Shown one piece after another: positions 1 through 64,000 of a stretch of DNA of 64,000 bases. A model generated the notes under the pieces. That model was given only the letters and a program-made list of their open reading frames with translations. It was not told the origin of the DNA and did no database searches. How positions within the stretch are numbered: the stretch's first letter is position 1; every line of letters starts with the position of its first letter. Made by a program: the position numbers and the translations under genes. This stretch comes from an uncultured Actinomycetota bacterium (lineage in GTDB: Bacteria > Actinomycetota > Humimicrobiia > Humimicrobiales > Humimicrobiaceae), in the NCBI GenBank assembly GCA_964610315.1, contig CAZSVM010000010.1, positions 18,762 to 82,761 of the forward strand. Reading direction: 5' to 3'.

Positions 1-1545
1 AGAATTATAAAGCGGATATGTTTAATAATATTGGATGGATGGGGGATTTCTAACCTGGTTAAAGGTAATGCCATCAGGTTGGCAAGAACTCCTAATATGG
101 ATAATTATTATAGAATCTACCCCAATGTAAAGTTAAATTCCTCGGGAGAAGCAGTGGGCCTTCCGGAAGGTCAGATGGGGAATTCGGAAGTGGGTCACCT
201 GAATATTGGAGCAGGCAGGATTGTTTATCAGGAGTTTACCAGAATAAACAAAGAAATTAAAAAAGGTACTTTCTTTGAGAATAAGGTATTGGTTGATGCT
301 GTCAATAAGGTAATAAAAGAAGGCAGCAGTCTTCATTTGATGGGACTGGTATCGGATGGCGGTGTACACAGCCATATCGACCATCTGAAAGCCCTGATTG
401 ATCTGGCAGCTGGTAAAGGGGTAAAAAACCTGTTTATTCATGCTTTTCTTGACGGAAGAGATGTCCCTCCCAGAAGTGCTATCCCTTATCTAAATGAAAT
501 AGATGATTATCTGAAAAAGAAGGGCACCGGGCAAATCGCTACGGTTAGCGGAAGATATTATAGTATGGACAGGGATAATAGATGGGAAAGGATTAAAAGA
601 AGTTACGATGCTCTGGTATATAGAAAAGGAAAAAAATTTAAAACGGCTGCAGAGGTTGTTGAATTATCTTATAGAGATAATGTAGATGATGAATTTGTAG
701 TACCGGCTATAGTAGAGAGTAATTTTAAAGAAAAGGCGGCAGTAAGTTCCGGTGACTCGGTAATATTCTTTAATTTCAGGCCGGACAGAGCACGTCAGCT
801 TACCCGGGCATTCATAAGCGGGAGTGAATTCGATAAATTCGATAGAGGAAAGCAGCCTCCAAAGATTTATTTTATATGCATGACTCAATATGATAAGGAA
901 TTCGATGTCCCGGTAGCATTTCCACCTGTAAAAATAATAAATACATTGGGAGAAGTTATATCGGTCAATAAATTAGAGCAATTAAGGATTGCCGAAACAG
1001 AGAAATATGCGCACGTAACTTTTTTCCTGAATGGCGGAATTGAGAAACCCTATCATGGTGAAGATAGAGTCTTGATACCGTCCCCCAGGGTTTCGACTTA
1101 TGACTTAAAACCAGAAATGAGTGCATATGAGGTTACAGATGAGGTAATAAGTAGGATTAAATTAAAAAAGTATGATGTAATTATATTGAATTATGCCAAT
1201 CCGGATATGGTGGGACATACCGGAAATTTAAATGCGGCAATAAAAGCAGTGGAAGCAGTGGATAAGTGTGTGGGTAGAGTGGTGGAGGAGTTAAATAAAA
1301 ATGATGGGCTGGCGATAATAACGGCAGATCATGGAAATGCAGAGGAGATGCTCAGCAGTGGTGATATGAAAGTTGTGACTGCTCATTCCACATCACCGGT
1401 GCCCTTTATAATTTGTAATACACAAGTAAAATTAAAAGATAACCATGGAAGTTTTAAATTAAGTGATATCGCACCTACCATATTGGATCTTTTAAATATA
1501 AAAAAGCCGAAAGAGATGACCGGAAAATCCCTTTTGTCTGCTTGA
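1..1545 (+). CDS. gpmI: 2,3-bisphosphoglycerate-independent phosphoglycerate mutase, 5'-partial (N-terminus lies upstream of the window)
   Basis: Frame 1 reads ...LIILDGWGI from nt 1 with no in-frame ATG; LIILDGWG is the conserved iPGM N-terminal motif. Full-length similarity to iPGM (GHLNIGAGRIVYQ, SDGGVHSH, ADHGNAE metal-binding motifs). Stop at 1545. Confidence 0.85.
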   Translation, partial: RIIKRICLIILDGWGISNLVKGNAIRLARTPNMDNYYRIYPNVKLNSSGEAVGLPEGQMGNSEVGHLNIGAGRIVYQEFTRINKEIKKGTFFENKVLVDAVNKVIKEGSSLHLMGLVSDGGVHSHIDHLKALIDLAAGKGVKNLFIHAFLDGRDVPPRSAIPYLNEIDDYLKKKGTGQIATVSGRYYSMDRDNRWERIKRSYDALVYRKGKKFKTAAEVVELSYRDNVDDEFVVPAIVESNFKEKAAVSSGDSVIFFNFRPDRARQLTRAFISGSEFDKFDRGKQPPKIYFICMTQYDKEFDVPVAFPPVKIINTLGEVISVNKLEQLRIAETEKYAHVTFFLNGGIEKPYHGEDRVLIPSPRVSTYDLKPEMSAYEVTDEVISRIKLKKYDVIILNYANPDMVGHTGNLNAAIKAVEAVDKCVGRVVEELNKNDGLAIITADHGNAEEMLSSGDMKVVTAHSTSPVPFIICNTQVKLKDNHGSFKLSDIAPTILDLLNIKKPKEMTGKSLLSA

Positions 1546-1675
1546 ATTATATGCTAAAAGATAGGTTTTGCAGATGTTCCATGATATAAAAATATTGTTT
1601 TTAATGCCAATTTTCTGGTAAAATATAGGCCAAAAGCCAATTTGAAGTTTAAAAAAATTGGGAGGAACTATAAGT

Positions 1676-1909
1676 ATGGGTTCTATTTTGCTGAATATTA
1701 TATTTGCTTTTCATATCGCTGCCAGTGTAGGATTAATACTCCTGATTCTCCTGCATGCAGGAAGAGGGGGAGGGGTTTCAGGATTATTCTCCGGAATGGT
1801 AGAGACTTTTGATGGAACGGGAATTGTGGAAAAAAATCTTGATAGGATTACTATTATATTGGGTTTAATTTTTACGGTTACCACCATAATGTTATTTATT
1901 TTTTTGTAA
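1676..1909 (+). CDS. secG: preprotein translocase subunit SecG
   Basis: Small membrane protein with a Gly-rich loop (HAGRGGGVSGLFSG) between two TM helices, typical of SecG. GGAGG RBS 8 nt upstream of ATG 1676; the ORF-track TTG at 1658 sits inside the RBS. Confidence 0.7.
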   Translation: MGSILLNIIFAFHIAASVGLILLILLHAGRGGGVSGLFSGMVETFDGTGIVEKNLDRITIILGLIFTVTTIMLFIFL

Positions 1910-2005
1910 ATTAATAGAAGTTGCAGGATTATCATTTAAAACGAAAGGAGGTTTTAAAGAAAAAAATCTTGCAATATAATCTTTGTAAAAAAGAAGGAGG
2001 CTTTA

Positions 2006-3595
2006 GTGAAAATTAGTAAAAAACTATACGCAGTAATTGTAATATTTATTGTAGCAGCACTTATAAGCTCTGTTTTCATTGGCTGTAAAAAAGAGGAAAA
2101 GGTGGGAGGAACCATGAGGCTCTATATTCATGAGCCGGTGTCTCTCGACCCCCCGAACAGCTATGAAAGCGAAGGAATACAGGTAATAAGACAGATCTGG
2201 GACGGCCTGGTTAAATATGATCCTGAAACTTTGCAGGTGGTACCGGCCATTGCAGAATCGTGGGATGTCAGCGATGATGGTCTGGTTTATACTTTCCACC
2301 TGAAAAAGGGAGTAAAATTTCACAGTGGAAGAGAACTTGTAGCGGATGATTTCGTTTATTCCTGGTCGAGAGTTGCACAGGCAGCAACTGCATCTTATCT
2401 AGCTTATCACCTGGAACCGATTGTAGGTTATGATGAACTTCAAGCTGGAGAAGGTGATACCCTGGAGGGTGTAAAGGCTTTAGATGATTATACTCTGGAA
2501 GTAACCTTAAAGTACCCTTATGCTGATTTTGTTAATACACTCGGCCATGTGGTATTCTATCCTGTAGCAAAAGAAGATATTGAGCAGTGGGGAGATCAGT
2601 ATGCGGAACATGTAAACGGTACAGGTCCTTTTAAGTTTGTAGAATGGAAACATGATCAGTATATAGATCTTGAAAGAAATGACGATTATTACGGTGACAA
2701 AGCTAATCTGGAAAAAGTAAGATATACGATTTTTACTGATGAGAATACCGCATTTCTAGAATTTCAAGCCGGCAATTTGGAATATTGTGCAATTCCTCAG
2801 GGGAAAATACAATCCACATTAGATGATCCCGAATACGGAGATCTGGCTATTATCAAACCTTTGCTTGCCATTTATTATTTTGCCATGAATGTACAGAACG
2901 AACCATTCAAAGATAATCTGGCATTAAGAGAGGCTATAAATTATGCTATCGACAGGCAGAATATTGTAGATGTAATAAGTGAAGGTGTTCCCACCGTGGC
3001 TACCGGAATAGTTCCTCCGGGAATACCAGGATTTCAGGAAAATGCCTCTAAATATACTTATGACGTAGAAATGGCAAAGCAGAAGCTTGTAGAAGCTGGC
3101 TATCCTAATGGAGACGGTTTACCCACTCTTACATTCGGAATAAACATTGGATCAGGCCATGAATTAATTGCCGAAGCAATGCAGGCTGATCTGGCAGAAA
3201 TAGGTATAAATGTAGAAATACAGGGAATGGAATGGGGAGCAGCACTTGATGCCTTCAAGAATGGAGAAATCAGTTTCTTCAGATTAGGATGGATAGCTGA
3301 TTATCCTACCATGGATAATTTCTTATTCCCGTTATTCTATTCCGGATCGGCAGATAATTATACTGCATATAATAATCCCGAGGTAGACCAGATGTTGCTG
3401 GATGCCAGACAAACTACTGATGATAACCAGAGATACACTAAATACAGAGAAGTAGAGAAAAAAATAATCGATGAATCTGCTTTCGTACTTATTTATTTCT
3501 ATGGATCCAGACGTATTGTTCAGCCTTATGTAAGAGGTTTTGCACTTGATGCTATGGAGAATTATGATCTGAGCAAAGTCTGGTTTGAGAAATAA
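2006..3595 (+). CDS. oppA: peptide/nickel ABC transporter substrate-binding lipoprotein (SBP family 5, OppA/DppA-like)
   Basis: Lipobox FIGC after signal peptide. SBP_bac_5 motifs (WDVSDDGLVYTFHLKKGVKFHSGRELVADDFVYSW, LREAINYAIDRQNIV). GTG start with AAGGAGG RBS. First gene of oppABCDF. Confidence 0.85.
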   Translation: MKISKKLYAVIVIFIVAALISSVFIGCKKEEKVGGTMRLYIHEPVSLDPPNSYESEGIQVIRQIWDGLVKYDPETLQVVPAIAESWDVSDDGLVYTFHLKKGVKFHSGRELVADDFVYSWSRVAQAATASYLAYHLEPIVGYDELQAGEGDTLEGVKALDDYTLEVTLKYPYADFVNTLGHVVFYPVAKEDIEQWGDQYAEHVNGTGPFKFVEWKHDQYIDLERNDDYYGDKANLEKVRYTIFTDENTAFLEFQAGNLEYCAIPQGKIQSTLDDPEYGDLAIIKPLLAIYYFAMNVQNEPFKDNLALREAINYAIDRQNIVDVISEGVPTVATGIVPPGIPGFQENASKYTYDVEMAKQKLVEAGYPNGDGLPTLTFGINIGSGHELIAEAMQADLAEIGINVEIQGMEWGAALDAFKNGEISFFRLGWIADYPTMDNFLFPLFYSGSADNYTAYNNPEVDQMLLDARQTTDDNQRYTKYREVEKKIIDESAFVLIYFYGSRRIVQPYVRGFALDAMENYDLSKVWFEK

Positions 3596-3670
3596 TAGAC
3601 TGAATAATTCTGTTAAAGTTTGATAGGAGTTATTTTTAAAGAAATTAAAAATAAAGTGGTTAAAAGAAGT

Positions 3671-3696
3671 AACCTGCATCTTAAATGGTGCAGGTT
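3671..3696 (+). terminator. perfect 8-bp stem-loop (AACCTGCA-N10-TGCAGGTT) between oppA and oppB; possible intra-operon attenuator
   Basis: Inverted repeat read directly from sequence, 75 nt downstream of the oppA stop. Only a weak T-run follows. SBP genes commonly carry partial terminators. Confidence 0.35.
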
Positions 3697-3738
3697 ACCT
3701 GTTAATGTAAAATATATTTGAATTTAAGCTGTGTTATT

Positions 3739-4683
3739 ATGCTTTTTTATATTATAAGAAGAATACTGCAAATTATTCCGGTCATAATCGGGGTTACCCT
3801 GATATTATTTATATTGTTGTATATCATTCCTGAAGATCCGGCCAGATTGATTCTTCAAAAAGGAGCTACCGAACAAGCCCTGGAGAACCTGAGAGCAAAA
3901 ATGGGTATAGATAAACCCCTGTATGTACAGTACTGGAGATATCTGGAACAACTGGCCAGGGGTGATCTGGGCACATCTTACCGGTACAGGAGGTCGGTAA
4001 ACAGCATATTAGCCGAACATTATCCCAATTCTATAAAATTGGCTTTTGCGGCGATTGTTATTGAAATAATTATTGGAATAATGGCTGGGATAATTTCTGC
4101 GGTAAAAAAGTACAGTCTCTGGGATACCCTGGTCACCGTTTCTACCACCATTGCCGTCTGCGTGCCTGTCTTCTGGCTGGGAATGTTGCTTCAGGTGGTC
4201 TTTGGCCTGAAACTTAGTATACTGCCAATGTCAGGGATGGGTGACGGCAGTATAAGATATTATATATTGCCCGCAATTACCCTGGCTTCAGTGTCGACTG
4301 CTTTTGTAGCCAGAATGACCAGGAGCAGCATGCTGGAAGTTATGGGTAATGATTATATGACTACCGCTTATGCCAAAGGATTATCACAGTTCAGGGTAAT
4401 CGGAAAACATGCTTTAAAGAATGCTCTTATACCGGTGGTAACATTGATTGGATTAGACCTGGGAGCTCTTATGGGGGGAGCTATTCTTACTGAGACAGTC
4501 TTTAGCTGGCCCGGTGTGGGAAGAGTTATTTACCTAGCCATATTGCAAAGAGATGCCCCGGTGGTAATAGGGGGAACTCTGGTCCTGGTATTTATTTTTG
4601 TGATTATGAATCTTATTGTAGATATAGTATATGCCTGGCTGGATCCCAGAATTAGATATCATAGAAAAGAAATAAATGTTTAG
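3739..4683 (+). CDS. oppB: peptide ABC transporter permease (OppB/DppB family)
   Basis: Six TM segments and the EAA-like loop typical of BPD_transp_1. N-terminus MLFYIIRRILQIIPVIIGV matches OppB consensus, so ATG 3739 is preferred over the track TTG at 3718. Confidence 0.85.
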   Translation: MLFYIIRRILQIIPVIIGVTLILFILLYIIPEDPARLILQKGATEQALENLRAKMGIDKPLYVQYWRYLEQLARGDLGTSYRYRRSVNSILAEHYPNSIKLAFAAIVIEIIIGIMAGIISAVKKYSLWDTLVTVSTTIAVCVPVFWLGMLLQVVFGLKLSILPMSGMGDGSIRYYILPAITLASVSTAFVARMTRSSMLEVMGNDYMTTAYAKGLSQFRVIGKHALKNALIPVVTLIGLDLGALMGGAILTETVFSWPGVGRVIYLAILQRDAPVVIGGTLVLVFIFVIMNLIVDIVYAWLDPRIRYHRKEINV

Positions 4684-4692
4684 TTTATAAAT

Positions 4693-5610
4693 ATGTATCC
4701 TGATAACAAAGTTGAACAAGATAACAACAATAAAGTAATTACAGAAATAGTTCCTGAGATTAAATACACCCGGTCATCTTTATATAAGGATGCCTGGAAA
4801 AGACTCAAAAAAAATAAACTGGCAATGGTTGGCCTGGGAATTGTGATAATGCTTATATTGATTGCTATATTTTCAAGCCTTATCGCTCCTTATAATCCTA
4901 TTGCAAGAGTAAAGGAAGAATCGTCACTTTCCCCGGGCAGAGCGCATATTTTTGGCACCGATTTGCTGGGAAGAGATATTTTTAGCAGGGTAATATATGG
5001 AAGCAGAATTTCAATAATGGTAGGTGTTGTTGCTGTGGGTATATCGGTCATTATCGGCTTATTCTTAGGTGCCTTGTCAGGATATTTTGGAAATGTATCG
5101 GACGCTTTCATAATGAGAATTGCTGATATATTTTTTGCTTTTCCTTATATTCTGGGAGCTATAGCCATAATGACTGTTCTGGGTCCCGGCATCGTAAATA
5201 TATTCATTGCCATTGGTATTTTAGGATGGGCTGCTTTTGCCAGGATTTTCAGGAGTTCAATTTTATCCATAAAAAATAAAGAATATATAGAGGCTGCAAG
5301 AGCACTTGGTGCCAGCAATTACAGGATTATCACCAGGCATATTTTTCCAAATGCATTCGCCCCTATAATAGTTTATGCCACCATGAATATAGGAACGGCA
5401 ATTATTGTTGAGGCGGCACTTAGTTTCCTGGGATTGGGGGTACAGCCTCCGACTCCTGCCTGGGGCAAAATGCTCGCCGAATCTCTTGATTATATCGATA
5501 TAGCTCCGTGGATGATGTTATTTCCGGGTTTAGCCATTGTTATAACCGTACTTGGTTTTGTTCTGCTGGGAGATGGCCTTAGGGATGCTTTCGATCCCAG
5601 GCTAAGATAA
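4693..5610 (+). CDS. oppC: peptide ABC transporter permease (OppC/DppC family)
   Basis: OppC_N-like region (SLYKDAWKRLKKNKLAMVGL) plus permease domain with IAIGILGWAAFARI motif. In operon order after oppB. Confidence 0.85.
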   Translation: MYPDNKVEQDNNNKVITEIVPEIKYTRSSLYKDAWKRLKKNKLAMVGLGIVIMLILIAIFSSLIAPYNPIARVKEESSLSPGRAHIFGTDLLGRDIFSRVIYGSRISIMVGVVAVGISVIIGLFLGALSGYFGNVSDAFIMRIADIFFAFPYILGAIAIMTVLGPGIVNIFIAIGILGWAAFARIFRSSILSIKNKEYIEAARALGASNYRIITRHIFPNAFAPIIVYATMNIGTAIIVEAALSFLGLGVQPPTPAWGKMLAESLDYIDIAPWMMLFPGLAIVITVLGFVLLGDGLRDAFDPRLR

Positions 5611-5657
5611 AAATAATGGAAAAATTAAAAACAATTTTTATTTAAATAATACATAAA

Positions 5658-6674
5658 ATGTCAAACAACAATAAACTTTTAGAAGTAAAAGATTTAAAAA
5701 CTTATTTTTTTACTGACGAAGGCGTGGTAAAAGCTGTCGATGGAGTAAGTTTCGACCTTAAGTGCGGAGAAACTTTAGGTATAGTGGGTGAGACTGGTTC
5801 TGGAAAAAGTGTTACCGCACTTTCCATATTAAGGTTAATTCCTCAGCCTCCCGGTAAAATAGTAAATGGTGAAATAGTTTTCGACCACAAAGATTTGCTT
5901 AAAGTAAATCTTAAAACACTTCAGGATTACAGGGGAAACAGGATTTCTATGATTTTTCAGGATCCAATGACTTCATTGAATCCGGTATATACTATTGGAA
6001 ATCAAATAATGGAATCCTTGATTATACACCAGAAACTTAAAAAGAATTCAGCTAAAGTAGAGGCTATAAAACTTCTGGAAACGGTAGGTATCGCAGAGGC
6101 AGAAAGCAGACTAACCAGCTATCCCCATGAATTTAGCGGAGGAATGAGGCAGAGAGTTATGATAGCTATGGCCATAGCAAATGCTCCGGATATATTGATA
6201 GCGGATGAACCTACCACTGCTCTTGATGTGACCATCCAGGCCCAGATACTGGAATTAATAGACGAATTAAAATATAAAACAAATTCATCAATCATTTTAA
6301 TTACCCATGATTTAGGGGTCGTTGCCAAATATGCCAAAAGAGTAATGGTAATGTATGCAGGAAAGGCAGTCGAATTTTCTACGGTGGATAATATTTATTA
6401 TAAACCGTTACATCCTTATACTATAGGGCTTATGAATTCCATAACCAGGCTGGATAAAAGTAAAGAAGAAAGGTTGAGGCCAATAGAAGGATCTCCTCCC
6501 AGTCTTATAAATTTACCGAAGGGTTGCGCATTTAAAAACAGATGTGCTTATGATAAAGGAGAATGCGGAAATATGTATCCTCCATTGATTGAGGTTGAAG
6601 AGGGGCATTATGTTGCCTGTTATAGAATGAAAGAAATACAGGAAGAAAGAGCTAAATTAAAGTCAAAGTCATAA
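5658..6674 (+). CDS. oppD: peptide ABC transporter ATP-binding protein (OppD/DppD)
   Basis: Walker A GETGSGKS, signature FSGGMRQRVMIA, Walker B ILIADEPTTALD, and a C-terminal oligo_HPY extension. Confidence 0.9.
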   Translation: MSNNNKLLEVKDLKTYFFTDEGVVKAVDGVSFDLKCGETLGIVGETGSGKSVTALSILRLIPQPPGKIVNGEIVFDHKDLLKVNLKTLQDYRGNRISMIFQDPMTSLNPVYTIGNQIMESLIIHQKLKKNSAKVEAIKLLETVGIAEAESRLTSYPHEFSGGMRQRVMIAMAIANAPDILIADEPTTALDVTIQAQILELIDELKYKTNSSIILITHDLGVVAKYAKRVMVMYAGKAVEFSTVDNIYYKPLHPYTIGLMNSITRLDKSKEERLRPIEGSPPSLINLPKGCAFKNRCAYDKGECGNMYPPLIEVEEGHYVACYRMKEIQEERAKLKSKS

Positions 6675-6677
6675 GTT

Positions 6678-7676
6678 ATGGAAAATAATGTCTTGCTAGA
6701 AGTAAAAAACTTAAAGAAATATTACAGTTTACACGGCGGATTTTTTTTACAGAGAAGTGCCGGGATAGTAAAAGCAGTGGATGATATTAGTTTCTATATT
6801 AATGAGGGGGAAACATTCGGATTGGTAGGAGAAAGTGGCTGTGGTAAATCGACCACGGTAAGGGTTATATTAAGGCTGACTCCTCCAACCAGTGGATCGG
6901 TTATGTATAACGGTAAAAATATTTTTAAACTTGATAGAAAACAGATGTTTAAAACAAGAAGGGAGATGCAGATAATTTTTCAGGATCCTTATGCGTCTCT
7001 TTCACCAAGAATGACCATAGGGGATATTATAAGCGAACCTATGGAGATACATAAAGTTGGAAATAAAAAAAGCAGGATGAAAAAAGTAAAAGAATTATTA
7101 AGTACTGTCGGACTTAATCCCGAGCATATAAACAGGTATCCTCATGAATTTAGTGGAGGCCAGAGGCAGAGAGTGGGAGTCGCAAGAGCTCTGGCTTTAA
7201 CTCCAAAATTATTATTGTGTGATGAACCGGTATCTGCTCTGGATGTATCTGTTCAGGCTCAAATATTAAATCTTCTGGCGGATTTACAGAAAGAGTTTAA
7301 TTTAACCTATTTATTTATTGCTCATGATCTGTCCGTGGTAAAGCACGTAAGTGATAGGATAGGGGTTATGTATCTTGGAAAGCTGTTTGAAGTAGCCAGG
7401 AGTGAAGATCTTTATAAAAAACCACTTCATCCCTATACTATGGCGTTGTTATCTGCAATTCCTATCCCCGATCCTGAACTGGAAAGAAAAAGAAGAAGAG
7501 TTGTTCTGGAAGGGGACGTACCTAGCCCCATTAACCCTCCTTCAGGCTGCAGCTTTCATACAAGGTGCCCTAATGCTCAGGACATTTGCAGTAAAGAAGA
7601 ACCGGAATTAAAAAATTACTCAAAAGATGATAATCAGCATCTGGCTGCCTGTTTTTTTGCAGGGAAACCTATATAA
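6678..7676 (+). CDS. oppF: peptide ABC transporter ATP-binding protein (OppF/DppF)
   Basis: Walker A GESGCGKST, signature FSGGQRQRVGVARA, Walker B LLCDEPVSALD, and a C-terminal Cys-containing oligopeptide domain. Confidence 0.9.
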   Translation: MENNVLLEVKNLKKYYSLHGGFFLQRSAGIVKAVDDISFYINEGETFGLVGESGCGKSTTVRVILRLTPPTSGSVMYNGKNIFKLDRKQMFKTRREMQIIFQDPYASLSPRMTIGDIISEPMEIHKVGNKKSRMKKVKELLSTVGLNPEHINRYPHEFSGGQRQRVGVARALALTPKLLLCDEPVSALDVSVQAQILNLLADLQKEFNLTYLFIAHDLSVVKHVSDRIGVMYLGKLFEVARSEDLYKKPLHPYTMALLSAIPIPDPELERKRRRVVLEGDVPSPINPPSGCSFHTRCPNAQDICSKEEPELKNYSKDDNQHLAACFFAGKPI

Positions 7677-7701
7677 GTAAGTAATTATTTAAGGCAAATA
7701 A

Positions 7702-9429
7702 ATGATTAGACTGAACAAAATAATATTGATTATTTTAATACTTTTGATATTTATAAGCGGCTGCCTCTATTCTTGTGAATATAATGATCTGGGACTTTTT
7801 AATACTGTAGTAGAAGAAAATGATACCAGTAGTGTAAATAATGCCGCCGAAGAGCTGGATATAAACAGTAAAGATTTTTTCCTGGAATCAAAAGAAAAAC
7901 AGATGGATAAGAATCCTCTAAGTGATATCAATGTAAGGAAAGCCATATTTTACGCAATAGACAGGGAAAGAATCGTAAAGGAACTGTTTGGCGAATACGG
8001 AGAGGTGCTCAATAGTTTGTTTGAAAAGAATTCCGGCTATTATTACTCTTCCTGGTCGGAGTATAATTATGATCCGGAAAAGGCAAAAGAATTTTTAAAT
8101 AAAACAGGGTATGGCATTGATAATCCGCTGTACATCACCATAGGTTCTATAAGTGATAACAGTACAAAGCAAATGATAGAGGAAATGATTAAAGAAGATT
8201 TAAGTAAAATTGGAATAAAGATATGGATTTTTAATAAAACTTCGGAAGAATGGTATAGAGATTGTGTTGGAAAAGGCGATTATGAGCTAGGCATATGGTC
8301 AATATATAATTTTGATGGAAGCAGCTTAAGTTATAATTTTAGTTCCGAAAAAATACCGCCTCTGGCAACGGAAGAGAATAAAAATTGTGAGAATTTTTAT
8401 TGGTACAAAAACACGGAAGCTGATGTAATTCTGGAAAATATTGCAAATGAAAACAACATTGAGAGAAAAAAAGAGCTAACGGATGATTTTCAGGATATAC
8501 TGGCTAATGATGCAGTAATCCTGCCTCTGTACAGCAGAATATATGCTATTGCCTACAATAATAAGAAAATAAAGAATATGGATATCAGTGTCAAAAATAA
8601 CAAGATATTCTTTAATATCGAAAAGTGGAATTTGTATGGTGAGGAGCAAACAGATGAAGATAAAACAAATGAAATTATTATCGGGTTTGAAGGAGAAGAT
8701 TACGAACCAGCCAATCTATTTAGTTCGGATTATATAAGCGACCTTTTAATGAAAGGTTTATGGGAAATCAATGAAAACGGTGAATATGAAAATGTATTGG
8801 TAGAAACGGATTCTTCTCCGGGAAATAATTTAAACAGTGCACCGAATCAAAAGGTTAAAGTTGTACTTAAAGATGGAATATTCTGGGAAGATGGGAATCC
8901 CATTACGTCAGAGGATGTAAAATATACTTATGATGTCGTTCTTAAAAATGAAAATATCTTGAATATTGATGAGGATTACTCCAAAGTTGGAGAAATTGAA
9001 GTAATAAATGAAAAAGAATTTAACATCATTTTCAAAGATGAAATTAAAAATTGGAAAAAACTTTTTGGATTTATTTTCCCCAAAGGATCACTGGATGAAA
9101 AAGATATAAACAATTTTTCTGTGGAAGATATTGTAGCAAGCGGTCCTTACAGGATAGATCAATATGTAAGCGGGGAATATTTATTACTAAAGAAAAATGA
9201 TTACTATTTTAGAGAAACACCTGACATGGATAACATAAAAATTTTATTTGACACGGATATTAATAATCTTATAAGCATGCTCAAAGATAAAGAAATAGAT
9301 TTACTAAGTATTCCCTTCAACTTGGATTTAATAAAAGGTCTGGATGAAAATAAGGATTTTAATTTATTGATTAAATCGGGTGATCTTCTGGAGCATCTGG
9401 CTGTTTGTTTGAAACCTAAAGAGAAATAG
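7702..9429 (+). CDS. lipoprotein built from a circularly permuted family-5 SBP: signal/lipobox, then SBP C-terminal half, then SBP N-terminal half
   Basis: Lipobox FISGC. Residues ~60-330 align to the C-terminal half of the upstream OppA (DKNPLSDINVRKAIFYAIDRERIV ~ DNLALREAINYAIDRQNIV; ends ...FFNIEKW ~ ...KVWFEK). Residues ~330-575 align to the OppA N-terminal half (WEDGNPITSEDVKYTYDVVL ~ FHSGRELVADDFVYSWSRV). The protein C-terminus ...CLKPKEK corresponds to the OppA position immediately before the point where this protein's mature N-terminus begins. Confidence 0.6.
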   Translation: MIRLNKIILIILILLIFISGCLYSCEYNDLGLFNTVVEENDTSSVNNAAEELDINSKDFFLESKEKQMDKNPLSDINVRKAIFYAIDRERIVKELFGEYGEVLNSLFEKNSGYYYSSWSEYNYDPEKAKEFLNKTGYGIDNPLYITIGSISDNSTKQMIEEMIKEDLSKIGIKIWIFNKTSEEWYRDCVGKGDYELGIWSIYNFDGSSLSYNFSSEKIPPLATEENKNCENFYWYKNTEADVILENIANENNIERKKELTDDFQDILANDAVILPLYSRIYAIAYNNKKIKNMDISVKNNKIFFNIEKWNLYGEEQTDEDKTNEIIIGFEGEDYEPANLFSSDYISDLLMKGLWEINENGEYENVLVETDSSPGNNLNSAPNQKVKVVLKDGIFWEDGNPITSEDVKYTYDVVLKNENILNIDEDYSKVGEIEVINEKEFNIIFKDEIKNWKKLFGFIFPKGSLDEKDINNFSVEDIVASGPYRIDQYVSGEYLLLKKNDYYFRETPDMDNIKILFDTDINNLISMLKDKEIDLLSIPFNLDLIKGLDENKDFNLLIKSGDLLEHLAVCLKPKEK

Positions 9430-9566
9430 AGATTGCAGAAATTTATGAATTCCGTGCTTTAAGTTGTGGTGGCTTGTTAGGTGTATCAACTATTATTTTT
9501 AGAGTTAAACAAGTAAGAAAGTTATAGTAAAATAATCTCAAGACGGGTTTGATAAAATCATATTGT

Positions 9567-9655
9567 GTCGGAATGGCGGAACTGGTAGACGCGCAAGGTT
9601 GAGGGCCTTGTGAACAATATTGTTCATGGGGGTTCAAGTCCCCCTTCCGACACCA
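9567..9655 (+). tRNA. tRNA-Leu (anticodon GAG)
   Basis: Acceptor stem GTCGGAA/TTCCGAC, anticodon stem CAAGG/CCTTG with loop TTGAGGG, long variable arm, TPsiC GGTTCAAGTCC, encoded CCA. 89 nt. Confidence 0.85.
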
Positions 9656-9707
9656 ATAAACTTACCATATGTGATTGAAATGATAACCCTTAATTAATGA
9701 GAACATG

Positions 9708-10121
9708 CTATCTAATTTCTTCTGATTTTTTATATGCAATTTCTGCTTCTCTGTATTTACCCTGTTTCTGCAGTAATATATGTAGAATTTTCCAGGCATC
9801 TTTATTATTTTCGTCCAGTTTTATTAATTCTTTAATAATTTCTTCGGATTGAAGATATTTGTTTTGTTTGAAAAGAGTGGCACCCAGACAGAGTAGAGCA
9901 TCGGTATATTTCTCATCTAATTCCAGGGCTTCCCTGCATGCCAGTTCTGCTTCATCATATTTTCCCTGTCTGTAATAATTAATGCCATAATAATACCACG
10001 CTTCTTTAAACTTTCTATCTAGCCTCAGGGCATCGTGACAGGCTCTTTCCACCTCATCATATTTGCCTTGTTTGATAAGTATTTCAATAAAATATATCCA
10101 TGCGTCCTTTTCATTTTCCAT
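9708..10121 (-). CDS. tetratricopeptide-repeat protein
   Basis: Three to four 34-aa TPR units with recurring W-Y-G-Y...G-K-Y-D/R-E-A pattern (AWYYYGINYYRQGKYDEAE). Confidence 0.6.
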   Translation of the reverse strand: MENEKDAWIYFIEILIKQGKYDEVERACHDALRLDRKFKEAWYYYGINYYRQGKYDEAELACREALELDEKYTDALLCLGATLFKQNKYLQSEEIIKELIKLDENNKDAWKILHILLQKQGKYREAEIAYKKSEEIR

Positions 10122-10213
10122 ATTTTAAACCAATCCATAAAACGAAATAAATAAATAAGTTAAAAATCAGATTTTAAATCATATACATAACTATTTTTAA
10201 CCGGTAATAGATG

Positions 10214-10444
10214 TCAATGGCACCTATAACCGGGCTTTTTATATAAAAGATGCTCTTTTCCAATTATATCAGTTTTGTAAACTTCTTCAGCCCATTTTTC
10301 CTCAGGTACTTCTTCAATAGATACCGAAATAGATTCTTCAGTAGTATCGATGGTATCTTTTAAAGCTTCTACAATTCTGCCAGTCATCTGTTTTTTTTGT
10401 TTTTCTGTTCGGCCTGGCCATAATTTAACTATTACATGAGGCAT
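10214..10444 (-). CDS. 4-oxalocrotonate tautomerase family protein
   Basis: Begins Met-Pro (MPHVIVKLWPGRTEKQKKQ), where Pro1 is the catalytic residue of the tautomerase superfamily. About 76 aa. GGAGGG RBS lies just upstream of this ATG; the track's longer start MEGSK lies inside the RBS. Confidence 0.7.
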   Translation of the reverse strand: MPHVIVKLWPGRTEKQKKQMTGRIVEALKDTIDTTEESISVSIEEVPEEKWAEEVYKTDIIGKEHLLYKKPGYRCH

Positions 10445-10669
10445 TTTACTGCCCTCCATTATTTTTTTAATAATTATAAATGATAAAAGGATATATTAAA
10501 AAGGGGAAAAGTTTTTTATAATTAAAAGTATATCCGGAAAAAATATTTAATCAAAATTCTTATGAATAGCGAGTTATTCCCATAAATAATTTATTATTAT
10601 CATTGATGGTTATATAATTATAATATCAGTATGTTTCTGAGATAATTATTGAAGAGAAAAGGAAGAAAA

Positions 10670-11674
10670 ATGAAAGAAGCATATCTATATAAAAAAATTA
10701 GCAAAAATAAAGTAAGATGTAATCTTTGTAATCATAGATGCATTATTAAAAACCAGGATGTAGGTAAATGCTGTGTAAGAAAGAATATTAATGGGGTACT
10801 TTATTCTATGGTATATAGGAAATTAATTGCTGAAAATTCCGATCCCATTGAGAAGAAACCATTGTTTCATTTCCTGCCCGGTACCAACTCCTTATCAATA
10901 GCTACTATGGGATGTAATTTCAAATGTTTTTTTTGTCAGAATTTTGACATCTCACAAGCTCCATCTGATTTTGATAGAATCGAGGGAAAGGATGTTCCGC
11001 CCGAGGTGTTGGTTGAACATGCTCTGGCATACGGAGATAAAAGTATTTCATATACCTATACCGAACCAACCATTTTCTTCGAATATGCTTATGATACTGC
11101 AAAGCTTGCCCATGAAAGGGGACTTAAGAATGTTTTTGTAACCAATGGTTTTATGACCAGAGAATGTTTGGAAATGATAGAGCCCTACCTGGATGCTGCC
11201 AATGTAGATTTAAAGAGTTTTTCTAAAGACACTTATAAAAAGAAGATTGGGGGAAGGCTGAAGCCGGTTCTGGATAATATTATCTTAATGAAGAAGATGG
11301 GTATCTGGATTGAAGTTACTACTTTAATAATACCGGGAATTAATGATTCTAAGGATGAATTGCAAAAAATAGCGGAATTTCTGATGGGAATTGATGAAAG
11401 TATACCCTGGCACATAAGTGCTTATTACCCGCAATACAAATCAAATATCCCGCCAACTGGTGTGGAGAAAATAAAAATTGCTATGGATATAGGGAAGGAA
11501 GCAGGATTAAAATACGTATATGGTGGAAATATTTCCGGCAGCTGGTATGAGAACACTTTCTGTCCGGAGTGCAATTACAGGTTAGTTGAAAGAACTGGGT
11601 TTTCCGTTTTTAATAATAAGTTGAAAAAAGATCTATGTCCAAATTGTGGCAAAAAAATAGAAGGAATATTTTAA
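10670..11674 (+). CDS. radical SAM enzyme, AmmeMemoRadiSam-system type (AmrS-like) / PFL-activase-like
   Basis: N-terminal Cys-rich motif VRCNLCNHRCIIKNQDVGKCCVRK, then DPIEKKPLFHF and radical SAM cluster GCNFKCFFCQN (Cx3Cx2C), C-terminal zinc ribbon CPECN...CPNCG. Pattern recalled from AmrS-family proteins. Start set at the second ATG. Confidence 0.6.
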   Translation: MKEAYLYKKISKNKVRCNLCNHRCIIKNQDVGKCCVRKNINGVLYSMVYRKLIAENSDPIEKKPLFHFLPGTNSLSIATMGCNFKCFFCQNFDISQAPSDFDRIEGKDVPPEVLVEHALAYGDKSISYTYTEPTIFFEYAYDTAKLAHERGLKNVFVTNGFMTRECLEMIEPYLDAANVDLKSFSKDTYKKKIGGRLKPVLDNIILMKKMGIWIEVTTLIIPGINDSKDELQKIAEFLMGIDESIPWHISAYYPQYKSNIPPTGVEKIKIAMDIGKEAGLKYVYGGNISGSWYENTFCPECNYRLVERTGFSVFNNKLKKDLCPNCGKKIEGIF

Positions 11675-11832
11675 AAAGTTTCATCGGTTTGTTTAATGTT
11701 TTAAAATTAGCGCTTTAAATATTAAAAGGTAATTACGGTCGTTATTCAAGATAAGTAATATAAAAAGTAATAGAGAAGCTTTGCTTAACTTTTAAATAAA
11801 ATTATCCTATAATATTTTTCTGTTGCCTGCGT

Positions 11833-11906
<74 letters not shown>

Positions 11907-12079
11907 TATCAATAAGAATTAATTTTTTATCTTCTTAATTCAAAAAGACCAATTAATTAAGGGTAGATAATACGAAAATTGAAATTTTCTCCGAAATATG
12001 CTACAAAAATTCTTTGATATTGAATTTATGAAAATATATAATTACGTAAATATAATAAAAAGTCATTAAGGATTTAATT

Positions 12080-12853
12080 ATGAGTGAAGATTCGGTTGCC
12101 GTAGAAACTTTTGACCTTACTAAAAATTTTGGAAGTCTGATTGCTGTAAATAAACTAAACCTGAAAGTTAGAAGAGGAGAAATTTTTGGCTTCCTGGGCC
12201 CTAATGGAGCAGGTAAAACTACAACCATTAAACTAATGACCGGGCTTTTGAAACCAACTTCAGGAACGGTAAAAATTATGGGTAATGATATCCAGGAAGA
12301 TCCGATAGAAGCTAAAAAGGTTATAGGACTTATACCGGAAGAACCTCAGATTTATGAGAAATTAACTGGCAGGGAATTCTTAAGATTTATAGGAAATTTA
12401 TTCGGTATGGATAGAAATGGAATTGATAAAAAAATAAAAGAGCTCTTAAAAGTTTTTGATCTCTCCGAGAGAGGAGATCAGTTAATTCAAGGTTATTCAC
12501 ATGGAATGAAACAAAAAATTGCCATAGCAGGAGCATTAATTCATTCCCCAAAGGTACTTTTCTTTGACGAACCTACGGTGGGTCTCGATCCCAAGAGTGC
12601 CAAAATTATAAAAGATATTTTAAGATTCAGGGCAGAGGCAGGAGACTGTATCTTTATGTCCACTCACATTCTGGAAATAGCGGAAAGAATATGCGATAGA
12701 GTAGGCATTATACAGGATGGAAAGTTAATAGCAGTAGGAGATATGGAAGAACTCAGGAAATTATCTATGGAAAGAAAAGGAAATCTGGAAGAGATATTTC
12801 TACAGTTGACCGGGGGAGATGAAGATATAGATATTATAAAATCATTGACCTGA
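12080..12853 (+). CDS. ABC transporter ATP-binding protein (ABC-2/DRA-like subfamily)
   Basis: Walker A GPNGAGKTT, signature YSHGMKQKIAIAGAL, Walker B VLFFDEPTVGLD. Confidence 0.85.
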   Translation: MSEDSVAVETFDLTKNFGSLIAVNKLNLKVRRGEIFGFLGPNGAGKTTTIKLMTGLLKPTSGTVKIMGNDIQEDPIEAKKVIGLIPEEPQIYEKLTGREFLRFIGNLFGMDRNGIDKKIKELLKVFDLSERGDQLIQGYSHGMKQKIAIAGALIHSPKVLFFDEPTVGLDPKSAKIIKDILRFRAEAGDCIFMSTHILEIAERICDRVGIIQDGKLIAVGDMEELRKLSMERKGNLEEIFLQLTGGDEDIDIIKSLT

Positions 12854-12859
12854 TAGTTT

Positions 12860-14572
12860 ATGCTTGGTTTATTGCTTAAAAACAGATTGACCGTTATTTT
12901 TCTGGGGTTTACCAGAGATGAACCGAAAAAAAGAGCCGGAAGGATCATCGGGACTGTAATTGGGGTAATAATTTTTTCTCTTATTCTATATTTCTCCACC
13001 AGACTTATTTCATTTATTTTTAGAGATTTAAATATAGAACTGGCTGATACCATATTTGATATAGCTCTGGATTATGCTTTTGCCATAGTATTTATTTTTA
13101 TATTATTTACCGGTATTGCCGCCAGTCTTTATATACTATACTTGTCAAAGGATCTGGAATTATTGTTAAGCTTGCCTATCAGTTTTCGAACAGTTTTCAC
13201 TTATAAATATATCGAAGCATTGATATCAAATTCTTATTTGTTCTTTATAATAATTTTGCCGTTTCTAATAGCCTATGGAATAACCTCAAAAGTTCCTCTT
13301 GCTTATTATCCGGTAATGCTGGTAATTTTTATTTCAGTGGTATCCATACCAACCAGCCTGGGGGTTTTAATAGGGATGGTTGCGGCCAGATATGTTAATC
13401 CGGCAAGAGCAAAGGAGATACTGGCGGTAGTAGGAGGTTTATTTGGGCTGCTTATATGGTTGTCTTCACAAATTATACCCAGATATGTACAGAATATAAC
13501 TCCGGAATTGAAATCGATGGAAATTGAAAACATACGGCAGTTTATTTTAGATGTTTTTGACAAGCCGTTTTTAAAAATTTTACCTTCTACCTGGGGATCG
13601 AATACTTTATTTTTTCTCCATAACGGTAATTACCGCCAGTTTGTTTTAAGCTTTGTTTTTATCACCGCTGTTTCCGTATCTTTGATATTCCTCTGTATAA
13701 TAATATCCCAGCGAATATACTATACTGGCTGGTCAAGTACTTCTCAGGTAATAAGTAGAAAAAGATCAAGAAAAATAAAAGCAGAAGAAACAAAGGTAAT
13801 CAGCGGCAAAAAATACGGATTTTCATTATTTTCGGGAATTAATTATTTAATAATTAAAGATTTTAAATTACTTACCAGAGATGTAAGAAGACTTGTACAA
13901 TTACTGATGCCAATGGTAATGTTTCTTTTCATATTTTTTTGGTCTTTTTCAAACCAGATCAATAAAGGAGGAGATATTAATTTTTTTATAAACATAGAAA
14001 CTCTTTTATTTTTATTTTTTCCTCTACTAATTTCGGGAATGATCAACATAAATGTATCCGGTAACAATATAGGAGGAGAAGGATTAAAGTTCTGGATAAT
14101 AAAGACTTCCCCCTTACATGCCAAAAGAATTTTGAGAACGAAAATTATTTTCAGCTCCTGCATAACCGCACTGATAGGAAGTATTTTTATGTTAATATTG
14201 TATTTTCTATATAAACCCGGAGTATTGATGCTTGCGGCAGGACTGTTTCTTTTGATTTTATTCAGCTGGGGCGATTCTGTAATTTGCACTTCGGTAGGGA
14301 CTTTTTTCCCGGTTTTCAATCCTCCTCAACAAAATAGAAATAATGTTACATTCCTGGGAGGTTTATTGATTTTGGTATTATTTATTACATACTTCATTTT
14401 TTTCGGAGGGATTATTATAGGTATGTTATTTCTGGCAAAGTATCTAAGCTGGCCCGGACTGGTAGTTTTTCCCATAATACTGGTTATAGAAATTATAATT
14501 AATATAATTCTCTATAACTTGCTAATAAATATGGCTGCATACCGTCTAAATGCCCTGGAATGGAAATATTAA
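12860..14572 (+). CDS. large polytopic membrane protein, putative ABC-2 exporter permease
   Basis: 570 aa with more than 10 predicted hydrophobic helices, immediately downstream of the ABC ATPase with a 6-nt gap. No recognisable catalytic motifs. Confidence 0.5.
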   Translation: MLGLLLKNRLTVIFLGFTRDEPKKRAGRIIGTVIGVIIFSLILYFSTRLISFIFRDLNIELADTIFDIALDYAFAIVFIFILFTGIAASLYILYLSKDLELLLSLPISFRTVFTYKYIEALISNSYLFFIIILPFLIAYGITSKVPLAYYPVMLVIFISVVSIPTSLGVLIGMVAARYVNPARAKEILAVVGGLFGLLIWLSSQIIPRYVQNITPELKSMEIENIRQFILDVFDKPFLKILPSTWGSNTLFFLHNGNYRQFVLSFVFITAVSVSLIFLCIIISQRIYYTGWSSTSQVISRKRSRKIKAEETKVISGKKYGFSLFSGINYLIIKDFKLLTRDVRRLVQLLMPMVMFLFIFFWSFSNQINKGGDINFFINIETLLFLFFPLLISGMININVSGNNIGGEGLKFWIIKTSPLHAKRILRTKIIFSSCITALIGSIFMLILYFLYKPGVLMLAAGLFLLILFSWGDSVICTSVGTFFPVFNPPQQNRNNVTFLGGLLILVLFITYFIFFGGIIIGMLFLAKYLSWPGLVVFPIILVIEIIINIILYNLLINMAAYRLNALEWKY

Positions 14573-14743
14573 GAAGGCATCAGATATTATTTTATTTTAA
14601 CCACGAATTCAAGCATATTATCTTACAGATAATTCCAAATCCTGATACCGGTCCCTGATTTTTATTAAATATCATTAAATAATATTATTATTTGTATATA
14701 AGTATGAATATTATAATTATAATAGTATAAAATATTAATTTTT

Positions 14744-14752
14744 TGGTATAAT
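14744..14752 (+). promoter_or_regulatory. extended -10 element TGgTATAAT upstream of the 14812 gene
   Basis: Sequence ttttTGgTATAATat read directly, about 60 nt upstream of the start codon in an extremely AT-rich 240-nt intergenic region. Confidence 0.3.
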
Positions 14753-14811
14753 ATAACAATGTGATTATAAAAGTTTTTATTATAATATTAATAAAATTGA
14801 GGTAAGGTAAA

Positions 14812-15471
14812 ATGGATAATAATTTTGATAAAATTTATAAAAACCGTGCTTTTAAGTTTTTTAAAGAATTCGGTTACAAAGTTATAAAATTAAAATACTT
14901 CATAATGGTAGTGGGAGCAATGCTGCTGGAGATTGTTACTTTAATCATTTATATATTTAACAATGAGAAGATTATTGATTTCGATCTTATGACCGCCAGC
15001 GTGCTGTATGGGGTAACCAGTGCCATTATTGTAATATTGGCTGTAAGTTCTTTAATACTTATAAAGACCGATAAATACCGGGATAAAAAGAGAGTAGGCC
15101 TATTTAATGGTTTTAGAAGAGAGTATTTTAAACTCAACAGCGAATATTCAGGAGAGATAAGTAATATGGTCAAAAGTTTTGATAATGAACGGGGAAATAT
15201 CGAAGTAAAAATTAATTACGCCATAGAAATTGCAGAAAAATACGATGATTATATTGAGGAATTCTCAAAAATAGAGGTACCGGTATTTTTAAAAGAAGCA
15301 TTTAACTATAAGCTGGATAACCTGAATAAAGAGAAATTGTTTTTTACCAAATTTTCTTTACTGGCAAGTCCTGAAGAATTGGAAAGAATTAACAAAGAGT
15401 CTGATTTAGCAAACGAAAATTTCTTAAGGGAACTTGATAATATGGAAAGGAATTTGAAAATTATAGTTTAG
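14812..15471 (+). CDS. hypothetical membrane protein (two N-terminal TM helices plus a charged/coiled-coil C-terminal domain)
   Basis: Strong RBS GAGGTAAGG. TM segments IMVVGAMLLEIVTLIIYIF and VLYGVTSAIIVILAVSSLILI. No recognisable domain. Confidence 0.5.
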   Translation: MDNNFDKIYKNRAFKFFKEFGYKVIKLKYFIMVVGAMLLEIVTLIIYIFNNEKIIDFDLMTASVLYGVTSAIIVILAVSSLILIKTDKYRDKKRVGLFNGFRREYFKLNSEYSGEISNMVKSFDNERGNIEVKINYAIEIAEKYDDYIEEFSKIEVPVFLKEAFNYKLDNLNKEKLFFTKFSLLASPEELERINKESDLANENFLRELDNMERNLKIIV

Positions 15472-15491
15472 AAATTGTAAGTTAATTAAAG

Positions 15492-17006
15492 ATGGAAAAA
15501 AGCAATAAAATTAAAGAACAATTGCTCTCTGAGTTAGAAAAATTACACCGCATAATAGACGAATATGAGAGTCCACAGTTTGATTTTAACGAAATAGAAG
15601 AAGCACTGGAAGAAAGCAAAGAAAAATATGAAACTTTAATTAATTCCGCCCCTTTTGGCATACTTACTATTGACGGAAGAGGGATTATTACCTCTTGTAA
15701 CCATAAAGTACTGGATTTTCTTGGCCAAACCGAGGATGAAATAGTGGGCAAGCATTTTACCAGACATAAATTCCTGAATGCAGCGGATATTCCCAGATAC
15801 CTCAAAATATTTGCTTTTGCCTTAAGCGGTAAAAAAGGTATGCCTTTTGAGATTTCCGGTCAGGATAAAAATGGAAATGATTTTTTCGGGGAAGTTTATT
15901 ACGGGCTTATAAAAAAAGACGGCAGAGTAAAATCAATTCAGGTGTTAATAACAGACATAACCCGGAGAAAAAAGGCTGAGGAAAAATTAAAATATTTAAG
16001 ATTTCATGACAGTCTGACCGGTCTTTATAATAGAGCTTATTTTGAAGAGGAAATAAAAAGGCTTGATACCGATAGGCAGTTACCCATAAGTTTCATTATT
16101 GGTGATGTAAACGGTTTAAAGTTAATAAATGATGCCTATGGTAACAAAGAGGGGGATAAAGTTCTTAAAGTTATAGCAATAGCTTTAAGAGAGTGCTGCA
16201 GGAAAGAAGATATAATTTCAAGATGGGGAGAGGATGAATTTTCTGTACTGCTGCCCGGAACCACGGCAGAGTATGCCCGAAAAATAGTGAAAAGAATTAG
16301 AGAAACCTGTCACAAAACCGGCAAAATTAAGGCAAAATTCGATTTTTCTATAGGAACGTCCACAAAAGAAGATCCTGGTGTGGATATTCAGAATATCATG
16401 AAGGAAGCTAAAGATGAAATGTATAAAAATAAGTTATTTGAATCTAAAAGTATTCCTGATTCTGTCATATCCTCACTTATTGATTCTTTGCTTCAGAACA
16501 GCTTTGAAACACGGGAACATGGAAAAAGAGTTGAAAAAATGGTTTTAAAACTGGGGAAAGTAAAGGGATTGCCAAAAAGCAAACTGGAGCAATTATCGGT
16601 TCTTGCCGATCTTCACGATCTGGGGAAAATAGCTATTCCGGATGATATTGTAACCAGGAAGAATGAATTAAGTGAAAGGGATTGGAAGATATTAAAAAGT
16701 TATCCCGAGATTGGATATAATATTGCATCGTCATCAAAAAAATTCTCCAATATTGCCGAATATATTTTAACCCACCACGAAAGGTGGGATGGAAAGGGCT
16801 ATCCGCAGGGGTTAAAAGGAGAAGATATTCCTCTGCTTTCCCGTATTACGGCCATTGCTGATGCTTATGACGTTATGAGGAGCGGTAGATTTTATAAAAG
16901 GACATTGAGCAAGGAAGAAGCTATTAAAGAGCTAAGAAAATCCAGTGGTTCACAATTTGACCCTAATTTGGTTGAAGAATTTATAAAAATTCTGAAAGAA
17001 GAATAG
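15492..17006 (+). CDS. c-di-GMP signalling protein: PAS sensor, degenerate GGDEF (GEDEF, I-site RKED retained), HD-GYP phosphodiesterase
   Basis: PAS region (LINSAPFGILTIDGRG...). GGDEF-domain core RWGEDEFSVLLPG with RxxD motif RKED five residues upstream. HD-GYP motifs LHDLGKIAIPD and HHERWDGKGYPQGL. Confidence 0.8.
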   Translation: MEKSNKIKEQLLSELEKLHRIIDEYESPQFDFNEIEEALEESKEKYETLINSAPFGILTIDGRGIITSCNHKVLDFLGQTEDEIVGKHFTRHKFLNAADIPRYLKIFAFALSGKKGMPFEISGQDKNGNDFFGEVYYGLIKKDGRVKSIQVLITDITRRKKAEEKLKYLRFHDSLTGLYNRAYFEEEIKRLDTDRQLPISFIIGDVNGLKLINDAYGNKEGDKVLKVIAIALRECCRKEDIISRWGEDEFSVLLPGTTAEYARKIVKRIRETCHKTGKIKAKFDFSIGTSTKEDPGVDIQNIMKEAKDEMYKNKLFESKSIPDSVISSLIDSLLQNSFETREHGKRVEKMVLKLGKVKGLPKSKLEQLSVLADLHDLGKIAIPDDIVTRKNELSERDWKILKSYPEIGYNIASSSKKFSNIAEYILTHHERWDGKGYPQGLKGEDIPLLSRITAIADAYDVMRSGRFYKRTLSKEEAIKELRKSSGSQFDPNLVEEFIKILKEE

Positions 17007-17035
17007 GATTCTTATTTATTTCTCTTTTTTATTTT
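17000..17035. terminator. weak bidirectional terminator-like hairpin (GAAGAAT-AGG-ATTCTT) followed by a T-rich tract, between convergent genes
   Basis: Short AT-rich stem read from sequence, followed by ATTTATTTCTCTTTTTTATTTTT. Lies between the + gene ending at 17006 and the - gene ending at 17029. Confidence 0.25.
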
Positions 17036-17409
17036 TCGGCTCTGATCTCTATTTCATCTCCGTTCGAAATTTCTTTAAGCAGGGGTATATCTTTTTTATT
17101 GATTATTTTACCGATGACAGTAACTGGACCTGCTGCCTGGGGTTTTTCCCCAGTACTGGCAGGAGTTTTCCCAAAAAAAATACAAAAAGCATTACCGGGA
17201 GGCCAGTAGGCAACGGAACCCACATCAAGAATTTCTATACCATTCTCCAGTTCAATCTGTACCGGTATCCTGAAGTATATCTCATTACCCCATCTATTTG
17301 CTCTGGAGACGATGGGTATTTTTTTTAATATCTCTCCGGCTGTATTAGAATTATTTAATTTCACGGGGAACTCCAGGTTTTTAGAAAATATTTTGATAAT
17401 TCTGGTCAT
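17029..17409 (-). CDS. hypothetical protein, cyclophilin-like fold (DUF3830-like)
   Basis: 126 aa. Pattern GEILKKIPIVSRANRWGNEIYF...AYWPPGNAFCIFFG...GPVTVIGKI recalled as resembling the DUF3830 cyclophilin-like family. Assignment tentative. Confidence 0.35.
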   Translation of the reverse strand: MTRIIKIFSKNLEFPVKLNNSNTAGEILKKIPIVSRANRWGNEIYFRIPVQIELENGIEILDVGSVAYWPPGNAFCIFFGKTPASTGEKPQAAGPVTVIGKIINKKDIPLLKEISNGDEIEIRAEK

Positions 17410-17677
17410 TTAAAACACCTCTAAAAATAAGATAGTATTTTCTTTACTCAATAATTGTTGATGTATAAAATAATAACAAAAATTATATATTTTAAAACAA
17501 GAATCTATAAATACAGGGTTTGATTAGAGGTTTAAAGTTAAACTTTAAACTTATTTTTAGAAGATACCGAAAGATATAAATTGATTAATATAGAAATATA
17601 GATTATTCTTTAATGATATAATTTTTAATGATATATTTTTTAATGGTACCGATTGTTTTGATTGAAGGGATATAAAT

Positions 17678-17962
17678 ATGAATTTTAAATTGAATCATGT
17701 GGAAGGAAAAAATAAGGGTAAGCTGGTCTTATACGCTTTGAGTACCTGTCAGTGGTGCAGGAAAGTTAAAGATCTTTTGGGTGAATTGAAAGTTGATTAT
17801 TATTATGTTGATGTAGATATGGCAGGTTATAATGAGATAGAAGAAATAAAGGAGGAAATTAAAAAATATAACCCGGCTTTTAGTTTTCCAACTCTGGTAA
17901 TTGATGATAAAAACAGCATTATTGGATTTAATGAAAAAGAAATTAGAGAAAGATTAAAATAA
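17678..17962 (+). CDS. glutaredoxin-like / thioredoxin-fold protein with CxxC active site
   Basis: 94 aa. LVLYALSTCQWCRKVKDLL redox motif, and C-terminal FPTLVIDD typical of glutaredoxins. Confidence 0.7.
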   Translation: MNFKLNHVEGKNKGKLVLYALSTCQWCRKVKDLLGELKVDYYYVDVDMAGYNEIEEIKEEIKKYNPAFSFPTLVIDDKNSIIGFNEKEIRERLK

Positions 17963-18489
17963 TGAGTGTAACCCATGAAATAACGAACGAAGAAATTGAT
18001 AATTTATATACGAAATTAAAAGATGATGCAGAATCCGGCGGTTATCATTTGAATCCTGATATAAAATTTACTAAATCACTGGTAAAGGGCCTGCTTCGAA
18101 ACCAGGAAAGATATGGATACCAGTCATGTCCCTGCAGGCTTGCATCCGGCAAAAAAGAAGAAGATCTGGATATAATATGCCCTTGTGATTATAGAGACCC
18201 TGATCTGGATGATTATGGCACCTGTTACTGCGCGCTATATGTTGATAAGGAGACATTGGAGGGTAAGAAGAAAGTCAGGCCAATTCCGGAGAGGAGGATT
18301 GCAGGCGGAAGGAAGGATAAGGAGAAAAAGGAAAAAATGCCTCAAAGTAAAACTCTAGATATTAAGTATCCGGTATGGAGATGCAAGGTTTGCGGTTATT
18401 TATGTGCCAGGAAAAACCCGCCGGAAATTTGCCCTGTATGTAAAGCGGGGAGGGAAAGATTTGAAATATTCATGGAGAGCAGTAAGTAA
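17962..18489 (+). CDS. ferredoxin:thioredoxin reductase catalytic-subunit-like domain fused to a C-terminal rubredoxin domain
   Basis: CPC-x16-CPC-x13-CYC spacing (YQSCPCRLASG...IICPCDYRD...GTCYCALY) matches the FTR-B 4Fe-4S/disulfide motif. C-terminal WRCKVCGYLC...CPVCKAG is a rubredoxin CxxC...CxxC knuckle pair. Start overlaps the upstream stop (TAATG). Confidence 0.7.
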   Translation: MSVTHEITNEEIDNLYTKLKDDAESGGYHLNPDIKFTKSLVKGLLRNQERYGYQSCPCRLASGKKEEDLDIICPCDYRDPDLDDYGTCYCALYVDKETLEGKKKVRPIPERRIAGGRKDKEKKEKMPQSKTLDIKYPVWRCKVCGYLCARKNPPEICPVCKAGRERFEIFMESSK

Positions 18490-18578
18490 ATGGGATAAGT
18501 AATCAAGTAAACCGGTAAATAAACAGAGCATAAAATAAAATTAAATCAATATATTAAAATATCTTTAATTAAATCTAA

Positions 18579-19757
18579 TCAGTTTATCAAGCTATCCCGG
18601 TCTGCCAGTTTTGCTATGGTCAATTTATTTTCACCAAATTTATGTGATATTTTATCGATAGCCAGGGCCAGATTTTCATCCTTCCATTCCTCTTCGGGCA
18701 GCAGGCTTTTCAACATGGAAACTGGTTTAAGTTTACTAAGATAAACTCCTATCAGTCTGATTTTTTTTCTCTTCAGGTCCAGATTTTTAAGTATGGCAAC
18801 AGAAGATCTATGGATGTCAAATATACCGGAGGTGTAATTTTTTAAGGTTATTCTCATGGTAATTGTCTTAAAGTCGGAAAATCTTACTTTGAGGGTGACT
18901 ACTTTGCCCTTATACTCTTTCAGGCGGAGATTTCTGGATATTTTTTGCGAAAGGAGAAGAAGTGTTGATCTTAGTATCCCGTAATCATCTACATCTTTAC
19001 TGAAAGTCACTTCCCTTCCTACTGATTTAGGTTCCTGATTTGGTATCACCTCTCTGTTGTCGATCCCGTTTGCCATTTTATGTATAATTCTGCCGGCCTC
19101 TCCGAACTTGTTCTCGATTATCAGGGGAGGAGTTCTGGCAAGGTCTCCTATAGTTTCGATTCCCATTGGTTTAAGTTCTTCCTCCGTAACTTTTCCCACA
19201 CCCCATAAATAAGATACCGGCAAAAGCTTAACTTTTTCCATAACTTCGCTGGTATTATCCAGTACGGTAAGGCCGTTAGGTTTTCCTATACCGGAGGCCA
19301 GTTTGGCTAAAAACTTGTTGGGTCCTATGCCTGCGGAAGAGATTAAATTGGTCTGTTCATATATCCGTCCCTTTATTTTTTTGGCCATATCCAGTTCGTT
19401 TCCAAAAAGCTTTTGACAGCCGGTTACGTCCAGGAAAGCTTCATCGCAGCCTATAAATTCCACCAGAGGGGTAAACTGAAAGAATATCTCTCTTATTCGT
19501 ATTGATTCCTTAAGATATTTTTCCATATTAACAGGGATATAAATTCCCCGGGGACATAATTTCTTTGCCCGGCTCAGAGGCATTCCCGAGTACAGGCCAT
19601 ATTTTCTTGCTTCATAGGAAGCGGTGGAAATCACTCCTCTGTTTAACGGGCCCCCCACTATCAGGGGTTTGTTTTTATATTCCGGAGTGTCTCTCTGCTC
19701 TATCTGAGCAAAGAAAGCGTCCATGTCTATATGTATTATTCTTCTTGAACCAGCCAT
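18579..19757 (-). CDS. dinB: DNA polymerase IV (Y-family translesion polymerase)
   Basis: N-terminal IIHIDMDAFFAQIEQRD catalytic motif, SIDEAFLDV-type motif (GCDEAFLDVTG) and overall Y-family architecture. Confidence 0.85.
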   Translation of the reverse strand: MAGSRRIIHIDMDAFFAQIEQRDTPEYKNKPLIVGGPLNRGVISTASYEARKYGLYSGMPLSRAKKLCPRGIYIPVNMEKYLKESIRIREIFFQFTPLVEFIGCDEAFLDVTGCQKLFGNELDMAKKIKGRIYEQTNLISSAGIGPNKFLAKLASGIGKPNGLTVLDNTSEVMEKVKLLPVSYLWGVGKVTEEELKPMGIETIGDLARTPPLIIENKFGEAGRIIHKMANGIDNREVIPNQEPKSVGREVTFSKDVDDYGILRSTLLLLSQKISRNLRLKEYKGKVVTLKVRFSDFKTITMRITLKNYTSGIFDIHRSSVAILKNLDLKRKKIRLIGVYLSKLKPVSMLKSLLPEEEWKDENLALAIDKISHKFGENKLTIAKLADRDSLIN

Positions 19758-20322
19758 ACTGATCTTGTTTTTGTAAATAAATTATTTTTAATACTCTCTT
19801 TTCTACACCTATCTTTAGCTTTTTTTAAATAGGAAAGACTTATGACATTTTTACCGATTACGGTTGCCTCACCATCCTTAAGGCAGAGGCTGCCTTCAAT
19901 TATCAAAGCAGAGTGATTCATTATTACTTTCAGATTCTTTTTGCATCTATCGGGGAAGAACACTGCTTCATACATACCATCCCTATCTTCCATGGTGCAC
20001 AGGAGCATATCTCTGCCATTTCTGGTTTTAAACTTATTATCTGACATAGATTTTGATATCCTTTTCCGTTTCTAATCAGGGTAACCAGGTGGGGGAGCAT
20101 GCTGTCGTTGCTGACACAGATCTCACAGCCGATCAGGGGCTTTATGTTTTTACTAATGGCTTCTTTATAAAATTCAACGGCTCCGCTCATTACATATTTG
20201 TCGGTGAGAGCGACTGCATTCATACCCTTTTCGGCAGCAGCATTGATCAAGTCTTTTATTTTTACCGACGACTTCATCAGACTGTATTCACTGTGTACAT
20301 GAAGATGAGAAAAAAAAGCCAT
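19736..20322 (-). pseudogene. remnant of a DNA polymerase III alpha (DnaE/DnaE2-type) gene: N-terminal PHP fragment fused out of frame to a C-terminal OB-fold fragment (about 2.6 kb internal deletion)
   Basis: ORF 19930..20322(-) begins MAFFSHLHVHSEYSL...LTDKYVMSGAVEFYKEA...KPLIGCEI, the hallmark PHP-domain N-terminus of DnaE, then degenerates after about 100 aa. Overlapping ORF 19736..20047(-) in another frame carries GRDMLLCTMEDRDGMYEAVFFPD, the DnaE C-terminal OB-domain motif. Together about 590 nt versus about 3 kb for an intact gene. Confidence 0.65.
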
Positions 20323-20381
20323 TTTACCCCGTCCGGCTGATTGAATTTATATAGGAAAATTAACTGTTTTTATATTACTAC

Positions 20382-20395
20382 CAAACATATGTTCG
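20382..20395. promoter_or_regulatory. LexA (Cheo/DinR-type) SOS box cAAACATATGTTCG upstream of the dnaE-remnant/dinB operon
   Basis: 13 of 14 match to the Gram-positive SOS box consensus CGAACATATGTTCG (GAAC-N4-GTTC core), located about 60 nt upstream of the - strand ATG at 20322. Confidence 0.55.
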
Positions 20396-20551
20396 GTCAA
20401 TAGGGATTTATAAAATTTCCTTACTAATAGTTTCAGGGTTGATTTTATGAAATTTTTATATATAATAAGAGGCTTTGTACGGTAATATTAATAGATGTTT
20501 TAATTAAATTGTTAATATTTTGGTAAATTGAATATAGAAAGGGAGTAAAAT

Positions 20552-21160
20552 ATGAAAAGGTATAATATAACTGTACATATTTTATTCTGGGTTCTGGTGG
20601 TATTTTTGTCATCTGCTGCAGCATTGATTTTGTTTTCAAAAGATGATAGGTTCGGTTCTATCTTGCCGTTTTTAAAAGATACCGAGCTTCCGCAGAAAGA
20701 AAAGATGGTGGTCAGAGAGGTTAATGAAGTGGAGAAAGAAGTTGACTGGTATTATTTTATTGCTTCCGGATATAGCGCCAATGATCCCGGGCAGGGTACC
20801 GATAATGTAACTGCAACCGGAAAAGAGATAAAAGAAGGAATTATTGCAGTAGATCCTGATGTAATTCCTCTGGGAACGAAGGTGGAGATAAAAGATATGG
20901 GAGTTTTTACGGCAGAAGATACCGGGGGAAAAATTAAAGGTAACAGAGTAGATATATATTTTGATTCAAAAAAAGAGGCAAAAGATTTTGGCAGAAAAGG
21001 TATCTGGATTAGAATTATAAACGGCAATAATAAATTGGAGTTAGCTGGTTTATACGGTGAGGTACCCTTGTATGAAAATGTACCGGTAGACGAAGATGGA
21101 AATTTATCACCATATGGATATCAGGCACTGTATGGAAATTTATCGTTGTCCGGTAATTAG
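20552..21160 (+). CDS. 3D-domain protein (MltA-like/RlpA-like cell-wall-binding domain), N-terminal TM anchor
   Basis: C-terminal YYFIASGYSANDPGQGTDNVTATGKEIKEGIIAVDPDVIPLGTKVEIKDMGVFTAEDTGGKIKGNRVDIYF matches the 3D domain with three conserved Asp. Strong RBS GGGAG. Confidence 0.75.
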   Translation: MKRYNITVHILFWVLVVFLSSAAALILFSKDDRFGSILPFLKDTELPQKEKMVVREVNEVEKEVDWYYFIASGYSANDPGQGTDNVTATGKEIKEGIIAVDPDVIPLGTKVEIKDMGVFTAEDTGGKIKGNRVDIYFDSKKEAKDFGRKGIWIRIINGNNKLELAGLYGEVPLYENVPVDEDGNLSPYGYQALYGNLSLSGN

Positions 21161-21522
21161 GAATCTTTTTTATTATCTTTAATTATATTATTCAGTAATC
21201 CGTAAAATTCCAGAGCATCTTTTTTTCTTAATTTATATATTTTGATACTCTCTTTTTTATTCTCTACAGTCAGGGTGGAATAAATCAGGCCCTGCTTTAA
21301 TTGAACAGAAACAATATAGGGGTAGGTGGCTATAAATTTTTTATCTCTGGTTATATTGGAATAAAAATAGAAGAATAATTTTTTATCGGTTAGGACCAGG
21401 TAGCCGTCGATTATATTTTCCAGGTTGGCCGGGGCGATAAATACAGTTTTTTCGTCAGGTTCCATAAAAGGAAAATAACCCTTGTTGTGTGATTCTTCAT
21501 CATGTGATATTTGTTTATTCAT
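21157..21522 (-). CDS. hypothetical protein (bacterial PH/GRAM-like fold suspected)
   Basis: 121 aa. GYLVLTDKKLFFYF...YPYIVSVQLKQGLIYSTLTV pattern recalled as resembling bPH domains. Tentative. Confidence 0.4.
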   Translation of the reverse strand: MNKQISHDEESHNKGYFPFMEPDEKTVFIAPANLENIIDGYLVLTDKKLFFYFYSNITRDKKFIATYPYIVSVQLKQGLIYSTLTVENKKESIKIYKLRKKDALEFYGLLNNIIKDNKKDS

Positions 21523-21711
21523 TCCAATGTCCTATAAATTTGTTTTATATTTTATAATCCGTTTAGAAAATTAAGAAAAAATTAAGTGTAATTATATTAA
21601 ATAATAATTAATAAAAAAAGGAAATCCTTTGGAAATATAAAAAATAATAGAATTTGCTCATGTGTCTATGTTTGAAGGAGTCAACCTTGAATATTCTACC
21701 GGAGTATTTTG

Positions 21712-21740
21712 TTGACTTTTGTTTTTTGACTGGCTAATAT
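21712..21740 (+). promoter_or_regulatory. candidate sigma70-type promoter for tRNA-Gly (-35 TTGACT, 17-bp spacer, -10 TAATAT)
   Basis: Hexamers and spacing read from sequence. A second candidate -10 TATAAT lies at 21764..21769. Confidence 0.3.
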
Positions 21741-21791
21741 TTGTTTTGCAAAAAAAATGGTAATATAATACTTAGCCTGAAAGTATATCGA

Positions 21792-21867
21792 GCGGAAGTA
21801 GCTCAGTTGGTAGAGCATCACCTTGCCAAGGTGGGGGTCGCGGGTCCGAGTCCCGTCTTCCGCTCCA
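21792..21867 (+). tRNA. tRNA-Gly (anticodon GCC)
   Basis: Acceptor stem GCGGAAG/CTTCCGC, D-arm TAGCTCAGTTGGTAGAGC, anticodon loop TTGCCAA, TPsiC GGTCCGAGTCC, encoded CCA. 76 nt. Confidence 0.85.
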
Positions 21868-21956
21868 TTTTTTTATAGAAGATTTAATTTATCCTCTATA
21901 TATAAAAATATATAATGGTAAATATGAGAGAATTGGATAATTTTAAGGAAATCTAA

Positions 21957-23897
21957 TTGCAGATGATTGAAATTCATTTTAAAAATACAGGAAAAATTAA
22001 AGTAGAAAAAGGGTCCAGTGTTCTGGAAGCATTAAGTAAATTAAACAAAGTAGTTGCAGATACGGCGGTAGCAGCGGAACTGGTAAACGATAAAGGTGAA
22101 GACTCTGAGAACAGACTGGTTGATTTGAATTTCGGAGTAGAAAAAGATTCTGTTTTCAATATTATTACTCCCCATAATGATGAAATAGCCGGCGATATAT
22201 TAAATCACAGCTCCTCTCATATAATGGCGGCGGCTATAAAAAAAATATTTCCGGATGCCAAATTTACCATTGGTCCTGCCATAAAAGAAGGATTCTATTA
22301 TGATTTTGAAACTTTAAAAAATGTATCAGCAGAGGATCTTCCTTTGATTGAAGAAGAAATGAAAAAAATTATAAAGGCTGATTACCGGTTCGAAAGAAAT
22401 GAGATAAGCAAGGAAGAAGCCAGAAAATTATTTAAAGACAACATATACAAGATAGAACTAATAAATGATATAAAAGATGATAAAGTCAGCATATATACCT
22501 GCGGAGATTTTGTTGACTTGTGTGCCGGACCGCATATTCCATCGACAGGAAGAGTGGGAGCATTCAAGTTATTAAGCGTCGCCGGGGCTTACTGGAGAGG
22601 AAACGAAAAAAACAAGATGCTGGCCAGAATATACGGGACATCGTTCTTTAAAAAAGAGGATTTAAAAAGGTATCTCGAAAAATTGGAAATAGCCAGAAGA
22701 AGCGATCACAGGAAGATAGGCAGAGATCTGGATCTGTTCAGTTTTCATGATGAAGCACCGGGATTTCCTTTTTTCCACCCCATGGGAAAGAAACTTATAG
22801 ATATAATACTGGAATACTGGAAAGATGAACATTTAAAAGAAGGTTATATGGAGATAAACACTCCCATTATACTCAGCAACCAGTTATGGAAAACTTCCGG
22901 CCACTGGGATAATTACCGAGAAAATATGTATTTTGTAAAAATCGATGAGGAAGATTATGCCATAAAACCTATGAACTGCCCGGGTACTATTTTAGTATAT
23001 AAATCAAACCAGCACTCTTATAAAGAGCTGCCTATAAAAATTGCCGAACTGGGATTGGTCCACAGGCATGAAAAATCAGGTGTTCTACACGGATTGTTCA
23101 GAGTGAGGAGTTTCACTCAGGATGATGCTCATATATTTTGCACGGTGGAGCAGGTGGGTAATGAAGTATCCGGGGTAATAAGTCTGGTTGACCGTATTTA
23201 CAGAGTTTTTGGTTTTGATAAATATAAGGTTGAGCTTTCCACCAAACCGGAAAAACGAATAGGAACCGACGAGATGTGGGATGAGGCTGAAAGTATATTA
23301 AAGGATGCCATGGAGACTAGCGGGCTGGAATATATGATAAATGAAGGTGAAGGAGCTTTTTATGGTCCCAAAATTGATTTTCACATAAGGGACTGTCTAG
23401 ACAGAACCTGGCAGTGTGGTACCATACAGCTTGATTTTGCCATGCCGGAGAAATTTGATATCGAATATATGGGAGAAGATAATGCCAGACACAGGCCGGT
23501 AATGATTCATAGAACAGTTCTGGGGAGCATCGAAAGATTTATAGGTATACTTCTGGAGCATTACAGTGGAAATTTACCTCCATGGCTGGCTCCCCGGCAG
23601 ATTACCATACTTCCTATTTCGGAAAAATATTATCGGTATGCTAAGAAGGTGTATGATTGTTTGAAGGTCAATGATTTCAGGGTGGAAATGGACAACAGAG
23701 TGGAATCATTGAGTAAAAAGATAAAACAGGCAGAGATTAAGAAAATACCCTATATGGTTATAATTGGTGAAAATGAGGAAAAAACTGAAACTGTAACCAT
23801 AAGGAAAAAAATTGGCGGGGATATAAAAGAAATAAAACTGGAGGATTTTATAAGCAAATTAAAAAATATCGTCGGCAGTAAGGAAAAAAATTATTAG
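21957..23897 (+). CDS. thrS: threonine--tRNA ligase
   Basis: TGS domain at N-terminus, editing-domain motifs, class II motifs HRKIGRDLDLF, FRVRSFTQDDAHIF, GPKIDFH, and C-terminal anticodon-binding domain. True start may be ATG 21963. Confidence 0.9.
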   Translation: MQMIEIHFKNTGKIKVEKGSSVLEALSKLNKVVADTAVAAELVNDKGEDSENRLVDLNFGVEKDSVFNIITPHNDEIAGDILNHSSSHIMAAAIKKIFPDAKFTIGPAIKEGFYYDFETLKNVSAEDLPLIEEEMKKIIKADYRFERNEISKEEARKLFKDNIYKIELINDIKDDKVSIYTCGDFVDLCAGPHIPSTGRVGAFKLLSVAGAYWRGNEKNKMLARIYGTSFFKKEDLKRYLEKLEIARRSDHRKIGRDLDLFSFHDEAPGFPFFHPMGKKLIDIILEYWKDEHLKEGYMEINTPIILSNQLWKTSGHWDNYRENMYFVKIDEEDYAIKPMNCPGTILVYKSNQHSYKELPIKIAELGLVHRHEKSGVLHGLFRVRSFTQDDAHIFCTVEQVGNEVSGVISLVDRIYRVFGFDKYKVELSTKPEKRIGTDEMWDEAESILKDAMETSGLEYMINEGEGAFYGPKIDFHIRDCLDRTWQCGTIQLDFAMPEKFDIEYMGEDNARHRPVMIHRTVLGSIERFIGILLEHYSGNLPPWLAPRQITILPISEKYYRYAKKVYDCLKVNDFRVEMDNRVESLSKKIKQAEIKKIPYMVIIGENEEKTETVTIRKKIGGDIKEIKLEDFISKLKNIVGSKEKNY

Positions 23898-24038
23898 ATG
23901 AATTTTTTAATACTTTATTTTTTATAAAAATGTTCCTATAATTCTAATAATCCTTGTAATTCGGTCTTAAATTTTATTATACCGGTATTAACATAACATG
24001 ACTTTTATATTTTATTAATATATCAAGGGGTACGTGAA

Positions 24039-25382
24039 ATGACATTAAAGGAAAGAGTAAAATTGTATACCACTAAAACCGCTATAAAAGGCGTACTTAG
24101 AATACTGCCTAAGATTTCCGACGATAGGTGGCTTTCCCTGATTAAAGGAAGGGTATATAAGCTTAAGAAAAAAGAAGAAAGAGATTTTCTGGAGAATTTA
24201 CTAATAAATCTTAAGAGGCAGTCTTCCAGAGTATCTCCACAGGTGAGAGAAAAAGTAGTTATGAATTTGATAAATAATGCCATGATACAGGGTCAGCCCA
24301 GAAGGCTTGCTTTTGCTAAAAAATATGGCTTTAATCCGCCCAATCTTTTAGTAATGAGTCCCACCATGAGATGTAATCTGAAATGCTACGGGTGCTATGC
24401 CTGGCAGTATTCCAAAAAGAGCGACCTTCCCTATGATGTATGCAACAGAATAATAGAAGAAGCAAACAACATAGGGCTTTACTTCTTTGTTATTACCGGC
24501 GGGGAGCCATTTTGCTGGGATAAATTATATGACTTTCTGGAAAGACATAATAATTCATTTTTCCAAATTTATACCAATGGTCAGTTGATAGATGACAAAG
24601 TGGCAAAGAAGCTGGCGGAACTTGGGAATGCAGTTCCCTGTATAAGTGTAGAAGGTTTTGAAAAAGAAACTGACGAGAGAAGAGGAAAGGGAGCCTGGGC
24701 AAGAATTATGAAAGCAATGGATTCACTTAATAAAAATGGGGTGCTTTTTGGATTTTCGGTGACTGCAACCAGATCTAATAATGAATTGGTGGTAAGCGAT
24801 GAATTTGTTGATTTGTTTATAGAAAAGGGAGCATTCGTAGGATGGTACTTTAATTATGTTCCTATAGGTAAAAATCCGGCTTTGGAACTTATGCCCACTC
24901 CTGAACAAAGAGATTACAGACGTAAAAGGATTCTGGAAATAAGGAGGAGCAAAAACCTGGTAATAGCTGATTTCTGGAATGACGGGCCGCTGGTAAACGG
25001 CTGCATGGCCGGCGGGAAAAATTATTTACATATTAATGTAAATGGAGATGTCGAACCCTGTGTTTTCGTTCACTTTGCTGCTGACAATATAAAAGAAAAA
25101 AGTCTGGTCGAAATTTTAAATTCGGATTTCTTTAATGGATTCAGAAAAAGGCAGCCTTATACGAAAAATCATCTGAGACCATGCTGTATAATAGATAACC
25201 CTCATGTTTTAAGAGAAATAGTTGCTGAAACCGGTGCTTATCCCACCCATGACGGGGCAGAGACAATCATAGGCTGTCTTGCAAAACCACTGGATAAATA
25301 TGCAGGTGATTATAAAGAAATTGCGGACAAGGCGTGGGAAGAAGAGTATGTTCCTGAAGAAGATGGAGAAGTAGCAGTATAG
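24039..25382 (+). CDS. radical SAM protein with C-terminal SPASM/twitch-like Cys cluster and an ~110-aa N-terminal extension (possible substrate-recognition domain)
   Basis: CNLKCYGCYAW (Cx3Cx2C) at residue ~112, GGEP motif FFVITGGEPF, and C-terminal cysteines NGCMAGG...EPCVFVH...RPCCIIDNP. Inserted between thrS and infC. Confidence 0.7.
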   Translation: MTLKERVKLYTTKTAIKGVLRILPKISDDRWLSLIKGRVYKLKKKEERDFLENLLINLKRQSSRVSPQVREKVVMNLINNAMIQGQPRRLAFAKKYGFNPPNLLVMSPTMRCNLKCYGCYAWQYSKKSDLPYDVCNRIIEEANNIGLYFFVITGGEPFCWDKLYDFLERHNNSFFQIYTNGQLIDDKVAKKLAELGNAVPCISVEGFEKETDERRGKGAWARIMKAMDSLNKNGVLFGFSVTATRSNNELVVSDEFVDLFIEKGAFVGWYFNYVPIGKNPALELMPTPEQRDYRRKRILEIRRSKNLVIADFWNDGPLVNGCMAGGKNYLHINVNGDVEPCVFVHFAADNIKEKSLVEILNSDFFNGFRKRQPYTKNHLRPCCIIDNPHVLREIVAETGAYPTHDGAETIIGCLAKPLDKYAGDYKEIADKAWEEEYVPEEDGEVAV

Positions 25383-25547
25383 ACAAAATAATTAATAATT
25401 AGTATAATTCCGAAATTACCAATACAAATTTGTTAAAAAAATAGAAGGAATAAAAAAATAAGTAGAAATCATCTATTTCTCACCAGATGGCAGTTTTATA
25501 AACTTGTTAATTTGGTTATTTATATTTAAGTTCAAATAAATAGGTAG

Positions 25548-26114
25548 ATGATTGATCTGCCTATTTTTTTTAAAAATGAACCTGGGAGGTGTACCTTCAA
25601 CGACGATAAGAAAATTCGTATAAACGAACAGATAAGGATACCGGAGGTCAGATTAATATCGGAAGATGGTAAGCAGATCGGGATAGTTCCTATTAAAGAA
25701 GCATTAAAAACTGCCGAGCAAAGAGGGCTGGATCTGGTTGAAATTTCCCCTGGAAGCAATCCTCCTGTCTGTAAAATAATGGATTACAGAAAATATAAGT
25801 ATCAGCTGGAAATATCGGAAAAATTAAAGAAAAAGAAGCAATCGCAGATTATCGTAAAAGAAATAAAATTGAGACCCAAAATAGATACAAATGATCTTAA
25901 TACCAAAAAAAGGCAGATAGAAAAATTTTTAAAAAGTGGCTATAAGGTAAAAATAACTATTATGTTCAGGGGAAGGGAAATTGTGCACAAGGAAATTGGT
26001 ATGAATATACTGGAAAGATTAATGGAAGAATTAAAGGATAAATACACTCTGGAGTTGGAACCAAAGACGGATGGGTACAATATAATTACAATTTTGGCCC
26101 CGGCTTTGAAATAA
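25548..26114 (+). CDS. infC: translation initiation factor IF-3
   Basis: KKIRINEQIRIPEVRLISEDGKQIGIV N-domain and C-domain motifs. The ATG at 25548 gives about 20 extra N-terminal residues. infC genes often use a non-AUG start (AUU/AUA), so the true start is uncertain. Confidence 0.85.
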   Translation: MIDLPIFFKNEPGRCTFNDDKKIRINEQIRIPEVRLISEDGKQIGIVPIKEALKTAEQRGLDLVEISPGSNPPVCKIMDYRKYKYQLEISEKLKKKKQSQIIVKEIKLRPKIDTNDLNTKKRQIEKFLKSGYKVKITIMFRGREIVHKEIGMNILERLMEELKDKYTLELEPKTDGYNIITILAPALK

Positions 26115-26152
26115 AAGTGAACCCCAGAAATTAAACCGGAAGGATATTTATT

Positions 26153-26347
26153 ATGCCTAAAATAAAGACCCATAAAGGCGCTGCTAAAAGGTTCAAGGTA
26201 ACCGGCAGCGGAAAAATTTTAAGAGTAAAAGCGTATAAGAGCCATATTTTAACCAAGAAGAACGCCGAAAGAAAAAGGCGGCTGAGGAAAATGCAGGAAG
26301 TATCTTCTTCCGATAAGAAGAAAGTAAGAAGGCTGCTAAGTAGATAG
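26153..26347 (+). CDS. rpmI: 50S ribosomal protein L35
   Basis: [21 protein letters not shown] is the canonical L35 N-terminus. Confidence 0.9.
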
Positions 26348-26364
26348 GGAAAGGTGTGATTTAA

Positions 26365-26721
26365 ATGACCAGAGTTAAAAGAGGACAATTAAAAAGAAAA
26401 AAGCATAAAAAAGTATTGAAAGAAGCGAGGGGATATTATGGTTCCAAAAGCAGGAGCTATAAGATTGCCAAAGAGCAGCTTCTTAAATCAATGAGCTATG
26501 CATACAGGGACAGAAAAAATAATAAAAGAAATTTCAGGAGATTATGGATTACGAGAATAAATGCTGCAGCCAGAATAAATGGGATATCCTATAATGAATT
26601 TATTTGCGGCCTAAAGAAGGCCAGCATTGATATAAACAGAAAAATGTTGTCAGAAATGGCTGTAAAGGACCCTAATGCTTTTAAGAAATTAGCCGAGGCT
26701 GCAAAGAAACAGCTGGTATAA
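26365..26721 (+). CDS. rplT: 50S ribosomal protein L20
   Basis: MTRVKRG...[17 protein letters not shown] is the canonical L20 sequence. Confidence 0.9.
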
Positions 26722-26725
26722 AATT

Positions 26726-27772
26726 ATGGATGAAGAAGAAAAAAAAGTAGATGAGCTAGAAAAAAAAATAAAGGCGGAACTTGATAATTTTAGCAGGGAA
26801 CTGAAAGCTATAGAAAATTTAGGCGATCTGGAGAGAATAAGAACGAAGTATGTGGGGAAAAAAAGTTTCCTGATCAAAACCTTAAAAAATATCGGCAGTT
26901 TACCTCAATACCTAAAGCCAGTAATCGGCAAAAAGTTAAATACTGCACGCGGTGAAATCGAACGGAGTATACTGGAAAAGGAAAAAATTCTTAAGGGTAT
27001 TGAATATGAAAAAAAACTAAGAGAAGAAATTATGGACCTTTCACTGCCGGGAAGAAGAATAGAAGCCGGAAGGAAAAATATAATTTCCAGAGTCATCGAA
27101 GAGATCGAGGAAATTTTTATCGGTATGGGATTTCAAATTGCAGAAGGACCTGAGGCTGAAACTGATTATTATAATTTTGAAGCGCTAAATACTCCTGCCG
27201 ATCATCCGGCGAGGTCTCTACATGATACTTTTTTTATATCCGATAAAATTTTACTCAGGACTCATACCTCACCGGTTCAGATAAGATATATGGAAAATAA
27301 CAAACCTCCCTTGTTAATTATAGCGCCGGGTAAAGCATACCGCAGGGATTATGATGTATCGCACACTCCTATGTTTACCCAGATAGAGGGCCTGGTGATA
27401 GATAAAGGTATAAATTTTGGTAACCTTAAATGGACACTGGAGACATTTGCCCATGAAATTTTCGGAAAAAACAGAGAAGTGAGATTCAGACCACATTATT
27501 TTCCATTTACAGAGCCAAGTGCCGAGGTTGATGTATCCTGTAATATATGCGGTGGAAAAGGGTGCAGGGTATGTTCAGGAAGCGGATGGCTGGAAATTCT
27601 GGGTGCCGGAATGGTAGACCCTAATTTATATTCATTTGTAGGATACCATCAGGAAGAAGTAAGCGGATTTGCTTTCGGCATGGGAATAGAGCGAATTTGT
27701 ATGTTGAAGTACGGTATTGATGATTTAAGGTTATTTTTTGAGGGTGATCTGAGATTTGTCAGCCAATTCTGA
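26726..27772 (+). CDS. pheS: phenylalanine--tRNA ligase alpha subunit
   Basis: Class II motifs HPARSLHDTFF, FRPHYFPFTEPSAEVDV, GAGMVDPNLY. Position in the infC-rpmI-rplT-pheST cluster. Confidence 0.9.
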   Translation: MDEEEKKVDELEKKIKAELDNFSRELKAIENLGDLERIRTKYVGKKSFLIKTLKNIGSLPQYLKPVIGKKLNTARGEIERSILEKEKILKGIEYEKKLREEIMDLSLPGRRIEAGRKNIISRVIEEIEEIFIGMGFQIAEGPEAETDYYNFEALNTPADHPARSLHDTFFISDKILLRTHTSPVQIRYMENNKPPLLIIAPGKAYRRDYDVSHTPMFTQIEGLVIDKGINFGNLKWTLETFAHEIFGKNREVRFRPHYFPFTEPSAEVDVSCNICGGKGCRVCSGSGWLEILGAGMVDPNLYSFVGYHQEEVSGFAFGMGIERICMLKYGIDDLRLFFEGDLRFVSQF

Positions 27773-27867
27773 CTTTTGGTATGTCCTTAATCATTTGGGT
27801 TTTGTTATTTAATTATTTTTAAAAGGATATTTTGATTGTATATATTTGATGGAAGGCAGTTTAGGAA

Positions 27868-30273
27868 TTGAGAGTAACATTAAACTGGTTAAAAGAATTC
27901 CTGGATACGGATAAACTTGATCCGGAGAATATTGCCGATATGCTGACCATGAGCGGAACCGAGGTTAAAAAAATTGAGAGTTTCGGCAGTAAATACCAGG
28001 ATATAATAGTAGGGAAGATCATAGATTTTTCCACCCACCCTGATGCTGATAAATTAGCTATGTGTAAAGTCGATACCGGTTCAAAAAGACTGGATATAGT
28101 ATGTGGTGCAAAGAATTTTAAGAAAGGGGATATAGTAGCCGTTGCTCTTCCCGGAGCGAAATTAAAGGGCACAGTTATAAAGGAAAGTAAAATAAGAGGA
28201 CAGATTTCCGAAGGAATGATGTGTTCTGAAATGGAATTAGGCCTTTCTTCCGAATCGGAAGGTATAATGATCCTGGATGCCGATTGCAAGGTAGGGGAGA
28301 ATTTCTCAAAATCGGTCGGCCTGAACGATATTGTCTATGAACTCGAGATCACGCCTAATCGGCCTGATTGCCTGAGCGTAATAGGGATTGCCAGAGAGAT
28401 AAGTGCTCTAACTGGCTTCGAACTTATAATTCCCGGTTACCAATTTCAAAGAAGATTAAATATGGATTCGGAATTTGCTATTGAAATAGAAGATTATATC
28501 CTTTGCCCCCGTTATTCAGCTAAAATTTTTAAAAATATACCCAGCATGCAGTCTCCACAATGGCTTAAAAACAGATTGAGGTTGTGTGATGTAAGACCAA
28601 TCGATCTTATTGTCGACCTGACCAATTATGTTATGCTGGAAACCGGCCAGCCTCTTCATGCTTTTGACCGGGATCTTTTATATTCTCCTAAAATTATAGT
28701 CAGGAAAGCAAAAAAAGGTGAGAAAATAAGAACGATCGACGATTCTTTGAGAATTCTGGATCAAGATGCGCTGGCGATAGCCGATGAAAATAAAGCAGTA
28801 GCTATTGCCGGTATTATGGGTGGAAAGGATACCGAAATAAATAAAGATACAAAAAATGTATTGCTGGAGTCGGCAAACTTTTTCGGGCCTTCCATAATGA
28901 AAACTTCCAAAAAAATAGGGCTGCGGTCGGAAGCCTCAAATAGGTTCGAGAAAAAAATCGATCCTCTTCTTACTTTATTTGCTATCGGAAGATTTGAGGA
29001 TATTTTGAAAAAAGTTACCGGTTCGCAGCCAGAAGGATATATTTACGATAATTATAAAAAGATAAAAAGGGAAAGAAAAATAATTTTGAGAGCAGATAGG
29101 GTAAGTAAAATTCTGGGCAAGAATATCGAAAAAGAGGTAATATCCAGTATACTTACCGGTTTAAAAATTGAAAATAAAATAAAAAATAATACCATAGAAG
29201 CCTACGTACCTTCTCATAGATACGAAGATCTGGAAAGAGAAATCGATCTGATAGAAGAGGTAGCCAGAATTTACGGATATGATAGATTGGACTCTATTCC
29301 TACAGCTACCAGTGATAAACGGGGGAAATATACTTATTATCAGAAAATGGTGAGGGAAATAAGGCAATCTCTATGCAATATCGGACTGAATGAAGTTATA
29401 AATTATTCTTTTATTGGTGCCGAAGCAATTGAAAGGTTCAAACTAAATCTTGAGAATGATTATAAGGATAGTGTGGAGATATTAAATCCCATTAACGAAG
29501 ATTTCAAATATTTAAGAACCATGCTTCTTCCGGCGCTCATGAAAAATATCAAGGATAATATTAATCATAATATCAAGGATATTAGAATATTCGAAATATC
29601 AAAAGTTTTTAAAAAAAGAGGCAAAGATTTATTACCCCTGGAATTAAACAAGCTTGGAGTAATACTTACCGGAAAAGCCGTACAAAAGGGCTGGGGTCAG
29701 GTAGAAAGAAATATTGATTTTTATGATTTAAAAGGTATTTTGGAGTTTTTATCCGGTCTGTACTACCCCTATGGTAATCTGAAAATAGAAGAAGGACAGT
29801 ATAAATTCTTCCATCCCCGAATAAGCGGTAAAATAAATATTAACCGGAAAGTTATGGGAATAATTGGGAAAATTCACCCTCTGATAATAGAGGAAACTGA
29901 AATTGGCCAGGATGTTTATTATATGGAACTGGATATGGATGAGTTCATAAATAATGTAAAAGAAGCCAGGAAGTACAAATCTATACCCCCGTTCCCTTCC
30001 ATAGATATCGATCTGGCAGTGGTGGTTGATGAAAAAATCGGGAATGGAGAAATTATAAATGAGATAAAAAAGAGTGGTGCCGGATTATTAAAGAAAGTGC
30101 GTTTGTTCGATATATATAGAGGAGCGCAAATAGAGAAAAGTAAAAAAAGTATGGCTTATGCCTTAAGTTTCAGGGATGATTCCAGAACTTTGAAGGATAC
30201 GGAAATAGAAATAATAGTAAACAGAATACTTGAAAATCTGGGCAGGAAATTTAAGGCAAGGATTAGAGAATAA
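27868..30273 (+). CDS. pheT: phenylalanine--tRNA ligase beta subunit
   Basis: N-terminus MRVTLNWLKEFLD, tRNA-binding OB domain, B3/B4, B5 and FDX-ACB domains recognisable. TTG start. Confidence 0.9.
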   Translation: MRVTLNWLKEFLDTDKLDPENIADMLTMSGTEVKKIESFGSKYQDIIVGKIIDFSTHPDADKLAMCKVDTGSKRLDIVCGAKNFKKGDIVAVALPGAKLKGTVIKESKIRGQISEGMMCSEMELGLSSESEGIMILDADCKVGENFSKSVGLNDIVYELEITPNRPDCLSVIGIAREISALTGFELIIPGYQFQRRLNMDSEFAIEIEDYILCPRYSAKIFKNIPSMQSPQWLKNRLRLCDVRPIDLIVDLTNYVMLETGQPLHAFDRDLLYSPKIIVRKAKKGEKIRTIDDSLRILDQDALAIADENKAVAIAGIMGGKDTEINKDTKNVLLESANFFGPSIMKTSKKIGLRSEASNRFEKKIDPLLTLFAIGRFEDILKKVTGSQPEGYIYDNYKKIKRERKIILRADRVSKILGKNIEKEVISSILTGLKIENKIKNNTIEAYVPSHRYEDLEREIDLIEEVARIYGYDRLDSIPTATSDKRGKYTYYQKMVREIRQSLCNIGLNEVINYSFIGAEAIERFKLNLENDYKDSVEILNPINEDFKYLRTMLLPALMKNIKDNINHNIKDIRIFEISKVFKKRGKDLLPLELNKLGVILTGKAVQKGWGQVERNIDFYDLKGILEFLSGLYYPYGNLKIEEGQYKFFHPRISGKININRKVMGIIGKIHPLIIEETEIGQDVYYMELDMDEFINNVKEARKYKSIPPFPSIDIDLAVVVDEKIGNGEIINEIKKSGAGLLKKVRLFDIYRGAQIEKSKKSMAYALSFRDDSRTLKDTEIEIIVNRILENLGRKFKARIRE

Positions 30274-30280
30274 GTAAGAT

Positions 30281-31009
30281 ATGACAATAGAGTTCCCGGG
30301 CACCAGAGGGGAAATTGAAGAAAGCAGTGCCCAACATAAATATCACTCATCTCTTGTGGTAAGATATAAAAACACCGGAGCACTGGTTGATCTGGGAGTA
30401 AAATTCAACCCCCGGTTAATAGATAGAATTAATGATTTTGATCTTATATTAATCACTCATGCTCACCCCGACCATTATCTATGGACTCTGAAAGATGAAA
30501 AAAGGGTAGATATTCCCGTATATCTGACCGAAGTTACATTTGATTACGGAAAATATAAACCCTTAGGTTACAAGATTATTAAAAGCGACAGGGAATACAG
30601 GCTTAAGGATCTCAACATAACTGCTTATCCGGTAATTCATTCTTTGAGATGCCCGGCGGTAGCCTATAAAATTAAGGGAGGTAAAACTTTAATTTATGCT
30701 CCGGATTTAGTGGATTTTGAAGAAGATAAGAGTAAAATACTGAATGGCATCGATTTATTGATAGCTGATGGTTCCAGCCTTAATATAAATATGGTAAGAA
30801 GAAGAGAAGGTAAACTTTTCGGACATACCAGAATAAAAACTATAATAGGCTGGTGCAAAAAATACGGGATAAGCCGGCTAATTATTACTCACTGTGGTAA
30901 ACAGATAGTTACCATGGATCAAAATAAACTGGCGGAAAAATTGAAAGAATATGCAGAAAAAAAAGTTAGGGTAGAGGTTGCTCATGACGGCTGGAAAATG
31001 GAATTATAA
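30281..31009 (+). CDS. MBL-fold metallo-hydrolase
   Basis: LILITHAHPDHY (HxHxDH) metal-binding motif and later H/D ligands. 242 aa. Confidence 0.7.
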   Translation: MTIEFPGTRGEIEESSAQHKYHSSLVVRYKNTGALVDLGVKFNPRLIDRINDFDLILITHAHPDHYLWTLKDEKRVDIPVYLTEVTFDYGKYKPLGYKIIKSDREYRLKDLNITAYPVIHSLRCPAVAYKIKGGKTLIYAPDLVDFEEDKSKILNGIDLLIADGSSLNINMVRRREGKLFGHTRIKTIIGWCKKYGISRLIITHCGKQIVTMDQNKLAEKLKEYAEKKVRVEVAHDGWKMEL

Positions 31010-31025
31010 CTAAGACTTGAAAATT

Positions 31026-31059
31026 AAAATGGGTAAGAAAAAACTTACCCATTTTTATG
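31026..31059 (+). terminator. Rho-independent terminator (11-bp perfect stem AAATGGGTAAG / CTTACCCATTT, A6 loop, T-run)
   Basis: Read directly from sequence, 17 nt after the MBL stop. Ends the thrS...pheT-MBL transcription unit. Confidence 0.6.
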
Positions 31060-31325
31060 ACGCTGCATTACTTTGTTTTAATTTATTTAAGGGCTCTATA
31101 TCACCTCCCTTAATTTCCTTACAAACTAAGTTTCAATAGCTGTGTAACTGATACGGACTTCAAAAGACTCTTCCGATATTATTTTTATTTTAACAGTCAA
31201 TAATGAATATTTTATGGAGAATTGACGGATGAAATTATTTTTATAGTAAATATGCTCCAGAATTTCTACATTTTTTTTTAATATAATTTCACCAAACTCA
31301 CTAAAAAATTAAAAAGGGTGAAGAA

Positions 31326-32600
31326 ATGGTTTTGAACAAAAGAAAAATGGCTATTACTGCAATTTCTACCGTTATTTTGTTATTAACTTCGGTTACTCTT
31401 ACTTCCTGTATGGGGATGGGCCCCTTTTCCGGGTTATCGGAAGAGGGAGGAACTCAGCAAATGGAGACCTTCACTGTGCAGAGAGGAAATATTTATCAGA
31501 CTGTTTCCACAACCGGCTCCGTAGATTCGGATTCTCTTAATACTTACAATATGCAGATTTCTGGTAAGATATTGTCCGCTCTGGAAAAGGGAGATTATTT
31601 CAAAAAGGGCGATATATTGGTAGAAGTAGATAATTCAGAGGGCCTGCTTCAGCTCGAACAGGCCGAAAAGAATCTGAAACTTTCGGAAATTTCTTTAAAA
31701 TCAGCAAAATTGAATTATCAGGCAGCTCTGGATTCCAATCATATAGACATTCAATTAGCAGATCTTAATACCGAGAAAGCTGAAGAATCAACCGAAAGCG
31801 CATTGGATTCTCTGGAAAATGCCCAGGAGATGGGGGATTCATACTCCATATCACAGGCAGAATCTTCTTATAAGCAGGCACAACTAAGCCAATCTACTAC
31901 CTATTGGAACAATTTATCCAGTCTCCAGTCGGCAGATAGGCAAATCGATTCAACCAGAAATAGCATAGAACAGGCACAAATACAATTGGAACAGGCCGAT
32001 ATTGACTATGAATCAGCACAAAAAGAGCTTGATGATTATGTATTATATGCTCCCTATGATGGTGTGGTTATTTCGTCTGATTTTATAACCGGAGATCAGA
32101 ACTCGGCAGCCAATGCTATATCCATAATAAGCAGTAATTTTTTAATCAAGTCAACTATCGGTGAGAGTGATATCTCGAAGATATCGGCAGGTAATGATGC
32201 ATATATTACCCTGGATGCCTATCCCGATTATCAGATTTCGGGAAAAGTGGAAAAAATAATACCAGTGGCCACGGAGGAGGGCAATATAATTTCTTTTGAA
32301 ATTTTTGTTGATTTCAGTGATACCGGAGATGCGGAAGTATTCTATGGTCTTTCAGCCGATGTCGATATCGTCACCCAGGAGGCCGAAAATGTCCTTTACG
32401 TTCCCATTCAGGCGGTATATACGGAGAATGGCAAAAATTATGTGGACGTTTTGATTTCCGGCGGACAGGTAAACGCGGAGAATGCAGCTCAATCCGTAAA
32501 AAAGACCGAAATTACTACCGGTATAAATGATTATCAGTATATAGAAGTCACTTCAGGACTTAATGAAGGAGATATAATCATAACTTCCAGGATACAATAA
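31326..32600 (+). CDS. efflux transporter periplasmic adaptor subunit (HlyD/MacA family membrane fusion protein)
   Basis: N-terminal TM/lipobox region, long coiled-coil (LQLEQAEKNLKLSEISLKSAKLNYQAAL...), and C-terminal beta-barrel motifs (VLYVPIQAVYTENGKNYVDV). Confidence 0.8.
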   Translation: MVLNKRKMAITAISTVILLLTSVTLTSCMGMGPFSGLSEEGGTQQMETFTVQRGNIYQTVSTTGSVDSDSLNTYNMQISGKILSALEKGDYFKKGDILVEVDNSEGLLQLEQAEKNLKLSEISLKSAKLNYQAALDSNHIDIQLADLNTEKAEESTESALDSLENAQEMGDSYSISQAESSYKQAQLSQSTTYWNNLSSLQSADRQIDSTRNSIEQAQIQLEQADIDYESAQKELDDYVLYAPYDGVVISSDFITGDQNSAANAISIISSNFLIKSTIGESDISKISAGNDAYITLDAYPDYQISGKVEKIIPVATEEGNIISFEIFVDFSDTGDAEVFYGLSADVDIVTQEAENVLYVPIQAVYTENGKNYVDVLISGGQVNAENAAQSVKKTEITTGINDYQYIEVTSGLNEGDIIITSRIQ

Positions 32601-32624
32601 GCCTGAATGCGGAGTCGGAGAATT

Positions 32625-33401
32625 ATGAGAAAAAAGATTATAGAAATCAAAGATGTTACCAGGGTATATAAAATCGGTAATATAAAAGTAAATGCTTTAA
32701 GAGGGGTTGATCTCGAGATAAATCAGGGTGAGTTTTTATCCATTATGGGGCCCTCCGGTTCGGGAAAGTCCACACTTATGAATATACTGGGCTGTCTGGA
32801 TACTCCTACTTCAGGATCCTATTTTCTGGAAAATATAGATGTTTCCAGGTTAAATGACAACCAGCTGGCAGAAATCAGAAATAAAAAAGTCGGATTTGTA
32901 TTTCAGACTTTCAACCTGCTTCCAAGGTCCAATATTATAGGGAATGTTGAACTCCCTTTAATTTATTCCAAGGAAAAACAATTCAAATCAAGATCAAGCT
33001 TAATAAACGAAGTAATAAATTCAGTGGGATTAAATGATTGGGCAAAACACAGACCCAATGAATTATCAGGGGGGCAGAGGCAGAGAGTAGCTATTGCCAG
33101 AGCTATTGTCAATAACCCAACTATAGTATTGGCCGATGAACCTACTGGAAATCTTGATTCAAGAACAGGAGAAGAAATAATGGCTATTTTCCAGGAACTT
33201 AACCGGCAGGGAAAGACCATTCTGTTCGTTACCCATGAAATCGAACTGGCAAGGCATGCCCAAAGGATAATTTATCTGAAAGACGGTATTTTAAATGGCG
33301 AAGAATTAATAAAAGATCCGGTTGATGCACGGAAACGGCTTGAACATATGCCCAGATTGGAAGATAAGATAAACAATATGTCAAAAAGTGTTTCAGGATG
33401 A
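32625..33401 (+). CDS. ABC transporter ATP-binding protein (MacB/LolD-type)
   Basis: Walker A GPSGSGKST, signature LSGGQRQRVAIARA, Walker B LADEPTGNLD. Start at the second ATG, which has a GGAG RBS. Confidence 0.85.
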   Translation: MRKKIIEIKDVTRVYKIGNIKVNALRGVDLEINQGEFLSIMGPSGSGKSTLMNILGCLDTPTSGSYFLENIDVSRLNDNQLAEIRNKKVGFVFQTFNLLPRSNIIGNVELPLIYSKEKQFKSRSSLINEVINSVGLNDWAKHRPNELSGGQRQRVAIARAIVNNPTIVLADEPTGNLDSRTGEEIMAIFQELNRQGKTILFVTHEIELARHAQRIIYLKDGILNGEELIKDPVDARKRLEHMPRLEDKINNMSKSVSG

Positions 33402-34690
33402 AAAGAATAATTGAGAATATAAGAATTGCATTCAAATCTCTGGCTTTAAATAAACTGAGGTCATTTTTAACCATGCTGGGGATTATAATCGGAGTGGGCT
33501 CCGTAGTAGCAGTTATGTCTGTAGGAGCGGCAGCGCAAGCTTCCATAACCGCAAATATACAGAGCATAGGCACCAATGTCATTACTATTACTCCGGGCAG
33601 AGAGCAGGCATTTAGGGGTGCCAATGAATCTGAAAGCAGGACAGGTGGAGAGCAGGGTGGAGGTTTCATGGTTAGCAGAAATTTTGGAGAACAAGAAGAA
33701 GATATTGTAGCAGGGGAGCTGTACCTGGAAGATGTCAGTGTTCTGAAGGAAAAAGCGGATCTGCTTGAGGAAGTAGTTCCTGTTCTGACCGGAGGGGGTA
33801 CGGATTTTTCCTATAAGAGCTGGAGTGGAAGCGTTAGTATAACTGCCACCTCGGAAGATTATTTAAAGCTTACCGGTTATGAATTGGATAAAGGCAGCTT
33901 CTTTACCGAAGGAGATGTTTCCAATTCAACCAATGTAGTTGTTCTGGGATATAATGTGGTAACCGATTATTTCGGAAAGACAAATCCAGTAGGAGAAGAA
34001 GTAAGAATTGATGGAAAGAAATTTATAGTAATGGGAACCTTGAAATCAGCAGGGTACACTTTTGGTATGAGTGCCGATAATTCCATTTTTATACCGGTTA
34101 CTACTGCTCAGAATAAATTATACGGTACGGATACAATTGGCCAGATACTCGCAAAAGTTAAAAGTGAGGATAATATGGATGGGGCTATAAGTGAAACAAA
34201 AGATGTCTTAAGAGTGCAGCACCATATCTTACTTGGAGGAAGCAATGATTTTGAGGTCTCTAGCTCGGGCCAGCTCCTGGAAGTAGCAAGCTCGGTTGCA
34301 AATATTCTAGTAATTACCCTGGCCAGTATAGCAGCTATTTCACTTCTGGTAGGAGGCATAGGGATCATGAATATTATGTTTGTATCGGTTACCGAAAGAA
34401 CCAGGGAAATTGGTATAAGAAAAGCAATAGGAGCCAAAAATAGAGATATACTGGTACAATTTTTAACCGAAAGCATCGTGCTAAGCCTGTCAGGCGGTAT
34501 CATAGGGATAGGCTTTGCCGGTTTTATAACCTGGATATTGAATACCTTTACTACCTTGAGTTCGCTTATTACCGCTTCTCCCATAATTCTGGCTTTAACC
34601 TTTTCCACAGTAATAGGCCTGATTTTTGGTATTTTTCCTGCTATGAGAGCAGCCAGGCTGAATCCCATTGATTCATTAAGACATGAATAG
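33398..34690 (+). CDS. ABC transporter permease (MacB_PCD plus FtsX domain)
   Basis: N-terminal TM, large periplasmic domain, and C-terminal four-TM FtsX-like domain ending ...AMRAARLNPIDSLRHE. Start overlaps the upstream stop (ATGA). Confidence 0.85.
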   Translation: MKRIIENIRIAFKSLALNKLRSFLTMLGIIIGVGSVVAVMSVGAAAQASITANIQSIGTNVITITPGREQAFRGANESESRTGGEQGGGFMVSRNFGEQEEDIVAGELYLEDVSVLKEKADLLEEVVPVLTGGGTDFSYKSWSGSVSITATSEDYLKLTGYELDKGSFFTEGDVSNSTNVVVLGYNVVTDYFGKTNPVGEEVRIDGKKFIVMGTLKSAGYTFGMSADNSIFIPVTTAQNKLYGTDTIGQILAKVKSEDNMDGAISETKDVLRVQHHILLGGSNDFEVSSSGQLLEVASSVANILVITLASIAAISLLVGGIGIMNIMFVSVTERTREIGIRKAIGAKNRDILVQFLTESIVLSLSGGIIGIGFAGFITWILNTFTTLSSLITASPIILALTFSTVIGLIFGIFPAMRAARLNPIDSLRHE

Positions 34691-34749
34691 TCTTTATAAT
34701 GGAATTGGTTTATACTCATTTAATGTAAAAAGTTAAATAACTTGAGAAG

Positions 34750-35418
34750 ATGAAGATACTTATAATTGAAGATGAAAAATCGGTAGCGGATAATCTTAAA
34801 ATAGGTCTGGAGCAGCATAGATTTATCGCTGATGTAGCCTACACTGGACAAGAAGGTCATTATATGATTGAAAATTATGATTACGACATAATAATTCTGG
34901 ATCTGATGTTGCCTGATACATCGGGTGAAGATTTATGCAGGAGAATAAGAAAAGAGAAGGTAAAAAGCTTCATACTTATGCTTACTGCTAAAAAACAGGT
35001 AGAAAATATCGTAGAGGGTCTTAACTGCGGTGCCGATGATTACCTTACCAAACCATTTGAATTTTCGGAATTGCTGGCAAGGTTGAGGGCCCTGCTCAGA
35101 AGGTTCTCAAAAAACAAGGAAAATATACTTAAAACCTTTGACTTAAAAATTGATCTGGACCGGGAACAGGTATTTACAGGGGAAAAAGAAGTAAAACTTA
35201 CCAAGAAGGAATTCATGATTTTGGAATATCTTTTAAGATACAAAGGCCAGCTGATAAGCAGAAATCAGATTCTTGAGCATGCCTGGGATAGGAATGTGGA
35301 TATTTTTACCAATATTGTGGATACCCATATAAAGAATATAAGGAAAAAGCTGGGCAAATTGGGAAAGCTTATAAAAACGGTGTACGGTTCGGGTTATAGA
35401 ATAGTGAATGATAAATAA
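34750..35418 (+). CDS. two-component response regulator, OmpR/PhoB family
   Basis: Receiver domain (DIIILDLMLPD, Asp phosphoacceptor) and winged-helix Trans_reg_C (LTKKEFMILEYLL...VYGSGYRI). Confidence 0.9.
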   Translation: MKILIIEDEKSVADNLKIGLEQHRFIADVAYTGQEGHYMIENYDYDIIILDLMLPDTSGEDLCRRIRKEKVKSFILMLTAKKQVENIVEGLNCGADDYLTKPFEFSELLARLRALLRRFSKNKENILKTFDLKIDLDREQVFTGEKEVKLTKKEFMILEYLLRYKGQLISRNQILEHAWDRNVDIFTNIVDTHIKNIRKKLGKLGKLIKTVYGSGYRIVNDK

Positions 35419-35428
35419 AGGTGTATTT

Positions 35429-36601
35429 ATGAAATTAACACTCCAGAAAAAAATATTACTGTGGTTTGTAATAATAATATTTGTTTCCTTTATACTTTAT
35501 GGATTTTTAATATACTTTGTTTACAGATTCAACCTGATGGGGGAAAGATACATAATTACCATAAGTGAACATTTGGAAGGAATTGACCGGGTAATTATTG
35601 AAAGGTTGGGGGAAATGAATAAGTTTGAACCTTTTGGGCTTCCCCCTCATTTAAAAATACTGCCCCCCGGACTTTTTTTAAGAATATTTTATACTATAAC
35701 CGGAGGAGTACTGGTAATAATAATGATAGCTGTATCGGGAGGTTTTCTGGTGCTGAGGAGAATGCTGCATCAGATCAATCTTATAACCGAAAACGTAAAG
35801 GAAATAGATGAAAAGAGGCTGCATTTGAGATTAAACCTTAAAGGAAAAGATGCTATCTCCAATATGGCCAGAGTTTTTGACAGTATGCTGGATAAAATTG
35901 AGACATCATTTAAAAAACAAAGGCAATTTATTCAAAATGCTTCACATGAACTGAACACCCCGCTTACCATAATGAAAACAAAAATCGATGTGCTCCGGCA
36001 GAAAAAAAACATTACCAATAAAGAGTATAAGGAAACCATAATTTTAGTGGATAGTGAAATTATGAGGCTCTCTAAAATAACCGAAGAGCTGCTTAATTTA
36101 TCCGATATTGAAGAAAATGGATTTAAGGATAAATTCAGTCAGGTTAATGTAAAAAAAATTCTGGAAAAATTGATAAAATTGTTTGGAAATCAAATTATGT
36201 CCAAGAGGCTTAAACTAAAAACAAGTTTTAGGGGCAGTTTTATTATTATGGGTAGTGAAATGCAGATAGAGCAGCTTTTTTTTAATCTTATGGATAATGC
36301 CGTAAAATATAGTGTTCCCAAAAAAGAATTAAATATCAGCCTGGAAAATGACAGGGATGGGAAACTACTGGTTTGTAAAATTGTCAATATCAGCAAAGTA
36401 ATCGATGAAAAAGATTTACCTTATATTTTTGATCGATTTTATAAGGTTACTGCCGTAAATGATAAGAGGAGCTATGGCCTGGGTCTCTCCATAAGCAAGA
36501 AAATAGTGGAAAATCATAGCGGTACCATAAAGGTTTATTATAACAGGGACAAAAAAGAAGTAACCTTTGAAGTGTGCATACCACTGTTTAACCGTAAATG
36601 A
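35429..36601 (+). CDS. sensor histidine kinase
   Basis: Two TM segments, HisKA H-box ASHELNTPLT, and HATPase_c N/G boxes (LMDNAVKYS, GLGLSISKKIVENHSG). Start at ATG 35429 with AAAGG RBS. Confidence 0.85.
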   Translation: MKLTLQKKILLWFVIIIFVSFILYGFLIYFVYRFNLMGERYIITISEHLEGIDRVIIERLGEMNKFEPFGLPPHLKILPPGLFLRIFYTITGGVLVIIMIAVSGGFLVLRRMLHQINLITENVKEIDEKRLHLRLNLKGKDAISNMARVFDSMLDKIETSFKKQRQFIQNASHELNTPLTIMKTKIDVLRQKKNITNKEYKETIILVDSEIMRLSKITEELLNLSDIEENGFKDKFSQVNVKKILEKLIKLFGNQIMSKRLKLKTSFRGSFIIMGSEMQIEQLFFNLMDNAVKYSVPKKELNISLENDRDGKLLVCKIVNISKVIDEKDLPYIFDRFYKVTAVNDKRSYGLGLSISKKIVENHSGTIKVYYNRDKKEVTFEVCIPLFNRK

Positions 36602-36696
36602 AAGAAGTATAAATCTTATTTGAATCTCCAGTTTATCTCCATTTTTTGTTTATATAATAATTCCTAAAAAAGTAACTATAAATGAAGGAGAATGTT

Positions 36697-37068
36697 ATGG
36701 ATGGTTTGCCGGCACAAGGGTTTGACCAGTTTATGAGGCCAAATGGCTTATTCGTTATTTTCAGGTTGCTCAGGTTTATGCCTTATATAGCGGGAGTTTT
36801 ACTTATTGCTGCCATAGCTATATGGATTATATTCGGTATTAAAAAATTCAGGTGGGCTAAAATACTGGCCATAGTTTTGACTGTGCTGGTGGTTATTACC
36901 GGTTTATGTAATGTGGCGCCCTTGTTTCTAGGTGGATTCAGGGGAAGAGTTCCAGGGCAATTTCCGTCAAATGAGGAACAATTCAGACAATTTCAAGAAA
37001 GGACGGATTCCGGGACTGAAGGAAGTGTCTATAATAATATAATTGATAATATGGAAGTAATAATTTAA
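36697..37068 (+). CDS. hypothetical small membrane protein (3 TM)
   Basis: GAAGGAG RBS 6 nt upstream of ATG 36697. Hydrophobic helices LFVIFRLLRFMPYIAGVLLIAAIAIWIIF and ILAIVLTVLVVITGL. Confidence 0.5.
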   Translation: MDGLPAQGFDQFMRPNGLFVIFRLLRFMPYIAGVLLIAAIAIWIIFGIKKFRWAKILAIVLTVLVVITGLCNVAPLFLGGFRGRVPGQFPSNEEQFRQFQERTDSGTEGSVYNNIIDNMEVII

Positions 37069-37167
37069 AAAGTAAATCATTCGATAGATTAAGTAGTTAA
37101 TAGAGTTAATAATTCTGTATAAGGTTGTGGTATAATGTTTTAAAATTATTAACTCTATTTTTGTATA

Positions 37168-37602
37168 ATGAAATGCTATCTTACCGGCAATAAAATCTGT
37201 GGTCTTAATGTGAAAGAAAAATCGAATCAGGTATTCATAGCCTATAATTATAATTATAAAAATGTGGAAAGAATCATAGAGGAAGTTATTATCCCTGCCC
37301 TTAAAAGCATGAATATCAAACATAAAATAGCCAGACAGGAAATAAGGACCAAAGATTTTTTTTGTAAAATATGTGAACTGATACAGCAGTCCAGATACTT
37401 TCTGGCCAATCTTACCAATCCCACTTTCAACGTAGGATTGGAGCTGGGACTGGCACTGGGATTGAATAAAGAAATAGTGCTTCTGGCCAGTAAAAGAACT
37501 AAAATTCCTTCGGATCTGGTGAGGCAGGAAGTGATATTTTATGGCAGGGATCTGGATAAACTAAGAAAAGATTTCACTGGTTGCATAAAAAGTTTAAGTT
37601 AA
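37168..37602 (+). CDS. nucleoside 2-deoxyribosyltransferase (NDT/DNPH1-like) family protein
   Basis: C-terminal NPTFNVGLELGLALGLNKEIVLLA closely mirrors the NDT active-site block DVGLGMELGYALSQGKYVLLV, including the catalytic Glu. N-terminal VFIAYNY strand. 144 aa. Confidence 0.5.
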   Translation: MKCYLTGNKICGLNVKEKSNQVFIAYNYNYKNVERIIEEVIIPALKSMNIKHKIARQEIRTKDFFCKICELIQQSRYFLANLTNPTFNVGLELGLALGLNKEIVLLASKRTKIPSDLVRQEVIFYGRDLDKLRKDFTGCIKSLS

Positions 37603-37629
37603 AATTATACAATAAATTGGAATTTAATT

Positions 37630-38040
37630 ATGCTTAGCGATAAAGAGCTAAAAAATTTATTGAAGAATTCAAAAACCATAGCGGTAGTAGGAGCTTCCAG
37701 AGATCCTCATAAAGCCGCCCATATAGTTCCTGAATACTTGAAGGAAAAAGGATATAAAATAATTCCGGTCAATTCTTTTGCGGATAAAATTTTAGGTGAA
37801 AAATCATATGGAAGTATAGCTGATGTAAAAGAGAAAGTGGATATTATAGATATTTTCAGACCCGGCAAAGATGCCTATCCCATAGTTAGGGAATCGTTAT
37901 CATTAAAGCCAAAGGCTATCTGGATGCAGCTCGGCATTCAAAACATTAAAGCCAAAGAACTGGCCCTGAAATATAATATCAAAGTGATAATGAACAGATG
38001 CATGATGATGGAATATAAAAGGCTAATAGAATCAAAATGA
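37630..38040 (+). CDS. CoA-binding domain protein (YccU-like)
   Basis: TIAVVGASRDPHKAAHIVPEYLKEKGYKIIPVN Rossmann-like CoA-binding signature. Confidence 0.75.
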   Translation: MLSDKELKNLLKNSKTIAVVGASRDPHKAAHIVPEYLKEKGYKIIPVNSFADKILGEKSYGSIADVKEKVDIIDIFRPGKDAYPIVRESLSLKPKAIWMQLGIQNIKAKELALKYNIKVIMNRCMMMEYKRLIESK

Positions 38041-38052
38041 GGAGAATAAACC

Positions 38053-38730
38053 ATGAAAATTACTCTGATAAAAAAAATTAAGGAGACGGAAGATATTTAT
38101 TCCTTTTCCTTTAAACCTGATGAGAAAATAGTATGGGAAGCCGGGAAGTTTATATTTTTAAAAATACCTCATCCCCACCCGGACAGCAGAGGCGATACCA
38201 GGCATTTTACTATCTCCTCGGCGCCTTATGAAAAGAATATTTTAATAACCTCGAAATTCGATTTTAAAAACGGAAGCTCTTTTAAAAAAGCGCTGCTGAA
38301 TTTGGAGGAAGGCAGTACTATAGAGGCATTCAATTTGAGAGGTAAACTTATCGTTAAAGATCCGCGGAAAAAATATGTATTCATCGCCGGAGGTATAGGA
38401 ATAACACCTTACCGTTCCATTTTACTGGATCTGGTACATAAACATGAATCATCGGATATAATCCTGCTGTACTGCTGTAAAGAGGAAGAAATTATTTTCA
38501 AAGATGTTTTTGAGGGAATCGAAGATAACTATGAATGGCTGAAAATCCATTATATAATTGAGCCCCAGCTTATAAGTGAAAAAATAATCAGGGATGAAGT
38601 TACAGATTCTCAGGAACGGATTTTTTATGTTTCCGGCCCTATTATTATGGTAAAAATAGTAGAGGGGTTTTTATCAAAGTTAAATATAAGGCAGGACCGC
38701 ATAGAAAAGGACTACTTTCACGGTTATTGA
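38053..38730 (+). CDS. FAD/NAD(P)-binding oxidoreductase (ferredoxin-NADP reductase-like)
   Basis: RHFTISSAP (RxYS FAD-binding motif) and FIAGGIGITPYRSIL (NAD-binding GGxGxxP). Confidence 0.7.
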   Translation: MKITLIKKIKETEDIYSFSFKPDEKIVWEAGKFIFLKIPHPHPDSRGDTRHFTISSAPYEKNILITSKFDFKNGSSFKKALLNLEEGSTIEAFNLRGKLIVKDPRKKYVFIAGGIGITPYRSILLDLVHKHESSDIILLYCCKEEEIIFKDVFEGIEDNYEWLKIHYIIEPQLISEKIIRDEVTDSQERIFYVSGPIIMVKIVEGFLSKLNIRQDRIEKDYFHGY

Positions 38731-38813
38731 CAAAATAAATTTTATTCATTCAATAAGCTTAATCCTGTATAATCCTGAATATTAAATATAAAAAAAATGA
38801 TATCCTGATATTT

Positions 38814-40325
38814 ATGAAGAACTACCAGAGATTGATTTTGTCGGTATTGTCCGCGCTGTTTCTGTTTCTTAGTTTTAAAGAGATGGGTTTTTTTGCCTGG
38901 TTCTCGTTTATACCATTTTTATTTGTGGTATATAAATCGAATCTGAGGCAAACCATACTTTTCAGCTATATATGCGGATTGGGTTTTTTCAGTGGTGCTA
39001 CTTACTGGATGATCAAGCTTCCGGTGAAATATACCTGGATGCTTCTGGCAATTCTACTGGGAATTATACTTATTGTTTTTGGAGTTGCCTTATATTTTAT
39101 ATTTAAAAAAATACATCAGCCCTATTTAAGAATATTTTTAATCCCGGCAGTATGGATACTGATTGAATTTTTAAGATCGCAGACGCTTCTGGCCTTTACC
39201 ATTGGCATACTGGGCTACTCCCAGCATAATTTCCTTCCTCTTATACAGGTTACCAGATTTACCGGTATCTACGGGATATCCTTCATTATAATCCTGTTTA
39301 ATGTAACTATTTTTGAGACTATAATGTTTTCCATAAAAAATAAAAAACTCATTTTCAAGTATTTAATTATCAGCATATCTGTTCTGGTGGTTTTTGCTGC
39401 TTACGGTATTGTTAGCGTGAATAATAATCTGAACCGGGTTATAGAACACAAAGGTTATAATGAAATAAAGGTAGCCATAGTACAGCCTAATATATTGCTT
39501 GGGGAAAAATATTTGGGGAAGGGGACGGAAACAATTCCGGATCCCTATGGAGAAGACGGAACCTATTTCAAAGAAGGAACGGAGCTGGTTATATTTCCTG
39601 AAAGTATACTGTGGGGATCTATGGATGAAAATAAAAATTTCAAAAACTGGTCAAAGGAAGTAGCAGAAGAGGAAAATATAAACCTGCTTATAGGACAGTA
39701 TGTTCATAATGAAGCCTCTACTGAATATTATAATTCGGCTTTTTTATATGGCTCCAGATTAGAAGTTCTGGGAAGATATGATGAAATTCATCCCGTGCCT
39801 TTCAGTCAGTATATGCCCTATCCAAAAGTTTTGGGTTTTTTAAAGTTTTTGGATTTTTCCATAGTAAATCTAATTCCTTCCAAAGATTACAGCCCCATTA
39901 ATTATCCGGGGAAAGGTAAACTGGGAATAAACATATGTTATGAGTCAACCATACCCTCTATTGCCAGAAATATAAGAAACAATGGAGCTGAAGCTATTGT
40001 GGTACTCTCGGATAATTCAAGCCTGGATGATAGTATAGCTCCCTGGCATCATCTCATATTTTCAAAAGTAAGAGCCATTGAAAACGGATGTTATGTAGTA
40101 CATTGTGCCAATACCGGAATATCCGCTATAATTTCTCCCGATGGAGATATTGTAGTAAAGTCCGATCTTTTGGAAAAAGAAGTGTTGTACGGAAGTATTT
40201 TTCTTATACCGGTAAAAACTTTTTATTCAAAATTCGGCAATCTTCTTTTATTCATATACTGGGGAATAGTCTTTTTAGCCGCTATTTCCTATCTTGTTTT
40301 TAGAAAAATCGGAAAAATAAAATAG
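38814..40325 (+). CDS. lnt: apolipoprotein N-acyltransferase
   Basis: N-terminal polytopic membrane domain plus C-terminal CN-hydrolase domain (KVAIVQPNI...E...K...ICYES catalytic triad context). 503 aa. Confidence 0.8.
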   Translation: MKNYQRLILSVLSALFLFLSFKEMGFFAWFSFIPFLFVVYKSNLRQTILFSYICGLGFFSGATYWMIKLPVKYTWMLLAILLGIILIVFGVALYFIFKKIHQPYLRIFLIPAVWILIEFLRSQTLLAFTIGILGYSQHNFLPLIQVTRFTGIYGISFIIILFNVTIFETIMFSIKNKKLIFKYLIISISVLVVFAAYGIVSVNNNLNRVIEHKGYNEIKVAIVQPNILLGEKYLGKGTETIPDPYGEDGTYFKEGTELVIFPESILWGSMDENKNFKNWSKEVAEEENINLLIGQYVHNEASTEYYNSAFLYGSRLEVLGRYDEIHPVPFSQYMPYPKVLGFLKFLDFSIVNLIPSKDYSPINYPGKGKLGINICYESTIPSIARNIRNNGAEAIVVLSDNSSLDDSIAPWHHLIFSKVRAIENGCYVVHCANTGISAIISPDGDIVVKSDLLEKEVLYGSIFLIPVKTFYSKFGNLLLFIYWGIVFLAAISYLVFRKIGKIK

Positions 40326-40363
40326 CTGCCCGTTAAATAATAATAATAATAAAATAATAAATA

Positions 40364-40406
40364 AATATTGCATAATATTTATTTATTATGTATAATATGC
40401 AATATT
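40364..40406. promoter_or_regulatory. inverted repeat AATATTGCATA-N21-TATGCAATATT overlapping a TATAAT -10 upstream of argC; candidate ArgR operator (ARG-box-like)
   Basis: Perfect 11-nt arms read from sequence; TATAAT at 40391..40396. A similar TTTATGCAG half-site lies upstream of argR (~45866). Confidence 0.35.
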
Positions 40407-40425
40407 TAAAATGGAGGATTTATTT

Positions 40426-41490
40426 ATGAAAAATATAATTAAAGCAGGAATTGTAGGAGGTTCGGGATTTACCGGATTGGAACTGGTAAAAGTATTGAGC
40501 AGACATAAATATGTAAAATTAATTTTTGTTACTTCCAGGACCTATAAAAATTTATCGGTAAGTGAAGTATTTCCGTCATATCAGGATAATGAAGATGACA
40601 AACTTACTTTTATAGAACAGTCTGAAATTAAAAACTTTGAAGATACCGATATAATATTTCTTTGTTTACCTCCTCATAAATCAATGGAATATTTAAAGGG
40701 AATTACCGGTGAGTACCATTTTAAAGTTATAGATGTAGGTTCCGATTTCAGGTTAAAAAATCCGGATGATTATAAATACTGGTATGGCACAGAGCATATT
40801 ATGAAAAATGAGCTTTCCGAATTTGTGTATGGCCTGCCGGAGATAAATAGAGATATGATAAAAAAAGCTAAATATATTGCCAATCCTGGCTGTTATCCTA
40901 CCTCTGTTCTTTTGGGGCTTGCACCGGTTGTAAAGAGCGATATCGATATCCTGGATATATATATTGATTCAAAATCCGGAATAAGCGGAGCCGGAAGGAA
41001 ACTGGTAGATAAGTATCTTTTTACCAGTATAGAAAATAATTTTTATGCTTATTCTGTTACCGGCCACAGGCACACCGGAGAAATAGAACAGGAGATAGAA
41101 AATATTTCCGGAAAAAAATTTAAAATAAGTTTTACTCCGCATCTTGTTCCTTTAACCAGGGGCATATTTACCTCTATATACTGTAAGGTCAAACCTGTCG
41201 CAGAAGAGAGTAACACAGAGGAAAAAATATACGGCTTGCTGGAAGAATTCTGTAAAAATCTTCCCTTTGTCAGGTTTATCGGTACTGAAATACCCCAGCT
41301 TAAGGATGTGGTGGGAACCAACCTGTGTATTATAGGTTATAATTTTGATGAGAGAGCCAATACCCTTAAGATTTTTACTGTGATAGATAATCTTCTGAAG
41401 GGAGCTGCAGGACAGGCCGTTCAGAATATGAATATTATGATGGGTTTCAATGAAAAAGAAGGATTAAATTTTAACGGATTATTTTCTTAA
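40426..41490 (+). CDS. argC: N-acetyl-gamma-glutamyl-phosphate reductase
   Basis: GIVGGSGFTGLEL NAD-binding N-terminus and catalytic Cys context (ANPGCYPTS). GGAGG RBS 8 nt upstream of ATG 40426; the track ATG at 40411 overlaps the RBS. Confidence 0.9.
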   Translation: MKNIIKAGIVGGSGFTGLELVKVLSRHKYVKLIFVTSRTYKNLSVSEVFPSYQDNEDDKLTFIEQSEIKNFEDTDIIFLCLPPHKSMEYLKGITGEYHFKVIDVGSDFRLKNPDDYKYWYGTEHIMKNELSEFVYGLPEINRDMIKKAKYIANPGCYPTSVLLGLAPVVKSDIDILDIYIDSKSGISGAGRKLVDKYLFTSIENNFYAYSVTGHRHTGEIEQEIENISGKKFKISFTPHLVPLTRGIFTSIYCKVKPVAEESNTEEKIYGLLEEFCKNLPFVRFIGTEIPQLKDVVGTNLCIIGYNFDERANTLKIFTVIDNLLKGAAGQAVQNMNIMMGFNEKEGLNFNGLFS

Positions 41491-41516
41491 AAACAGGAAA
41501 GGATTTGGAATTGGAT

Positions 41517-42761
41517 ATGAGTGTAAAACCGGATAAAAAGGATGATTATTTTAAAATTATAAAAAATGGAACTATAACTACCGTTCCCGGATTTTATGCC
41601 TCTGCCTGCCACTGCGGCATTAAAAATTCGATGAAACCGGATATTTGTATAATATATACTCCCGAAGGGAGTACCTGCAGTGGTATTTTTACCACCAATA
41701 AATTTATGGCAGCGCCGGTATTGATTACCAAAGAACAGTTGAAAAAAGAAGGAAATATCAAGGCTGTGGTGATAAACAGCGGAATTGCCAATGCCTGTAC
41801 CGGTAATACAGGATATGTTAATGCAAAAAAAACCATAGATATAGCTGCTCGGTATCTGGGTATCGGTAAGGAGAACGTAATAGTGTCATCAACCGGGATA
41901 ACCGGGAAACAGCTGCCTATGGATAAAATAGAAGAGGGGATAAAAAAATGTTCAGATAACTTAAGTTCTGACGGTGGTCACCGGGCTGCGGAAGCAATAC
42001 TAACTACCGATTTAATTACCAAGGAAATAGCGGTAAGTATTAATGTCAAAAATGGAAAAAATATAATAATAGGAGGTACGGCCAAGGGTTCGGGAATGAT
42101 AGAACCCAATATGGCCACTCTTCTGGTATTTATAACCACTAATGCCGGGATTTCCAGGAGTTTACTTGACAAACTGCTGCATGAGGAAGCGGATACCAGT
42201 TTTAACAGCATAACAATCGATGGATGCCAGAGCACAAATGATATGGTTATAGTTATGGCCAATTCCCATAGTGATATAAATATAAAAAATAAAGAGGATA
42301 AATATTATAAAGAATTTAAAGATGCGTTTTCATATGTAATGAAAGACCTGGCAAAAAAAATAGTCCTGGACGGGGAAGGGGCAACCAAATTGATTAAAAT
42401 AAAGATAATAAATGCAGAGGATATATCCGGTGCAAAAAAATTAGCCTTAAAGGTTGCAAACTCTAACCTTTTCAAATCCGCTATGTTTGGTCAGGATCTT
42501 AACTGGGGAAGAATATATACCGCTCTGGGTTCGTCTGACTGTAATTTTGATCCTGACAAAGTAGGTATATACATTGATGATATATTAATTGCAGAAAATG
42601 GCGAAGGAGTGGATTTCAATAAGGAAGAAACGGGAAAACTTATGAAAAAAAGGGAAATAGAATTTACTATCGATTTGAATTATGGGAATAAAAACTTCGA
42701 GGTTTTAACCGCGGATCTTTCATTTGATTACATTAAAATAAATGCTCTATATCATACATAA
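41517..42761 (+). CDS. argJ: bifunctional glutamate N-acetyltransferase / amino-acid acetyltransferase ArgJ
   Basis: ArgJ self-cleavage region MATLLVFITTNA and overall family similarity. The start could alternatively be TTG 41505. Confidence 0.85.
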   Translation: MSVKPDKKDDYFKIIKNGTITTVPGFYASACHCGIKNSMKPDICIIYTPEGSTCSGIFTTNKFMAAPVLITKEQLKKEGNIKAVVINSGIANACTGNTGYVNAKKTIDIAARYLGIGKENVIVSSTGITGKQLPMDKIEEGIKKCSDNLSSDGGHRAAEAILTTDLITKEIAVSINVKNGKNIIIGGTAKGSGMIEPNMATLLVFITTNAGISRSLLDKLLHEEADTSFNSITIDGCQSTNDMVIVMANSHSDINIKNKEDKYYKEFKDAFSYVMKDLAKKIVLDGEGATKLIKIKIINAEDISGAKKLALKVANSNLFKSAMFGQDLNWGRIYTALGSSDCNFDPDKVGIYIDDILIAENGEGVDFNKEETGKLMKKREIEFTIDLNYGNKNFEVLTADLSFDYIKINALYHT

Positions 42762-42811
42762 ACAAAAGGTATTAAATTTCAAAAGGTAAAGTTATAAGAA
42801 AAGGTAATAAA

Positions 42812-43732
42812 ATGAACTACATTAAAGAAAACAGCATCGAAGAAAATAAGCTTTATATGGGCAAAGTGGAGGTTCTATTAGAATCGCTGCCTTATATAAA
42901 AGAATATTTTGATAAAGTGGTGGTAGTTAAAATAGGCGGAAGCATGATGGAGGATAACAATATACTGGAAAGTGCCCTTGACGACTTAATTCTCATGAAA
43001 TATGTGGGAATAAAAGTGGTACTTATACACGGCGGCGGTAAACAGATTAATGAGATGGCGGTAGAAAGGGGAATAAAACCGCAATTCGTGGATGGATTGA
43101 GAGTAACTAACCGGGATACTATCGAGATAGTAAAAATGGTCCTGGTCGGAGATATAAATACCAAGATTGTATCTTTTCTTAATAAACATGGAAATATAGC
43201 AGTAGGAATATCCGGTAACGACGGCGGTTTTATAAAGTGCAGTAAGAAAAAATATAAGAAGAATGGGAAAAACGTGGATTTAGGTTTCGTAGGGGAGATT
43301 GACAGCGTCAATTCCCAATTTTTAGGCAATATTTTAAAAAACGGTTATATACCGGTTATTGCCACGCTGGGAGCGGATAACAAGGGAAATATATATAATA
43401 TAAATGCGGACACTTGTGCCGCTGAAATTGCAGTCTCTCTTAACGCCAAGAAAATGATCCTGCTTACCGATGTGGACGGAATAATGAAAATAAAAGGCAA
43501 AGAAAAAAAATTAATATCTATATTAACCATGGAACAGTGCATGAAATTAATAAAATCAGGCAAAATAAGTTCAGGAATGATTCCCAAGGTCATAGCTTGT
43601 ATAGATGCATTAAAAAGCGGGGCGGAAAGGACCCATATATTAAACGGGATCAAAAAACATTCCATACTGGTGGAAATATTCACCGATAAAGGCATTGGTA
43701 CCATGATAACCAGCAGTAAGGAGGTAAAATAA
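42812..43732 (+). CDS. argB: acetylglutamate kinase
   Basis: AAK-family motifs VVVKIGGS, LIHGGG, and arginine-sensitive NAGK N-terminal extension. Confidence 0.9.
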   Translation: MNYIKENSIEENKLYMGKVEVLLESLPYIKEYFDKVVVVKIGGSMMEDNNILESALDDLILMKYVGIKVVLIHGGGKQINEMAVERGIKPQFVDGLRVTNRDTIEIVKMVLVGDINTKIVSFLNKHGNIAVGISGNDGGFIKCSKKKYKKNGKNVDLGFVGEIDSVNSQFLGNILKNGYIPVIATLGADNKGNIYNINADTCAAEIAVSLNAKKMILLTDVDGIMKIKGKEKKLISILTMEQCMKLIKSGKISSGMIPKVIACIDALKSGAERTHILNGIKKHSILVEIFTDKGIGTMITSSKEVK

Positions 43733-43734
43733 TT

Positions 43735-44934
43735 ATGGATAAGAATTCGAAAATATTTGATATGGGAAAAAAGTATTTGATGCCTACCTACAACAGGCTG
43801 CCGGTGGTATTTGAAAAAGCTAAAATGCAGTACCTCTGGGATGTTGAAGGAAACAAATACCTCGACTTTATAGCCGGTTATGGATGCCTCAATGTGGGAC
43901 ACAGTAATAAAGAGGTGGTAAGTGCCTTAAAAAACCAAATCAGTAAAATCATACAGTCTTCCAATGTGTATTATAATAAACCACAGGTTATGCTGGCGAA
44001 AAAATTGTGTGAAATTTCCGGATTTGGAGAGAAAATATTTTTTGCTAACAGCGGTACGGAATCTATTGAGGGAGCTATAAAACTGGCCAGGAAATATTCG
44101 ACCGATAATTATGATTCATTACGATATGAAGTTATTACATTTAAGAGAGCTTTTCATGGAAGGACGCTGGGAGCTCTTGCGGCTACAGCTCAATTAGAGA
44201 AGCAAAAATTATTTGAACCCTTGCTTGCCGGATTCAAATATGCGGAACTGAATAATATGGAATCGGTAAAAGAATTGATGAATGAAAATACCTGCGCTGT
44301 TATGCTGGAGCCGGTTCAGGGTGAGGGCGGTGTTTATCCTGCGGATAAAGAATTTATGAAAAACTTAAGGGATATGTGTAGCGAAAAAGATATGTTGCTT
44401 ATTTTAGATGAAATACAAACCGGTTTTGGAAGGACCGGGAGTATGTTTGCCTACCAAAATTACGGTGTTTATCCTGATATACTGGTAGTAGCAAAAAGTT
44501 TGGGGGGCGGAATGCCCATAGGAGCAATAATATCCAGGAATAAAGCAGCAGCAAGTTTTGGACCGGGAACACATGGTTCAACATTTGGAGGAAATGCTGC
44601 CTCATGTGCTGCAGGACTGGCAGTCCTTGATTATATAATAGATAATAAGCTGACTGAAAAATCCAAAAGATTAGGACAGTATTTTACGGAGAAATTGATA
44701 AAAATTAAAAAGAAATATTCTGCAGTAAAAGAAATAAGAGGTATGGGCCTCATGATAGGAATGGAATTCAACAAACCCGTAGCTGAAAATTTGGTTATGG
44801 ATGCTCTTAGTGATAAACTGGTTATTAATAAAGTATCAAGCAATACTTTAAGGTTCCTCCCTCCTCTGATAATAACCAAAAAAAATATAAATACACTTAT
44901 AAAATGGCTGGATAAGAAAGTAAAGGAGATATAA
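43735..44934 (+). CDS. argD: acetylornithine aminotransferase
   Basis: Class III PLP aminotransferase; PLP-Lys context VVAKSLGGGMPIGA. GGAGG RBS. Confidence 0.9.
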   Translation: MDKNSKIFDMGKKYLMPTYNRLPVVFEKAKMQYLWDVEGNKYLDFIAGYGCLNVGHSNKEVVSALKNQISKIIQSSNVYYNKPQVMLAKKLCEISGFGEKIFFANSGTESIEGAIKLARKYSTDNYDSLRYEVITFKRAFHGRTLGALAATAQLEKQKLFEPLLAGFKYAELNNMESVKELMNENTCAVMLEPVQGEGGVYPADKEFMKNLRDMCSEKDMLLILDEIQTGFGRTGSMFAYQNYGVYPDILVVAKSLGGGMPIGAIISRNKAAASFGPGTHGSTFGGNAASCAAGLAVLDYIIDNKLTEKSKRLGQYFTEKLIKIKKKYSAVKEIRGMGLMIGMEFNKPVAENLVMDALSDKLVINKVSSNTLRFLPPLIITKKNINTLIKWLDKKVKEI

Positions 44935-44935
44935 A

Positions 44936-45844
44936 GTGAAAAAAGATTTTTTAACCTTGAAAGATTATTCCAAAAAAGAAATTGAATATATAATTGATCT
45001 TTCAGGAAAAATTAAGAAAGATAAAGATAAGTACAGTGATATTTTGAAAGGAAAGAATATAGCTCTGCTTTTCGATAAACACTCTACCAGGACCAGGTTA
45101 TCCTTTGAGGTCGGAATAAATCAACTGGGCGGCCATGCTTTAATCCTGGATTCAAAGAGCCTGCACTTAAGCCGGGGTGAATCTTATAAAGATACGGCAA
45201 AGATTTTTTCGTTATATGTTGAGGGTGTAATTATAAGGACTTTCAAACAGGAAACCATAGAAATTTTTGCGGAATATGGAACCATACCGGTGATAAACGG
45301 ACTTACAGACACTTATCATCCCTGCCAGGTGCTGGCCGATATTTTAACCCTGAAAGAAATGGGAATGCTGGATAAAAAACTTAAATTCGTTTATATGGGA
45401 GACAGTAATAATGTAACCAACAGTTTAATTATAGGGTTTTCAAAACTGGGGATAGATATAACTGTGGGATGCCCCCCAAAATATTCTCCCGGGAGTGAGA
45501 TACTGGAATATGCCAAAAGCCAGAAAGAGGGCAGTAAAATCAACATAATACATGACCCGGTTGAAGCAGTAAGCGGTGCAGATGTAGTTTATACCGATGT
45601 ATGGTTGAGCATGGGTCAGGAAACGGATAATTATAAGTTAAAGGAACTTGAAAAATATCAGGTAAACTTTAATTTGTTAAAACAGGCAAAGAAAGAAGTA
45701 AAAATAATGCACTGTCTTCCGGCTCACAGGGGAGAGGAAATTACATCCGAGGTTCTGGATAGCAAAAACTCAATTGTTCTGAATCAGGCGGTCAATCGCC
45801 TTTATGCACAAAAGGGGCTGCTGACTTATTTGTACGGAAATTAA
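44936..45844 (+). CDS. argF: ornithine carbamoyltransferase
   Basis: STRTR carbamoyl-phosphate motif and HCLPA (OTC-type, not the HPLP of ATCase). GTG start with AAAGGAG RBS at ideal spacing. Confidence 0.9.
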   Translation: MKKDFLTLKDYSKKEIEYIIDLSGKIKKDKDKYSDILKGKNIALLFDKHSTRTRLSFEVGINQLGGHALILDSKSLHLSRGESYKDTAKIFSLYVEGVIIRTFKQETIEIFAEYGTIPVINGLTDTYHPCQVLADILTLKEMGMLDKKLKFVYMGDSNNVTNSLIIGFSKLGIDITVGCPPKYSPGSEILEYAKSQKEGSKINIIHDPVEAVSGADVVYTDVWLSMGQETDNYKLKELEKYQVNFNLLKQAKKEVKIMHCLPAHRGEEITSEVLDSKNSIVLNQAVNRLYAQKGLLTYLYGN

Positions 45845-45911
45845 TTATAGGGAAGTTAAGTTTATGCAGTAAAAAAATAATTGAAATAAAAATCAGAGGT
45901 AAAATAATAAA

Positions 45912-46370
45912 ATGAGTAGATCCGAGAGACTTAGAACCATAAAAAAATTAATAGAAAATAAAAAAATTTCTTCTCAGGAAGAATTATCCAGTGAGCTGAT
46001 CAAAAGGGGATACCACGTAACCCAGTCCACTATTTCAAGAGACCTTAATTATTTGAGAGTAGTAAAAATAAGAAATTATCGGCAGGAGGAATTTTATGCT
46101 GCCCGGGTGGGGACATTTGAGGGTAAAATTTTTGATCCTGAGAAGTTTAAATCCAAATTCAGAGAAAGTGTGGTGTCCGTAAAAAAAACTAATAATATAA
46201 TTGTAGTAAAAACATTCCCCGGGGAGGCACAGGGAACAGCTGCCGTGATTGACGGCATGAACTTTGTGGAAATACTGGGTACAGTGGCCGGTGATGATAC
46301 CATAATTTGCGTTACGGACAGCTCCGATAATGCGGTTAAAATATTTGAGATGATGCAAAAACAGTTCTAG
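45912..46370 (+). CDS. argR: arginine repressor
   Basis: N-terminal winged helix (SSQEELSSELIKRGYHVTQSTISRDLNYL) and C-terminal oligomerisation/Arg-binding domain (GTVAGDDTI). Embedded in the arg operon. Confidence 0.9.
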   Translation: MSRSERLRTIKKLIENKKISSQEELSSELIKRGYHVTQSTISRDLNYLRVVKIRNYRQEEFYAARVGTFEGKIFDPEKFKSKFRESVVSVKKTNNIIVVKTFPGEAQGTAAVIDGMNFVEILGTVAGDDTIICVTDSSDNAVKIFEMMQKQF

Positions 46371-46429
46371 GTAGATTATAAAATATAAAAAAAGATAATT
46401 TGACTGAATAATTAACGAAAGGATTAAAA

Positions 46430-47629
46430 ATGACTGATAAAGTAGTTTTGGCATATTCGGGGGGACTTGATACTTCCATTTCCATAAAATGGATTAAAGA
46501 TAAGTATAATATGGAAGTAATAGCAGCTCTTATAGATTGCGGTCAGCCTGATGATTTAAGGAAAGCTTATCAGAGAGCACTGGAGATAGGAGCTTCCAAA
46601 TCTATATTAATTGATGCCAAAAATGAATTTATAAATAGTTTTATTCTTCCTTCAGTAAAAGCAAATCTGAAATACGAAAAAAAATATCCGCTGGCTACAG
46701 CACTGGCAAGACCTTTAATAGCAAAGAAACTAGTGGAAACAGCAAAAAAAGAAGGGGCAAAAGCAGTAGCTCATGGTTGTACCGCAAAAGGTAATGATCA
46801 GGTACGTTTTGATGTGGGAATAAGAAGCCTGGCACCGGATCTAAAAATAATTGCCCCTCAAAGGGAGTGGGGTATATCAAGAGAGGAGGCAATTAAATAT
46901 GCGGCGGAGCATAATATTAAAACACTGGTAACCAAAAAAAGCCCCTATAGTATCGATGAAAACTTATGGGGCAGAAGCATTGAATGTGGGGTGCTTGAAG
47001 ATCCCTGGAATGAACCTCCGGAGGATATATATCAGTGGACGAAAATTACCAGGGGTAGGGATGAATTCGGATATCTGGAAATAGGATTTCAGGAGGGAAG
47101 TCCTGTTTCACTAAATGGTAAAAATATGACTGCGGACATGATTATTAAAAAACTTAATAAGGAAGCGGGTTCTTATGGAATTGGGAGAATCGATATGGTG
47201 GAAAATAGACTGATCGGGATAAAATCAAGGGAAATTTATGAATCTCCGGCAGCGGAAATCATAATTGAAGCCCACCGGCAACTTGAATCATTGATACTGG
47301 ATAGGGAACTGGTTCATTATAAATATATTTTGGAAGAAAAATTAGCGGAAATGGTATATTATGGACTATGGTTTACCCCACTGCGAAGCTGTTTGTGTTC
47401 CTTCATGGACCAAAGTCAGATTTTTGTGACTGGAACGGTAAAAATTAAACTTGAGTACAAGAGTTTTAAAGTAGTGGGAAGGAAATCAAATTATTCTTTG
47501 TATGATATAAATCTGGCTACTTATGATAAAGCAGATAAATTTGACCACAGACATTCGGAAAGTTTCATTAAATTATGGGGTTATCCTTATGAAATATTAG
47601 GAAAAAAAGGAAGGATCGATGGAAAATAA
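46430..47629 (+). CDS. argG: argininosuccinate synthase
   Basis: PP-loop AYSGGLDTS and downstream synthetase motifs. Confidence 0.9.
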   Translation: MTDKVVLAYSGGLDTSISIKWIKDKYNMEVIAALIDCGQPDDLRKAYQRALEIGASKSILIDAKNEFINSFILPSVKANLKYEKKYPLATALARPLIAKKLVETAKKEGAKAVAHGCTAKGNDQVRFDVGIRSLAPDLKIIAPQREWGISREEAIKYAAEHNIKTLVTKKSPYSIDENLWGRSIECGVLEDPWNEPPEDIYQWTKITRGRDEFGYLEIGFQEGSPVSLNGKNMTADMIIKKLNKEAGSYGIGRIDMVENRLIGIKSREIYESPAAEIIIEAHRQLESLILDRELVHYKYILEEKLAEMVYYGLWFTPLRSCLCSFMDQSQIFVTGTVKIKLEYKSFKVVGRKSNYSLYDINLATYDKADKFDHRHSESFIKLWGYPYEILGKKGRIDGK

Positions 47630-49070
47630 AATATGGAAGGGCAGGATCGGTAAAAATATGAATAAAGAGGTGGAAAATTTTACCTTTTCTATAAAATCGG
47701 ATAAAAAACTTTATCTTTACGATATCAACGGCACTGCGGCTTATGCCATTGGACTTCTGAAAATTGGAATAATAACGGAAAGTGAACTCAAAAAAATCCT
47801 ATATGGATTAAAAAAAGTGAAGAAAGACATAGAAGAAGGTAAAATTGACGCTCATCTGTATGAGGATATTCACAGCCTGATTGAAAATGAATTAGGCATG
47901 ACTATTGGAAATGCTGCCATGAAAATCCATACCGGAAGGAGTAGAAACGATCAGATAGTTCTGGATGAAAAACTGTTTATAAAAGATGCGGTGATAGATG
48001 CACTGGGAAATATTATAGCTTTGCAGAAAAGTATTTTAAAAGTGGCACAAAATACATTGGATATAATTATTCCTGCTTATACTCATATGCAAAGAGCCCA
48101 GCCGGTATTACTATCACACTACTTAATGTCCTATTTTTATAAATTTGATCGGGATACCGAAAGTTTTTTCAATAGTTTTGAATCCAGTGATTCTCTACCT
48201 CTGGGAGCAGCAGCCTGTACCGGCAGCGGATATGAACTGGACAGGAAACTATTAAAAAAACTTCTTAAGTTTAAAAGACTTGACCCTAACAGTATGGATA
48301 CGGCAGGAAACAGGGATTTTATAATAGATTTTTTATTTTCATGCACCAAAATAATGATGCATTTGAGCAGATTTTGCGAGGATCTTATCTTATATAACAG
48401 CAGTGAGTTTTCATTTATTGAAATAGAGGAATCCTTTTGCACCGGCAGCAGTATTATGCCCCAGAAAAAAAATCCGGATATCCTGGAGCTAATAAGGGGG
48501 AAAAGCTCCCTGGTAATGGGAAATCTTCTGCAATTGATGATACTGCTTAAAGGGCTGCCGTCAACCTATAACCGGGACCTGCAGGAAGATAAAAAAATTT
48601 TATTCGGTGCCTGTAAAGAAACCATATCCTGTATTGATATATTTTCCAAATTAATGGAGAAAATAAAATTCAACCGGTTAAAAATTAAAGATTCCCTAAA
48701 AGAGGGTTTTCTGGAAGCCACCGATATGGCTGATTATCTGGTAAAGAAAGGAGAGAGTTTCAGGAAAGCTCATAATATCGTAGGTAAAATCATAAGTTTA
48801 TGTATAAATAAAAAAATATATTTCAGGGACATAAAACTGGAAGAGCTTAAAAAATACTCGTCTTATTTTGAAAGCGATGTATATAGCTATACCGATATTT
48901 GCTCCTGTATTTCCAATAAAAGCATTGATTGTGGTACCGAAAAGGGGCAGGTGATTTCCAATATCAACTCTGCAAAGAAAAAGATAAAAGATGTTCAGCA
49001 GAAGTTAAAAAATCTTACCAAAAGAATTCCTTCTTTTGAACAGCTGATAAGTTATACGGACAACCTGTAA
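47619..49070 (+). CDS. argH: argininosuccinate lyase
   Basis: Fumarate-lyase family signature GSSIMPQKKNP. Overlaps the argG end by 11 nt (translational coupling). Confidence 0.9.
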   Translation: MENKIWKGRIGKNMNKEVENFTFSIKSDKKLYLYDINGTAAYAIGLLKIGIITESELKKILYGLKKVKKDIEEGKIDAHLYEDIHSLIENELGMTIGNAAMKIHTGRSRNDQIVLDEKLFIKDAVIDALGNIIALQKSILKVAQNTLDIIIPAYTHMQRAQPVLLSHYLMSYFYKFDRDTESFFNSFESSDSLPLGAAACTGSGYELDRKLLKKLLKFKRLDPNSMDTAGNRDFIIDFLFSCTKIMMHLSRFCEDLILYNSSEFSFIEIEESFCTGSSIMPQKKNPDILELIRGKSSLVMGNLLQLMILLKGLPSTYNRDLQEDKKILFGACKETISCIDIFSKLMEKIKFNRLKIKDSLKEGFLEATDMADYLVKKGESFRKAHNIVGKIISLCINKKIYFRDIKLEELKKYSSYFESDVYSYTDICSCISNKSIDCGTEKGQVISNINSAKKKIKDVQQKLKNLTKRIPSFEQLISYTDNL

Positions 49071-49101
49071 AAATAATTGAAAATTTCTTTTTCCGTTACC
49101 A

Positions 49102-51423
49102 ATGAATAAAAATATTAAAAAATTGGAGTTAACTGCACCGGCTGGAGGTATGAATCAATTAATAGCGGCAGTTAATGCCGGAGCAGATTCTATCTATCTG
49201 GGTTATAGAAAATTTGGGGCCAGAGCTTATGCGGATAATTTTGATTTAAACCAGCTTAAAAAAGCAGTTATTTTTGCCCATGGCTATAATATAAAGATAT
49301 ATTTAACCCTGAATACACTTATAAAGGATAACCAGATAAAAGAGGTAATAGATTTCCTGAGGCAGTATACTGCTATTTGTACCGATGGAATTATTATACA
49401 GGATTTTTGTGTATATAAGATAATTAAGGACCTCTTCAAACCGGTACCTGTACATGCCAGTACCCAACTTAATCTTCATAACCTTTACTCATTAAAACTG
49501 ATAAAAGGACTCGGATTTAAAAGAGCCATCCTGACCAGGGAAATGACCTTGAGTGAAATAGAAAAATTATGTAAAGAAAGCCTGGTCGAAATAGAAATAT
49601 TTGCTCATGGCTCACAATGTTATTCATATTCAGGGAGCTGTTATTTCAGTTCATTTATAGGAGGGAGGAGTGGGAACCGGGGAAAATGCACGCAGCCCTG
49701 CAGAATGAAATATAAATTGCTAGAAATAATTAACGGAAAAAACAGTTATATTTCCACCGGAGAAGGCTATATTTTAAGTAAAAGTGATTTATATTTGCTG
49801 AATTTTATACCGCAGATAGCAGAGGCAGGAGTTGATGCATTAAAAATCGAGGGCAGAATGAAATCTGCGGAATATGTGGGTATGGTTACCAAAATTTACC
49901 GGAAGTATATAGATTTATATTACAGTAATCCCTTAAATTACAGGGTTGATGAGTATGACCAGTATAAACTTACCCAGATATTTTCCAGGGAATTGGGCAG
50001 CGGTTATATAAATGATGAATATCCGTCAAATATTATATCTTTAAAGAAATCCGGAAGTATTGGTAATTTTCTGGGCAGAGTTTACCGGATAGATTATGAA
50101 AATAAAGACAGCAGAAAAATAGAATATATCCATATCAGAAGCAGGTGGGAAATAAACAACGGGGATATTATCGAAATATGGACTAAAAAGGGAAACAGCA
50201 GAATAACTGTAAAGGATTTCAAAATATTGGATAAACAGGACAAAGAGTATAGATACAGGATTAAGGTTAACCGGATACAACATATTTTGGAAAAAGACAG
50301 AGTGTTTAAATTTTTTGATAAGAAGATAAATGAGGAAGCCAGTGCCTTATTTAAATACAATTCAAGTAAGAATAATTTTAAAGCTTCTTCTGTAATTTCA
50401 GGGGTAAAAATACATCCTCATGTGCCGGAGGGAAGTAAAATAGAGGACTATTTAAGTAAATATCTAGTTTGCCGGGAAAAAACGGATGTAAAAAAATTCC
50501 GAAATAAATTAGGCCTGATAGCTCGAGTATACAATTTTGAATTTATAGAGTCTTTAGTTAATTATGGAGTCAAGGGTGTGATATACAGTAATTTTAAAGA
50601 ATTAGTAAGCAGCAGAGGCTTTGAAAGTGATATGGTTAAATCTCTGAAGGCATGTAATGAAAATAAAAATATTATATTATGCATGGATACTCCACAAATC
50701 ATTTATGACCGTGATTTTATGTCAGTAAAAAATAACCTATCCAGGCTGCTTAATGAGGGGATTGTGAATTTCAGGGTATCCAATCCGGGGATGCTGGAAT
50801 TCCTGCTGGAAATGAATAAAAGTAGTAGGTCTGATATCAATATATATTTAAGCTCCCATTTCAATTTATTCAATACCCCGGCAGTGGTTTTTTTTAACGA
50901 ATTTACCGGCAAGAGAGGGAGTTTAAAAGGAGCGGAGCTTTCTGCGGAACTTAATCTAAATGAAGTTTCCAAGATAGTATCAAACATAGAAAATTTATAC
51001 CGGAACAAACCGGCACTTTCCATCATGGGCCATGGTTATGTCCAAATCATGAATTCCAGATATAAGCTGGAATTTATTACCGGTAAAAAAGAGGGAGGCA
51101 AGTTTTATATTGAAGATATAAAAGGTTACCGTTTTCCGGTTGATTCCGATTATAACCATAATATTATGATTTTTAATTCAAAGAATATATGTACCTTGTT
51201 TGATCTGGAAAAAATAAAAGAGAGCGGAATAAGCAGCATAATTATAGACAGCTGCTTTTACAATGAAAAAGATTTCTTTAAAATTCTAAAAAATTACCGG
51301 GAAGCCATAAATATACTTTATGATAAGGGTATTGAAAAATATAAGAACTTTGTTTCATACCTAAAGAACGATAAACTTTTTTCGAATTATTCCAGGGGAC
51401 ATCTATTCCGGGGGGTAGAGTAA
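49102..51423 (+). CDS. peptidase U32 family protein (long form with C-terminal extension)
   Basis: N-terminal LELTAPAGGMNQLIAAVNAGADSIYLGY and U32 signature E...GxDAxxIxD, plus Cys cluster CTQPC. 773 aa. Confidence 0.8.
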   Translation: MNKNIKKLELTAPAGGMNQLIAAVNAGADSIYLGYRKFGARAYADNFDLNQLKKAVIFAHGYNIKIYLTLNTLIKDNQIKEVIDFLRQYTAICTDGIIIQDFCVYKIIKDLFKPVPVHASTQLNLHNLYSLKLIKGLGFKRAILTREMTLSEIEKLCKESLVEIEIFAHGSQCYSYSGSCYFSSFIGGRSGNRGKCTQPCRMKYKLLEIINGKNSYISTGEGYILSKSDLYLLNFIPQIAEAGVDALKIEGRMKSAEYVGMVTKIYRKYIDLYYSNPLNYRVDEYDQYKLTQIFSRELGSGYINDEYPSNIISLKKSGSIGNFLGRVYRIDYENKDSRKIEYIHIRSRWEINNGDIIEIWTKKGNSRITVKDFKILDKQDKEYRYRIKVNRIQHILEKDRVFKFFDKKINEEASALFKYNSSKNNFKASSVISGVKIHPHVPEGSKIEDYLSKYLVCREKTDVKKFRNKLGLIARVYNFEFIESLVNYGVKGVIYSNFKELVSSRGFESDMVKSLKACNENKNIILCMDTPQIIYDRDFMSVKNNLSRLLNEGIVNFRVSNPGMLEFLLEMNKSSRSDINIYLSSHFNLFNTPAVVFFNEFTGKRGSLKGAELSAELNLNEVSKIVSNIENLYRNKPALSIMGHGYVQIMNSRYKLEFITGKKEGGKFYIEDIKGYRFPVDSDYNHNIMIFNSKNICTLFDLEKIKESGISSIIIDSCFYNEKDFFKILKNYREAINILYDKGIEKYKNFVSYLKNDKLFSNYSRGHLFRGVE

Positions 51424-51450
51424 GTAGAATATTCAATATCCGTATTTTTG

Positions 51451-54267
51451 TTATTTTATTTCTATAATAACTGTAGAGCCGTAGTTAAGATATTCGCCAG
51501 CTCCCGGTATCTGATTTGAAACTTCTCCGGTATCGGAGGAATCGGGAGAAATTACAACTGTAAAACCGGCACTTTCCAGTTCGGTTACGGCATCTTCTTT
51601 AGTCATATTTATAACATCAGGTACTTCTATACCCATGCTTACTTTGATGATTATTTCAAATGTTTTATCATAAAGGGTCCCCTCTACCGGTGTCTGGGAA
51701 AATACTTTATCTATTTCTTCTTCACTTTCTTCCGTAATTACAGTAACATTATCAAATCCTAATTCACTCATCGCTTCAATTGCCTCTTCTTCGGTCATGC
51801 CGATTACATCAGGTATTAAGGCTTCAGGATTTTCACCTTTACTTACATATAAGGTTACCGCCGTTGATTTGAAAACCATCGAATCGGGGACAGGATTCTG
51901 ATGTATTACATTATCCTGAGGCTGAATATCACTAAATTCATATATTATTTCATCCACTGACAGCTCCAGATCTTCTAAAAGCTGCGTTGCATCGTTTAAA
52001 TTCATTCCGGTAAGGTCAGGCATATTGAAAGTTTTTTTACCTTTGCTTATGTATAGAGTTATGCTTAATTTTTCTCCTTCCAGTGATTCAACTATGGTTC
52101 CTGCTTCCGGTTCCTGTTTAAAAACAATATCCTGATTATATACCTCATCGAAATCATGAATTTCCTCCACTACAAAATTTAAATCTTCAAATAAGACTCT
52201 TGCTTCTTCTTCATTCATCCCTACAACATCGGGAACCTCAACTTTATTATGTATATTACAGATTTCTTCAGGTTCCTCACCTTTAATAAATATTTTCCAC
52301 TGGTTAGTTTCTTCCGGGCACCAGAATGTAGTCAGCAGATTGGATATAGTACAAATTTTAACATCGATAAGTTCCTTGTCCGGTTTTTGAAAATCAGATA
52401 TGGGTAAACCTTCCAGTGCCGAGGACATGAATTCCCTCCATATATCTGCCGGATAAGTTCCGCCAACCACTGTTCTGCCGTTTATAGGTTCCATTGGCTG
52501 ATTGGAATCGGAGTAACCCATCCATACTACGGCAACCAGTTCCGGTGTATAACCAGCAAACCAGGCATCTTTAAAATCACTGGTGGTACCTGTTTTTCCG
52601 GCGGCCGGTCTTCCTATATTGGCACCTTTACCGGTTCCGCTTTCTATAACTTTTTTTAAGATCTGGGTAATATAGTATGCTTCCGGTTTTTCCAGAATTT
52701 TTTTGTTTGCTTCGTTTTTATCGGGATCATATTCATATAATATATTACCCTGAGCATCTTCTATTTTTAATATGCATACAGGCTGCCGGTAGAATCCGCC
52801 GGAAGCAAGGGTTGAGAAAATTTTACTTACATCAAGGGGAGTTATACCGGTTTCCAGCCCACCCAGAGCGATTGCCGGGTTGCTTCCGATGTCATATATT
52901 TCCATATCACTCAAAAGGTTTTCCACATTTTTAGCTCCGACTTCCATCATAAGCTGGGCATATACTACGTTAACCGAATTTATGGTGCCGTCTACTACCG
53001 ACATCTTATCCGTATTGAATTTCTGCTCACCATAGTTATCAACCTTCCAGTCCGGGCCTTGTTCCATATCTATAGTGATAGGTCCGTTGGGATTAAAAGT
53101 ATTATTGGGGGAAATGTGCTGCTTTATGGATTCCATCAGAACTGGGACCTTAAATACGGAACCAGGCTGTCTTTTACCCTGTATGGCTATATTGAATTTG
53201 GAGGTGTTATAATCTTTTCCTCCAATGAGAGAATAAATATATCCATTTTTAGGATCAGTGCAAACCAGTGAATAGGAAGGGGCAATATCTTCAGGAAAGA
53301 CTTTTTTAAATGCATCTTCTGCTTTTTTCTGCAAATCGATATCCAGGGTGGTGTAAATACGGAGTCCTCCTTTAAAAACATCATAATCGGTAAATTTCTG
53401 GTCATATAAATTTCGTTTTACATAATCTATGAAATAAGGAGCAATTCTGCTTTCCGATTGTCCGGAACCGGCAACCAAATTTTTATTTATTTCAACTGGT
53501 GCAGCGAGAGCATCAAGATATTCAGAAGTGCCAATTAATTCCTGCTCGTACATAAGCTGCAGTACCAGATCCCTTCTTAGTTTTGCTTTTTCCATATCAT
53601 TGAATGGAGAATATAATTCGGGAGCCCTTACCAGACCGGCAAGCAATGCAGCCTGTGGAAGAGTCAGATCACTGGAATCCACTCCGAAATATATTTCGGC
53701 TGCTTTTTCTATTCCATATGCTCCCGTACCGAAATTTATGGTATTCAGATACATTTCCAGAATTTTATTTTTGGTATAGTTCCTTTCCAGCTGAATGGCG
53801 ATTAGAGCTTCATTTATTTTTCTGCGGAATGTCTTTTCGGGACTGAAATAGATATTTTTTACATATTGCTGGGTAATAGTACTGGCTCCCTGAGCCAGCT
53901 CTCCTGTTTTTATATCGGCTATTAAAGCTCCAAAAATCCTTATATAATCCACTCCCTGGTGCTCAAAGAATCTCTTATCTTCAACGGCAACAATAGCATC
54001 CCTGATATAGGGAGACATGTCATTAAAAGAAATTATTTCTCTATTTTCCTCGGCATGAAATTCGGTTATTAAAGTACCGTCAATGGCATAAACTTTGGAA
54101 GTCTGGGCAATGGGTGAGGGAGTAAGTTCTTCCAGAGTAGGGAGAGTGTTAAGGTAGTAAAAAACTACTGCTATACTGCTTACCAATATAATGGAAATAA
54201 AGACTGCTGCGGCTATTAAAAAAATTTTCAGACAGCCGCCTAATTTTTTTCGCCTGGGAGCCATCAA
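51451..54267 (-). CDS. penicillin-binding protein 1A (bifunctional transglycosylase/transpeptidase) with four C-terminal PASTA domains
   Basis: GT51 motifs (EDKRFFEHQGVD, RKINEALIA), transpeptidase SxxK/SxN/KTG (KTGTTSD), and four tandem repeats of the VPDVxGM..EEA...L...GF type at the C-terminus. Confidence 0.85.
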   Translation of the reverse strand: MMAPRRKKLGGCLKIFLIAAAVFISIILVSSIAVVFYYLNTLPTLEELTPSPIAQTSKVYAIDGTLITEFHAEENREIISFNDMSPYIRDAIVAVEDKRFFEHQGVDYIRIFGALIADIKTGELAQGASTITQQYVKNIYFSPEKTFRRKINEALIAIQLERNYTKNKILEMYLNTINFGTGAYGIEKAAEIYFGVDSSDLTLPQAALLAGLVRAPELYSPFNDMEKAKLRRDLVLQLMYEQELIGTSEYLDALAAPVEINKNLVAGSGQSESRIAPYFIDYVKRNLYDQKFTDYDVFKGGLRIYTTLDIDLQKKAEDAFKKVFPEDIAPSYSLVCTDPKNGYIYSLIGGKDYNTSKFNIAIQGKRQPGSVFKVPVLMESIKQHISPNNTFNPNGPITIDMEQGPDWKVDNYGEQKFNTDKMSVVDGTINSVNVVYAQLMMEVGAKNVENLLSDMEIYDIGSNPAIALGGLETGITPLDVSKIFSTLASGGFYRQPVCILKIEDAQGNILYEYDPDKNEANKKILEKPEAYYITQILKKVIESGTGKGANIGRPAAGKTGTTSDFKDAWFAGYTPELVAVVWMGYSDSNQPMEPINGRTVVGGTYPADIWREFMSSALEGLPISDFQKPDKELIDVKICTISNLLTTFWCPEETNQWKIFIKGEEPEEICNIHNKVEVPDVVGMNEEEARVLFEDLNFVVEEIHDFDEVYNQDIVFKQEPEAGTIVESLEGEKLSITLYISKGKKTFNMPDLTGMNLNDATQLLEDLELSVDEIIYEFSDIQPQDNVIHQNPVPDSMVFKSTAVTLYVSKGENPEALIPDVIGMTEEEAIEAMSELGFDNVTVITEESEEEIDKVFSQTPVEGTLYDKTFEIIIKVSMGIEVPDVINMTKEDAVTELESAGFTVVISPDSSDTGEVSNQIPGAGEYLNYGSTVIIEIK

Positions 54268-54473
54268 AAAAGTTCACCTTTTAATTATTTATAATATTTC
54301 CAGATTACAATCTAGGAAATTTTATAAGAAATTCTGTTAAATAACAATACAGCCATAATATAAAACCGAAAACAGCAGAAAAGGATAAATCCTTAAAATA
54401 GACATAGGGATAACTGTTGTGTTAATATTTAATCTAATTTTTCAAATTATAAATTATTGCCGGAAAGAGTGGT

Positions 54474-55709
54474 ATGGAAAAAAATTTAAAAAGACAGCTT
54501 GATGTAATTGTATCAGGAGCCGAAGATATCCTGGTAAAAGAAGAACTTAAATCCAGAATAGAAAAGTCAATAGCTGAAAATCGGCCCCTAAAAGTTAAAC
54601 TGGGACTGGATCCCACTGCTCCCGATATCCATCTTGGCCATACCGTGGTTCTTAATAAATTACGTCAGTTCCAGAATCTGGGTCATAAAGCTATTTTAAT
54701 TATAGGTGATTATACAGCGAGAATAGGAGATCCTTCCGGCAGATCTACTTTACGGCCCAAATTATCTGATGAAGTTATAGAAAAAAATGCAAAGACCTAT
54801 ATGGAACAGGCATTTAAAATTCTTATTCCTGAAGAAACCGAAGTGGTTAAAAATTCCAAGTGGCTCCACCATTTGAGATTCGATGATATTCTGAATTTGA
54901 CCTCCAGATTCACCGTAGCCAGAATGCTGGAAAGGGATGATTTCAAAAAAAGATATAAAAATAATGTGCCCATAGCTATTATGGAGTTTCTTTACCCGGT
55001 GATGCAGGCCTATGACTCCGTTGCCATTGAAGCCGATGTAGAACTGGGTGGAACCGATCAAAGGTTTAATTTGCTGATGGGAAGAGAGTTACAGAAAGAG
55101 TTGGGCCAGAAACAACAAATTGCTATTACTATGCCCATTTTGGTGGGTACCGATGGGATTGAAAAAATGAGTAAAAGTCTGGGAAATTATATAGGGGTTT
55201 ATGAGCCCCCGGGCGAAATTTTCGGTAAGATAATGTCCATACCGGACAGCATTATGATCGATTATTTTAAGCTTTTAACCACCATGGAAGAAAGGGAAAT
55301 TAAAGAGATTGAAAATAATATAAAAAATAATAGATTGAATCCCTCTGTAGCTAAAAGAAATCTGGCAAAAATAATCATAGAAAATTTATATTCTGGAAAG
55401 GAAGCTTTAAAAGCAGAGAAAAATTTTGATTTAATCTTTAAGAAAAAGAAAGTCCCGGAAAAAATTGAAAAGTATATTATAAATTCAAAGGATATAAAGG
55501 ATAAAAAAATAAGTATAGTTCAGATACTTTTTGATTCCGGCCTGGCAAGCTCCAATGGCCAGGCCAGAAGATTGATATCCCAGGGAGGAATTAAAGTTGA
55601 TAATAAGAGGATAAACGATCCCGGCACCGAGTTTGATTTTGATGATATAAATAACAAAGTGATACAAAAAGGAAAAAGACATTTTAGAAGGATAATAATT
55701 AAAAAATAA
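54474..55709 (+). CDS. tyrS: tyrosine--tRNA ligase
   Basis: HIGH motif (PDIHLGHTV), KMSKS (KMSKSLGN), and C-terminal S4 domain. Confidence 0.9.
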
Positions 55710-55711
55710 AT

Positions 55712-56053
55712 ATGCATGAATATTCCATAACCTGCTCTATTGTTGAAATATTAAATGATTTAATAAAGAAACATAATATAAAAAAATTAAAAAAGGTAAA
55801 TTTTGAATTGGGCCCACTTGCTCATCTGGAACCCCAATCGATAGAGTTTTATTATAATTTTCTTACAGAAGATAATCCTATCTTGAAAAATGCAAATCTT
55901 AATTTTAAGAAAAATAAAGTAAAGATAGAGTGCAGATCCTGCGGTAAAACCTTCCAGTCAAAAACTTTTGTTTCCAGGTGTATTTATTGTTCGGGAGATA
56001 AAATAAGAATAGTGGAATCCGATGATATCAAAATAGTTTCTATAGAAACATAG
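55712..56053 (+). CDS. hypA: hydrogenase maturation nickel metallochaperone HypA-like zinc-ribbon protein
   Basis: MHEYSITCSIVE N-terminal Ni-binding motif (MHE) and two CxxC pairs (CRSCG...CIYCSG) at the HypA spacing. 113 aa. Confidence 0.65.
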   Translation: MHEYSITCSIVEILNDLIKKHNIKKLKKVNFELGPLAHLEPQSIEFYYNFLTEDNPILKNANLNFKKNKVKIECRSCGKTFQSKTFVSRCIYCSGDKIRIVESDDIKIVSIET

Positions 56054-56475
56054 TATTATTTAATTAATAAGTATAAATAGAATTTGAGTGATGAACGAAG
56101 CAGGTTAATTTATATTGACTTAAACCAGTGCTATAGTTAAAATAAAAACAATTAATGTTAATAATAAAAGTTGCTTGATTTATAAATTAATTTGCGCAGG
56201 TAAGGTAATATTTTAGGTCGTATTATTAGCGATAGAAATACATTTTAATGTAAAAAAGATGATTTCAGAATTTGGCTATAGATGTTATTTTAATTATTTC
56301 AGTTGCTAATGATAATTTTATTAAAACTATAAAAAAGGGAGTTAATTTAACACTCTGTTTTATATAAAAAAATTAGAATATTTACTTTTTAAAAGCGGGA
56401 AGCTGCGTTTTATAATGTAAATATTGGATTTTAATAATTATTGAGGATATTTAGTCAGTGCGAATTAATTTATAA

Positions 56476-56500
56476 GTCGAGTGGTTAACTCGGCTTTTTT
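56476..56500 (+). terminator. terminator-like hairpin (GTCGAG-TGGTTAA-CTCGGC) plus T6ATTT, about 25 nt upstream of the rny RBS
   Basis: Stem with one G-U pair and a T-run, read from sequence. Closes a 470-nt ORF-free AT-rich region. Confidence 0.4.
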
Positions 56501-56522
56501 ATTTGGAAGGAAGGTTTGCAAA

Positions 56523-58064
56523 ATGGATTTATTAATAAGAATAGCGGCGCTGGGAATTGCATTCATAGTGGGCGGCTTGATGGGTTTTTTCTTTAGAAAA
56601 TATATCATAGATTCAAAGTTAAGTTCAGCAGAACAGAAAGCAAATTCATTACTCAGCAATGCTAAAAAGGAAGCAGCTACATTAAAAAAAGAAATTATGC
56701 TGGAAGGTAAAGAAGAAATTCAAAATTTGAAAACCCATGCCGAAGAAGAAATAAAGAAACAAAAATTCGAGCTTAAAAAAAGAGAGGATAGATTGTTATC
56801 CAGGGAGGATTCCATAGAGAAAAAGACTCATTATGTAGAAAAGAAAGAGCAGGAAGTAAACCAGAGAAAAGAGGAACTTGAAGGTAAAAATAAAAAATTG
56901 GACGAGGTATTAGATAAGGAAATACTGAGGCTGGAAGCTATTGCCGAACTGACCAAGGAAGAAGCAAAAGCAATTCTGATTAAGAAAATAGAAGATGAAG
57001 CAAAATATGAATCCGTAAAAGAATTAAAAAATATCGAAGCAAAGTTAAAAGAGGAAGCGGATACCATGGCAAAAAAAGTAATATCTCAAGCCATACAGAG
57101 ATGCGCACTTGATCATGTAAGTGAATCTACAGTATCGGTAGTAAATTTACCCAATGATGAGATGAAGGGAAGAATAATAGGAAGAGAGGGAAGGAATATT
57201 AGAGTTTTTGAGAATCTTACCGGTATAAATATAATCGTTGATGACACTCCTGAAGCAGTGATTCTGTCATCTTTTGATCCGGTGAGAAGGGAAATTGCCA
57301 GAGTAACTCTGGAAAATCTGATAATGGATGGAAGAATTCATCCGGCTAAAATCGAAGAAATGTATGAAAAAGCCAGCAAAATTATCAATAACGAGATAAA
57401 AGTAGAAGGCGAGCAGGCTGTTTTTGATGCAGGGATATCGGAATTGAATCCGGGAATAGTAAAAGTACTGGGAAGGCTAAAATACAGAACCAGTTATGGA
57501 CAGAATGTTCTCCTTCATTCCAAGGAAGTTGCTTATATTGCCGGGATAATTGCATCCGAACTGGGTATGAATGTTAAAAAGGCCAAAAGGGCCGGCCTGC
57601 TTCATGATATAGGAAAGGCTCTAACTCATGATATAGAAGGGTCACATGCAATAATCGGAGCGGAACTGGCTAAAAGATTGAATGAAGAAGAAGAAGTATG
57701 CCATGCCATTAAAGCACATCACAACGAAATAGAAGCAAGCACGGTACTGGATGTAATTATACAGGCGGCAGATCAGATATCAGGCGGAAGGCCCGGCGCA
57801 CGAAGAGAAACCCTGGAAAGCTATGTAAAAAGGCTGGAAAGTCTGGAGAAAATTGCCACAGAATTTAAGGGTATAGAGAAGGCATACGCTATACAGGCCG
57901 GAAGAGAAATAAGGGTAATGGTTAAACCAGAAGAGGTTAACGAGGATATGTCCATTGTTCTGGCCAGGGAGATAGCAAGAGAAATAGAGAAAGAAATGGA
58001 GTATCCGGGACAGATTAAAGTAACGGTCATAAGAGAAAGCAGAGCAGTCGAGTATGCAAAATAG
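56523..58064 (+). CDS. rny: ribonuclease Y
   Basis: N-terminal TM helix ([22 protein letters not shown]), coiled-coil, KH domain ([12 protein letters not shown]) and HD domain (LLHDIGKA...H...D). Start at ATG 56523 with GGAAGGAAGG RBS. Confidence 0.9.
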
Positions 58065-59199
58065 TTCTGATTTAAAAAAATTTCTGTCTGAGCTTAATAT
58101 AAAAGATTCGCTGAATATCGAAGAAGATCTGGGAGATGGGTACGTCAGGCTGAAAATTTCCGAAGCCGAAAGGAGACAGGCTCTTCAGGATATAAACTGT
58201 GTCGAAGATATAATAGTGGAGTTGTTAAGAAACAGCAGGGATGCAGGCAGCAAGAATATTTTTATCGGAACTAAAAAAATTGAAGATAAAAGAAGAAAAA
58301 TATATTTTGTGGATGATGGCTGCGGAATTCCTCCCAATCTTCAAAATCTTATTTTTCAGTCAAGGGTAACCTCCAAGCTGGACAATGGAATAAGGGATTC
58401 TTACGGATTTCATGGTCGGGGAATGGCTCTGTTTTCAATCAAGTTAAATGTAGATGAGATAAAGATAGTTTTTTCCGACCGGTTAAAAGGAGCCTCATTT
58501 TATGTAGATATAGATCTCCTGGAAATCACCGAAAAAAAGGATCAATCGGCAATACCGCAGATAATTAAAATGGATGGTGATTTGAGTATAATTGGCGGTG
58601 TAAACAATATAATAAAAACTATAATAGAGTTCCAGCTTCAGAACAGCGATATTAACTTCTTTTACGGGAGCCCAACCCAGATACTGGCTACTATGAGGGA
58701 GATTGTGAAAAAGAATGAGAATTACAATAATTATCCAAAATTTGACCAATGGGATAAGTTAATTGATTTTGTGCAAAAGAATAATATAAAAGTAACCAAA
58801 ATTCCGGTTCTTACCGATAACTATAATCTGATGGAAGTTGTTTCCAGAAATATATTTAATATGGATATATCTCAGAGAGGCATTCAAAGGATTATATATA
58901 ATGAGATCAAGGAACTGGAGCCATTAAAACTTACTGCAGACGGTAACCTGGAAGAACAAATAGAAAGCCGGCATGAAAATAAACCGGATAAAAAAAGGGA
59001 GAGTAAATTGACTCTTTATGATGAATCAAAACTGGCCGGCAGGTTTAAAGATGAAGAGATAAGATGTATAATTGATACCGTAGAAAACAAGATTAAAGAA
59101 CTGGGAAACAAATATTTCATTACTACTGGTAAAAATATAGAATGTAAGAAGGCAAATAATATTATAAAATTATCAATTGAATTGAAGCAAAAAGAATAA
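58054..59199 (+). CDS. GHL-family ATPase resembling the N-terminal ATPase domain of MutL (no C-terminal dimerisation/endonuclease domain), translationally coupled to rny
   Basis: Bergerat-fold motifs in MutL-like form: [16 protein letters not shown] (ELVENSLDAGA), DDGCGI (DNGCGI), [12 protein letters not shown] (GFRGEALASI). 381 aa. Start overlaps the rny stop by 11 nt. Confidence 0.55.
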
Positions 59200-59224
59200 A
59201 AACTTAAAATAGCAAAAAAATAAC

Positions 59225-59497
59225 ATGAACGAAAATATCAAATTGCTCAAAGTATCTTCAAAATCAAAACCAAATTCAGTAGCAGGAGCTATAGCGGGAA
59301 TGATAAGAAGTAATAACAGAGTTAAAATACAGACCATAGGTGCGGGGGCTCTCAATCAGGCTATAAAAGGAATTGCCATAGCCAGAGGATTTATAGCTCC
59401 CACCGGTCAGGAATTAATATGCATACCCTATTTTAAAGATATAGAGGTTAATGGAGAAGTAAAAACTGCCATCGTGCTTACCATTGAATCCAAATAA
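59225..59497 (+). CDS. spoVS: stage V sporulation protein S homologue
   Basis: LKVSSKSKPNSVAGAIAGMIR...IQTIGAGALNQAIKGIAIARGFIAPTGQELICIPYF is near-identical in pattern to SpoVS. Confidence 0.85.
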   Translation: MNENIKLLKVSSKSKPNSVAGAIAGMIRSNNRVKIQTIGAGALNQAIKGIAIARGFIAPTGQELICIPYFKDIEVNGEVKTAIVLTIESK

Positions 59498-59580
59498 ATA
59501 TTCAATTATCATAATTATCATCAGTAAAACAAACCTTTTAAATTTACTTATATCTTTTTTGGTTAAGAATATTTACTATT

Positions 59581-60888
59581 ATGAAAGCGTATATTGAAAC
59601 ATTCGGCTGTCAGATGAATGAGAATGATTCGGAAAGAATCATATATCTTCTTGAGACTTCCGGTTATAAAAGAATTTATGATATGGAGGATTCCGACCTT
59701 ATTGTGCTTAACACCTGTACAGTGAGAGAAAAAGCTAAAAACAGACTATACGGACATATTGGAAATTTAAAAAAATTAAAAGAAAAAAATAAAAATATTT
59801 TAATCTGCATCGGTGGTTGTGCCGCACAGGATTTAAAGGAAAAGATAACAAACGATTTTCCTTTTGTGGATATTGTTTTTGGAACCCATAATATCCCGGA
59901 ACTTCCGGATCTGATAGGCAGAAGAACTTTAACTGGCAGGAGTATATGTTCGATCAAAAATAATGGTTTTGATCCCGATATCTTTAAGGTCAAAAGAGAA
60001 TATAACTTCAAAGCATTCGTTCCCATAACCATAGGCTGTGATAATTACTGCACGTACTGTATAGTCCCCATGGTAAGAGGAAATGAAAAATCTATAGAGC
60101 CGGAAATTATTGTAAAAAATGTTAAGGAGCTGGCAGCACAGGGAGTATTGGAAATAACACTGCTGGGGCAGAATGTAAACTCTTATGGAAAAAATCTTGA
60201 TCGATTCTGTAATTTTCCTCAGCTGCTGGGAAAAGTATCACTCATAGAAGGTTTGAAAAGAATAAGATTTATGACTTCTCATCCCAAGGATTTTTCCGAA
60301 AATCTTATCGATATTATTGAAAACAGAGAAAATATTGTAAAACATATCCACCTGCCCCTACAGGCCGGCTCTAATAAAGTTTTAAGGAGAATGAACCGGA
60401 ACTACACCAGGGAGGATTATCTGGATATTATAAAAAATATAAGAAAAAAAATTCCCCAATGTTCTATTACCACCGATATGATAGTAGGTTTTCCGGGAGA
60501 AGAAAGAAAGGATTTTTTGGAAACGCTGGATATGGTAAAAAGAGTCAGATTCAGCAGGGCTTTTACATTTATTTATTCACCTCGCAAGGGAACCGCTGCG
60601 GCAAAAATGAAAGATTATATACCGCCGGGTGAAAAGAGGAAATGGTTCAGAGAACTGCTGGAGACTCAAAATGGAATTTCTTATGAGGAGAATAAAAAGT
60701 TTGTGGACAGGAAATTCGAAGTATTGGTTGAAGGAAAGAGTACCAAAGATAACAGTATGCTGGAAGGAAGAATGGAAAACAACATTATTGTAAATTTTAA
60801 GGGCAGCAGCAAACTTATCGGAAAAATAATACCGGTTAAAGTAACCGGGGCTCGAACATTCTATCTTATGGGAGAACCAGTAGATTAA
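59581..60888 (+). CDS. miaB: tRNA (N6-isopentenyl adenosine(37)-C2)-methylthiotransferase
   Basis: UPF0004 N-domain (YIETFGCQMNENDSE), radical SAM CDNYCTYC, and TRAM domain. Confidence 0.9.
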   Translation: MKAYIETFGCQMNENDSERIIYLLETSGYKRIYDMEDSDLIVLNTCTVREKAKNRLYGHIGNLKKLKEKNKNILICIGGCAAQDLKEKITNDFPFVDIVFGTHNIPELPDLIGRRTLTGRSICSIKNNGFDPDIFKVKREYNFKAFVPITIGCDNYCTYCIVPMVRGNEKSIEPEIIVKNVKELAAQGVLEITLLGQNVNSYGKNLDRFCNFPQLLGKVSLIEGLKRIRFMTSHPKDFSENLIDIIENRENIVKHIHLPLQAGSNKVLRRMNRNYTREDYLDIIKNIRKKIPQCSITTDMIVGFPGEERKDFLETLDMVKRVRFSRAFTFIYSPRKGTAAAKMKDYIPPGEKRKWFRELLETQNGISYEENKKFVDRKFEVLVEGKSTKDNSMLEGRMENNIIVNFKGSSKLIGKIIPVKVTGARTFYLMGEPVD

Positions 60889-60891
60889 AAG

Positions 60892-61947
60892 ATGTCTGGA
60901 AGTATGAATAAAATGAGGAATAAAGAACTATCGGGAATTAAAAACCTTAAAAAATCATTAAGGAACCAAAACGTAGATTTGGATAAACTGTCCCGGGATC
61001 TGATAAATTCTAGAAAAGTTATGGTTGTATGCGGACCTACCAGCAGCGGTAAGAGCAAAATAGGGGTAATTATAGCAAAATTACTGAACACTGATATTAT
61101 ATCCATGGATTCCATGCAAGTTTACAGGGGAATGAATATAGGAACCGATAAGTATGATACCGGGAGTTATGATATAAAACAATATATGATCGATATCTTT
61201 GATCCGGACCATAATTTGAGTGTGGTAGAGTTTAAGGATATATGTGATGGAATAATAAGAGAAAAATTTTTTTCTTTAAATAAAATTCCCTTACTGGTAG
61301 GTGGTTCCGGCCTTTATATAAGAAGTGTAGTAAACGGCATCGATAATGTGCCCCAGGAGAGTAAGAAAATCAGGGAAGAATTAAAAGGGGGAATTGAAAG
61401 GGAAGGTATAAAAAAATATTATTTAAAATTAAAAATGGTCGATAAGGAGTATGCACAAAAAATAAGTGAAAATGACCGGAGGAGAATAATAAGGGCACTG
61501 GAAGTATATCAATTAACCGGTCTGCCTTTTTCCACCTTCCAAAATACCTGGAAGGATAAAAAACAAGCCTATGACGCAATACTGGTGGGCATTAAAATGG
61601 AGAGGAACAAGCTTTACCAGTGTGTTGAAAAGAGGGTGGAGAAGATGTTCAAAAACGGGCTGGTTAATGAAGTAAAAACATTAACCAGCAAAGGATTTAA
61701 AAATTGCCATAGTATAACCCAGGCAGTAGGCTACAGAGAAGTATCGAAGTATCTGGATGGAGAGATAACTCTTGAAAAATGTATAGATGAAGTTAAAAAA
61801 AATACCAGAAGGCTGGCAAAAAAACAGATAACCTGGTTCAACTCCGAACCGAAAATTAATTGGATAAGAGCAGATAATTATGATAACATTTTTAATTTAA
61901 CCGGTGATATTTTTAAAAAAATTGTTATGGACAGGGCAGATGAATAA
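60892..61947 (+). CDS. miaA: tRNA dimethylallyltransferase
   Basis: P-loop VVCGPTSSGKS, DSMQVYRGMNIGT, and downstream IPP-transferase motifs. About 40 aa lie N-terminal to the P-loop, so the true start may be ATG 60904 or 60913. Confidence 0.85.
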   Translation: MSGSMNKMRNKELSGIKNLKKSLRNQNVDLDKLSRDLINSRKVMVVCGPTSSGKSKIGVIIAKLLNTDIISMDSMQVYRGMNIGTDKYDTGSYDIKQYMIDIFDPDHNLSVVEFKDICDGIIREKFFSLNKIPLLVGGSGLYIRSVVNGIDNVPQESKKIREELKGGIEREGIKKYYLKLKMVDKEYAQKISENDRRRIIRALEVYQLTGLPFSTFQNTWKDKKQAYDAILVGIKMERNKLYQCVEKRVEKMFKNGLVNEVKTLTSKGFKNCHSITQAVGYREVSKYLDGEITLEKCIDEVKKNTRRLAKKQITWFNSEPKINWIRADNYDNIFNLTGDIFKKIVMDRADE

Positions 61948-62797
61948 AATTGAATTTTCAAAATTAAATGGTCAGGGCAATGATTTTATATTAATAGATG
62001 CCACCGTAAAGAAAATAAATCTGTCCAAAGACCAGATTGTGGAAATGTGCGACAGAAATTTCGGCATTGGAGCTGATGGACTCATATTGTTAAGAACATC
62101 TAGATTATCCGATTTAAAAATGGAGTATTACAATAAGGATGGCTCGGTTGCAGAAATGTGTGGAAACGGCATAAGATGTGTGGCCAGGTTTGCCTATGAA
62201 AAAAAATTGGTGAAAAATGAAAATATAGACATCGAAACAATTGCCGGAATAAAAAATATTTTTCTGGAGATTGAAAATAAAAAGGTTGGAAATATAAAAG
62301 TCAATATGGGTAGTCCTGAATTCAGGCCCGAAAATATTCCGGTTAAAATAAAAAATGAGGATGAAGTTTTTAACTATAAGATAAATATAGGTTCCAGAAA
62401 TTTTTATATAAATTGTGTATCCATAGGTAACCCTCACTGTGTTATTTTTCTGGAGGATGGTGAAAGCCTGGAAAATTTTCCGGTAAGTAAGTGGGGGCCG
62501 CTACTGGAAAATTGTCCTGTTTTTCCTAATAAAATAAACGTGGAATTTGTTAAGATTGAGAGCAGCCGGCAGTTGAATATGAGAGTATGGGAAAGGGGAG
62601 TAGGGGAGACGCTTGCCTGCGGTACTGGTGCCTGTGCAGCCGGAATCTGCACTCTCAAATTAAAAAAAATTAAGGGAAGTAAGGTAATAGTTAATCTGCC
62701 GGGAGGAAAATTAAATGTGCTGTGGAGTACTCCTGATTTAAATGTTTACCTGGAGGGTAAAGTGGATTATAAATTCGATGGGCTTTATTTTTTATAA
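61940..62797 (+). CDS. dapF: diaminopimelate epimerase
   Basis: MNKIEFSKLNGQGNDFILID N-terminus and both catalytic Cys contexts (EMCGNGIRC, LACGTGACA). Start at ATG 61940 overlapping the miaA stop. Confidence 0.85.
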   Translation: MNKIEFSKLNGQGNDFILIDATVKKINLSKDQIVEMCDRNFGIGADGLILLRTSRLSDLKMEYYNKDGSVAEMCGNGIRCVARFAYEKKLVKNENIDIETIAGIKNIFLEIENKKVGNIKVNMGSPEFRPENIPVKIKNEDEVFNYKINIGSRNFYINCVSIGNPHCVIFLEDGESLENFPVSKWGPLLENCPVFPNKINVEFVKIESSRQLNMRVWERGVGETLACGTGACAAGICTLKLKKIKGSKVIVNLPGGKLNVLWSTPDLNVYLEGKVDYKFDGLYFL

Positions 62798-62814
62798 AAA
62801 GAAAGAGGACCAAA

Positions 62815-63978
62815 ATGAATTTTGAAGAATCTGATAGATTGAAATATCTACCTCCTTACCTGTTTGCTGAAATTACTAAAATTATAGATAGAAAAAAAGA
62901 AGAAGGGGTTGATGTAATAAGTCTGGGTACAGGAGATCCTGATATGCCCACGCCGGTAGAAGTAATAAATACCTTATGCACCGAGGCAAACAATCCTGAA
63001 AATCACAGATATCCTTCAAGTTATGGTTTAAAGATATTCAATGAAGCGGTAGCAAAATTTTATTATGAAAGATTCAATGTAACTCTTAATCCTGATAAAG
63101 AGGTTATACCGCTTATGGGTTCCAAAGAGGGTATACCGGGTATGGCCTATACTTTTATAAATCCCGGCGATTATGCAATCGTACCGGACCCTTCGTATCT
63201 GGTTTTTAAAATAAGTACAATTTTTGCAGGAGGAATACCATATACTATACCCTTGAGAGAAGAAAAAAATTATTTATTCGATGTGAGCGAAATTAAACAG
63301 GATATAGCTGATAAGACAAAAATTTTATATTTTAATTATCCGAACAACCCCACCTCGGCAACCTGTGGAGTTGATTTTTTTGAAAAAGTAGCTTCTTTTG
63401 CCCATAAAAATAATATAATCGTCTGTCATGATAATGCATATTCAGACACTTACTGGGGTGAAAACAAGCCTATGAGTTTTTTAAATGCTGCTATTTCCAG
63501 AAATGTGGGAATAGAAATAAATTCACTTTCGAAGACATTTAATATGACCGGGTGGAGGATCGGATATGCAGTGGGCAACCAGGAAGTAATAGAGAGTCTG
63601 GGCAAATATAAGACTAATGTTGATTCCGGTATTTTTAACGCGGTTCAGTACGCCGCGGTTAAAGCACTGGATAATTATAACAAGTACACGGAGCATATCA
63701 ATGAAATTTATAATAATAGAAGAAATATGGTTAAAAAAATGCTGGATGGCCTGGGAATTGACTATTATGATTCCAATGCCACTATATATGTATGGGCAAA
63801 AGTTCCGGAAGGATTTACCTCCGGATCGTTTTCAAAAATGCTGCTGGAGAAAGCAAATGTAGTAGTAACTCCAGGCAGCGAATATGGAAAATTCGGGGAA
63901 GGTTTTTTTAGAATTTCGCTGACCATAAATGACAGCAGACTGGAAGAAGCTTTAAACAGAATAGGGAATACCTTATAA
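62815..63978 (+). CDS. dapL: LL-diaminopimelate aminotransferase (class I PLP aminotransferase, DapL-type)
   Basis: N-terminus LPPYLFAEITKIIDRKKEEGVDVISLGTGDPDMPTP is characteristic of DapL; PLP-Lys SLSKTFNMTGWR. Adjacent to dapF. Confidence 0.75.
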   Translation: MNFEESDRLKYLPPYLFAEITKIIDRKKEEGVDVISLGTGDPDMPTPVEVINTLCTEANNPENHRYPSSYGLKIFNEAVAKFYYERFNVTLNPDKEVIPLMGSKEGIPGMAYTFINPGDYAIVPDPSYLVFKISTIFAGGIPYTIPLREEKNYLFDVSEIKQDIADKTKILYFNYPNNPTSATCGVDFFEKVASFAHKNNIIVCHDNAYSDTYWGENKPMSFLNAAISRNVGIEINSLSKTFNMTGWRIGYAVGNQEVIESLGKYKTNVDSGIFNAVQYAAVKALDNYNKYTEHINEIYNNRRNMVKKMLDGLGIDYYDSNATIYVWAKVPEGFTSGSFSKMLLEKANVVVTPGSEYGKFGEGFFRISLTINDSRLEEALNRIGNTL

Positions 63979-64000
63979 AATGTTAAATACAGATTTTATA

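Follow-up and report, generated by a model that had tools for sequence, protein, structure and literature searches.

A naturally circularly permuted family-5 substrate-binding lipoprotein encoded behind oppABCDF in Ca. Humimicrobiia

Few bacterial surface receptors are as abundant as family-5 substrate-binding proteins (SBPs), which also serve as workhorses of structural biology and biosensor design. An open reading frame (ORF) of 575 aa, which starts 25 nt downstream of oppF at 7702..9429 (+) in a 64,000-nucleotide stretch of DNA from an uncultured Actinomycetota bacterium (hereafter the window), raises the question of whether such a receptor has been circularly permuted in nature, from what it arose and what it does. 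A preliminary description of the window had placed this ORF behind oppF, where we also found it, and had read it as an OppA-like lipoprotein with its two halves in swapped order; our analysis supports its identification as a naturally circularly permuted family-5 (cluster C) SBP lipoprotein whose gene closes an oppABCDF operon. The hydrophobic N-terminus and an invariant L-x-[S/A]-C25 lipobox predict a lipoprotein export signal (aa 1-25, 7702..7776 (+), LYSC with C25 as the lipidated Cys), which has a hydrophobic h-region and of which residues 2-23 form a helix in the AF2 model. The signal had previously been assigned to FISGC, and only its cysteine has to be moved: C25 occurs in the L-x-[S/A]-C context in 123 of 126 members of the family alignment, the remaining 3 being gaps, whereas C21 of FISGC is present in 6/126. 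The anchor would be followed by a flexible tether (aa 26-59, 7777..7878 (+)) leading to the folded domain, as suggested by low pLDDT (<50 at residues 23-51) and a variable alignment; across the family it is D/E/S/N-rich except for conserved CEYxDLGL and EFFLExKxKQ stretches, and residues 57-66 are predicted to be helical. N, K and E account for 30.1% of the ORF, placing it first among 42 window ORFs of at least 200 aa (median 23.1%), in agreement with the extreme N/K/E richness described before, and the GC content of the gene is 0.314 compared to 0.37-0.42 in the opp genes.

The swapped order was recovered in every alignment. The Pfam SBP_bac_5 profile (PF00496) matched the ORF in two stretches with 190.8 bits (cut-off 32.4, E = 5e-56), the best of which paired ORF 64-215 with positions 209-362 of the 368-position profile. 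BLASTP against the upstream OppA aligned ORF 72-176 with OppA 300-405 (E = 7e-10) and ORF 389-538 with OppA 99-264 (E = 2e-6), and the PDB family-5 SBPs (75/75) matched the ORF in one and the same swapped order, DppA (1dpe) 271-471 corresponding to ORF 68-272 and YliB 40-265 to ORF 334-563. Against the AF2 model, each of the solved cluster-C SBPs in the PDB copy searched aligned to one half only, and none was collinear with both halves. Residues ~60-313 therefore represent the C-terminal part of canonical SBPs and residues ~324-575 the N-terminal part, and the canonical N-to-C succession of elements (lobe 1 with the extra domain, hinge, lobe 2, hinge, C-terminal return), which had been named as the finding that would speak against a permutation, was absent from the ORF. 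When OppA was joined to itself, the family HMM recognized one domain, with profile positions 73-538 running through OppA 301-529 and then 1-264, and the score rose to 88.5 bits from the 56.0 and 37.2 bits obtained as separate pieces on a single OppA. Using P0131, the closest canonical relative, as the reference for mapping the cut, we found that the new C-terminus (...LEHLAVCLKPKEK) and the start of the N-terminal homology (QMDKNPLSDINVRKAIFYAIDR) fall on the adjacent P0131 positions 316|317 (WEHLGFCQLNETPLRDVKVRKAICYAIDR), with ORF 569 corresponding to P0131 316, ORF 67 to P0131 317, and a possible overlap of at most ~5-13 residues; the two new ends thus abut, as had been claimed. By sequence, the ORF bears the marks of a natural circular permutant: swapped halves, collinearity with a doubled sequence, one cut site, and old termini joined without loss of the core.

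The alignments and the AF2 model were then combined into a chain path. After the lipoprotein signal (Cys25) and a disordered tether of ~35 residues, the mature protein would begin with lobe 2, the canonical Domain III (aa 60-272, 7879..8517 (+)), which corresponds to OppA 300-405, DppA 271-471, YliB 273-481 and Pfam profile 209-362 and contains an invariant NKNCENFYW motif, C229 being present in 125/126 members. From there the chain would pass through the hinge to the former C-terminal segment leading back to lobe 1 (aa 273-313, 8518..8640 (+), ending ...FFNIEKWNLYG), where AF2 placed a long strand (E273-286) as hinge strand 2 and the residues align with the very end of canonical SBPs (P0131 ...MFWNTQEWYFGK; OppA to 529). 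It would next pass an acidic linker that replaces the old termini (aa ~314-323, EEQTDEDKTN, 8641..8670 (+)), with ~10 residues joining the old C-terminus WNLYG to the old N-terminal strand EIIIGFE; pLDDT in this linker drops below 50 at 315-320, its length in the family alignment varies between ~8 and 30 aa with an acidic/polar but unconserved sequence, and the presumed second copy's signal peptide is missing from the junction. Lobe 1 (aa 324-552, 8671..9357 (+)) would be built from the old N-terminus and, by alignment, takes in the N-terminal strand of the canonical fold, the extra domain of cluster C and what remains of the first lobe; its start EIIIGFEGEDYEPANLF aligns to P0131 NLIIGYNQEPVMLNPF, and matches extend over OppA 40-264, YliB 40-265, AppA 23-244 and positions 11-231 of a NikA-type profile. 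A long C-terminal beta-strand (aa 553-575, 9358..9429 (+), E553-568 in AF2), leading from hinge strand 1 to the first lobe-2 strand and ending ...CLKPKEK before the stop codon, would finally give hinge strand 1 and one further strand back to lobe 2; it aligns to OppA ~278-300 (LAIIKPLLAIYYFAMNVQNEP) and P0131 ...WEHLGFCQLNETP, and the new C-terminus lies within 3 residues of one common point in all family members shown.

AF2 returned a single, confident fold (pLDDT 83.1, pTM 0.79), in which strands 273-286 and 553-568 lie where the canonical hinge strands align, a layout that we compared with the bilobed fold, extra domain and two-beta-strand hinge of EppA (PMC7312458). Alignment and model place the cut just after hinge strand 1, in the loop between the donated strand and the first lobe-2 helix (N-x-x-x-P-[FL]-x-D...VR-x-A motif), and because of this position the two-strand hinge is probably preserved. 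All structural elements of the canonical fold appear to be present, and pTM, secondary structure and alignment suggest closed two-lobe packing, with lobe 2 accommodating the C-terminal strand. We dropped a model in which the cut passes through the hinge and leaves a single-crossover protein, as strand 553-568 maps onto hinge strand 1 together with the first strand of lobe 2. A conserved C229-C569 disulfide stapling the new C-terminus was likewise unsupported, since C569, in contrast to the nearly invariant C229, is Ser in 29/126 members.

To what transporter, if any, does this receptor belong? A canonical oppA-oppB-oppC-oppD-oppF series occupies 2006..7676 directly upstream on the same strand (oppA, 2006..3595; oppB, 3718..4683; oppC, 4693..5610; oppD, 5658..6674; oppF, 6678..7676; all (+), assigned from ORFs and Pfam/NCBIfam), and tblastn synteny identified gpmI (31..1545 (+)) and secG (1658..1909 (+)). 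No terminator-like site was found in the 25-nt gap between oppF and the permuted gene, and the counts of a promoter/terminator scan were at chance level and uninformative. The opp gene order is kept in most of the 55 species genomes, and the window and most species genomes have genes for OppB/OppC-type permeases and OppD/OppF-type ATPases next to the permuted gene. The preliminary placement of the SBP within a canonical opp operon accordingly holds for the window, but not family-wide: ~12 permuted-gene loci are without adjacent opp genes (among them L007/L012, L014/L017, L031/L058, L025, L027 and L032-L034), at least three independent deletions have removed oppABCDF, with scars left behind and the permuted gene intact, and the conserved linkage is that to the gpmI-secG locus, which anchors all relatives and outgroups (tblastn synteny, L001-L067). 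Survival through these deletions weakens a strict functional tie to oppABCDF, and the function of the permuted protein may therefore be independent of the adjacent transporter.

We propose that the permuted protein is a second lipid-tethered receptor that would capture a ligand and present it to an Opp-type ABC translocator, with OppBCDF serving in cis in the window and a translocator encoded elsewhere taking over where the adjacent opp genes were deleted. The balance tilts toward such a membrane-anchored transport-receptor role, including ligand binding and docking. A classical peptide with a free N-terminus is an improbable ligand, judging from the binding-site residues: the Asp of GW.AD, which anchors the peptide alpha-amino group, is present in the window's OppA, and Ile/Leu is aligned at this position in the permuted family. 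Ligand assignment through NCBIfam was dropped, as the ORF reached no equivalog cut-off (the best match, Opp4A, had 113 bits where 650 were required); OppA PRK15104 was absent from its NCBIfam matches, and the OppA-proper equivalog (NF011684 and relatives) was not reached either. Persistence of the gene after translocator loss, if our reading is true, would point to promiscuous docking on other translocators in trans or to a new translocator-independent role, and the latter defines the alternative that survives best, in which the SBP fold is kept while no ABC importer is served and the lipoprotein acts as a regulator or scaffold like LpqW, a sensor partner or a chaperone. We regard this as rather unlikely, given that most genomes, the window included, show the gene in tight, co-directional linkage with oppF, that orphan SBPs served by translocators encoded elsewhere are common in Gram-positive bacteria, and that the resemblance to LpqW is no stronger than that to any other cluster-C SBP.

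With respect to origin, the upstream OppA, which the preliminary description had used as reference, was ruled out as the parent: it is a distant paralogue with 17-32% identity to the permuted ORF over short HSPs, and P0131-type SBPs are closer to both halves (29-32%, E = 1e-31 to 1e-43). These closest canonical relatives sit right behind secG in outgroup genomes (P0131/L009 and Ca. Aquicultor L066 and L067), and sequence similarity identifies the likely parent as the canonical-order SBP lineage that holds the gpmI-secG locus there. The permuted clade was recovered in 300/300 bootstrap trees by bipartition count, which replaced a rooted-clade bootstrap (Biopython) of 47%, a few pairwise distances in these trees being saturated, and the permutation goes back to a single event in the ancestor of Ca. 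Humimicrobiia. An arrangement of secG, permuted SBP and oppB'C'D'F' (L049/L062) was considered as an ancestral state orthologous to the L009 operon and found unsupported; the L062 genes are as distant from those of L009 (32-57%) as from those of the window (36-60%), if not more so, and the L049/L062 sequences nest inside the permuted clade.

Starting from a canonical-order SBP gene directly 3' of secG in the Ca. Humimicrobiia ancestor, tandem duplication of this gene would be the most likely first step, followed by an in-frame fusion that stripped the second copy's signal peptide and by truncation at both ends. This route, put forward in the preliminary description, is plausible and fits the junction anatomy, although no duplicated or fused tandem SBP intermediate was detected among the top 150 representatives. 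The permuted architecture could also have been reached by splitting an SBP gene and rejoining it in reverse, or by joining halves of two neighbouring paralogues, a possibility made concrete by the outgroup L009, which carries two tandem post-secG SBP paralogues that are both ~30% identical to the permuted protein, and in keeping with the missing intermediate. The authors of the TpMglB-2 study similarly considered that the permuted part was acquired from another gene (PMC4990184). Such a route is nevertheless improbable here, as the halves abut at the single canonical position 316|317 of P0131, both halves resemble the same relatives to a similar degree (29-32% to P0131), and the succession of complete old C-terminus, short linker and old mature N-terminus is what the duplication model predicts.

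The permuted gene has been maintained ever since. The preliminary description had suggested a search of related genomes for this architecture. The cut, junction and C-terminus are shared by >120 full-length homologues (38-72% identity) and by 55 GTDB species genomes of Ca. Humimicrobiia, and the 566-617-aa permuted architecture was found in >120 clusters from NCBI, JGI, ENA and Logan assemblies, some of them on contigs of 0.3-1 Mb. The gene is under purifying selection (dN/dS 0.10-0.25), and it evolves ~2x faster than oppA/B/D/F (45-49% vs 66-86% identity between L004 and L008), with a higher dN/dS. The permutation is fixed throughout a whole class of uncultured Actinomycetota. An artefact, be it the misassembly or collapsed tandem repeat that had been named as a possible refutation or a decaying pseudogene built from two ordinary SBP genes, for which only the unusual order and low gene GC speak, has practically no chance of being correct in view of these independent assemblies, the identical positions of termini and junction across the family, the dN/dS and the confident predicted fold. 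We have very little doubt that the permuted architecture is real and functional, and the whole explanation (permuted architecture and receptor role) is, as a compromise between the two, quite probable. With canonical outgroup relatives at the same locus, a single origin, >120 descendants and measurable selection, the family constitutes a clean natural experiment on chain re-wiring and tether re-siting in a hinge-bending two-lobe receptor. Automated annotation labels the permuted proteins 'ABC transporter substrate-binding protein' or 'hypothetical protein'. Flagging permuted SBPs in annotation would need domain-order-aware checks.

Compared to canonical family-5 SBPs (OppA, DppA, NikA/NikZ, GsiB/YliB, AppA, EppA; PF00496), the permuted protein shares homology over essentially the whole fold, the export signal and lipid anchor of the Gram-positive representatives and, in the window, OppBCDF-type permease/ATPase gene neighbours, and it is predicted to have the same three-domain, two-lobe elements with a two-strand hinge. 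It differs in that lobe 2 leads, a linker connects the old termini, the new termini lie just past hinge strand 1 and the anchor is on lobe 2 instead of lobe 1, and it lacks the GW.AD aspartate of canonical peptide binders. No naturally permuted family-5 member was present in the PDB copy searched. LpqW (Rv1166; PDB 2grv), an actinobacterial family-5 SBP-like lipoprotein with a non-transport role in mycobacterial cell-envelope glycolipid biosynthesis, matches in canonical order and has no specific sequence affinity to the permuted protein; any analogy in function is speculative. Engineered circular permutants of periplasmic binding proteins, made as biosensors, illustrate that the bilobed fold accepts new termini when short linkers join the old ones; these were built in the laboratory, mostly from members of clusters B, D and F, whereas the present permutant is natural, ancient and lineage-fixed. 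The literature matches for permuted-binding-protein biosensors concerned circularly permuted GFP inserted in binding proteins, not permuted SBPs.

A search of the searchable literature for natural permutation of OppA or family-5 SBPs returned nothing relevant, the sole natural SBP precedent being TpMglB-2 (Tp0684) of Treponema pallidum and relatives, the 'Type Ic / Cluster Bc' circularly permuted glucose-binding lipoproteins, of which TpMglB-2 still binds ligand and closes upon binding (PMC4990184). Both are natural, permuted, membrane-tethered ABC binding lipoproteins, and the TpMglB-2 family also occurs in several taxa (PMC4990184). TpMglB-2 is, however, an MglB-like cluster B / type I protein, whereas our ORF belongs to cluster C / SBP_bac_5 and revealed no homology to MglB-type (cluster B) binding proteins, and the two permutation events are unrelated. 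In TpMglB-2, three N-lobe strands were moved to the C-terminus and a fourth hinge crossing was added (PMC4990184); in the permuted ORF, about half of the protein changed places, apparently with no change in the number of crossings. Another permuted family-5 type (P0162, P0195, P0214), independent of the first and cut at a different site, was found in Acidimicrobiia. We slightly favour viewing the present family as the founding 'cluster Cc' case, a natural cluster-C permutant that derived from a syntenic canonical ancestor, became fixed a single time at the base of a class-level actinobacterial lineage and was kept through repeated translocator loss or replacement, and which together with the Acidimicrobiia type would make permutation recurrent in the family. 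If this is true, circular permutation would be a route that this very large family takes repeatedly in natural evolution, and sensor engineers would gain two naturally validated sites for new termini.

Pfam, BLASTP, solved structures, NCBIfam and a doubled-OppA profile search all agree with the preliminary description that the two halves of the 575-aa protein encoded at 7702..9429 are in swapped order. SBP_bac_5 (PF00496) matched the ORF at 190.8 bits against a threshold of 32.4, split in two stretches, the better of which pairs residues 64-215 with profile positions 209-362 of 368, and BLASTP aligned residues 72-176 and 389-538 with residues 300-405 and 99-264, respectively, of the upstream OppA (2006..3595). 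By phmmer, all 75 solved family-5 substrate-binding proteins (SBPs) that matched aligned with the ORF in swapped order (ORF ~60-295 to their ~250-510, ORF ~318-563 to their ~9-265), and NCBIfam models aligned in the same way, none reaching its equivalog cut-off on the ORF. In the standard circular-permutation test, collinear alignment to the canonical sequence concatenated with itself, an HMM of the ORF family gave one collinear domain on doubled OppA (88.5 bits; profile 73-538 to OppA 301-529, then 1-264), versus two fragments scoring 56.0 and 37.2 bits on single OppA. Judged by its sequence, the ORF is a cluster-C SBP that departs from the canonical order of that cluster. It lies 25 nt past oppF and on the same strand, after gpmI (31..1545), secG (1658..1909), oppA, and oppB, oppC, oppD and oppF (ending at 7676), and no further family-5 SBPs or Opp-type permeases were found in the 64-kb window. 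Its GC content is 0.314 versus 0.37-0.42 in the opp genes, and its described richness in N, K and E holds, at 30.1% the maximum of the 42 window ORFs of at least 200 aa. The next gene, for a 137-aa TPR protein (9708..10121, minus strand), converges on it; the genes of 9708..11674, encoding this TPR protein (-), a tautomerase-family protein (-) and a radical-SAM protein (+), adjoin the permuted SBP in many relatives, with or without oppABCDF.

The protein begins with a signal peptide and lipobox (residues 1-25) whose cysteine, C25 in L-x-[S/A]-C, is present in 123 of 126 family members, the rest being gaps; the cysteine first proposed, C21 in FISGC, occurs in only 6/126 and gives way to C25. 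A disordered, variable tether (26-~56; pLDDT <50 for 23-51) leads to lobe 2, the canonical Domain III (~60-272; Pfam, OppA and solved-SBP matches), a long strand in the AlphaFold2 model where hinge strand 2 aligns (273-286), and the old C-terminal segment ...FFNIEKWNLYG (to ~313), equivalent to the terminal ...WNTQEWYFGK of P0131, the closest canonical-order relative. An acidic, low-confidence junction linker (~314-323; about 8-30 aa across the family) is followed by lobe 1 (324-552), which starts at the old first strand EIIIGFEGEDYEPANLF (P0131 NLIIGYNQEPVMLNPF), by a long modelled strand covering the hinge strand 1 position and the first lobe-2 strand (553-568), and by the new C-terminus ...CLKPKEK (569-575), its endpoint within three residues in every member examined. 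Since ORF residues 569 and 67 correspond to P0131 316 and 317 and so abut, the cut lies in the loop from this strand to the first lobe-2 helix, inside the conserved N-x-x-x-P-[FL]-x-D...VR-x-A-I-x-x-A-I-D-R region, with at most about 5-13 residues represented twice. C229 (8386..8388), in the lobe-2 motif NKNCENFYW, is kept in 125/126 members, the extracytoplasmic location notwithstanding. The only other frequent cysteine is C569 (9406..9408), close to the new C-terminus; its replacement by Ser in 29/126 makes a conserved C229-C569 disulfide unlikely. A free invariant C229 might be ligand- or metal-related.

Misassembly of the locus, or a collapsed repeat, is ruled out by independent assemblies, by 55 species genomes and by selection on the gene, and the permuted architecture is no artefact. 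Among 5.8 billion clustered proteins searched, at least 120 were full-length relatives (45-72% identity, 96-100% coverage, 545-617 aa), drawn from assemblies of NCBI, JGI, ENA and Logan. When HSP order was tested in 121 sequences (the ORF and 120 listed relatives), all 114 giving at least two HSPs against canonical OppA were permuted and none was collinear with it. A GTDB scan with one genome per species found 57 loci, 55 of them permuted, some on contigs of 0.3-1 Mb, and all carriers were uncultured Actinomycetota (Ca. Hydromicrobium, Ca. Humimicrobiaceae and Ca. Calidifonticultor; class Ca. Humimicrobiia); the suggested search for the same architecture in related genomes was thus positive. 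Over 13 closely related genome pairs, dN/dS (Nei-Gojobori) was 0.10-0.25 for the permuted gene, 0.045-0.11 for oppA and 0.03-0.11 for oppB/D/F, so that purifying selection on it is clear, and relaxed about twofold relative to those genes. On one 982-kb contig (L063, MFD09779.bin.1.47), gpmI, oppA, oppC and oppD each match in 2-3 broken pieces, a pattern suggestive of indel errors from long-read assembly; the SBP halves have the same swapped order there, and this locus probably provides long-read support. An exhaustive HMMER search of 1.84 billion representatives gave only seven full-length clusters (50% identity) collinear with the ORF, plus fragments, and the other matches listed were canonical in order in all but three (P0162, P0195 and P0214, of a second permuted type), so the permuted type is one compact family.

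For its origin, 17 diverse members were de-permuted computationally and aligned with canonical relatives. The permuted sequences formed one clade in 300/300 bipartition bootstraps, and its sister was a canonical-order set including P0131 (215/300). These canonical relatives lie at the equivalent chromosomal site. In the outgroup loci L009/L010 the gene order is ...gap-pgk-tpi-gpmI-secG-P0131-SBP2-oppBCDF, and in L066 (Ca. Aquicultor secundus) and L067 a canonical-order SBP directly follows secG. At 9723-9956 of L009/L010, a 77-aa minus-strand ORF is called where a plus-strand secG homologue matches (tblastn 9754-9942, 44% identity), a probable strand mis-call of the source annotation. Most simply, one permutation event in place, at the base of Humimicrobiia, would have rearranged a canonical SBP gene located next to secG. 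At the junction the old C-terminus is complete and is connected through a short linker to the old mature N-terminus, which lacks its signal peptide. This layout is consistent with the textbook route envisaged in the preliminary description, in which a tandem duplication is followed by in-frame fusion and truncation; no duplicated or fused intermediate was seen, which leaves room for a chimera of two tandem SBP paralogues as a possible alternative. The window's own OppA, only a distant paralogue, is ruled out as the parent.

What stays constant beside the permuted gene in the 55 species genomes is gpmI-secG and not the transporter: most, the window included, carry secG-oppABCDF-permuted SBP, and about a dozen carry secG-permuted SBP without opp genes. 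Scars of opp genes between secG and the permuted gene indicate that the opp-less state is secondary, with at least three independent origins: OppA residues 4-25 (73%) and 501-529 in L007 (~9660-9860) and L012 (~7640-7830), an internal OppD fragment in L014/L017 (7886-8002; residues 73-111, 79%, E 1e-16), and an internal piece of OppF interrupted by an in-frame stop (E 1e-10) in L031 (7827-7913) and L058 (7842-7928). The permuted gene of opp-less genomes is full-length and constrained (e.g. dN/dS 0.14 for L033-L034). In L049 and L062, secG-permuted SBP precedes a different oppB'C'D'F' set, whose proteins are 36-60% identical to the window's and no closer to those of L009. These two SBPs, both divergent members, lead the oppB'C'D'F' operon (L049 10139-14117; L062 10093-16291); another canonical SBP follows it in L062, and the oppD' and oppF' frames of L049 are in broken pieces.

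AlphaFold2 with a 41-sequence alignment gave one confident model (mean pLDDT 83.1, pTM 0.79), weak in the tether, at 315-320 of the junction linker and in a loop (374-381). The two halves would pack into a closed bilobed fold. In cluster-C SBPs a pair of antiparallel hinge strands, on either side of Domain III, connects the lobes (Gly295-Pro302 and Pro531-Glu538 in EppA; PMC7312458). By alignment both strands are kept in the ORF, and the permutation has probably spared the hinge while shifting the tether to the membrane from lobe 1 onto lobe 2. We favour, with some reserve, a working lipid-tethered bilobed receptor that closes around its ligand and docks onto a translocator of the Opp type. 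Its partner would be the window's OppBCDF, with which the permuted gene would be co-transcribed as the last gene; where these neighbours are gone, the translocator would be supplied in trans. A translocator-independent protein, like LpqW or a sensor, is the main rival and rather unlikely; in its favour, the permuted gene has outlasted several losses of the transporter beside it and evolves faster. The Asp of GW.AD in OppA and DppA anchors the peptide alpha-amino group; it is present in the window OppA (GWIAD), and Ile/Leu occupies the aligned position in the permuted family.

The second permuted family-5 type, found outside the window, comprises high-GC, Acidimicrobiia-like lipoproteins (P0162, P0270-P0276, P0195, P0214) in which residues ~48-215 correspond to canonical ~375-513 and ~217-566 to canonical ~20-372. 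Its cut is at canonical ~373, inside lobe 2. The type is independent of the ORF family, and permutation therefore seems to recur in family-5 SBPs. The canonical-order P0277 and P0281 are closer to P0162 (57-63% identity) than the permuted P0195 (46%) and P0214 (40%), a pattern that could reflect repeated permutation or a reversion. Nothing relevant on permuted forms of OppA, of family-5 or of solute-binding proteins came up in searches of the open-access literature, where absence is no proof of novelty, and the only natural SBP permutation found there is TpMglB-2, a cluster-B glucose-binding lipoprotein of Treponema pallidum for which 'Type Ic / Cluster Bc' has been proposed (PMC4990184). A specialist would find the ORF family moderately surprising, and as a natural model in which to study circular permutation it is unusually well framed. 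In function and structure the ORF family stands nearest to ordinary cluster-C SBPs, from which it differs in chain order; like the ORF, TpMglB-2, which itself still binds ligand, is one of a family of tethered lipoproteins, but it is unrelated and permuted differently.

Follow-up and report, generated by a model that had tools for sequence, protein, structure and literature searches.

Composition of the dnaE-dinB locus

The locus was analyzed within a 64-kb stretch of contig CAZSVM010000010.1 (GCA_964610315.1), here referred to as the window, from an uncultured member of the Actinomycetota (Humimicrobiaceae). On the minus strand a promoter with an embedded operator-like box is followed by a 5' remnant of dnaE, a deletion junction, a 3' remnant of dnaE and dinB (Table 1). 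Every feature described in the original prediction was found in its place.

The divergent gene for a 3D-domain protein is a conserved neighbor of the cassette, its position and orientation being unchanged in the loci L001, L085-L087, L163, L164, L166, L168 and L170. An Rfam scan of the whole window found three tRNAs only.

Table 1. Features of the dnaE-dinB cassette and its divergent neighbor (window coordinates).
Feature	Position	Strand	Basis
-35 hexamer TTGACC of the cassette promoter	20395..20400	-	consensus scan; invariant in four syntenic relatives (intergenic alignment)
LexA-like operator CGAACATATGTTTG, Cheo-type (GAAC-N4-GTTC), inside the promoter spacer	20382..20395	-	motif scan, conservation
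-10 hexamer TAATAT	20372..20377	-	consensus scan; invariant in intergenic alignment
dnaE 5' remnant, codons 1-97, N-terminal half of PHP domain	20033..20322	-	Pfam, alignment, blastn
Deletion junction AAG/TTT/AAAACC, spanned by AAGTTTAAAACC	20026..20033	-	anchored comparison with L001, L085, L086, L087
dnaE 3' remnant, OB fold without first strand plus C-terminal tail	19736..20029	-	PF01336, alignment, blastn
Intact dinB (DNA polymerase IV), 392 aa	18579..19757	-	NCBIfam NF002677, Pfam, motifs
Divergent promoter-like site TTGATT-16-TATAAT of the 3D-domain gene	20439..20466	+	10/12 matches; block conserved in alignment
Gene of membrane-anchored 3D-domain protein, divergent	20552..21160	+	Pfam 3D, 1.2e-17

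Two remnants of one dnaE gene

The first reading frame of the cassette (ORF1, 20322..19930, 130 aa) matched the Pfam PHP domain at 7.7e-31, though over profile positions 1-94 of 164 only. Past codon 97 it runs out of the dnaE frame until a stop at 19932..19930. The PHP segment of about 100 residues that had been predicted amounts to 97 codons, and this 5' remnant shares 73% amino acid identity with residues 1-96 of the DnaE of L001.

The second reading frame (ORF2, 20047..19736, 103 aa, stop at 19738..19736) lies in the -1 frame relative to ORF1. Its match to the OB fold PF01336 (E = 1.5e-4, profile positions 11-68 of 75) stayed below the gathering score. The homology to the DnaE C-terminus, already proposed for this overlapping frame, is clear because of the alignment to intact orthologues: the 3' remnant of about 96 codons is 62% identical in amino acid sequence to the last 96 residues of the L001 protein.

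Comparison with related loci, as suggested along with the original prediction, revealed an intact dnaE of 1068-1075 aa at this position in four fully syntenic relatives (L001, L085, L086 and L087), whose dinB is 77-79% identical to that of the window. The shared order comprises ThrRS, tRNA-Gly, bPH_3 and the 3D-domain gene on one side of dnaE and dinB, and FeThRed/rubredoxin and glutaredoxin on the other.

Nucleotide homology stops at 20033, corresponding to position 5093 of L001, and picks up again at 20029, corresponding to 7729. A net 2,632 bp (3n+1) is absent with respect to the syntenic relatives, in line with the 2.6 kb estimated beforehand. The lost segment, encoding DnaE residues 98-975, runs from the middle of the PHP domain through the entire polymerase core and the HhH domain into the beginning of the OB fold. 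With an intact syntenic orthologue, a missing internal segment and a disrupted frame, the gene has the features by which pseudogenes formed by internal deletion are recognized. The locus is an ordinary, well-documented type of gene decay in a little-described cassette.

Both stumps are free of stops and have dN/dS values of 0.12 and 0.21 against L001, and no clear excess of branch length was found for them when compared with the outgroups L002 and L004. The lack of stops and of excess substitutions argues for a deletion that is recent and specific to the lineage of the window. No relatives closer than approximately 80% dinB identity were found in genome and metagenome collections, so the event is not datable more finely.

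Two short proteins from the DnaE N-terminus, P0011 and P0012, are encoded on long contigs and seemed at first to be independent truncations at the same site. They were rejected as sequencing or assembly errors, because in their contigs, L081 and L082, many genes are broken up by frameshifts and homopolymer noise.

These two contigs illustrate that assembly quality can be poor in the group, and the deletion in the window might itself be an artefact, or a minority allele taken up by the assembler from a population with full-length dnaE. The clade has seven sampled members, and the deletion occurs only in the contig of the window, whereas all four relatives that reach far enough upstream carry the intact gene. 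Additionally, an exact search of public metagenome contigs with the 26-nt junction gave no match, and hence no independent sighting of the deletion. However, anchored comparisons with L001, L085, L086 and L087 revealed neither a repeat nor long microhomology at the breakpoints on which a de Bruijn or overlap assembly could have collapsed. Elsewhere in the window, ORFs are long and intact and synteny is perfect, and a loss of 2.6 kb is unlike a homopolymer-type error. We regard an artefact or a minority allele as improbable.

The intact dinB and the reading frame at the junction

The dinB product passed the Pol IV equivalog model NF002677 (360.7 bits, cut-off 256) and contains all Pfam Y-family domains (IMS, IMS_HHH and IMS_C), in agreement with the apparently intact Y-family polymerase of the original prediction. 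Its translation carries the segments IHIDMDAFFA and GCDEAFLDV with the motifs DMDAFFA and CDEAFLD. The acidic residues of these motifs (DxD; DE) are presumably the catalytic ones, by analogy with D8, D103 and E104 of E. coli DinB. The dN/dS value against L001 was 0.06, and an exact look-up showed that this protein is not on record.

The start of dinB overlaps the 3' end of the dnaE remnant by 22 nt, and in the intact relatives it normally overlaps the dnaE stop. No Shine-Dalgarno sequence was found for dinB in the window, nor in three of five relatives. Translation of dinB is therefore probably coupled to that of dnaE, and in the window this coupling may now be weakened.

A -1 ribosomal frameshift could in principle restore it. 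The junction creates the heptamer T_TTA_AAA (20032..20026), a perfect X_XXY_YYZ site in the frame of ORF1, from which a -1 shift enters the OB frame and would yield a functional PHP-OB fusion of 195 aa. As ORF2 ends in overlap with dinB, just as intact dnaE does, and dinB has no Shine-Dalgarno sequence of its own, such a shift would also re-establish the coupling. However, no RNA structure was found downstream of the heptamer (MFE z-score +0.61 for the 92 nt from 20036 to 19945, which begin 4 nt 5' of it), and there is no Shine-Dalgarno-like stimulator upstream. A fusion of half a PHP domain (94 of 164 profile positions) with an OB fold truncated at its N terminus can hardly be expected to fold. 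Among the listed hits there is no homologous short protein of the PHP-OB type, all of the short ones being contig-end or frameshift fragments. Furthermore, A/T-rich heptamers are common at 35% GC, and this one, found only in the contig of the window, shows no conservation. Programmed frameshifting was rejected on the lack of downstream structure, and we consider a functional fusion highly improbable.

Class of the lost polymerase

The polymerase encoded by the intact orthologues was compared with models of both DnaE classes. The proteins of L001 and L002 reached 662 and 661 bits with the DnaE2 model NF004225 (cut-off 939) and 971 and 941 bits with the DnaE1 model NF004226 (cut-off 1002), thus failing both. 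They align to the DnaE1 model up to position 1068 of 1146, so that the last ~78 positions, its C-terminal part, are missing; the DnaE2 model is covered over positions 6-1044 of 1047, with no C-terminal domain after the OB fold. The PHP motif of the cassette DnaE reads TDKY and not TDHG.

Neither imuA nor imuB was found in the operon, which contains no genes other than dnaE, dinB and, in the lexA-headed loci, lexA. The deleted DnaE does not qualify as a canonical DnaE2. The term "dnaE2-type" used in the original prediction holds in function and architecture and fails on the model score and on the missing imuA and imuB. The more general claim, a LexA-type box before an error-prone polymerase cassette which lost the body of DnaE and kept dinB, was borne out by the syntenic orthologues, the breakpoint mapping and the promoter footprinting.

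Operons linked to LexA in which a Y-family polymerase is combined with a DnaE paralogue have been described (PMC6511836). These include operons of active PolY2 and DnaE2 in Bacteroidetes, often with lexA, and the dinB2-dnaE2 pair of S. coelicolor (Timinskas & Venclovas 2019; PMC6511836). Like the LexA-regulated imuA-imuB-dnaE2 (ImuC) mutagenesis cassette and its variants, the cassette studied here combines a Y-family gene and a second C-family (DnaE) gene in one operon under a LexA-type operator, often with lexA as first gene, and its DnaE is without the C-terminal part of the DnaE1 model. It differs in that imuA, imuB and ImuB-C are absent. As Y-family partner it has a bona fide, active-type Pol IV with intact catalytic residues instead of the inactive ImuB, its DnaE scores higher on the DnaE1 than on the DnaE2 model, and dnaE precedes dinB. 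In the window, DnaE is moreover a deletion pseudogene.

A further point of comparison is the dnaE gene of Bacillus subtilis (DnaE3), which is SOS-inducible through a LexA box. There as here a DnaE-type gene stands directly under a Cheo-type LexA operator. The B. subtilis gene, however, is essential and not in operon with a Y-family polymerase, whereas the gene of the window was deleted, which implies that it is dispensable.

The promoter and its Cheo-type box

The palindromic 14-mer CGAACATATGTTTG differs by one mismatch (13/14) from CGAACATATGTTCG, which is reportedly the idealised B. subtilis site. Sites with at most one mismatch to the latter are expected 0.01 times in the 64-kb window and were found once, which bears out the near-consensus Gram-positive LexA box that had been predicted. 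The looser pattern GAAC-N4-GTTY was likewise found once, against 2.37 expected, and alone is not significant. The box also matches CGAAC-N4-GTTCG with one mismatch.

The distance from the end of the box to the downstream ATG at 20322 is 59 nt, where about 60 nt had been proposed. The box lies within the 17-nt spacer between the -35 and -10 hexamers of the cassette promoter, itself a consensus match only. In L001, L085, L086 and L087 it is conserved as C(G/A)AACATATGTT(T/C)G, and in the intergenic alignment of five lineages, the window included, promoter and box stand out as a block of identical sequence. The identical 14-mer is also present upstream of dnaE in L081, an independent further lineage whose dnaE and dinB identities place it in another clade than the window.

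A motif search of the whole 64 kb found no further boxes. The only ATAC-N4-GTAT site, at 45591, lies inside an ORF (44936-45844). None of lexA, recA and uvrA is located within the window, which therefore offers no genes for cross-checking the box.

Experiments have established GAAC-N4-GTTC as the LexA motif of Firmicutes and Actinobacteria (PMC4951493). The box shares with this Cheo or actinobacterial SOS box, beyond the 13/14 identity, the palindromic form, the 4-nt spacer, the location inside a promoter of DNA-damage tolerance genes and the conservation across orthologous promoters. It differs in that no cognate LexA is encoded in the window and that the LexA proteins of related cassettes go with another palindrome.

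lexA-headed cassettes and a second palindrome

Loci from more distant relatives provide an independent link between the cassette and the SOS system, since in 11 of them the operon begins with lexA. Genomes with such a lexA-headed cassette include GCA_054607035.1, GCA_051744245.1, GCA_018400395.1 and GCA_003565495.1. All 11 loci carry the palindrome ACTATAC-N4-GTATAG in the promoter and no GAAC-type box. Conversely, six cassettes without lexA have a GAAC-type box and no TATAC palindrome.

Eight look-ups from the list of LexA homologues, among them P0121 and P0123 (the proteins of L002 and L004), yielded no LexA of the class encoded outside the cassette. Every LexA retrieved for the class was cassette-encoded and preceded by ACTATAC-N4-GTATAG. 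As the retrieved genes go with this other palindrome, the Cheo-type box in lexA-less lineages would be bound by a putative LexA-type repressor. The original prediction had offered the box as a marker of the LexA regulon in this lineage. A LexA-like operator with a conserved footprint is indeed present; its use as a marker is doubtful, since the LexA genes of the class are preceded by the other palindrome.

It is also conceivable that the GAAC-type palindrome is a real operator for a repressor other than LexA, or for a second, canonical LexA apart from that of the cassette. The cassette LexA would then recognize ACTATAC-N4-GTATAG, and lineages losing its gene would have rewired the operon to another repressor. 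The strict dichotomy between both types of cassettes fits such rewiring, as does L081, which became lexA-less independently of the clade of the window and in which half of a TATAC site persists as a relic upstream of the CGAAC box. On the other hand, the box matches the established LexA motif of Actinobacteria and Firmicutes almost perfectly (PMC4951493) and sits before translesion polymerase genes, and an arrangement with two LexA proteins would still leave it a LexA/SOS operator, as originally claimed. On this evidence we consider a different repressor or a second LexA rather unlikely, and a LexA-type repressor remains our preferred reading.

A two-LexA system is reportedly found in Pseudomonas putida, where a dedicated LexA2 is said to head the lexA2-imuA-imuB-dnaE2 cassette. 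A lexA operon has also been described for Geobacter sulfurreducens (cited in PMC6511836). In both systems, as in the 11 lexA-headed loci, a lexA copy heads a polymerase cassette and has a palindrome of its own in front, which differs from the canonical box. The difference is that a second LexA in Humimicrobiaceae-like genomes is hypothetical.

Proposed history of the locus and its meaning

Taken together, the locus probably represents the remains of a damage-inducible dnaE-dinB operon of the kind characteristic of this low-GC class of actinobacteria (Ca. Humimicrobiaceae-like MAGs), a reading to which we assign a probability of roughly 75%. The operon would be transcribed from a sigma-70-type promoter and repressed by a LexA-type repressor at the GAAC-N4-GTTC-type operator in the promoter spacer. 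Derepression would follow RecA-stimulated cleavage of LexA. The transcript would begin with the dnaE pseudogene, in which a single deletion by illegitimate recombination removed the ~2,632 bp for residues 98-975 and left the stumps out of frame, and would then carry the intact Pol IV gene as its only functional product. A recent, lineage-specific deletion implies for the cassette DnaE the role of an accessory polymerase that can be dispensed with, and not that of the replicase.

A wider reading is possible, albeit tentative and at somewhat below even odds. Here lexA-dnaE-dinB would constitute an undescribed type of SOS 'mutasome', composed of an active Pol IV and a C-terminally shortened DnaE1-like polymerase, with two wirings. 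One would be self-contained, with the cassette LexA acting on ACTATAC-N4-GTATAG; in the other, at least two independent losses of lexA would have occurred, with the operon placed in a canonical GAAC-N4-GTTC regulon. If this holds true, the window captures the next step, in which the DnaE partner was lost and Pol IV was kept.

By itself the pseudogene is ordinary, being one deletion in one uncultured lineage. The dispensability of DnaE, the cassette and the operators do not overturn current understanding, and their uses are modest. As a natural experiment, the locus provides evidence that this class can do without its cassette DnaE, whereas the Pol IV partner is kept under purifying selection. 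It also drew attention to a lexA-dnaE-dinB cassette that is widely conserved in Humimicrobiaceae-like Actinomycetota and lies outside the DnaE2/ImuB definition of known mutagenesis cassettes. Since the presence or absence of lexA strictly tracks the two operators, these cassettes offer a tractable comparative case for the rewiring of SOS operators and repressors.

Organization of the cassette

The original prediction had described a LexA-type box, the start of a PHP domain, an OB fragment in another frame and dinB; all were found as written, and all cassette features were located on the minus strand from 20400 to 18579. The dinB gene next to the dnaE remnants was indeed intact. It encoded all Y-family Pfam domains, contained DMDAFFA and CDEAFLD in its translation and reached 360.7 bits with the NCBIfam Pol IV equivalog (cut-off 256).

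Features of the window and promoter palindromes of related loci
Locus	Feature	Position	Strand	Remarks
Window	Promoter-like -35, TTGACC	20400..20395	-	followed by a 17-nt spacer
Window (lexA-less)	GAAC-type palindrome CGAACATATGTTTG	20395..20382	-	occupies promoter spacer
Window	Promoter-like -10, TAATAT	20377..20372	-	
Window	ORF1, 130 aa (5' dnaE remnant, PHP stump)	ATG at 20322, stop at 19930	-	Pfam PHP 7.7e-31, only profile positions 1-94 of 164
Window	ORF2, 103 aa (3' dnaE remnant, OB stump)	20047..19736	-	-1 frame relative to ORF1; OB fold PF01336, positions 11-68 of 75, under gathering score
Window	dinB, 392 aa	19757..18579	-	Pfam IMS, IMS_HHH, IMS_C; start 22 nt before ORF2 stop
Window	3D-domain gene	20552-21160	+	promoter-like site 20439-20466
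Window	FeThRed-rubredoxin gene	17962-18489	+	
Window	Glutaredoxin-like gene	17678-17962	+	
Window	PBP1A gene	51451-54267	-	PASTA repeats
Window	GHKL ATPase gene, 381 aa	58054-59199	+	
lexA-less	GAAC-type box	L001 4724; L085 2726; L086 2719; L087 2724; L081 7913		
lexA-headed	TATAC palindrome	L002 3996-4013; L004 983-1000; L163 4786; L164 4768; L166 4945; L167 1821; L168 3893; L170 3947; L171/L172 3966; L173 3820		

A gene for a membrane-anchored 3D-domain protein is divergent from the cassette; in the window, the LexA-type box lies outside its promoter. Most related loci have this gene at the same place, there divergent from lexA. Its location next to lexA or the cassette resembles that of the SOS genes for cell wall and division beside lexA, namely yneA in Bacillus and Rv2719c in Mycobacterium. 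On the other side lie a gene for a FeThRed catalytic-chain domain fused to a C-terminal rubredoxin-like domain and the adjoining glutaredoxin-like gene, a conserved pair that also accompanies the cassette at many of the related loci.

The strongly positive GC skew of the window (1-64000) and the location of nearly all long ORFs on the plus strand make this the probable leading strand. Among the few genes of at least 150 aa on the minus strand are the dnaE-dinB operon (18579-20322) and the PBP1A gene, and their position would place both head-on to replication. Furthermore, the sole match of a 381-aa protein was an N-terminal GHKL ATPase (HATPase_c_3). Its gene follows closely on that of RNase Y and precedes miaB-miaA, a frequent mutL position, and it may encode a short or divergent MutL-like protein.

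Extent and age of the dnaE deletion

Relatives were collected by genome and metagenome scans with the dinB product as query. The closest ones shared 77-80% amino-acid identity and were labelled Actinomycetota MAGs, with related proteins bearing the label Candidatus Humimicrobiaceae; none closer was present in these collections. The relatives L001, L085, L086 and L087 shared with the window a flank of ThrRS, tRNA-Gly, a bPH_3 gene and the 3D-domain gene. The other flank consisted of the FeThRed/rubredoxin and glutaredoxin genes in L001 and L087 and of a GGDEF-HD gene in L085 and L086. Between the 3D gene and dinB, all these relatives carried an intact dnaE of 1068-1075 aa, the stop of which overlaps the dinB start.

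By blastn, window and L001 aligned in two collinear blocks, with window 20033 corresponding to L001 5093 and window 20029 to L001 7729; L085-L087 gave the same anchors. The predicted loss of about 2.6 kb of the DnaE body was thereby substantiated, since the window has only 3 nt (TTT) where L001 and L087 have 2,635 nt. With a net 2,632 bp (3n+1) gone, the frame change between ORF1 and ORF2 is explained. Missing are DnaE residues 98-975 of 1072, comprising the second PHP half, the whole polymerase core, the HhH domain and the first OB-fold strand.

Neither a repeat nor extended microhomology was found at the breakpoints in the relatives, which argues for illegitimate recombination rather than repeat-driven assembly collapse. 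As the remainder of the contig is clean as well, an assembly artefact or minor allele in place of a real deletion is unlikely. The deletion was confined to the window contig among seven clade members sampled, and the junction sequence had no match elsewhere in public metagenome contigs.

Both dnaE stumps were free of stop codons, and dN/dS against L001 was 0.12 (PHP stump) and 0.21 (OB stump); for dinB, which gave no sign of decay, it was 0.06. The dN to the outgroups L002 and L004 was 0.33 and 0.30 (window) and 0.29 and 0.32 (L001) for the PHP stump, and 0.53 and 0.49 (window) and 0.50 and 0.41 (L001) for the OB stump. The window stumps were thus not clearly farther from the outgroups than the intact gene, and almost all divergence arose under selection. 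On these substitution patterns the deletion is recent.

Split or interrupted genes were also observed elsewhere. In L081 (8001-13113) and L082 (7500-13000), dnaE, dinB and unrelated neighbours were split into several ORFs, with long homopolymer stretches in L082. Indel errors of long reads, not biology, most likely account for this, and short 'PHP-only' database proteins call for caution. In L171, a change from TATGAA to TAAAAA (7717-7722) relative to L172, a metagenome contig 99.9% identical, created a stop codon inside the OB domain of dnaE. This could reflect another case of dnaE inactivation or, given that the differences cluster in groups of 2-3 adjacent bases, a mistake in polishing.

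Probable consequences for dinB translation

All relatives share a dinB start 22 nt within the 3' end of dnaE (window 19736-19757). No Shine-Dalgarno sequence preceded the dinB ATG in the window and in L084, L085 and L086, three of five relatives; a clear one (AGGAG) was found only in L001. Overlap in every case and the mostly absent Shine-Dalgarno suggest that dinB translation is coupled to dnaE. In the window, ribosomes from the dnaE ATG stop 173 nt upstream of dinB, so the deletion would have broken this coupling unless the ORF2 frame is translated.

The junction forms T_TTA_AAA in the ORF1 frame, from which a -1 slip leads into ORF2. A programmed frameshift was considered unlikely and the heptamer taken as coincidence because neither downstream structure nor conservation was found. 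It is very unlikely that the stumps yield a functional mini-protein of PHP and OB parts; the remnant itself is an ordinary recent pseudogenisation.

Type of the lost polymerase

The intact orthologues L001 and L002 scored 971 and 941 bits with the NCBIfam DnaE1 model (NF004226, cut-off 1002), matching positions 6-1068 of 1146 with the last ~78 unmatched. With the DnaE2 model (NF004225) they scored 662 and 661 bits against a cut-off of 939, covering it essentially end to end. The nearest solved structures were DnaE1 of E. coli and Thermus. PDIDID was retained, the PHP motif was TDKY and not TDHG, and no imuA, imuB or ImuB-C accompanied the cassette. Based on scores, motifs and context, the lost polymerase is a putative accessory DnaE, DnaE2-like in architecture and context, but on the criteria applied it does not belong to the DnaE2 family. 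The designation 'dnaE2-type' therefore holds only loosely.

The closest described systems are operons of a Y-family polymerase and DnaE2 without ImuB-C, which likewise combine two polymerases; lexA is frequently but not invariably part of them (PMC6511836). Among these, the Bacteroidetes variant, with two apparently active polymerases, comes nearest (PMC6511836). Overall, an error-prone-polymerase cassette is supported, with the polymerase type loosely named and the cognate LexA inferred.

Two operator types

In Firmicutes and Actinobacteria, GAAC-N4-GTTC is the established LexA motif (PMC4951493). The predicted near-consensus box CGAACATATGTTTG differs from CGAACATATGTTCG by one base, with 1 match found against 0.01 expected per 64 kb; the looser GAAC-N4-GTTY pattern is by itself not significant. 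The box was kept in the relatives' promoters, where an intergenic alignment of five lineages contained the near-identical island CT-TTGACC-(G/A)AACATATGTT(T/C)GG-..-GTAATATA. CGAAC...GTTTG was present in the window, L085 and L086 and CAAAC...GTTCG in L001 and L087, so that each kept one consensus half-site. L081, which by dnaE and dinB identity groups with L002, L172 and L173 in another clade, has the identical 14-mer ~75 nt ahead of its dnaE.

Directly upstream of dnaE, L002 and L004 carried lexA (TIGR00498, 209 and 218 bits). When profile-search hits of these LexAs were inspected in their gene context, all cases examined had the order lexA-dnaE-dinB (L163, L164/165, L166/167, L168/169, L170, L171/172, L173), often flanked by the same 3D, bPH_3 and ThrRS genes as in the window. 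Since lexA heads all of these, the cassette is, judged by its genes, an SOS module.

All lexA-headed loci (11/11) carried the invariant palindrome ACTATAC-A(A/T)AT-GTATAG upstream of lexA, and none (0/11) a GAAC-type box in the promoter. Conversely, the GAAC-type box C(G/A)AACATATGTT(T/C)G was present in 6/6 lexA-less loci and the TATAC palindrome in none. L081, whose lexA absence is independent of the window clade, retained a relic left half (ACTATACAAAT) of the TATAC palindrome and TATAAT upstream of its CGAAC box. This dichotomy suggests either two repressor specificities or an operon rewired after lexA loss.

Within the 64-kb window no lexA, recA or uvrA was found, and we infer that a canonical LexA encoded elsewhere acts at the box. 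LexA regulation as originally proposed is favoured by the conserved box and by lexA in the relatives' operons; the different palindrome of the lexA-headed loci speaks against it. With the GAAC-type box confined to lexA-less cassettes, a non-LexA or second LexA regulator at the putative operator is a live possibility. Of more interest than the pseudogene itself, as a by-product, are the cassette around it and the two operator types.

What the first reader, a model, noticed from the sequence alone, without database searches (positions are those of the whole stretch)
58054..59199. MutL-N-terminal-like GHL ATPase translationally coupled to rny, occupying the ymdB slot of the rny-ymdB-spoVS arrangement
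In Bacillus subtilis the gene order is rny(ymdA)-ymdB-spoVS. Here rny and the spoVS homologue are conserved, but the middle gene is a 381-aa Bergerat-fold ATPase instead of the YmdB phosphodiesterase. Its motifs are of the MutL type ([29 protein letters not shown]) rather than histidine-kinase type, and it overlaps the rny stop by 11 nt. It lacks any MutL C-terminal dimerisation/endonuclease domain and instead has a ~230-aa uncharacterised tail. I do not recognise a stand-alone MutL-NTD-like ATPase co-transcribed with RNase Y as a described arrangement. It could be an RNA-degradosome accessory or regulatory ATPase, or a MORC-like protein.
Basis: partly seen in the sequence, partly recalled or inferred. 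Interest (0 to 1): 0.6.

Follow-up and report, generated by a model that had tools for sequence, protein, structure and literature searches.

The report
MutL-like ATPase partnered with RNase Y
This is a real, strongly conserved but never-studied gene for an ATP-binding protein related to the front end of the DNA-repair protein MutL. In a group of anaerobic Actinomycetota it always sits directly behind the RNA-cutting enzyme RNase Y, so it is probably a new helper of RNA processing (or, less likely, a hidden repair factor).

Summary
Window 58054-59199(+) is a 381-aa ORF that overlaps the rny stop codon by 11 nt and is followed by spoVS and miaB.

- **Family.** It is a compact family: 312 hits among 1.84 billion representatives. 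All named members come from Actinomycetota, mainly Humimicrobiia (the window's lineage), Geothermincolia and Coriobacteriia (including Umbribacter vaginalis and MAG-derived Gordonibacter and Adlercreutzia). They are annotated only as "ATP-binding protein".
- **Context.** rny lies immediately upstream in every locus where this could be checked (about 75). The 11-nt overlap is kept in 57 of 71 loci.

Most likely this is an ATP-driven dimeric switch that works with RNase Y, taking the place of YmdB in the rny operon. That function is inferred, not shown. A cryptic DNA-repair role remains possible, because Coriobacteriia are reported to lack MutS-MutL and NucS. I rate it a new variant of a known kind, of moderate to high interest.

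The parts
56523..58064 (+). rny (RNase Y). The ORF is open from GTG 56481. The likely start is ATG 56523, which is preceded by a GGAAGGAAGG Shine-Dalgarno-like run.
   Evidence: TIGR03319 712 bits (cutoff 454); RNase_Y_N, KH and HD domains; sequence read.
58054..59199 (+). The MutL-like GHL-type ATP-binding protein, 381 aa (the finding). Its ATG lies inside the last codons of rny (...GAG TAT GCA AAA TAG), giving an 11-nt overlap.
   Evidence: Pfam HATPase_c_3 and HATPase_c above gathering score; overlap kept in 57 of 71 related loci.
58093..58194 (+). N-terminal conserved segment, residues 14-47 ([34 protein letters not shown]). It is near-invariant across the family, but residues 15-33 are predicted with low confidence in the monomer. 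It may be a dimerisation strap or a partner-binding segment (inferred).
   Evidence: Invariant columns E23, G27, G29, V31, L33, E37-A43 and D46 in the 58-sequence alignment A2; pLDDT <50 for residues 15-33.
58195..58533 (+). GHKL/Bergerat ATP-binding core, residues ~48-160.
- Motif I: E56-x3-N60-x2-D63.
- Motif II: D87-x-G89-x-G91.
- MutL-type R104-V-T-S-K-L109.
- Lid motif: G118-x-H120-G-R-G-M-A125.
- Motif IV: G146.
58531..58728 (+). Post-core alpha/beta segment, residues 160-225, with the family-specific invariant motif E160-[KR]-x-D163-Q164-S165-x2-P168, plus G182, N185, E192-F193 and G205. Its role is unknown. It may complete the ATPase domain or contact the nucleotide (inferred).
   Evidence: Invariant columns; secondary structure in the models.
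58729..58929 (+). Helical domain, residues 226-292. It contains a helix-loop-helix carrying invariant S273, R275 and R279 ([10 protein letters not shown] here; LGLxISERTAHRIL in Coriobacteriia). It looks HTH-like, but this is not established.
58930..59028 (+). Variable, charged, low-confidence linker, residues 293-325.
   Evidence: pLDDT ~38 for residues 301-323; length and sequence vary among homologues.
59029..59199 (+). C-terminal small alpha/beta module, residues 326-381: a long helix followed by a beta-meander, with invariant Y354. It is a candidate dimerisation module (inferred). Coordinates include the stop codon.
59225..59497 (+). spoVS homologue, 90 aa (Alba-superfamily small nucleic-acid-binding protein), 25 nt downstream of the ATPase gene.
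   Evidence: PF04232 2e-34; Alba fold per PMC2732212 and PMC11621453; downstream of the ATPase gene in all related loci that extend far enough, except Umbribacter.
59581..61947 (+). miaB (59581-60888) and miaA (60892-61947), tRNA-modification genes that complete the conserved block.
   Evidence: Pfam UPF0004, Radical_SAM and TRAM for miaB. miaA is named from its position in the conserved block, where the orthologous genes in related loci carry the IPPT domain; the window's own ORF was not scanned.

Best explanation
The gene encodes a member of a previously uncharacterised protein family restricted to Actinomycetota.

**Architecture.**
- A MutL/GyrB-type (GHL-type) ATP-binding domain with an intact catalytic Glu, Mg-binding Asn, adenine-binding Asp and glycine-rich lid.
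- A family-specific alpha/beta segment.
- A small helical, possibly HTH-like, domain.
- A flexible charged linker.
- A small C-terminal alpha/beta module.

**Context.** It is the fixed downstream operon partner of rny and is translated by coupling to rny.

**Most likely mode of action (inferred).** It works as an ATP-driven dimeric switch or clamp, like other GHKL proteins. The C-terminal module would hold the dimer together. The conserved N-terminal strap and the ATPase domains would close on ATP binding. It would act together with membrane-bound RNase Y, and perhaps with the Alba-like SpoVS, to bind RNA or to gate RNase Y activity. On this view it is a non-orthologous replacement for YmdB in the rny operon.

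**Shown versus inferred.**
- Shown: the gene, its fold class, its conservation and its linkage to rny.
- Inferred: ATP hydrolysis, dimerisation, nucleic-acid binding and any effect on RNase Y.
For: **1. GHL-type ATP site.**
- Pfam HATPase_c_3 and HATPase_c pass their cutoffs.
- The best NCBIfam hit is MutL, 4.7e-9.
- Profile against PDB sequences: MutL 1.2e-7, MLH1 4.7e-5, best kinase 3.5e-4.
- hhalign to E. coli MutL gives 93.9% with 37% identity.
- The catalytic and ligand-binding residues are invariant in 58 sequences sharing as little as 29% identity.

**2. Linkage to rny.**
- rny is immediately upstream in all 71 GTDB species loci that extend far enough.
- The same holds in five further Coriobacteriia loci.
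- Those loci come from three named classes. Protein identity between the ATPases falls to ~35% and genome GC content ranges from low to high.
- The other neighbours change between lineages: tyrS-hypA against recA-recX upstream; spoVS, pgm or miaB downstream.

**3. Translational coupling.**
- The identical 11-nt overlap is kept in 57 of 71 loci.
- Seven more loci have gaps of 1-9 nt.
- rny has a GGAAGGAAGG ribosome-binding site, while this gene has none.
- No terminator-like site lies between rny, this gene and spoVS.

**4. Position and neighbours.**
- The slot corresponds to ymdB, which forms an operon with rny in B. subtilis (PMC8266666).
- No ymdB-like gene occurs within 6-8 kb in 84 loci or in the window.
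- The other neighbours are RNA-related: the Alba-fold SpoVS, miaB and miaA, and in Coriobacteriia a PHP phosphoesterase.

**5. MutL-like layout.** The order is ATPase, disordered linker, small C-terminal module.
Against: - No direct evidence of any interaction with RNase Y or RNA.
- rny sits in a very old synteny block (cinA-recA-recX-rny...miaB-miaA), where adjacency need not mean shared function.
- The closest relatives of the ATP domain act on DNA, not RNA.
- The HTH-like segment and the dimerisation module are not supported by any significant match.
- The S5 transducer, which couples ATP hydrolysis to action in GHL enzymes, is absent, so the catalytic cycle may differ.
- The role of YmdB with respect to RNase Y is itself unclear, so 'replacement' is a positional argument only.
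Confidence: 0.42

Rival explanations
1. Cryptic DNA-repair factor. The protein would be a truncated, remodelled descendant of MutL that still acts on DNA (mismatch or recombination control) in lineages that lost canonical MutS-MutL. Its position next to rny would be inherited synteny within the recA...miaB-(mutS-mutL)-miaA neighbourhood.
For: - MutL-family NTDs are the best sequence and fold matches.
- It carries the MutL-type R-V-T-S-K-L motif.
- All analysed Coriobacteriia are reported to lack both NucS and MutS-MutL (PMC5290159).
- Authors who found no MutS, MutL or MutH in Eggerthella suggested that highly divergent homologues may exist (PMC12631127).
- In Coriobacteriia the gene lies two genes from recA-recX.
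- No canonical mutL lies in the window or in 84 related loci.
- mutL-miaA adjacency exists in E. coli.
Against: - No MutS-like partner, no endonuclease or dimerisation CTD, and no transducer domain.
- In Humimicrobiia and Geothermincolia recA is not nearby, yet the rny linkage persists.
- The invariant neighbour is rny, not a repair gene.
- Whether Humimicrobiia lack MutSL or NucS could not be checked.
- The gene sits before spoVS, not in the mutL slot between miaB and miaA.
Confidence: 0.15
2. Signalling protein of the kinase or anti-sigma type. A GHKL domain would be used to phosphorylate or sequester a partner (for example SpoVS, RNase Y or a regulator), as in histidine kinases, SpoIIAB or RsbW.
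For: - HATPase_c passes its cutoff.
- hhalign to EnvZ gives 86.6%.
- Some database entries name homologues 'sensor histidine kinase'.
Against: - There is no DHp or H-box. No histidine is invariant upstream of the ATP domain; position 45 is Q in Humimicrobiia and H in Coriobacteriia.
- The lid motif GxHGRGMA and the TSK motif are of GyrB/MutL type, not the kinase G2 box.
- No response regulator or sigma factor lies in any of the neighbourhoods examined.
Confidence: 0.1
3. Unrelated housekeeping ATPase. The gene would have some other cellular role (for example chaperone-like or chromosome-associated). It would stay behind rny only because the block is rarely rearranged and the overlapping start makes separation costly.
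For: - The surrounding block is an ancient synteny in which neighbours have diverse functions.
- The ATG of the overlap arises automatically from the conserved RNase Y C-terminus ...E-Y-A-K*.
Against: - Other neighbours on both sides were replaced during the same evolutionary span, while rny never was.
- No family member was seen away from rny.
Confidence: 0.2

Closest known systems
MutL / MLH1 / PMS N-terminal ATPase domain (TIGR00585; PDB 1b63, 9n2k, 4p7a, 5x9y)
   Same: - The Bergerat-fold ATP site has the same motif set: ExxxNxxDA, DxGxG, [RH]xTSK[IL] and a glycine-rich lid.
- The overall layout is the same: ATPase, flexible linker, small C-terminal module.
   Different: - Only ~80-170 residues align.
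- No S5-fold transducer (DNA_mis_repair) domain.
- No MutL_C dimerisation or endonuclease domain.
- The NCBIfam score is 35.7 against a cutoff of 180.
- About 380 aa instead of ~600.
- Encoded behind rny, with no mutS nearby.
- The lid reads GxHGRG, which is closer to the GyrB motif LHGVG.
GyrB / ParE / Topo II and Topo VI-B ATPase domains
   Different: - No transducer with a QTK-type loop.
- No Toprim domain and no A-subunit partner.
- hhalign to E. coli GyrB gives only 17%.
MORC / paraMORC ATPases
   Same: The HATPase_c_3-type domain. MORC4 is the best single-sequence PDB hit (E 0.0047).
   Different: - No S5 domain, coiled coil or CW domain.
- Housekeeping rather than defence-island context, and no PADLOC family.
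YmdB (B. subtilis; second gene of the rny operon)
   Same: It occupies the same position, directly behind rny and ahead of spoVS, and is probably co-transcribed with rny.
   Different: The fold is unrelated: YmdB is a calcineurin-like metallophosphoesterase, while this protein is a GHKL ATP-binding protein. No sequence similarity was found. The equivalence is positional only.
RNase Y accessory proteins RicA, RicF and RicT (the Y-complex) of B. subtilis
   Same: Under the favoured hypothesis it would likewise be a protein cofactor that modulates RNase Y (PMC10470536, listed).
   Different: There is no homology. The Ric proteins are Fe-S/flavin-binding adaptors encoded elsewhere in the genome. 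This protein is an ATPase encoded in the rny operon.

Membership tests
GHKL (Bergerat-fold) ATP-binding superfamily | Motifs I (ExxxNxxD), II (DxGxG), III (glycine-rich lid) and IV, and a Pfam GHKL model above its gathering score | tested here: met
   HATPase_c_3 34.1 bits (cutoff 25) and HATPase_c 29.6 (cutoff 26.4). E56, N60, D63, D87, G89, G91, G118, G121, G123 and G146 are invariant in 58 sequences.
GHKL (Bergerat-fold) ATP-binding superfamily | Bergerat alpha/beta sandwich fold | tested here: met
   [not shown]
GHL subgroup (GyrB-Hsp90-MutL, also MORC and Topo VI-B) | S5-domain-2-like transducer domain after the ATPase, supplying a Lys/Arg/Gln to the gamma-phosphate | tested here: not met
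   [not shown]
MutL / MLH / PMS (TIGR00585, PF13589 + PF01119 + PF08676) | N-terminal ATP domain with the MutL-type [RH]xTSK motif and a best match to MutL | tested here: met
   [not shown]
MutL / MLH / PMS (TIGR00585, PF13589 + PF01119 + PF08676) | Whole-protein score above the curated family cutoff | tested here: not met
   TIGR00585 scores 35.7 bits against a cutoff of 180. Only profile positions 21-101 of 555 are matched.
MutL / MLH / PMS (TIGR00585, PF13589 + PF01119 + PF08676) | C-terminal dimerisation domain (MutL_C), with the DQHAx2Ex4E endonuclease motif in MutH-less bacteria | tested here: not met
   No Pfam hit in residues 165-381 at E up to 10. No structural match. The only DQ-containing motif is DQS(A/S) at residues 163-166, directly after the ATP core, and it lacks the His and Glu residues.
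MutL / MLH / PMS (TIGR00585, PF13589 + PF01119 + PF08676) | Works with a MutS encoded in the same genome | not testable with these tools
   No mutS or mutL in the 64-kb window among the ORFs scanned (ORFs between 30281 and 38730 were not scanned), and no mutL in 84 related loci. Whole genomes could not be searched. The literature reports that Coriobacteriia lack MutS-MutL.
Histidine kinase / SpoIIAB-type GHKL kinases | DHp or H-box with a conserved phospho-accepting His (or a partner-binding surface for a sigma or anti-anti-sigma factor), and kinase-type N, G1, F and G2 boxes | tested here: not met
   [not shown]
MORC / paraMORC | GHKL plus S5 module with coiled-coil or other effector domains; prokaryotic members occur in restriction-modification or defence contexts | tested here: not met
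   [not shown]
YmdB family (PF13277, TIGR00282) | Calcineurin-like metallophosphoesterase fold and motifs | tested here: not met
   No Pfam or NCBIfam hit of that kind. A tblastn search with a B. subtilis YmdB sequence finds nothing in the window or in 84 loci; that probe sequence was written from memory.

The most novel reading that the evidence does not exclude
The protein would be the surviving, remodelled MutL component of an undescribed mismatch or replication-error repair route. This route would operate in Actinomycetota classes such as Coriobacteriia that have neither MutS-MutL nor NucS. The ATPase would couple to a nuclease other than the MutL CTD, conceivably RNase Y or another HD or PHP nuclease in the block acting at RNA-DNA hybrids or ribonucleotide-marked nascent strands.
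Probability: 0.1. Interest if true: 0.85.

Novelty: new variant of a known kind. Interest (0 to 1): 0.6.

Why it matters
**For RNase Y biology.** RNase Y is the main mRNA-decay endonuclease of Gram-positive bacteria. Its known helpers, YmdB and the Ric/Y-complex, were all defined in Bacillus. This finding points to an ATP-using partner encoded in the rny operon of a different phylum. No such partner has been described for RNase Y (no paper found).

**For GHKL proteins.** It would extend the GHKL 'ATP-driven clamp' principle to RNA decay.

**For DNA repair.** The family is the only MutL-related protein so far noticed in Coriobacteriia. These gut and vaginal bacteria are reported to lack every known mismatch-repair system. 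The family therefore gives a concrete gene to test on that open question.

**Practicality.** Members occur in the cultured isolate Umbribacter vaginalis and in genera with cultured species (Gordonibacter, Adlercreutzia; those hits are from MAGs), so experiments are feasible.

Tried and rejected
- **AlphaFold-database fold search (afdb50).** Not available on the machine, so only PDB libraries were used.
- **HTH hypothesis for residues ~247-281.**
  - Pfam scans of 28 family segments gave only insignificant HTH hits, best E 0.022-0.2.
  - A PDB profile search gave nothing meaningful.
  - I keep it as a suggestion only.
- **Defence-system reading (MORC-like).** No PADLOC family. The single weak Cmr5 hit is in the window protein only. 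Rejected.
- **Apparent longer or fused family members.** P0280 (509 aa), with internally repeated segments, looks like an assembly artefact. P0266 (517 aa), which begins with the RNase Y C-terminus, looks like a merged gene call. Neither is a real fusion.
- **ymdB or canonical mutL near the gene.** None in 84 loci or in the window.
- **Literature searches.** Searches for rny + SpoVS + ymdB, RNase Y + Coriobacteriia, and RNase Y + GHKL found no description of the arrangement.
- **Rfam.** No known RNA element in the rny leader or elsewhere in the block.
Full report
**1. The observation**

The ORF exists as described. It runs 58054-59199 on the + strand, starts with ATG and encodes 381 aa. The raw sequence reads ...GTC GAG TAT GCA AAA TAG. 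The ATG at 58054 therefore lies inside the last codons of the upstream gene, whose stop codon ends at 58064, giving an 11-nt overlap.

- The upstream gene is RNase Y (TIGR03319, 712 bits against a cutoff of 454; RNase_Y_N, KH and HD domains).
- The gene 25 nt downstream is a SpoVS homologue (PF04232, 2e-34).
- miaB, miaA and dapF follow.
- The quoted motifs are present at residues 56-66, 87-92 and 118-129.
- The GC content of the gene (33.8%) matches the window (35.5%), so it is not a recent insertion.

**2. Which organism and which family**

The exact protein and many homologues of 70-86% identity are in public collections. Where named, they are labelled Actinomycetota, Candidatus Hydromicrobium or Humimicrobiaceae. 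NCBI taxonomy places Ca. Hydromicrobium in the class Candidatus Humimicrobiia.

A profile built from 16 homologues was searched against 1.84 billion representative proteins. It found only 312 proteins at E <= 1e-3, and 154 at E <= 1e-30. This is a small, sharply delimited family, not a generic kinase-like hit.

Nearly all full-length listed members are 330-430 aa. They share:
- the ELLRN[SA]RDA, DDGxG[IV] and GxHGRGMA motifs;
- the N-terminal motif vEEDLGxG[YF]VRL...EAERRQA..DI, seen in the alignments.

Searches seeded with distant members show the family is widespread in Coriobacteriia. It is present in the isolate Umbribacter vaginalis and in MAG-derived or uncultured Gordonibacter, Adlercreutzia and Eggerthellaceae entries. 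Umbribacter is placed in the Eggerthellaceae. It also occurs in Candidatus Geothermincola (L071).

Every name given by a source is 'ATP-binding protein', 'hypothetical protein' or, occasionally, 'sensor histidine kinase'. A few MAG labels point outside Actinomycetota (Eubacteriales, Syntrophaceae, Betaproteobacteria). Their sequences resemble the actinobacterial members, so these labels are probably binning or labelling errors.

**3. What the N-terminal half is**

Both Pfam GHKL models pass their curated cutoffs. The comparisons agree on where it belongs:

| Comparison | MutL family | Best histidine kinase | Others |
|---|---|---|---|
| NCBIfam | MutL 4.7e-9 (N-terminal 80 residues only) | RstB 1.7e-5 | |
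| Family profile vs PDB sequences | Aquifex MutL 1.2e-7; MLH1 4.7e-5 | AdeS 3.5e-4 | MORC4 0.014 |
| hhalign vs E. coli proteins | MutL 93.9% (37% identity, 76 columns) | EnvZ 86.6% | HtpG 45.9%; GyrB 17.3% |
| Foldseek | MutL first (4e-5) | close behind | Topo VI-B close behind |

The AF2 model has a mean pLDDT of 78.6, and above 84 over most of the ATP-binding core.

At the residue level, the following are invariant across 58 sequences sharing as little as 29% identity:
- the general base E56;
- the Mg ligand N60;
- D63;
- the adenine-binding D87;
- G89 and G91;
- the lid residues G118, G121 and G123;
- G146.

The stretch R104-V-T-S-K-L109 aligns with the MutL motif 'HATSKI'. The lid motif GxHGRG aligns with GyrB 'GLHGVG'.

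My conclusion is that the ATP-binding domain is of the GyrB/MutL type and closest to MutL. It is very likely competent to bind ATP, and probably to hydrolyse it. The margin over histidine kinases is clear in fold comparison but only moderate in profile comparison.

**4. What it is not**

It is not a MutL.
- The curated MutL model scores 35.7 bits against a cutoff of 180.
- There is no DNA_mis_repair (S5 transducer) domain and no MutL_C domain.
- No endonuclease motif is present.

It has no H-box. No histidine is invariant upstream of the ATP domain; position 45 is Q in Humimicrobiia and H in Coriobacteriia. It matches no PADLOC defence family.

**5. Anatomy of the rest**

The models and the alignments define six parts.
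- **Residues ~14-47:** a near-invariant N-terminal segment. Residues 15-33 are predicted with low confidence in the monomer. This pattern is typical of a strap that orders on dimerisation or on partner binding (inference).
- **Residues ~48-160:** the ATP-binding core.
- **Residues 160-225:** an alpha/beta segment carrying a family-specific invariant motif, E160-[KR]-x-D163-Q164-S165-x2-P168, plus G182, N185, E192-F193 and G205.
- **Residues 293-325:** a variable, charged, disordered linker.
- **Residues 326-381:** a C-terminal helix plus beta-meander with invariant Y354.

The order ATPase, linker, small C-terminal module mirrors the layout of MutL in miniature.

**6. Genomic context**

In 75 species-representative genomes recovered with two family-specific peptide patterns, the order rny, this gene, spoVS, miaB, miaA, dapF is conserved wherever the contig extends. 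rny lies immediately upstream in all 71 loci with upstream sequence.

The 11-nt overlap is kept in 57 of those 71 loci. Five more have gaps of 6-9 nt, and eight of the remaining nine have gaps of 65-526 nt.

The overlapping ATG comes for free from the conserved RNase Y C-terminus ...E-Y-A-K*. Even so, the conserved N-terminal protein sequence shows it is the start that is used.

The flanks differ between lineages:

| Lineage | Gene order |
|---|---|
| Coriobacteriales MAGs | rimO-pgsA-cinA-recA-recX-rny-X-pgm-spoVS-PHP-miaB-miaA |
| Adlercreutzia | rny-X-spoVS-miaB-miaA-hflX, with a 1-nt gap between rny and X |
| Umbribacter vaginalis | rny-X-miaB, with no spoVS between |
| Humimicrobiia (the window) | tyrS-hypA upstream of rny |

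X is the ATPase gene. rny is the only neighbour that is present in every locus.

Further context:
- rny has a GGAAGGAAGG ribosome-binding site before its likely start at 56523. The ATPase gene has none, which fits translational coupling.
- No terminator-like site separates rny, the ATPase gene and spoVS.
- In B. subtilis, rny forms an operon with ymdB (PMC8266666).
- No YmdB-like gene was found within 6-8 kb of the ATPase gene in 84 loci, or in the window. The probe sequence was recalled from memory, so this negative result is soft.
- SpoVS belongs to the Alba superfamily of nucleic-acid-binding proteins (PMC2732212 and PMC11621453).

**7. Most likely mechanism**

I favour, at a confidence of about 0.4, an ATP-driven dimeric switch or clamp that acts with RNase Y.
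- The C-terminal module would hold two chains together.
- ATP binding would close the N-terminal domains through the conserved strap, as in MutL, GyrB, Hsp90 and MORC. That behaviour is established for those families and only inferred here.
- The helical domain and the DQS segment would bind RNA or RNase Y.
- Coupled translation would deliver the protein in step with RNase Y at the membrane.

This would make it a non-orthologous occupant of the YmdB position. The gene, the fold class, the conservation and the linkage to rny are shown. Everything about activity and partners is inferred.

**8. Rivals**

- **Cryptic DNA-repair role (0.15).**
  - For: MutL is the nearest relative.
  - For: all analysed Coriobacteriia are reported to lack both NucS and MutS-MutL (PMC5290159).
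  - For: authors who found no MutS, MutL or MutH in Eggerthella proposed that divergent homologues might exist (PMC12631127).
  - Against: there is no MutS partner.
  - Against: there is no nuclease domain.
  - Against: rny, not recA, is the invariant neighbour.
- **Kinase or anti-sigma-like signalling protein (0.1).** See section 4.
- **Unrelated ATPase kept by synteny (0.2).**

**9. Novelty and verdict**

No curated family (Pfam 2025, NCBIfam 2026, PADLOC) and no paper in the searchable library describes this protein or the arrangement.

It is a new family, with a new architecture, within a well-known superfamily, and its genomic coupling is new. I rate it a new variant of a known kind, with interest 0.6. 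It gives RNase Y biology a concrete ATP-dependent candidate partner outside the Firmicutes. It also gives the unsolved question of mismatch repair in Coriobacteriia a testable gene.

**Limits**
- Whole genomes could not be searched for mutS, mutL, nucS or ymdB.
- No multimer predictions were possible.
- The AlphaFold-database fold libraries were unavailable.

Noticed in passing
window 56474-56506 (+), in the 470-nt gap between hypA (ends 56053) and the likely rny start (56523): A terminator-like hairpin (AAGTCGAGTGGTTAACTCGGCTT followed by TTTTATTTGG) sits about 15 nt upstream of the rny ribosome-binding site. Several promoter-like sites lie at 56109-56438. It could be a leader or attenuator for rny, or a terminator for an upstream transcript. 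No Rfam family matches it.
   Followed up: partly
window 55712-56053 (+): A stand-alone hypA (hydrogenase/urease nickel metallochaperone, PF01155 5e-27) lies between tyrS and rny, with no hypB or other hyp genes beside it. It sits between tyrS and rny in many Humimicrobiia loci.
   Followed up: no
L076 9372-10169; L077/L078 9254-10066; L072 ~3400-4216; L073 7396-8325: In Coriobacteriia-type loci a PHP-domain phosphoesterase follows spoVS. By my recollection this resembles the TrpH/RNase AM type, which was not tested. In some loci a phosphoglucomutase-family gene is inserted between the ATPase gene and spoVS. The PHP gene is absent from the window.
   Followed up: no
L079 (Umbribacter vaginalis) 6389-10686: Here the ATPase gene (426 aa, with a longer linker) is followed directly by miaB, with no spoVS in between. 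SpoVS is therefore not an obligatory neighbour, while rny is.
   Followed up: partly
proteins P0266 (517 aa) and P0280 (509 aa): P0266 begins with the RNase Y C-terminus ([13 protein letters not shown]...) joined to the ATPase through an out-of-frame-looking stretch. P0280 contains internally repeated segments. Both look like gene-call or assembly artefacts rather than natural fusions.
   Followed up: partly
window 15492-17006 (+): A PAS-GGDEF-HD(HD_5) protein, combining a cyclic-di-GMP cyclase domain with an HD-GYP-type phosphodiesterase domain. It is unrelated to the finding.
   Followed up: no
window 40411-49070 (+): A complete arginine-biosynthesis cluster with an embedded arginine repressor. 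By Pfam domain the order is semialdehyde dehydrogenase (argC-like), ArgJ, amino-acid kinase (argB-like), class-III aminotransferase (argD-like), OTCase (argF-like), Arg repressor, argininosuccinate synthase and argininosuccinate lyase. It is ordinary and recorded for context only.
   Followed up: no
window 61904-61947: The dapF ORF as listed (GTG at 61904) overlaps miaA by 44 nt. The real start is probably further downstream.
   Followed up: no
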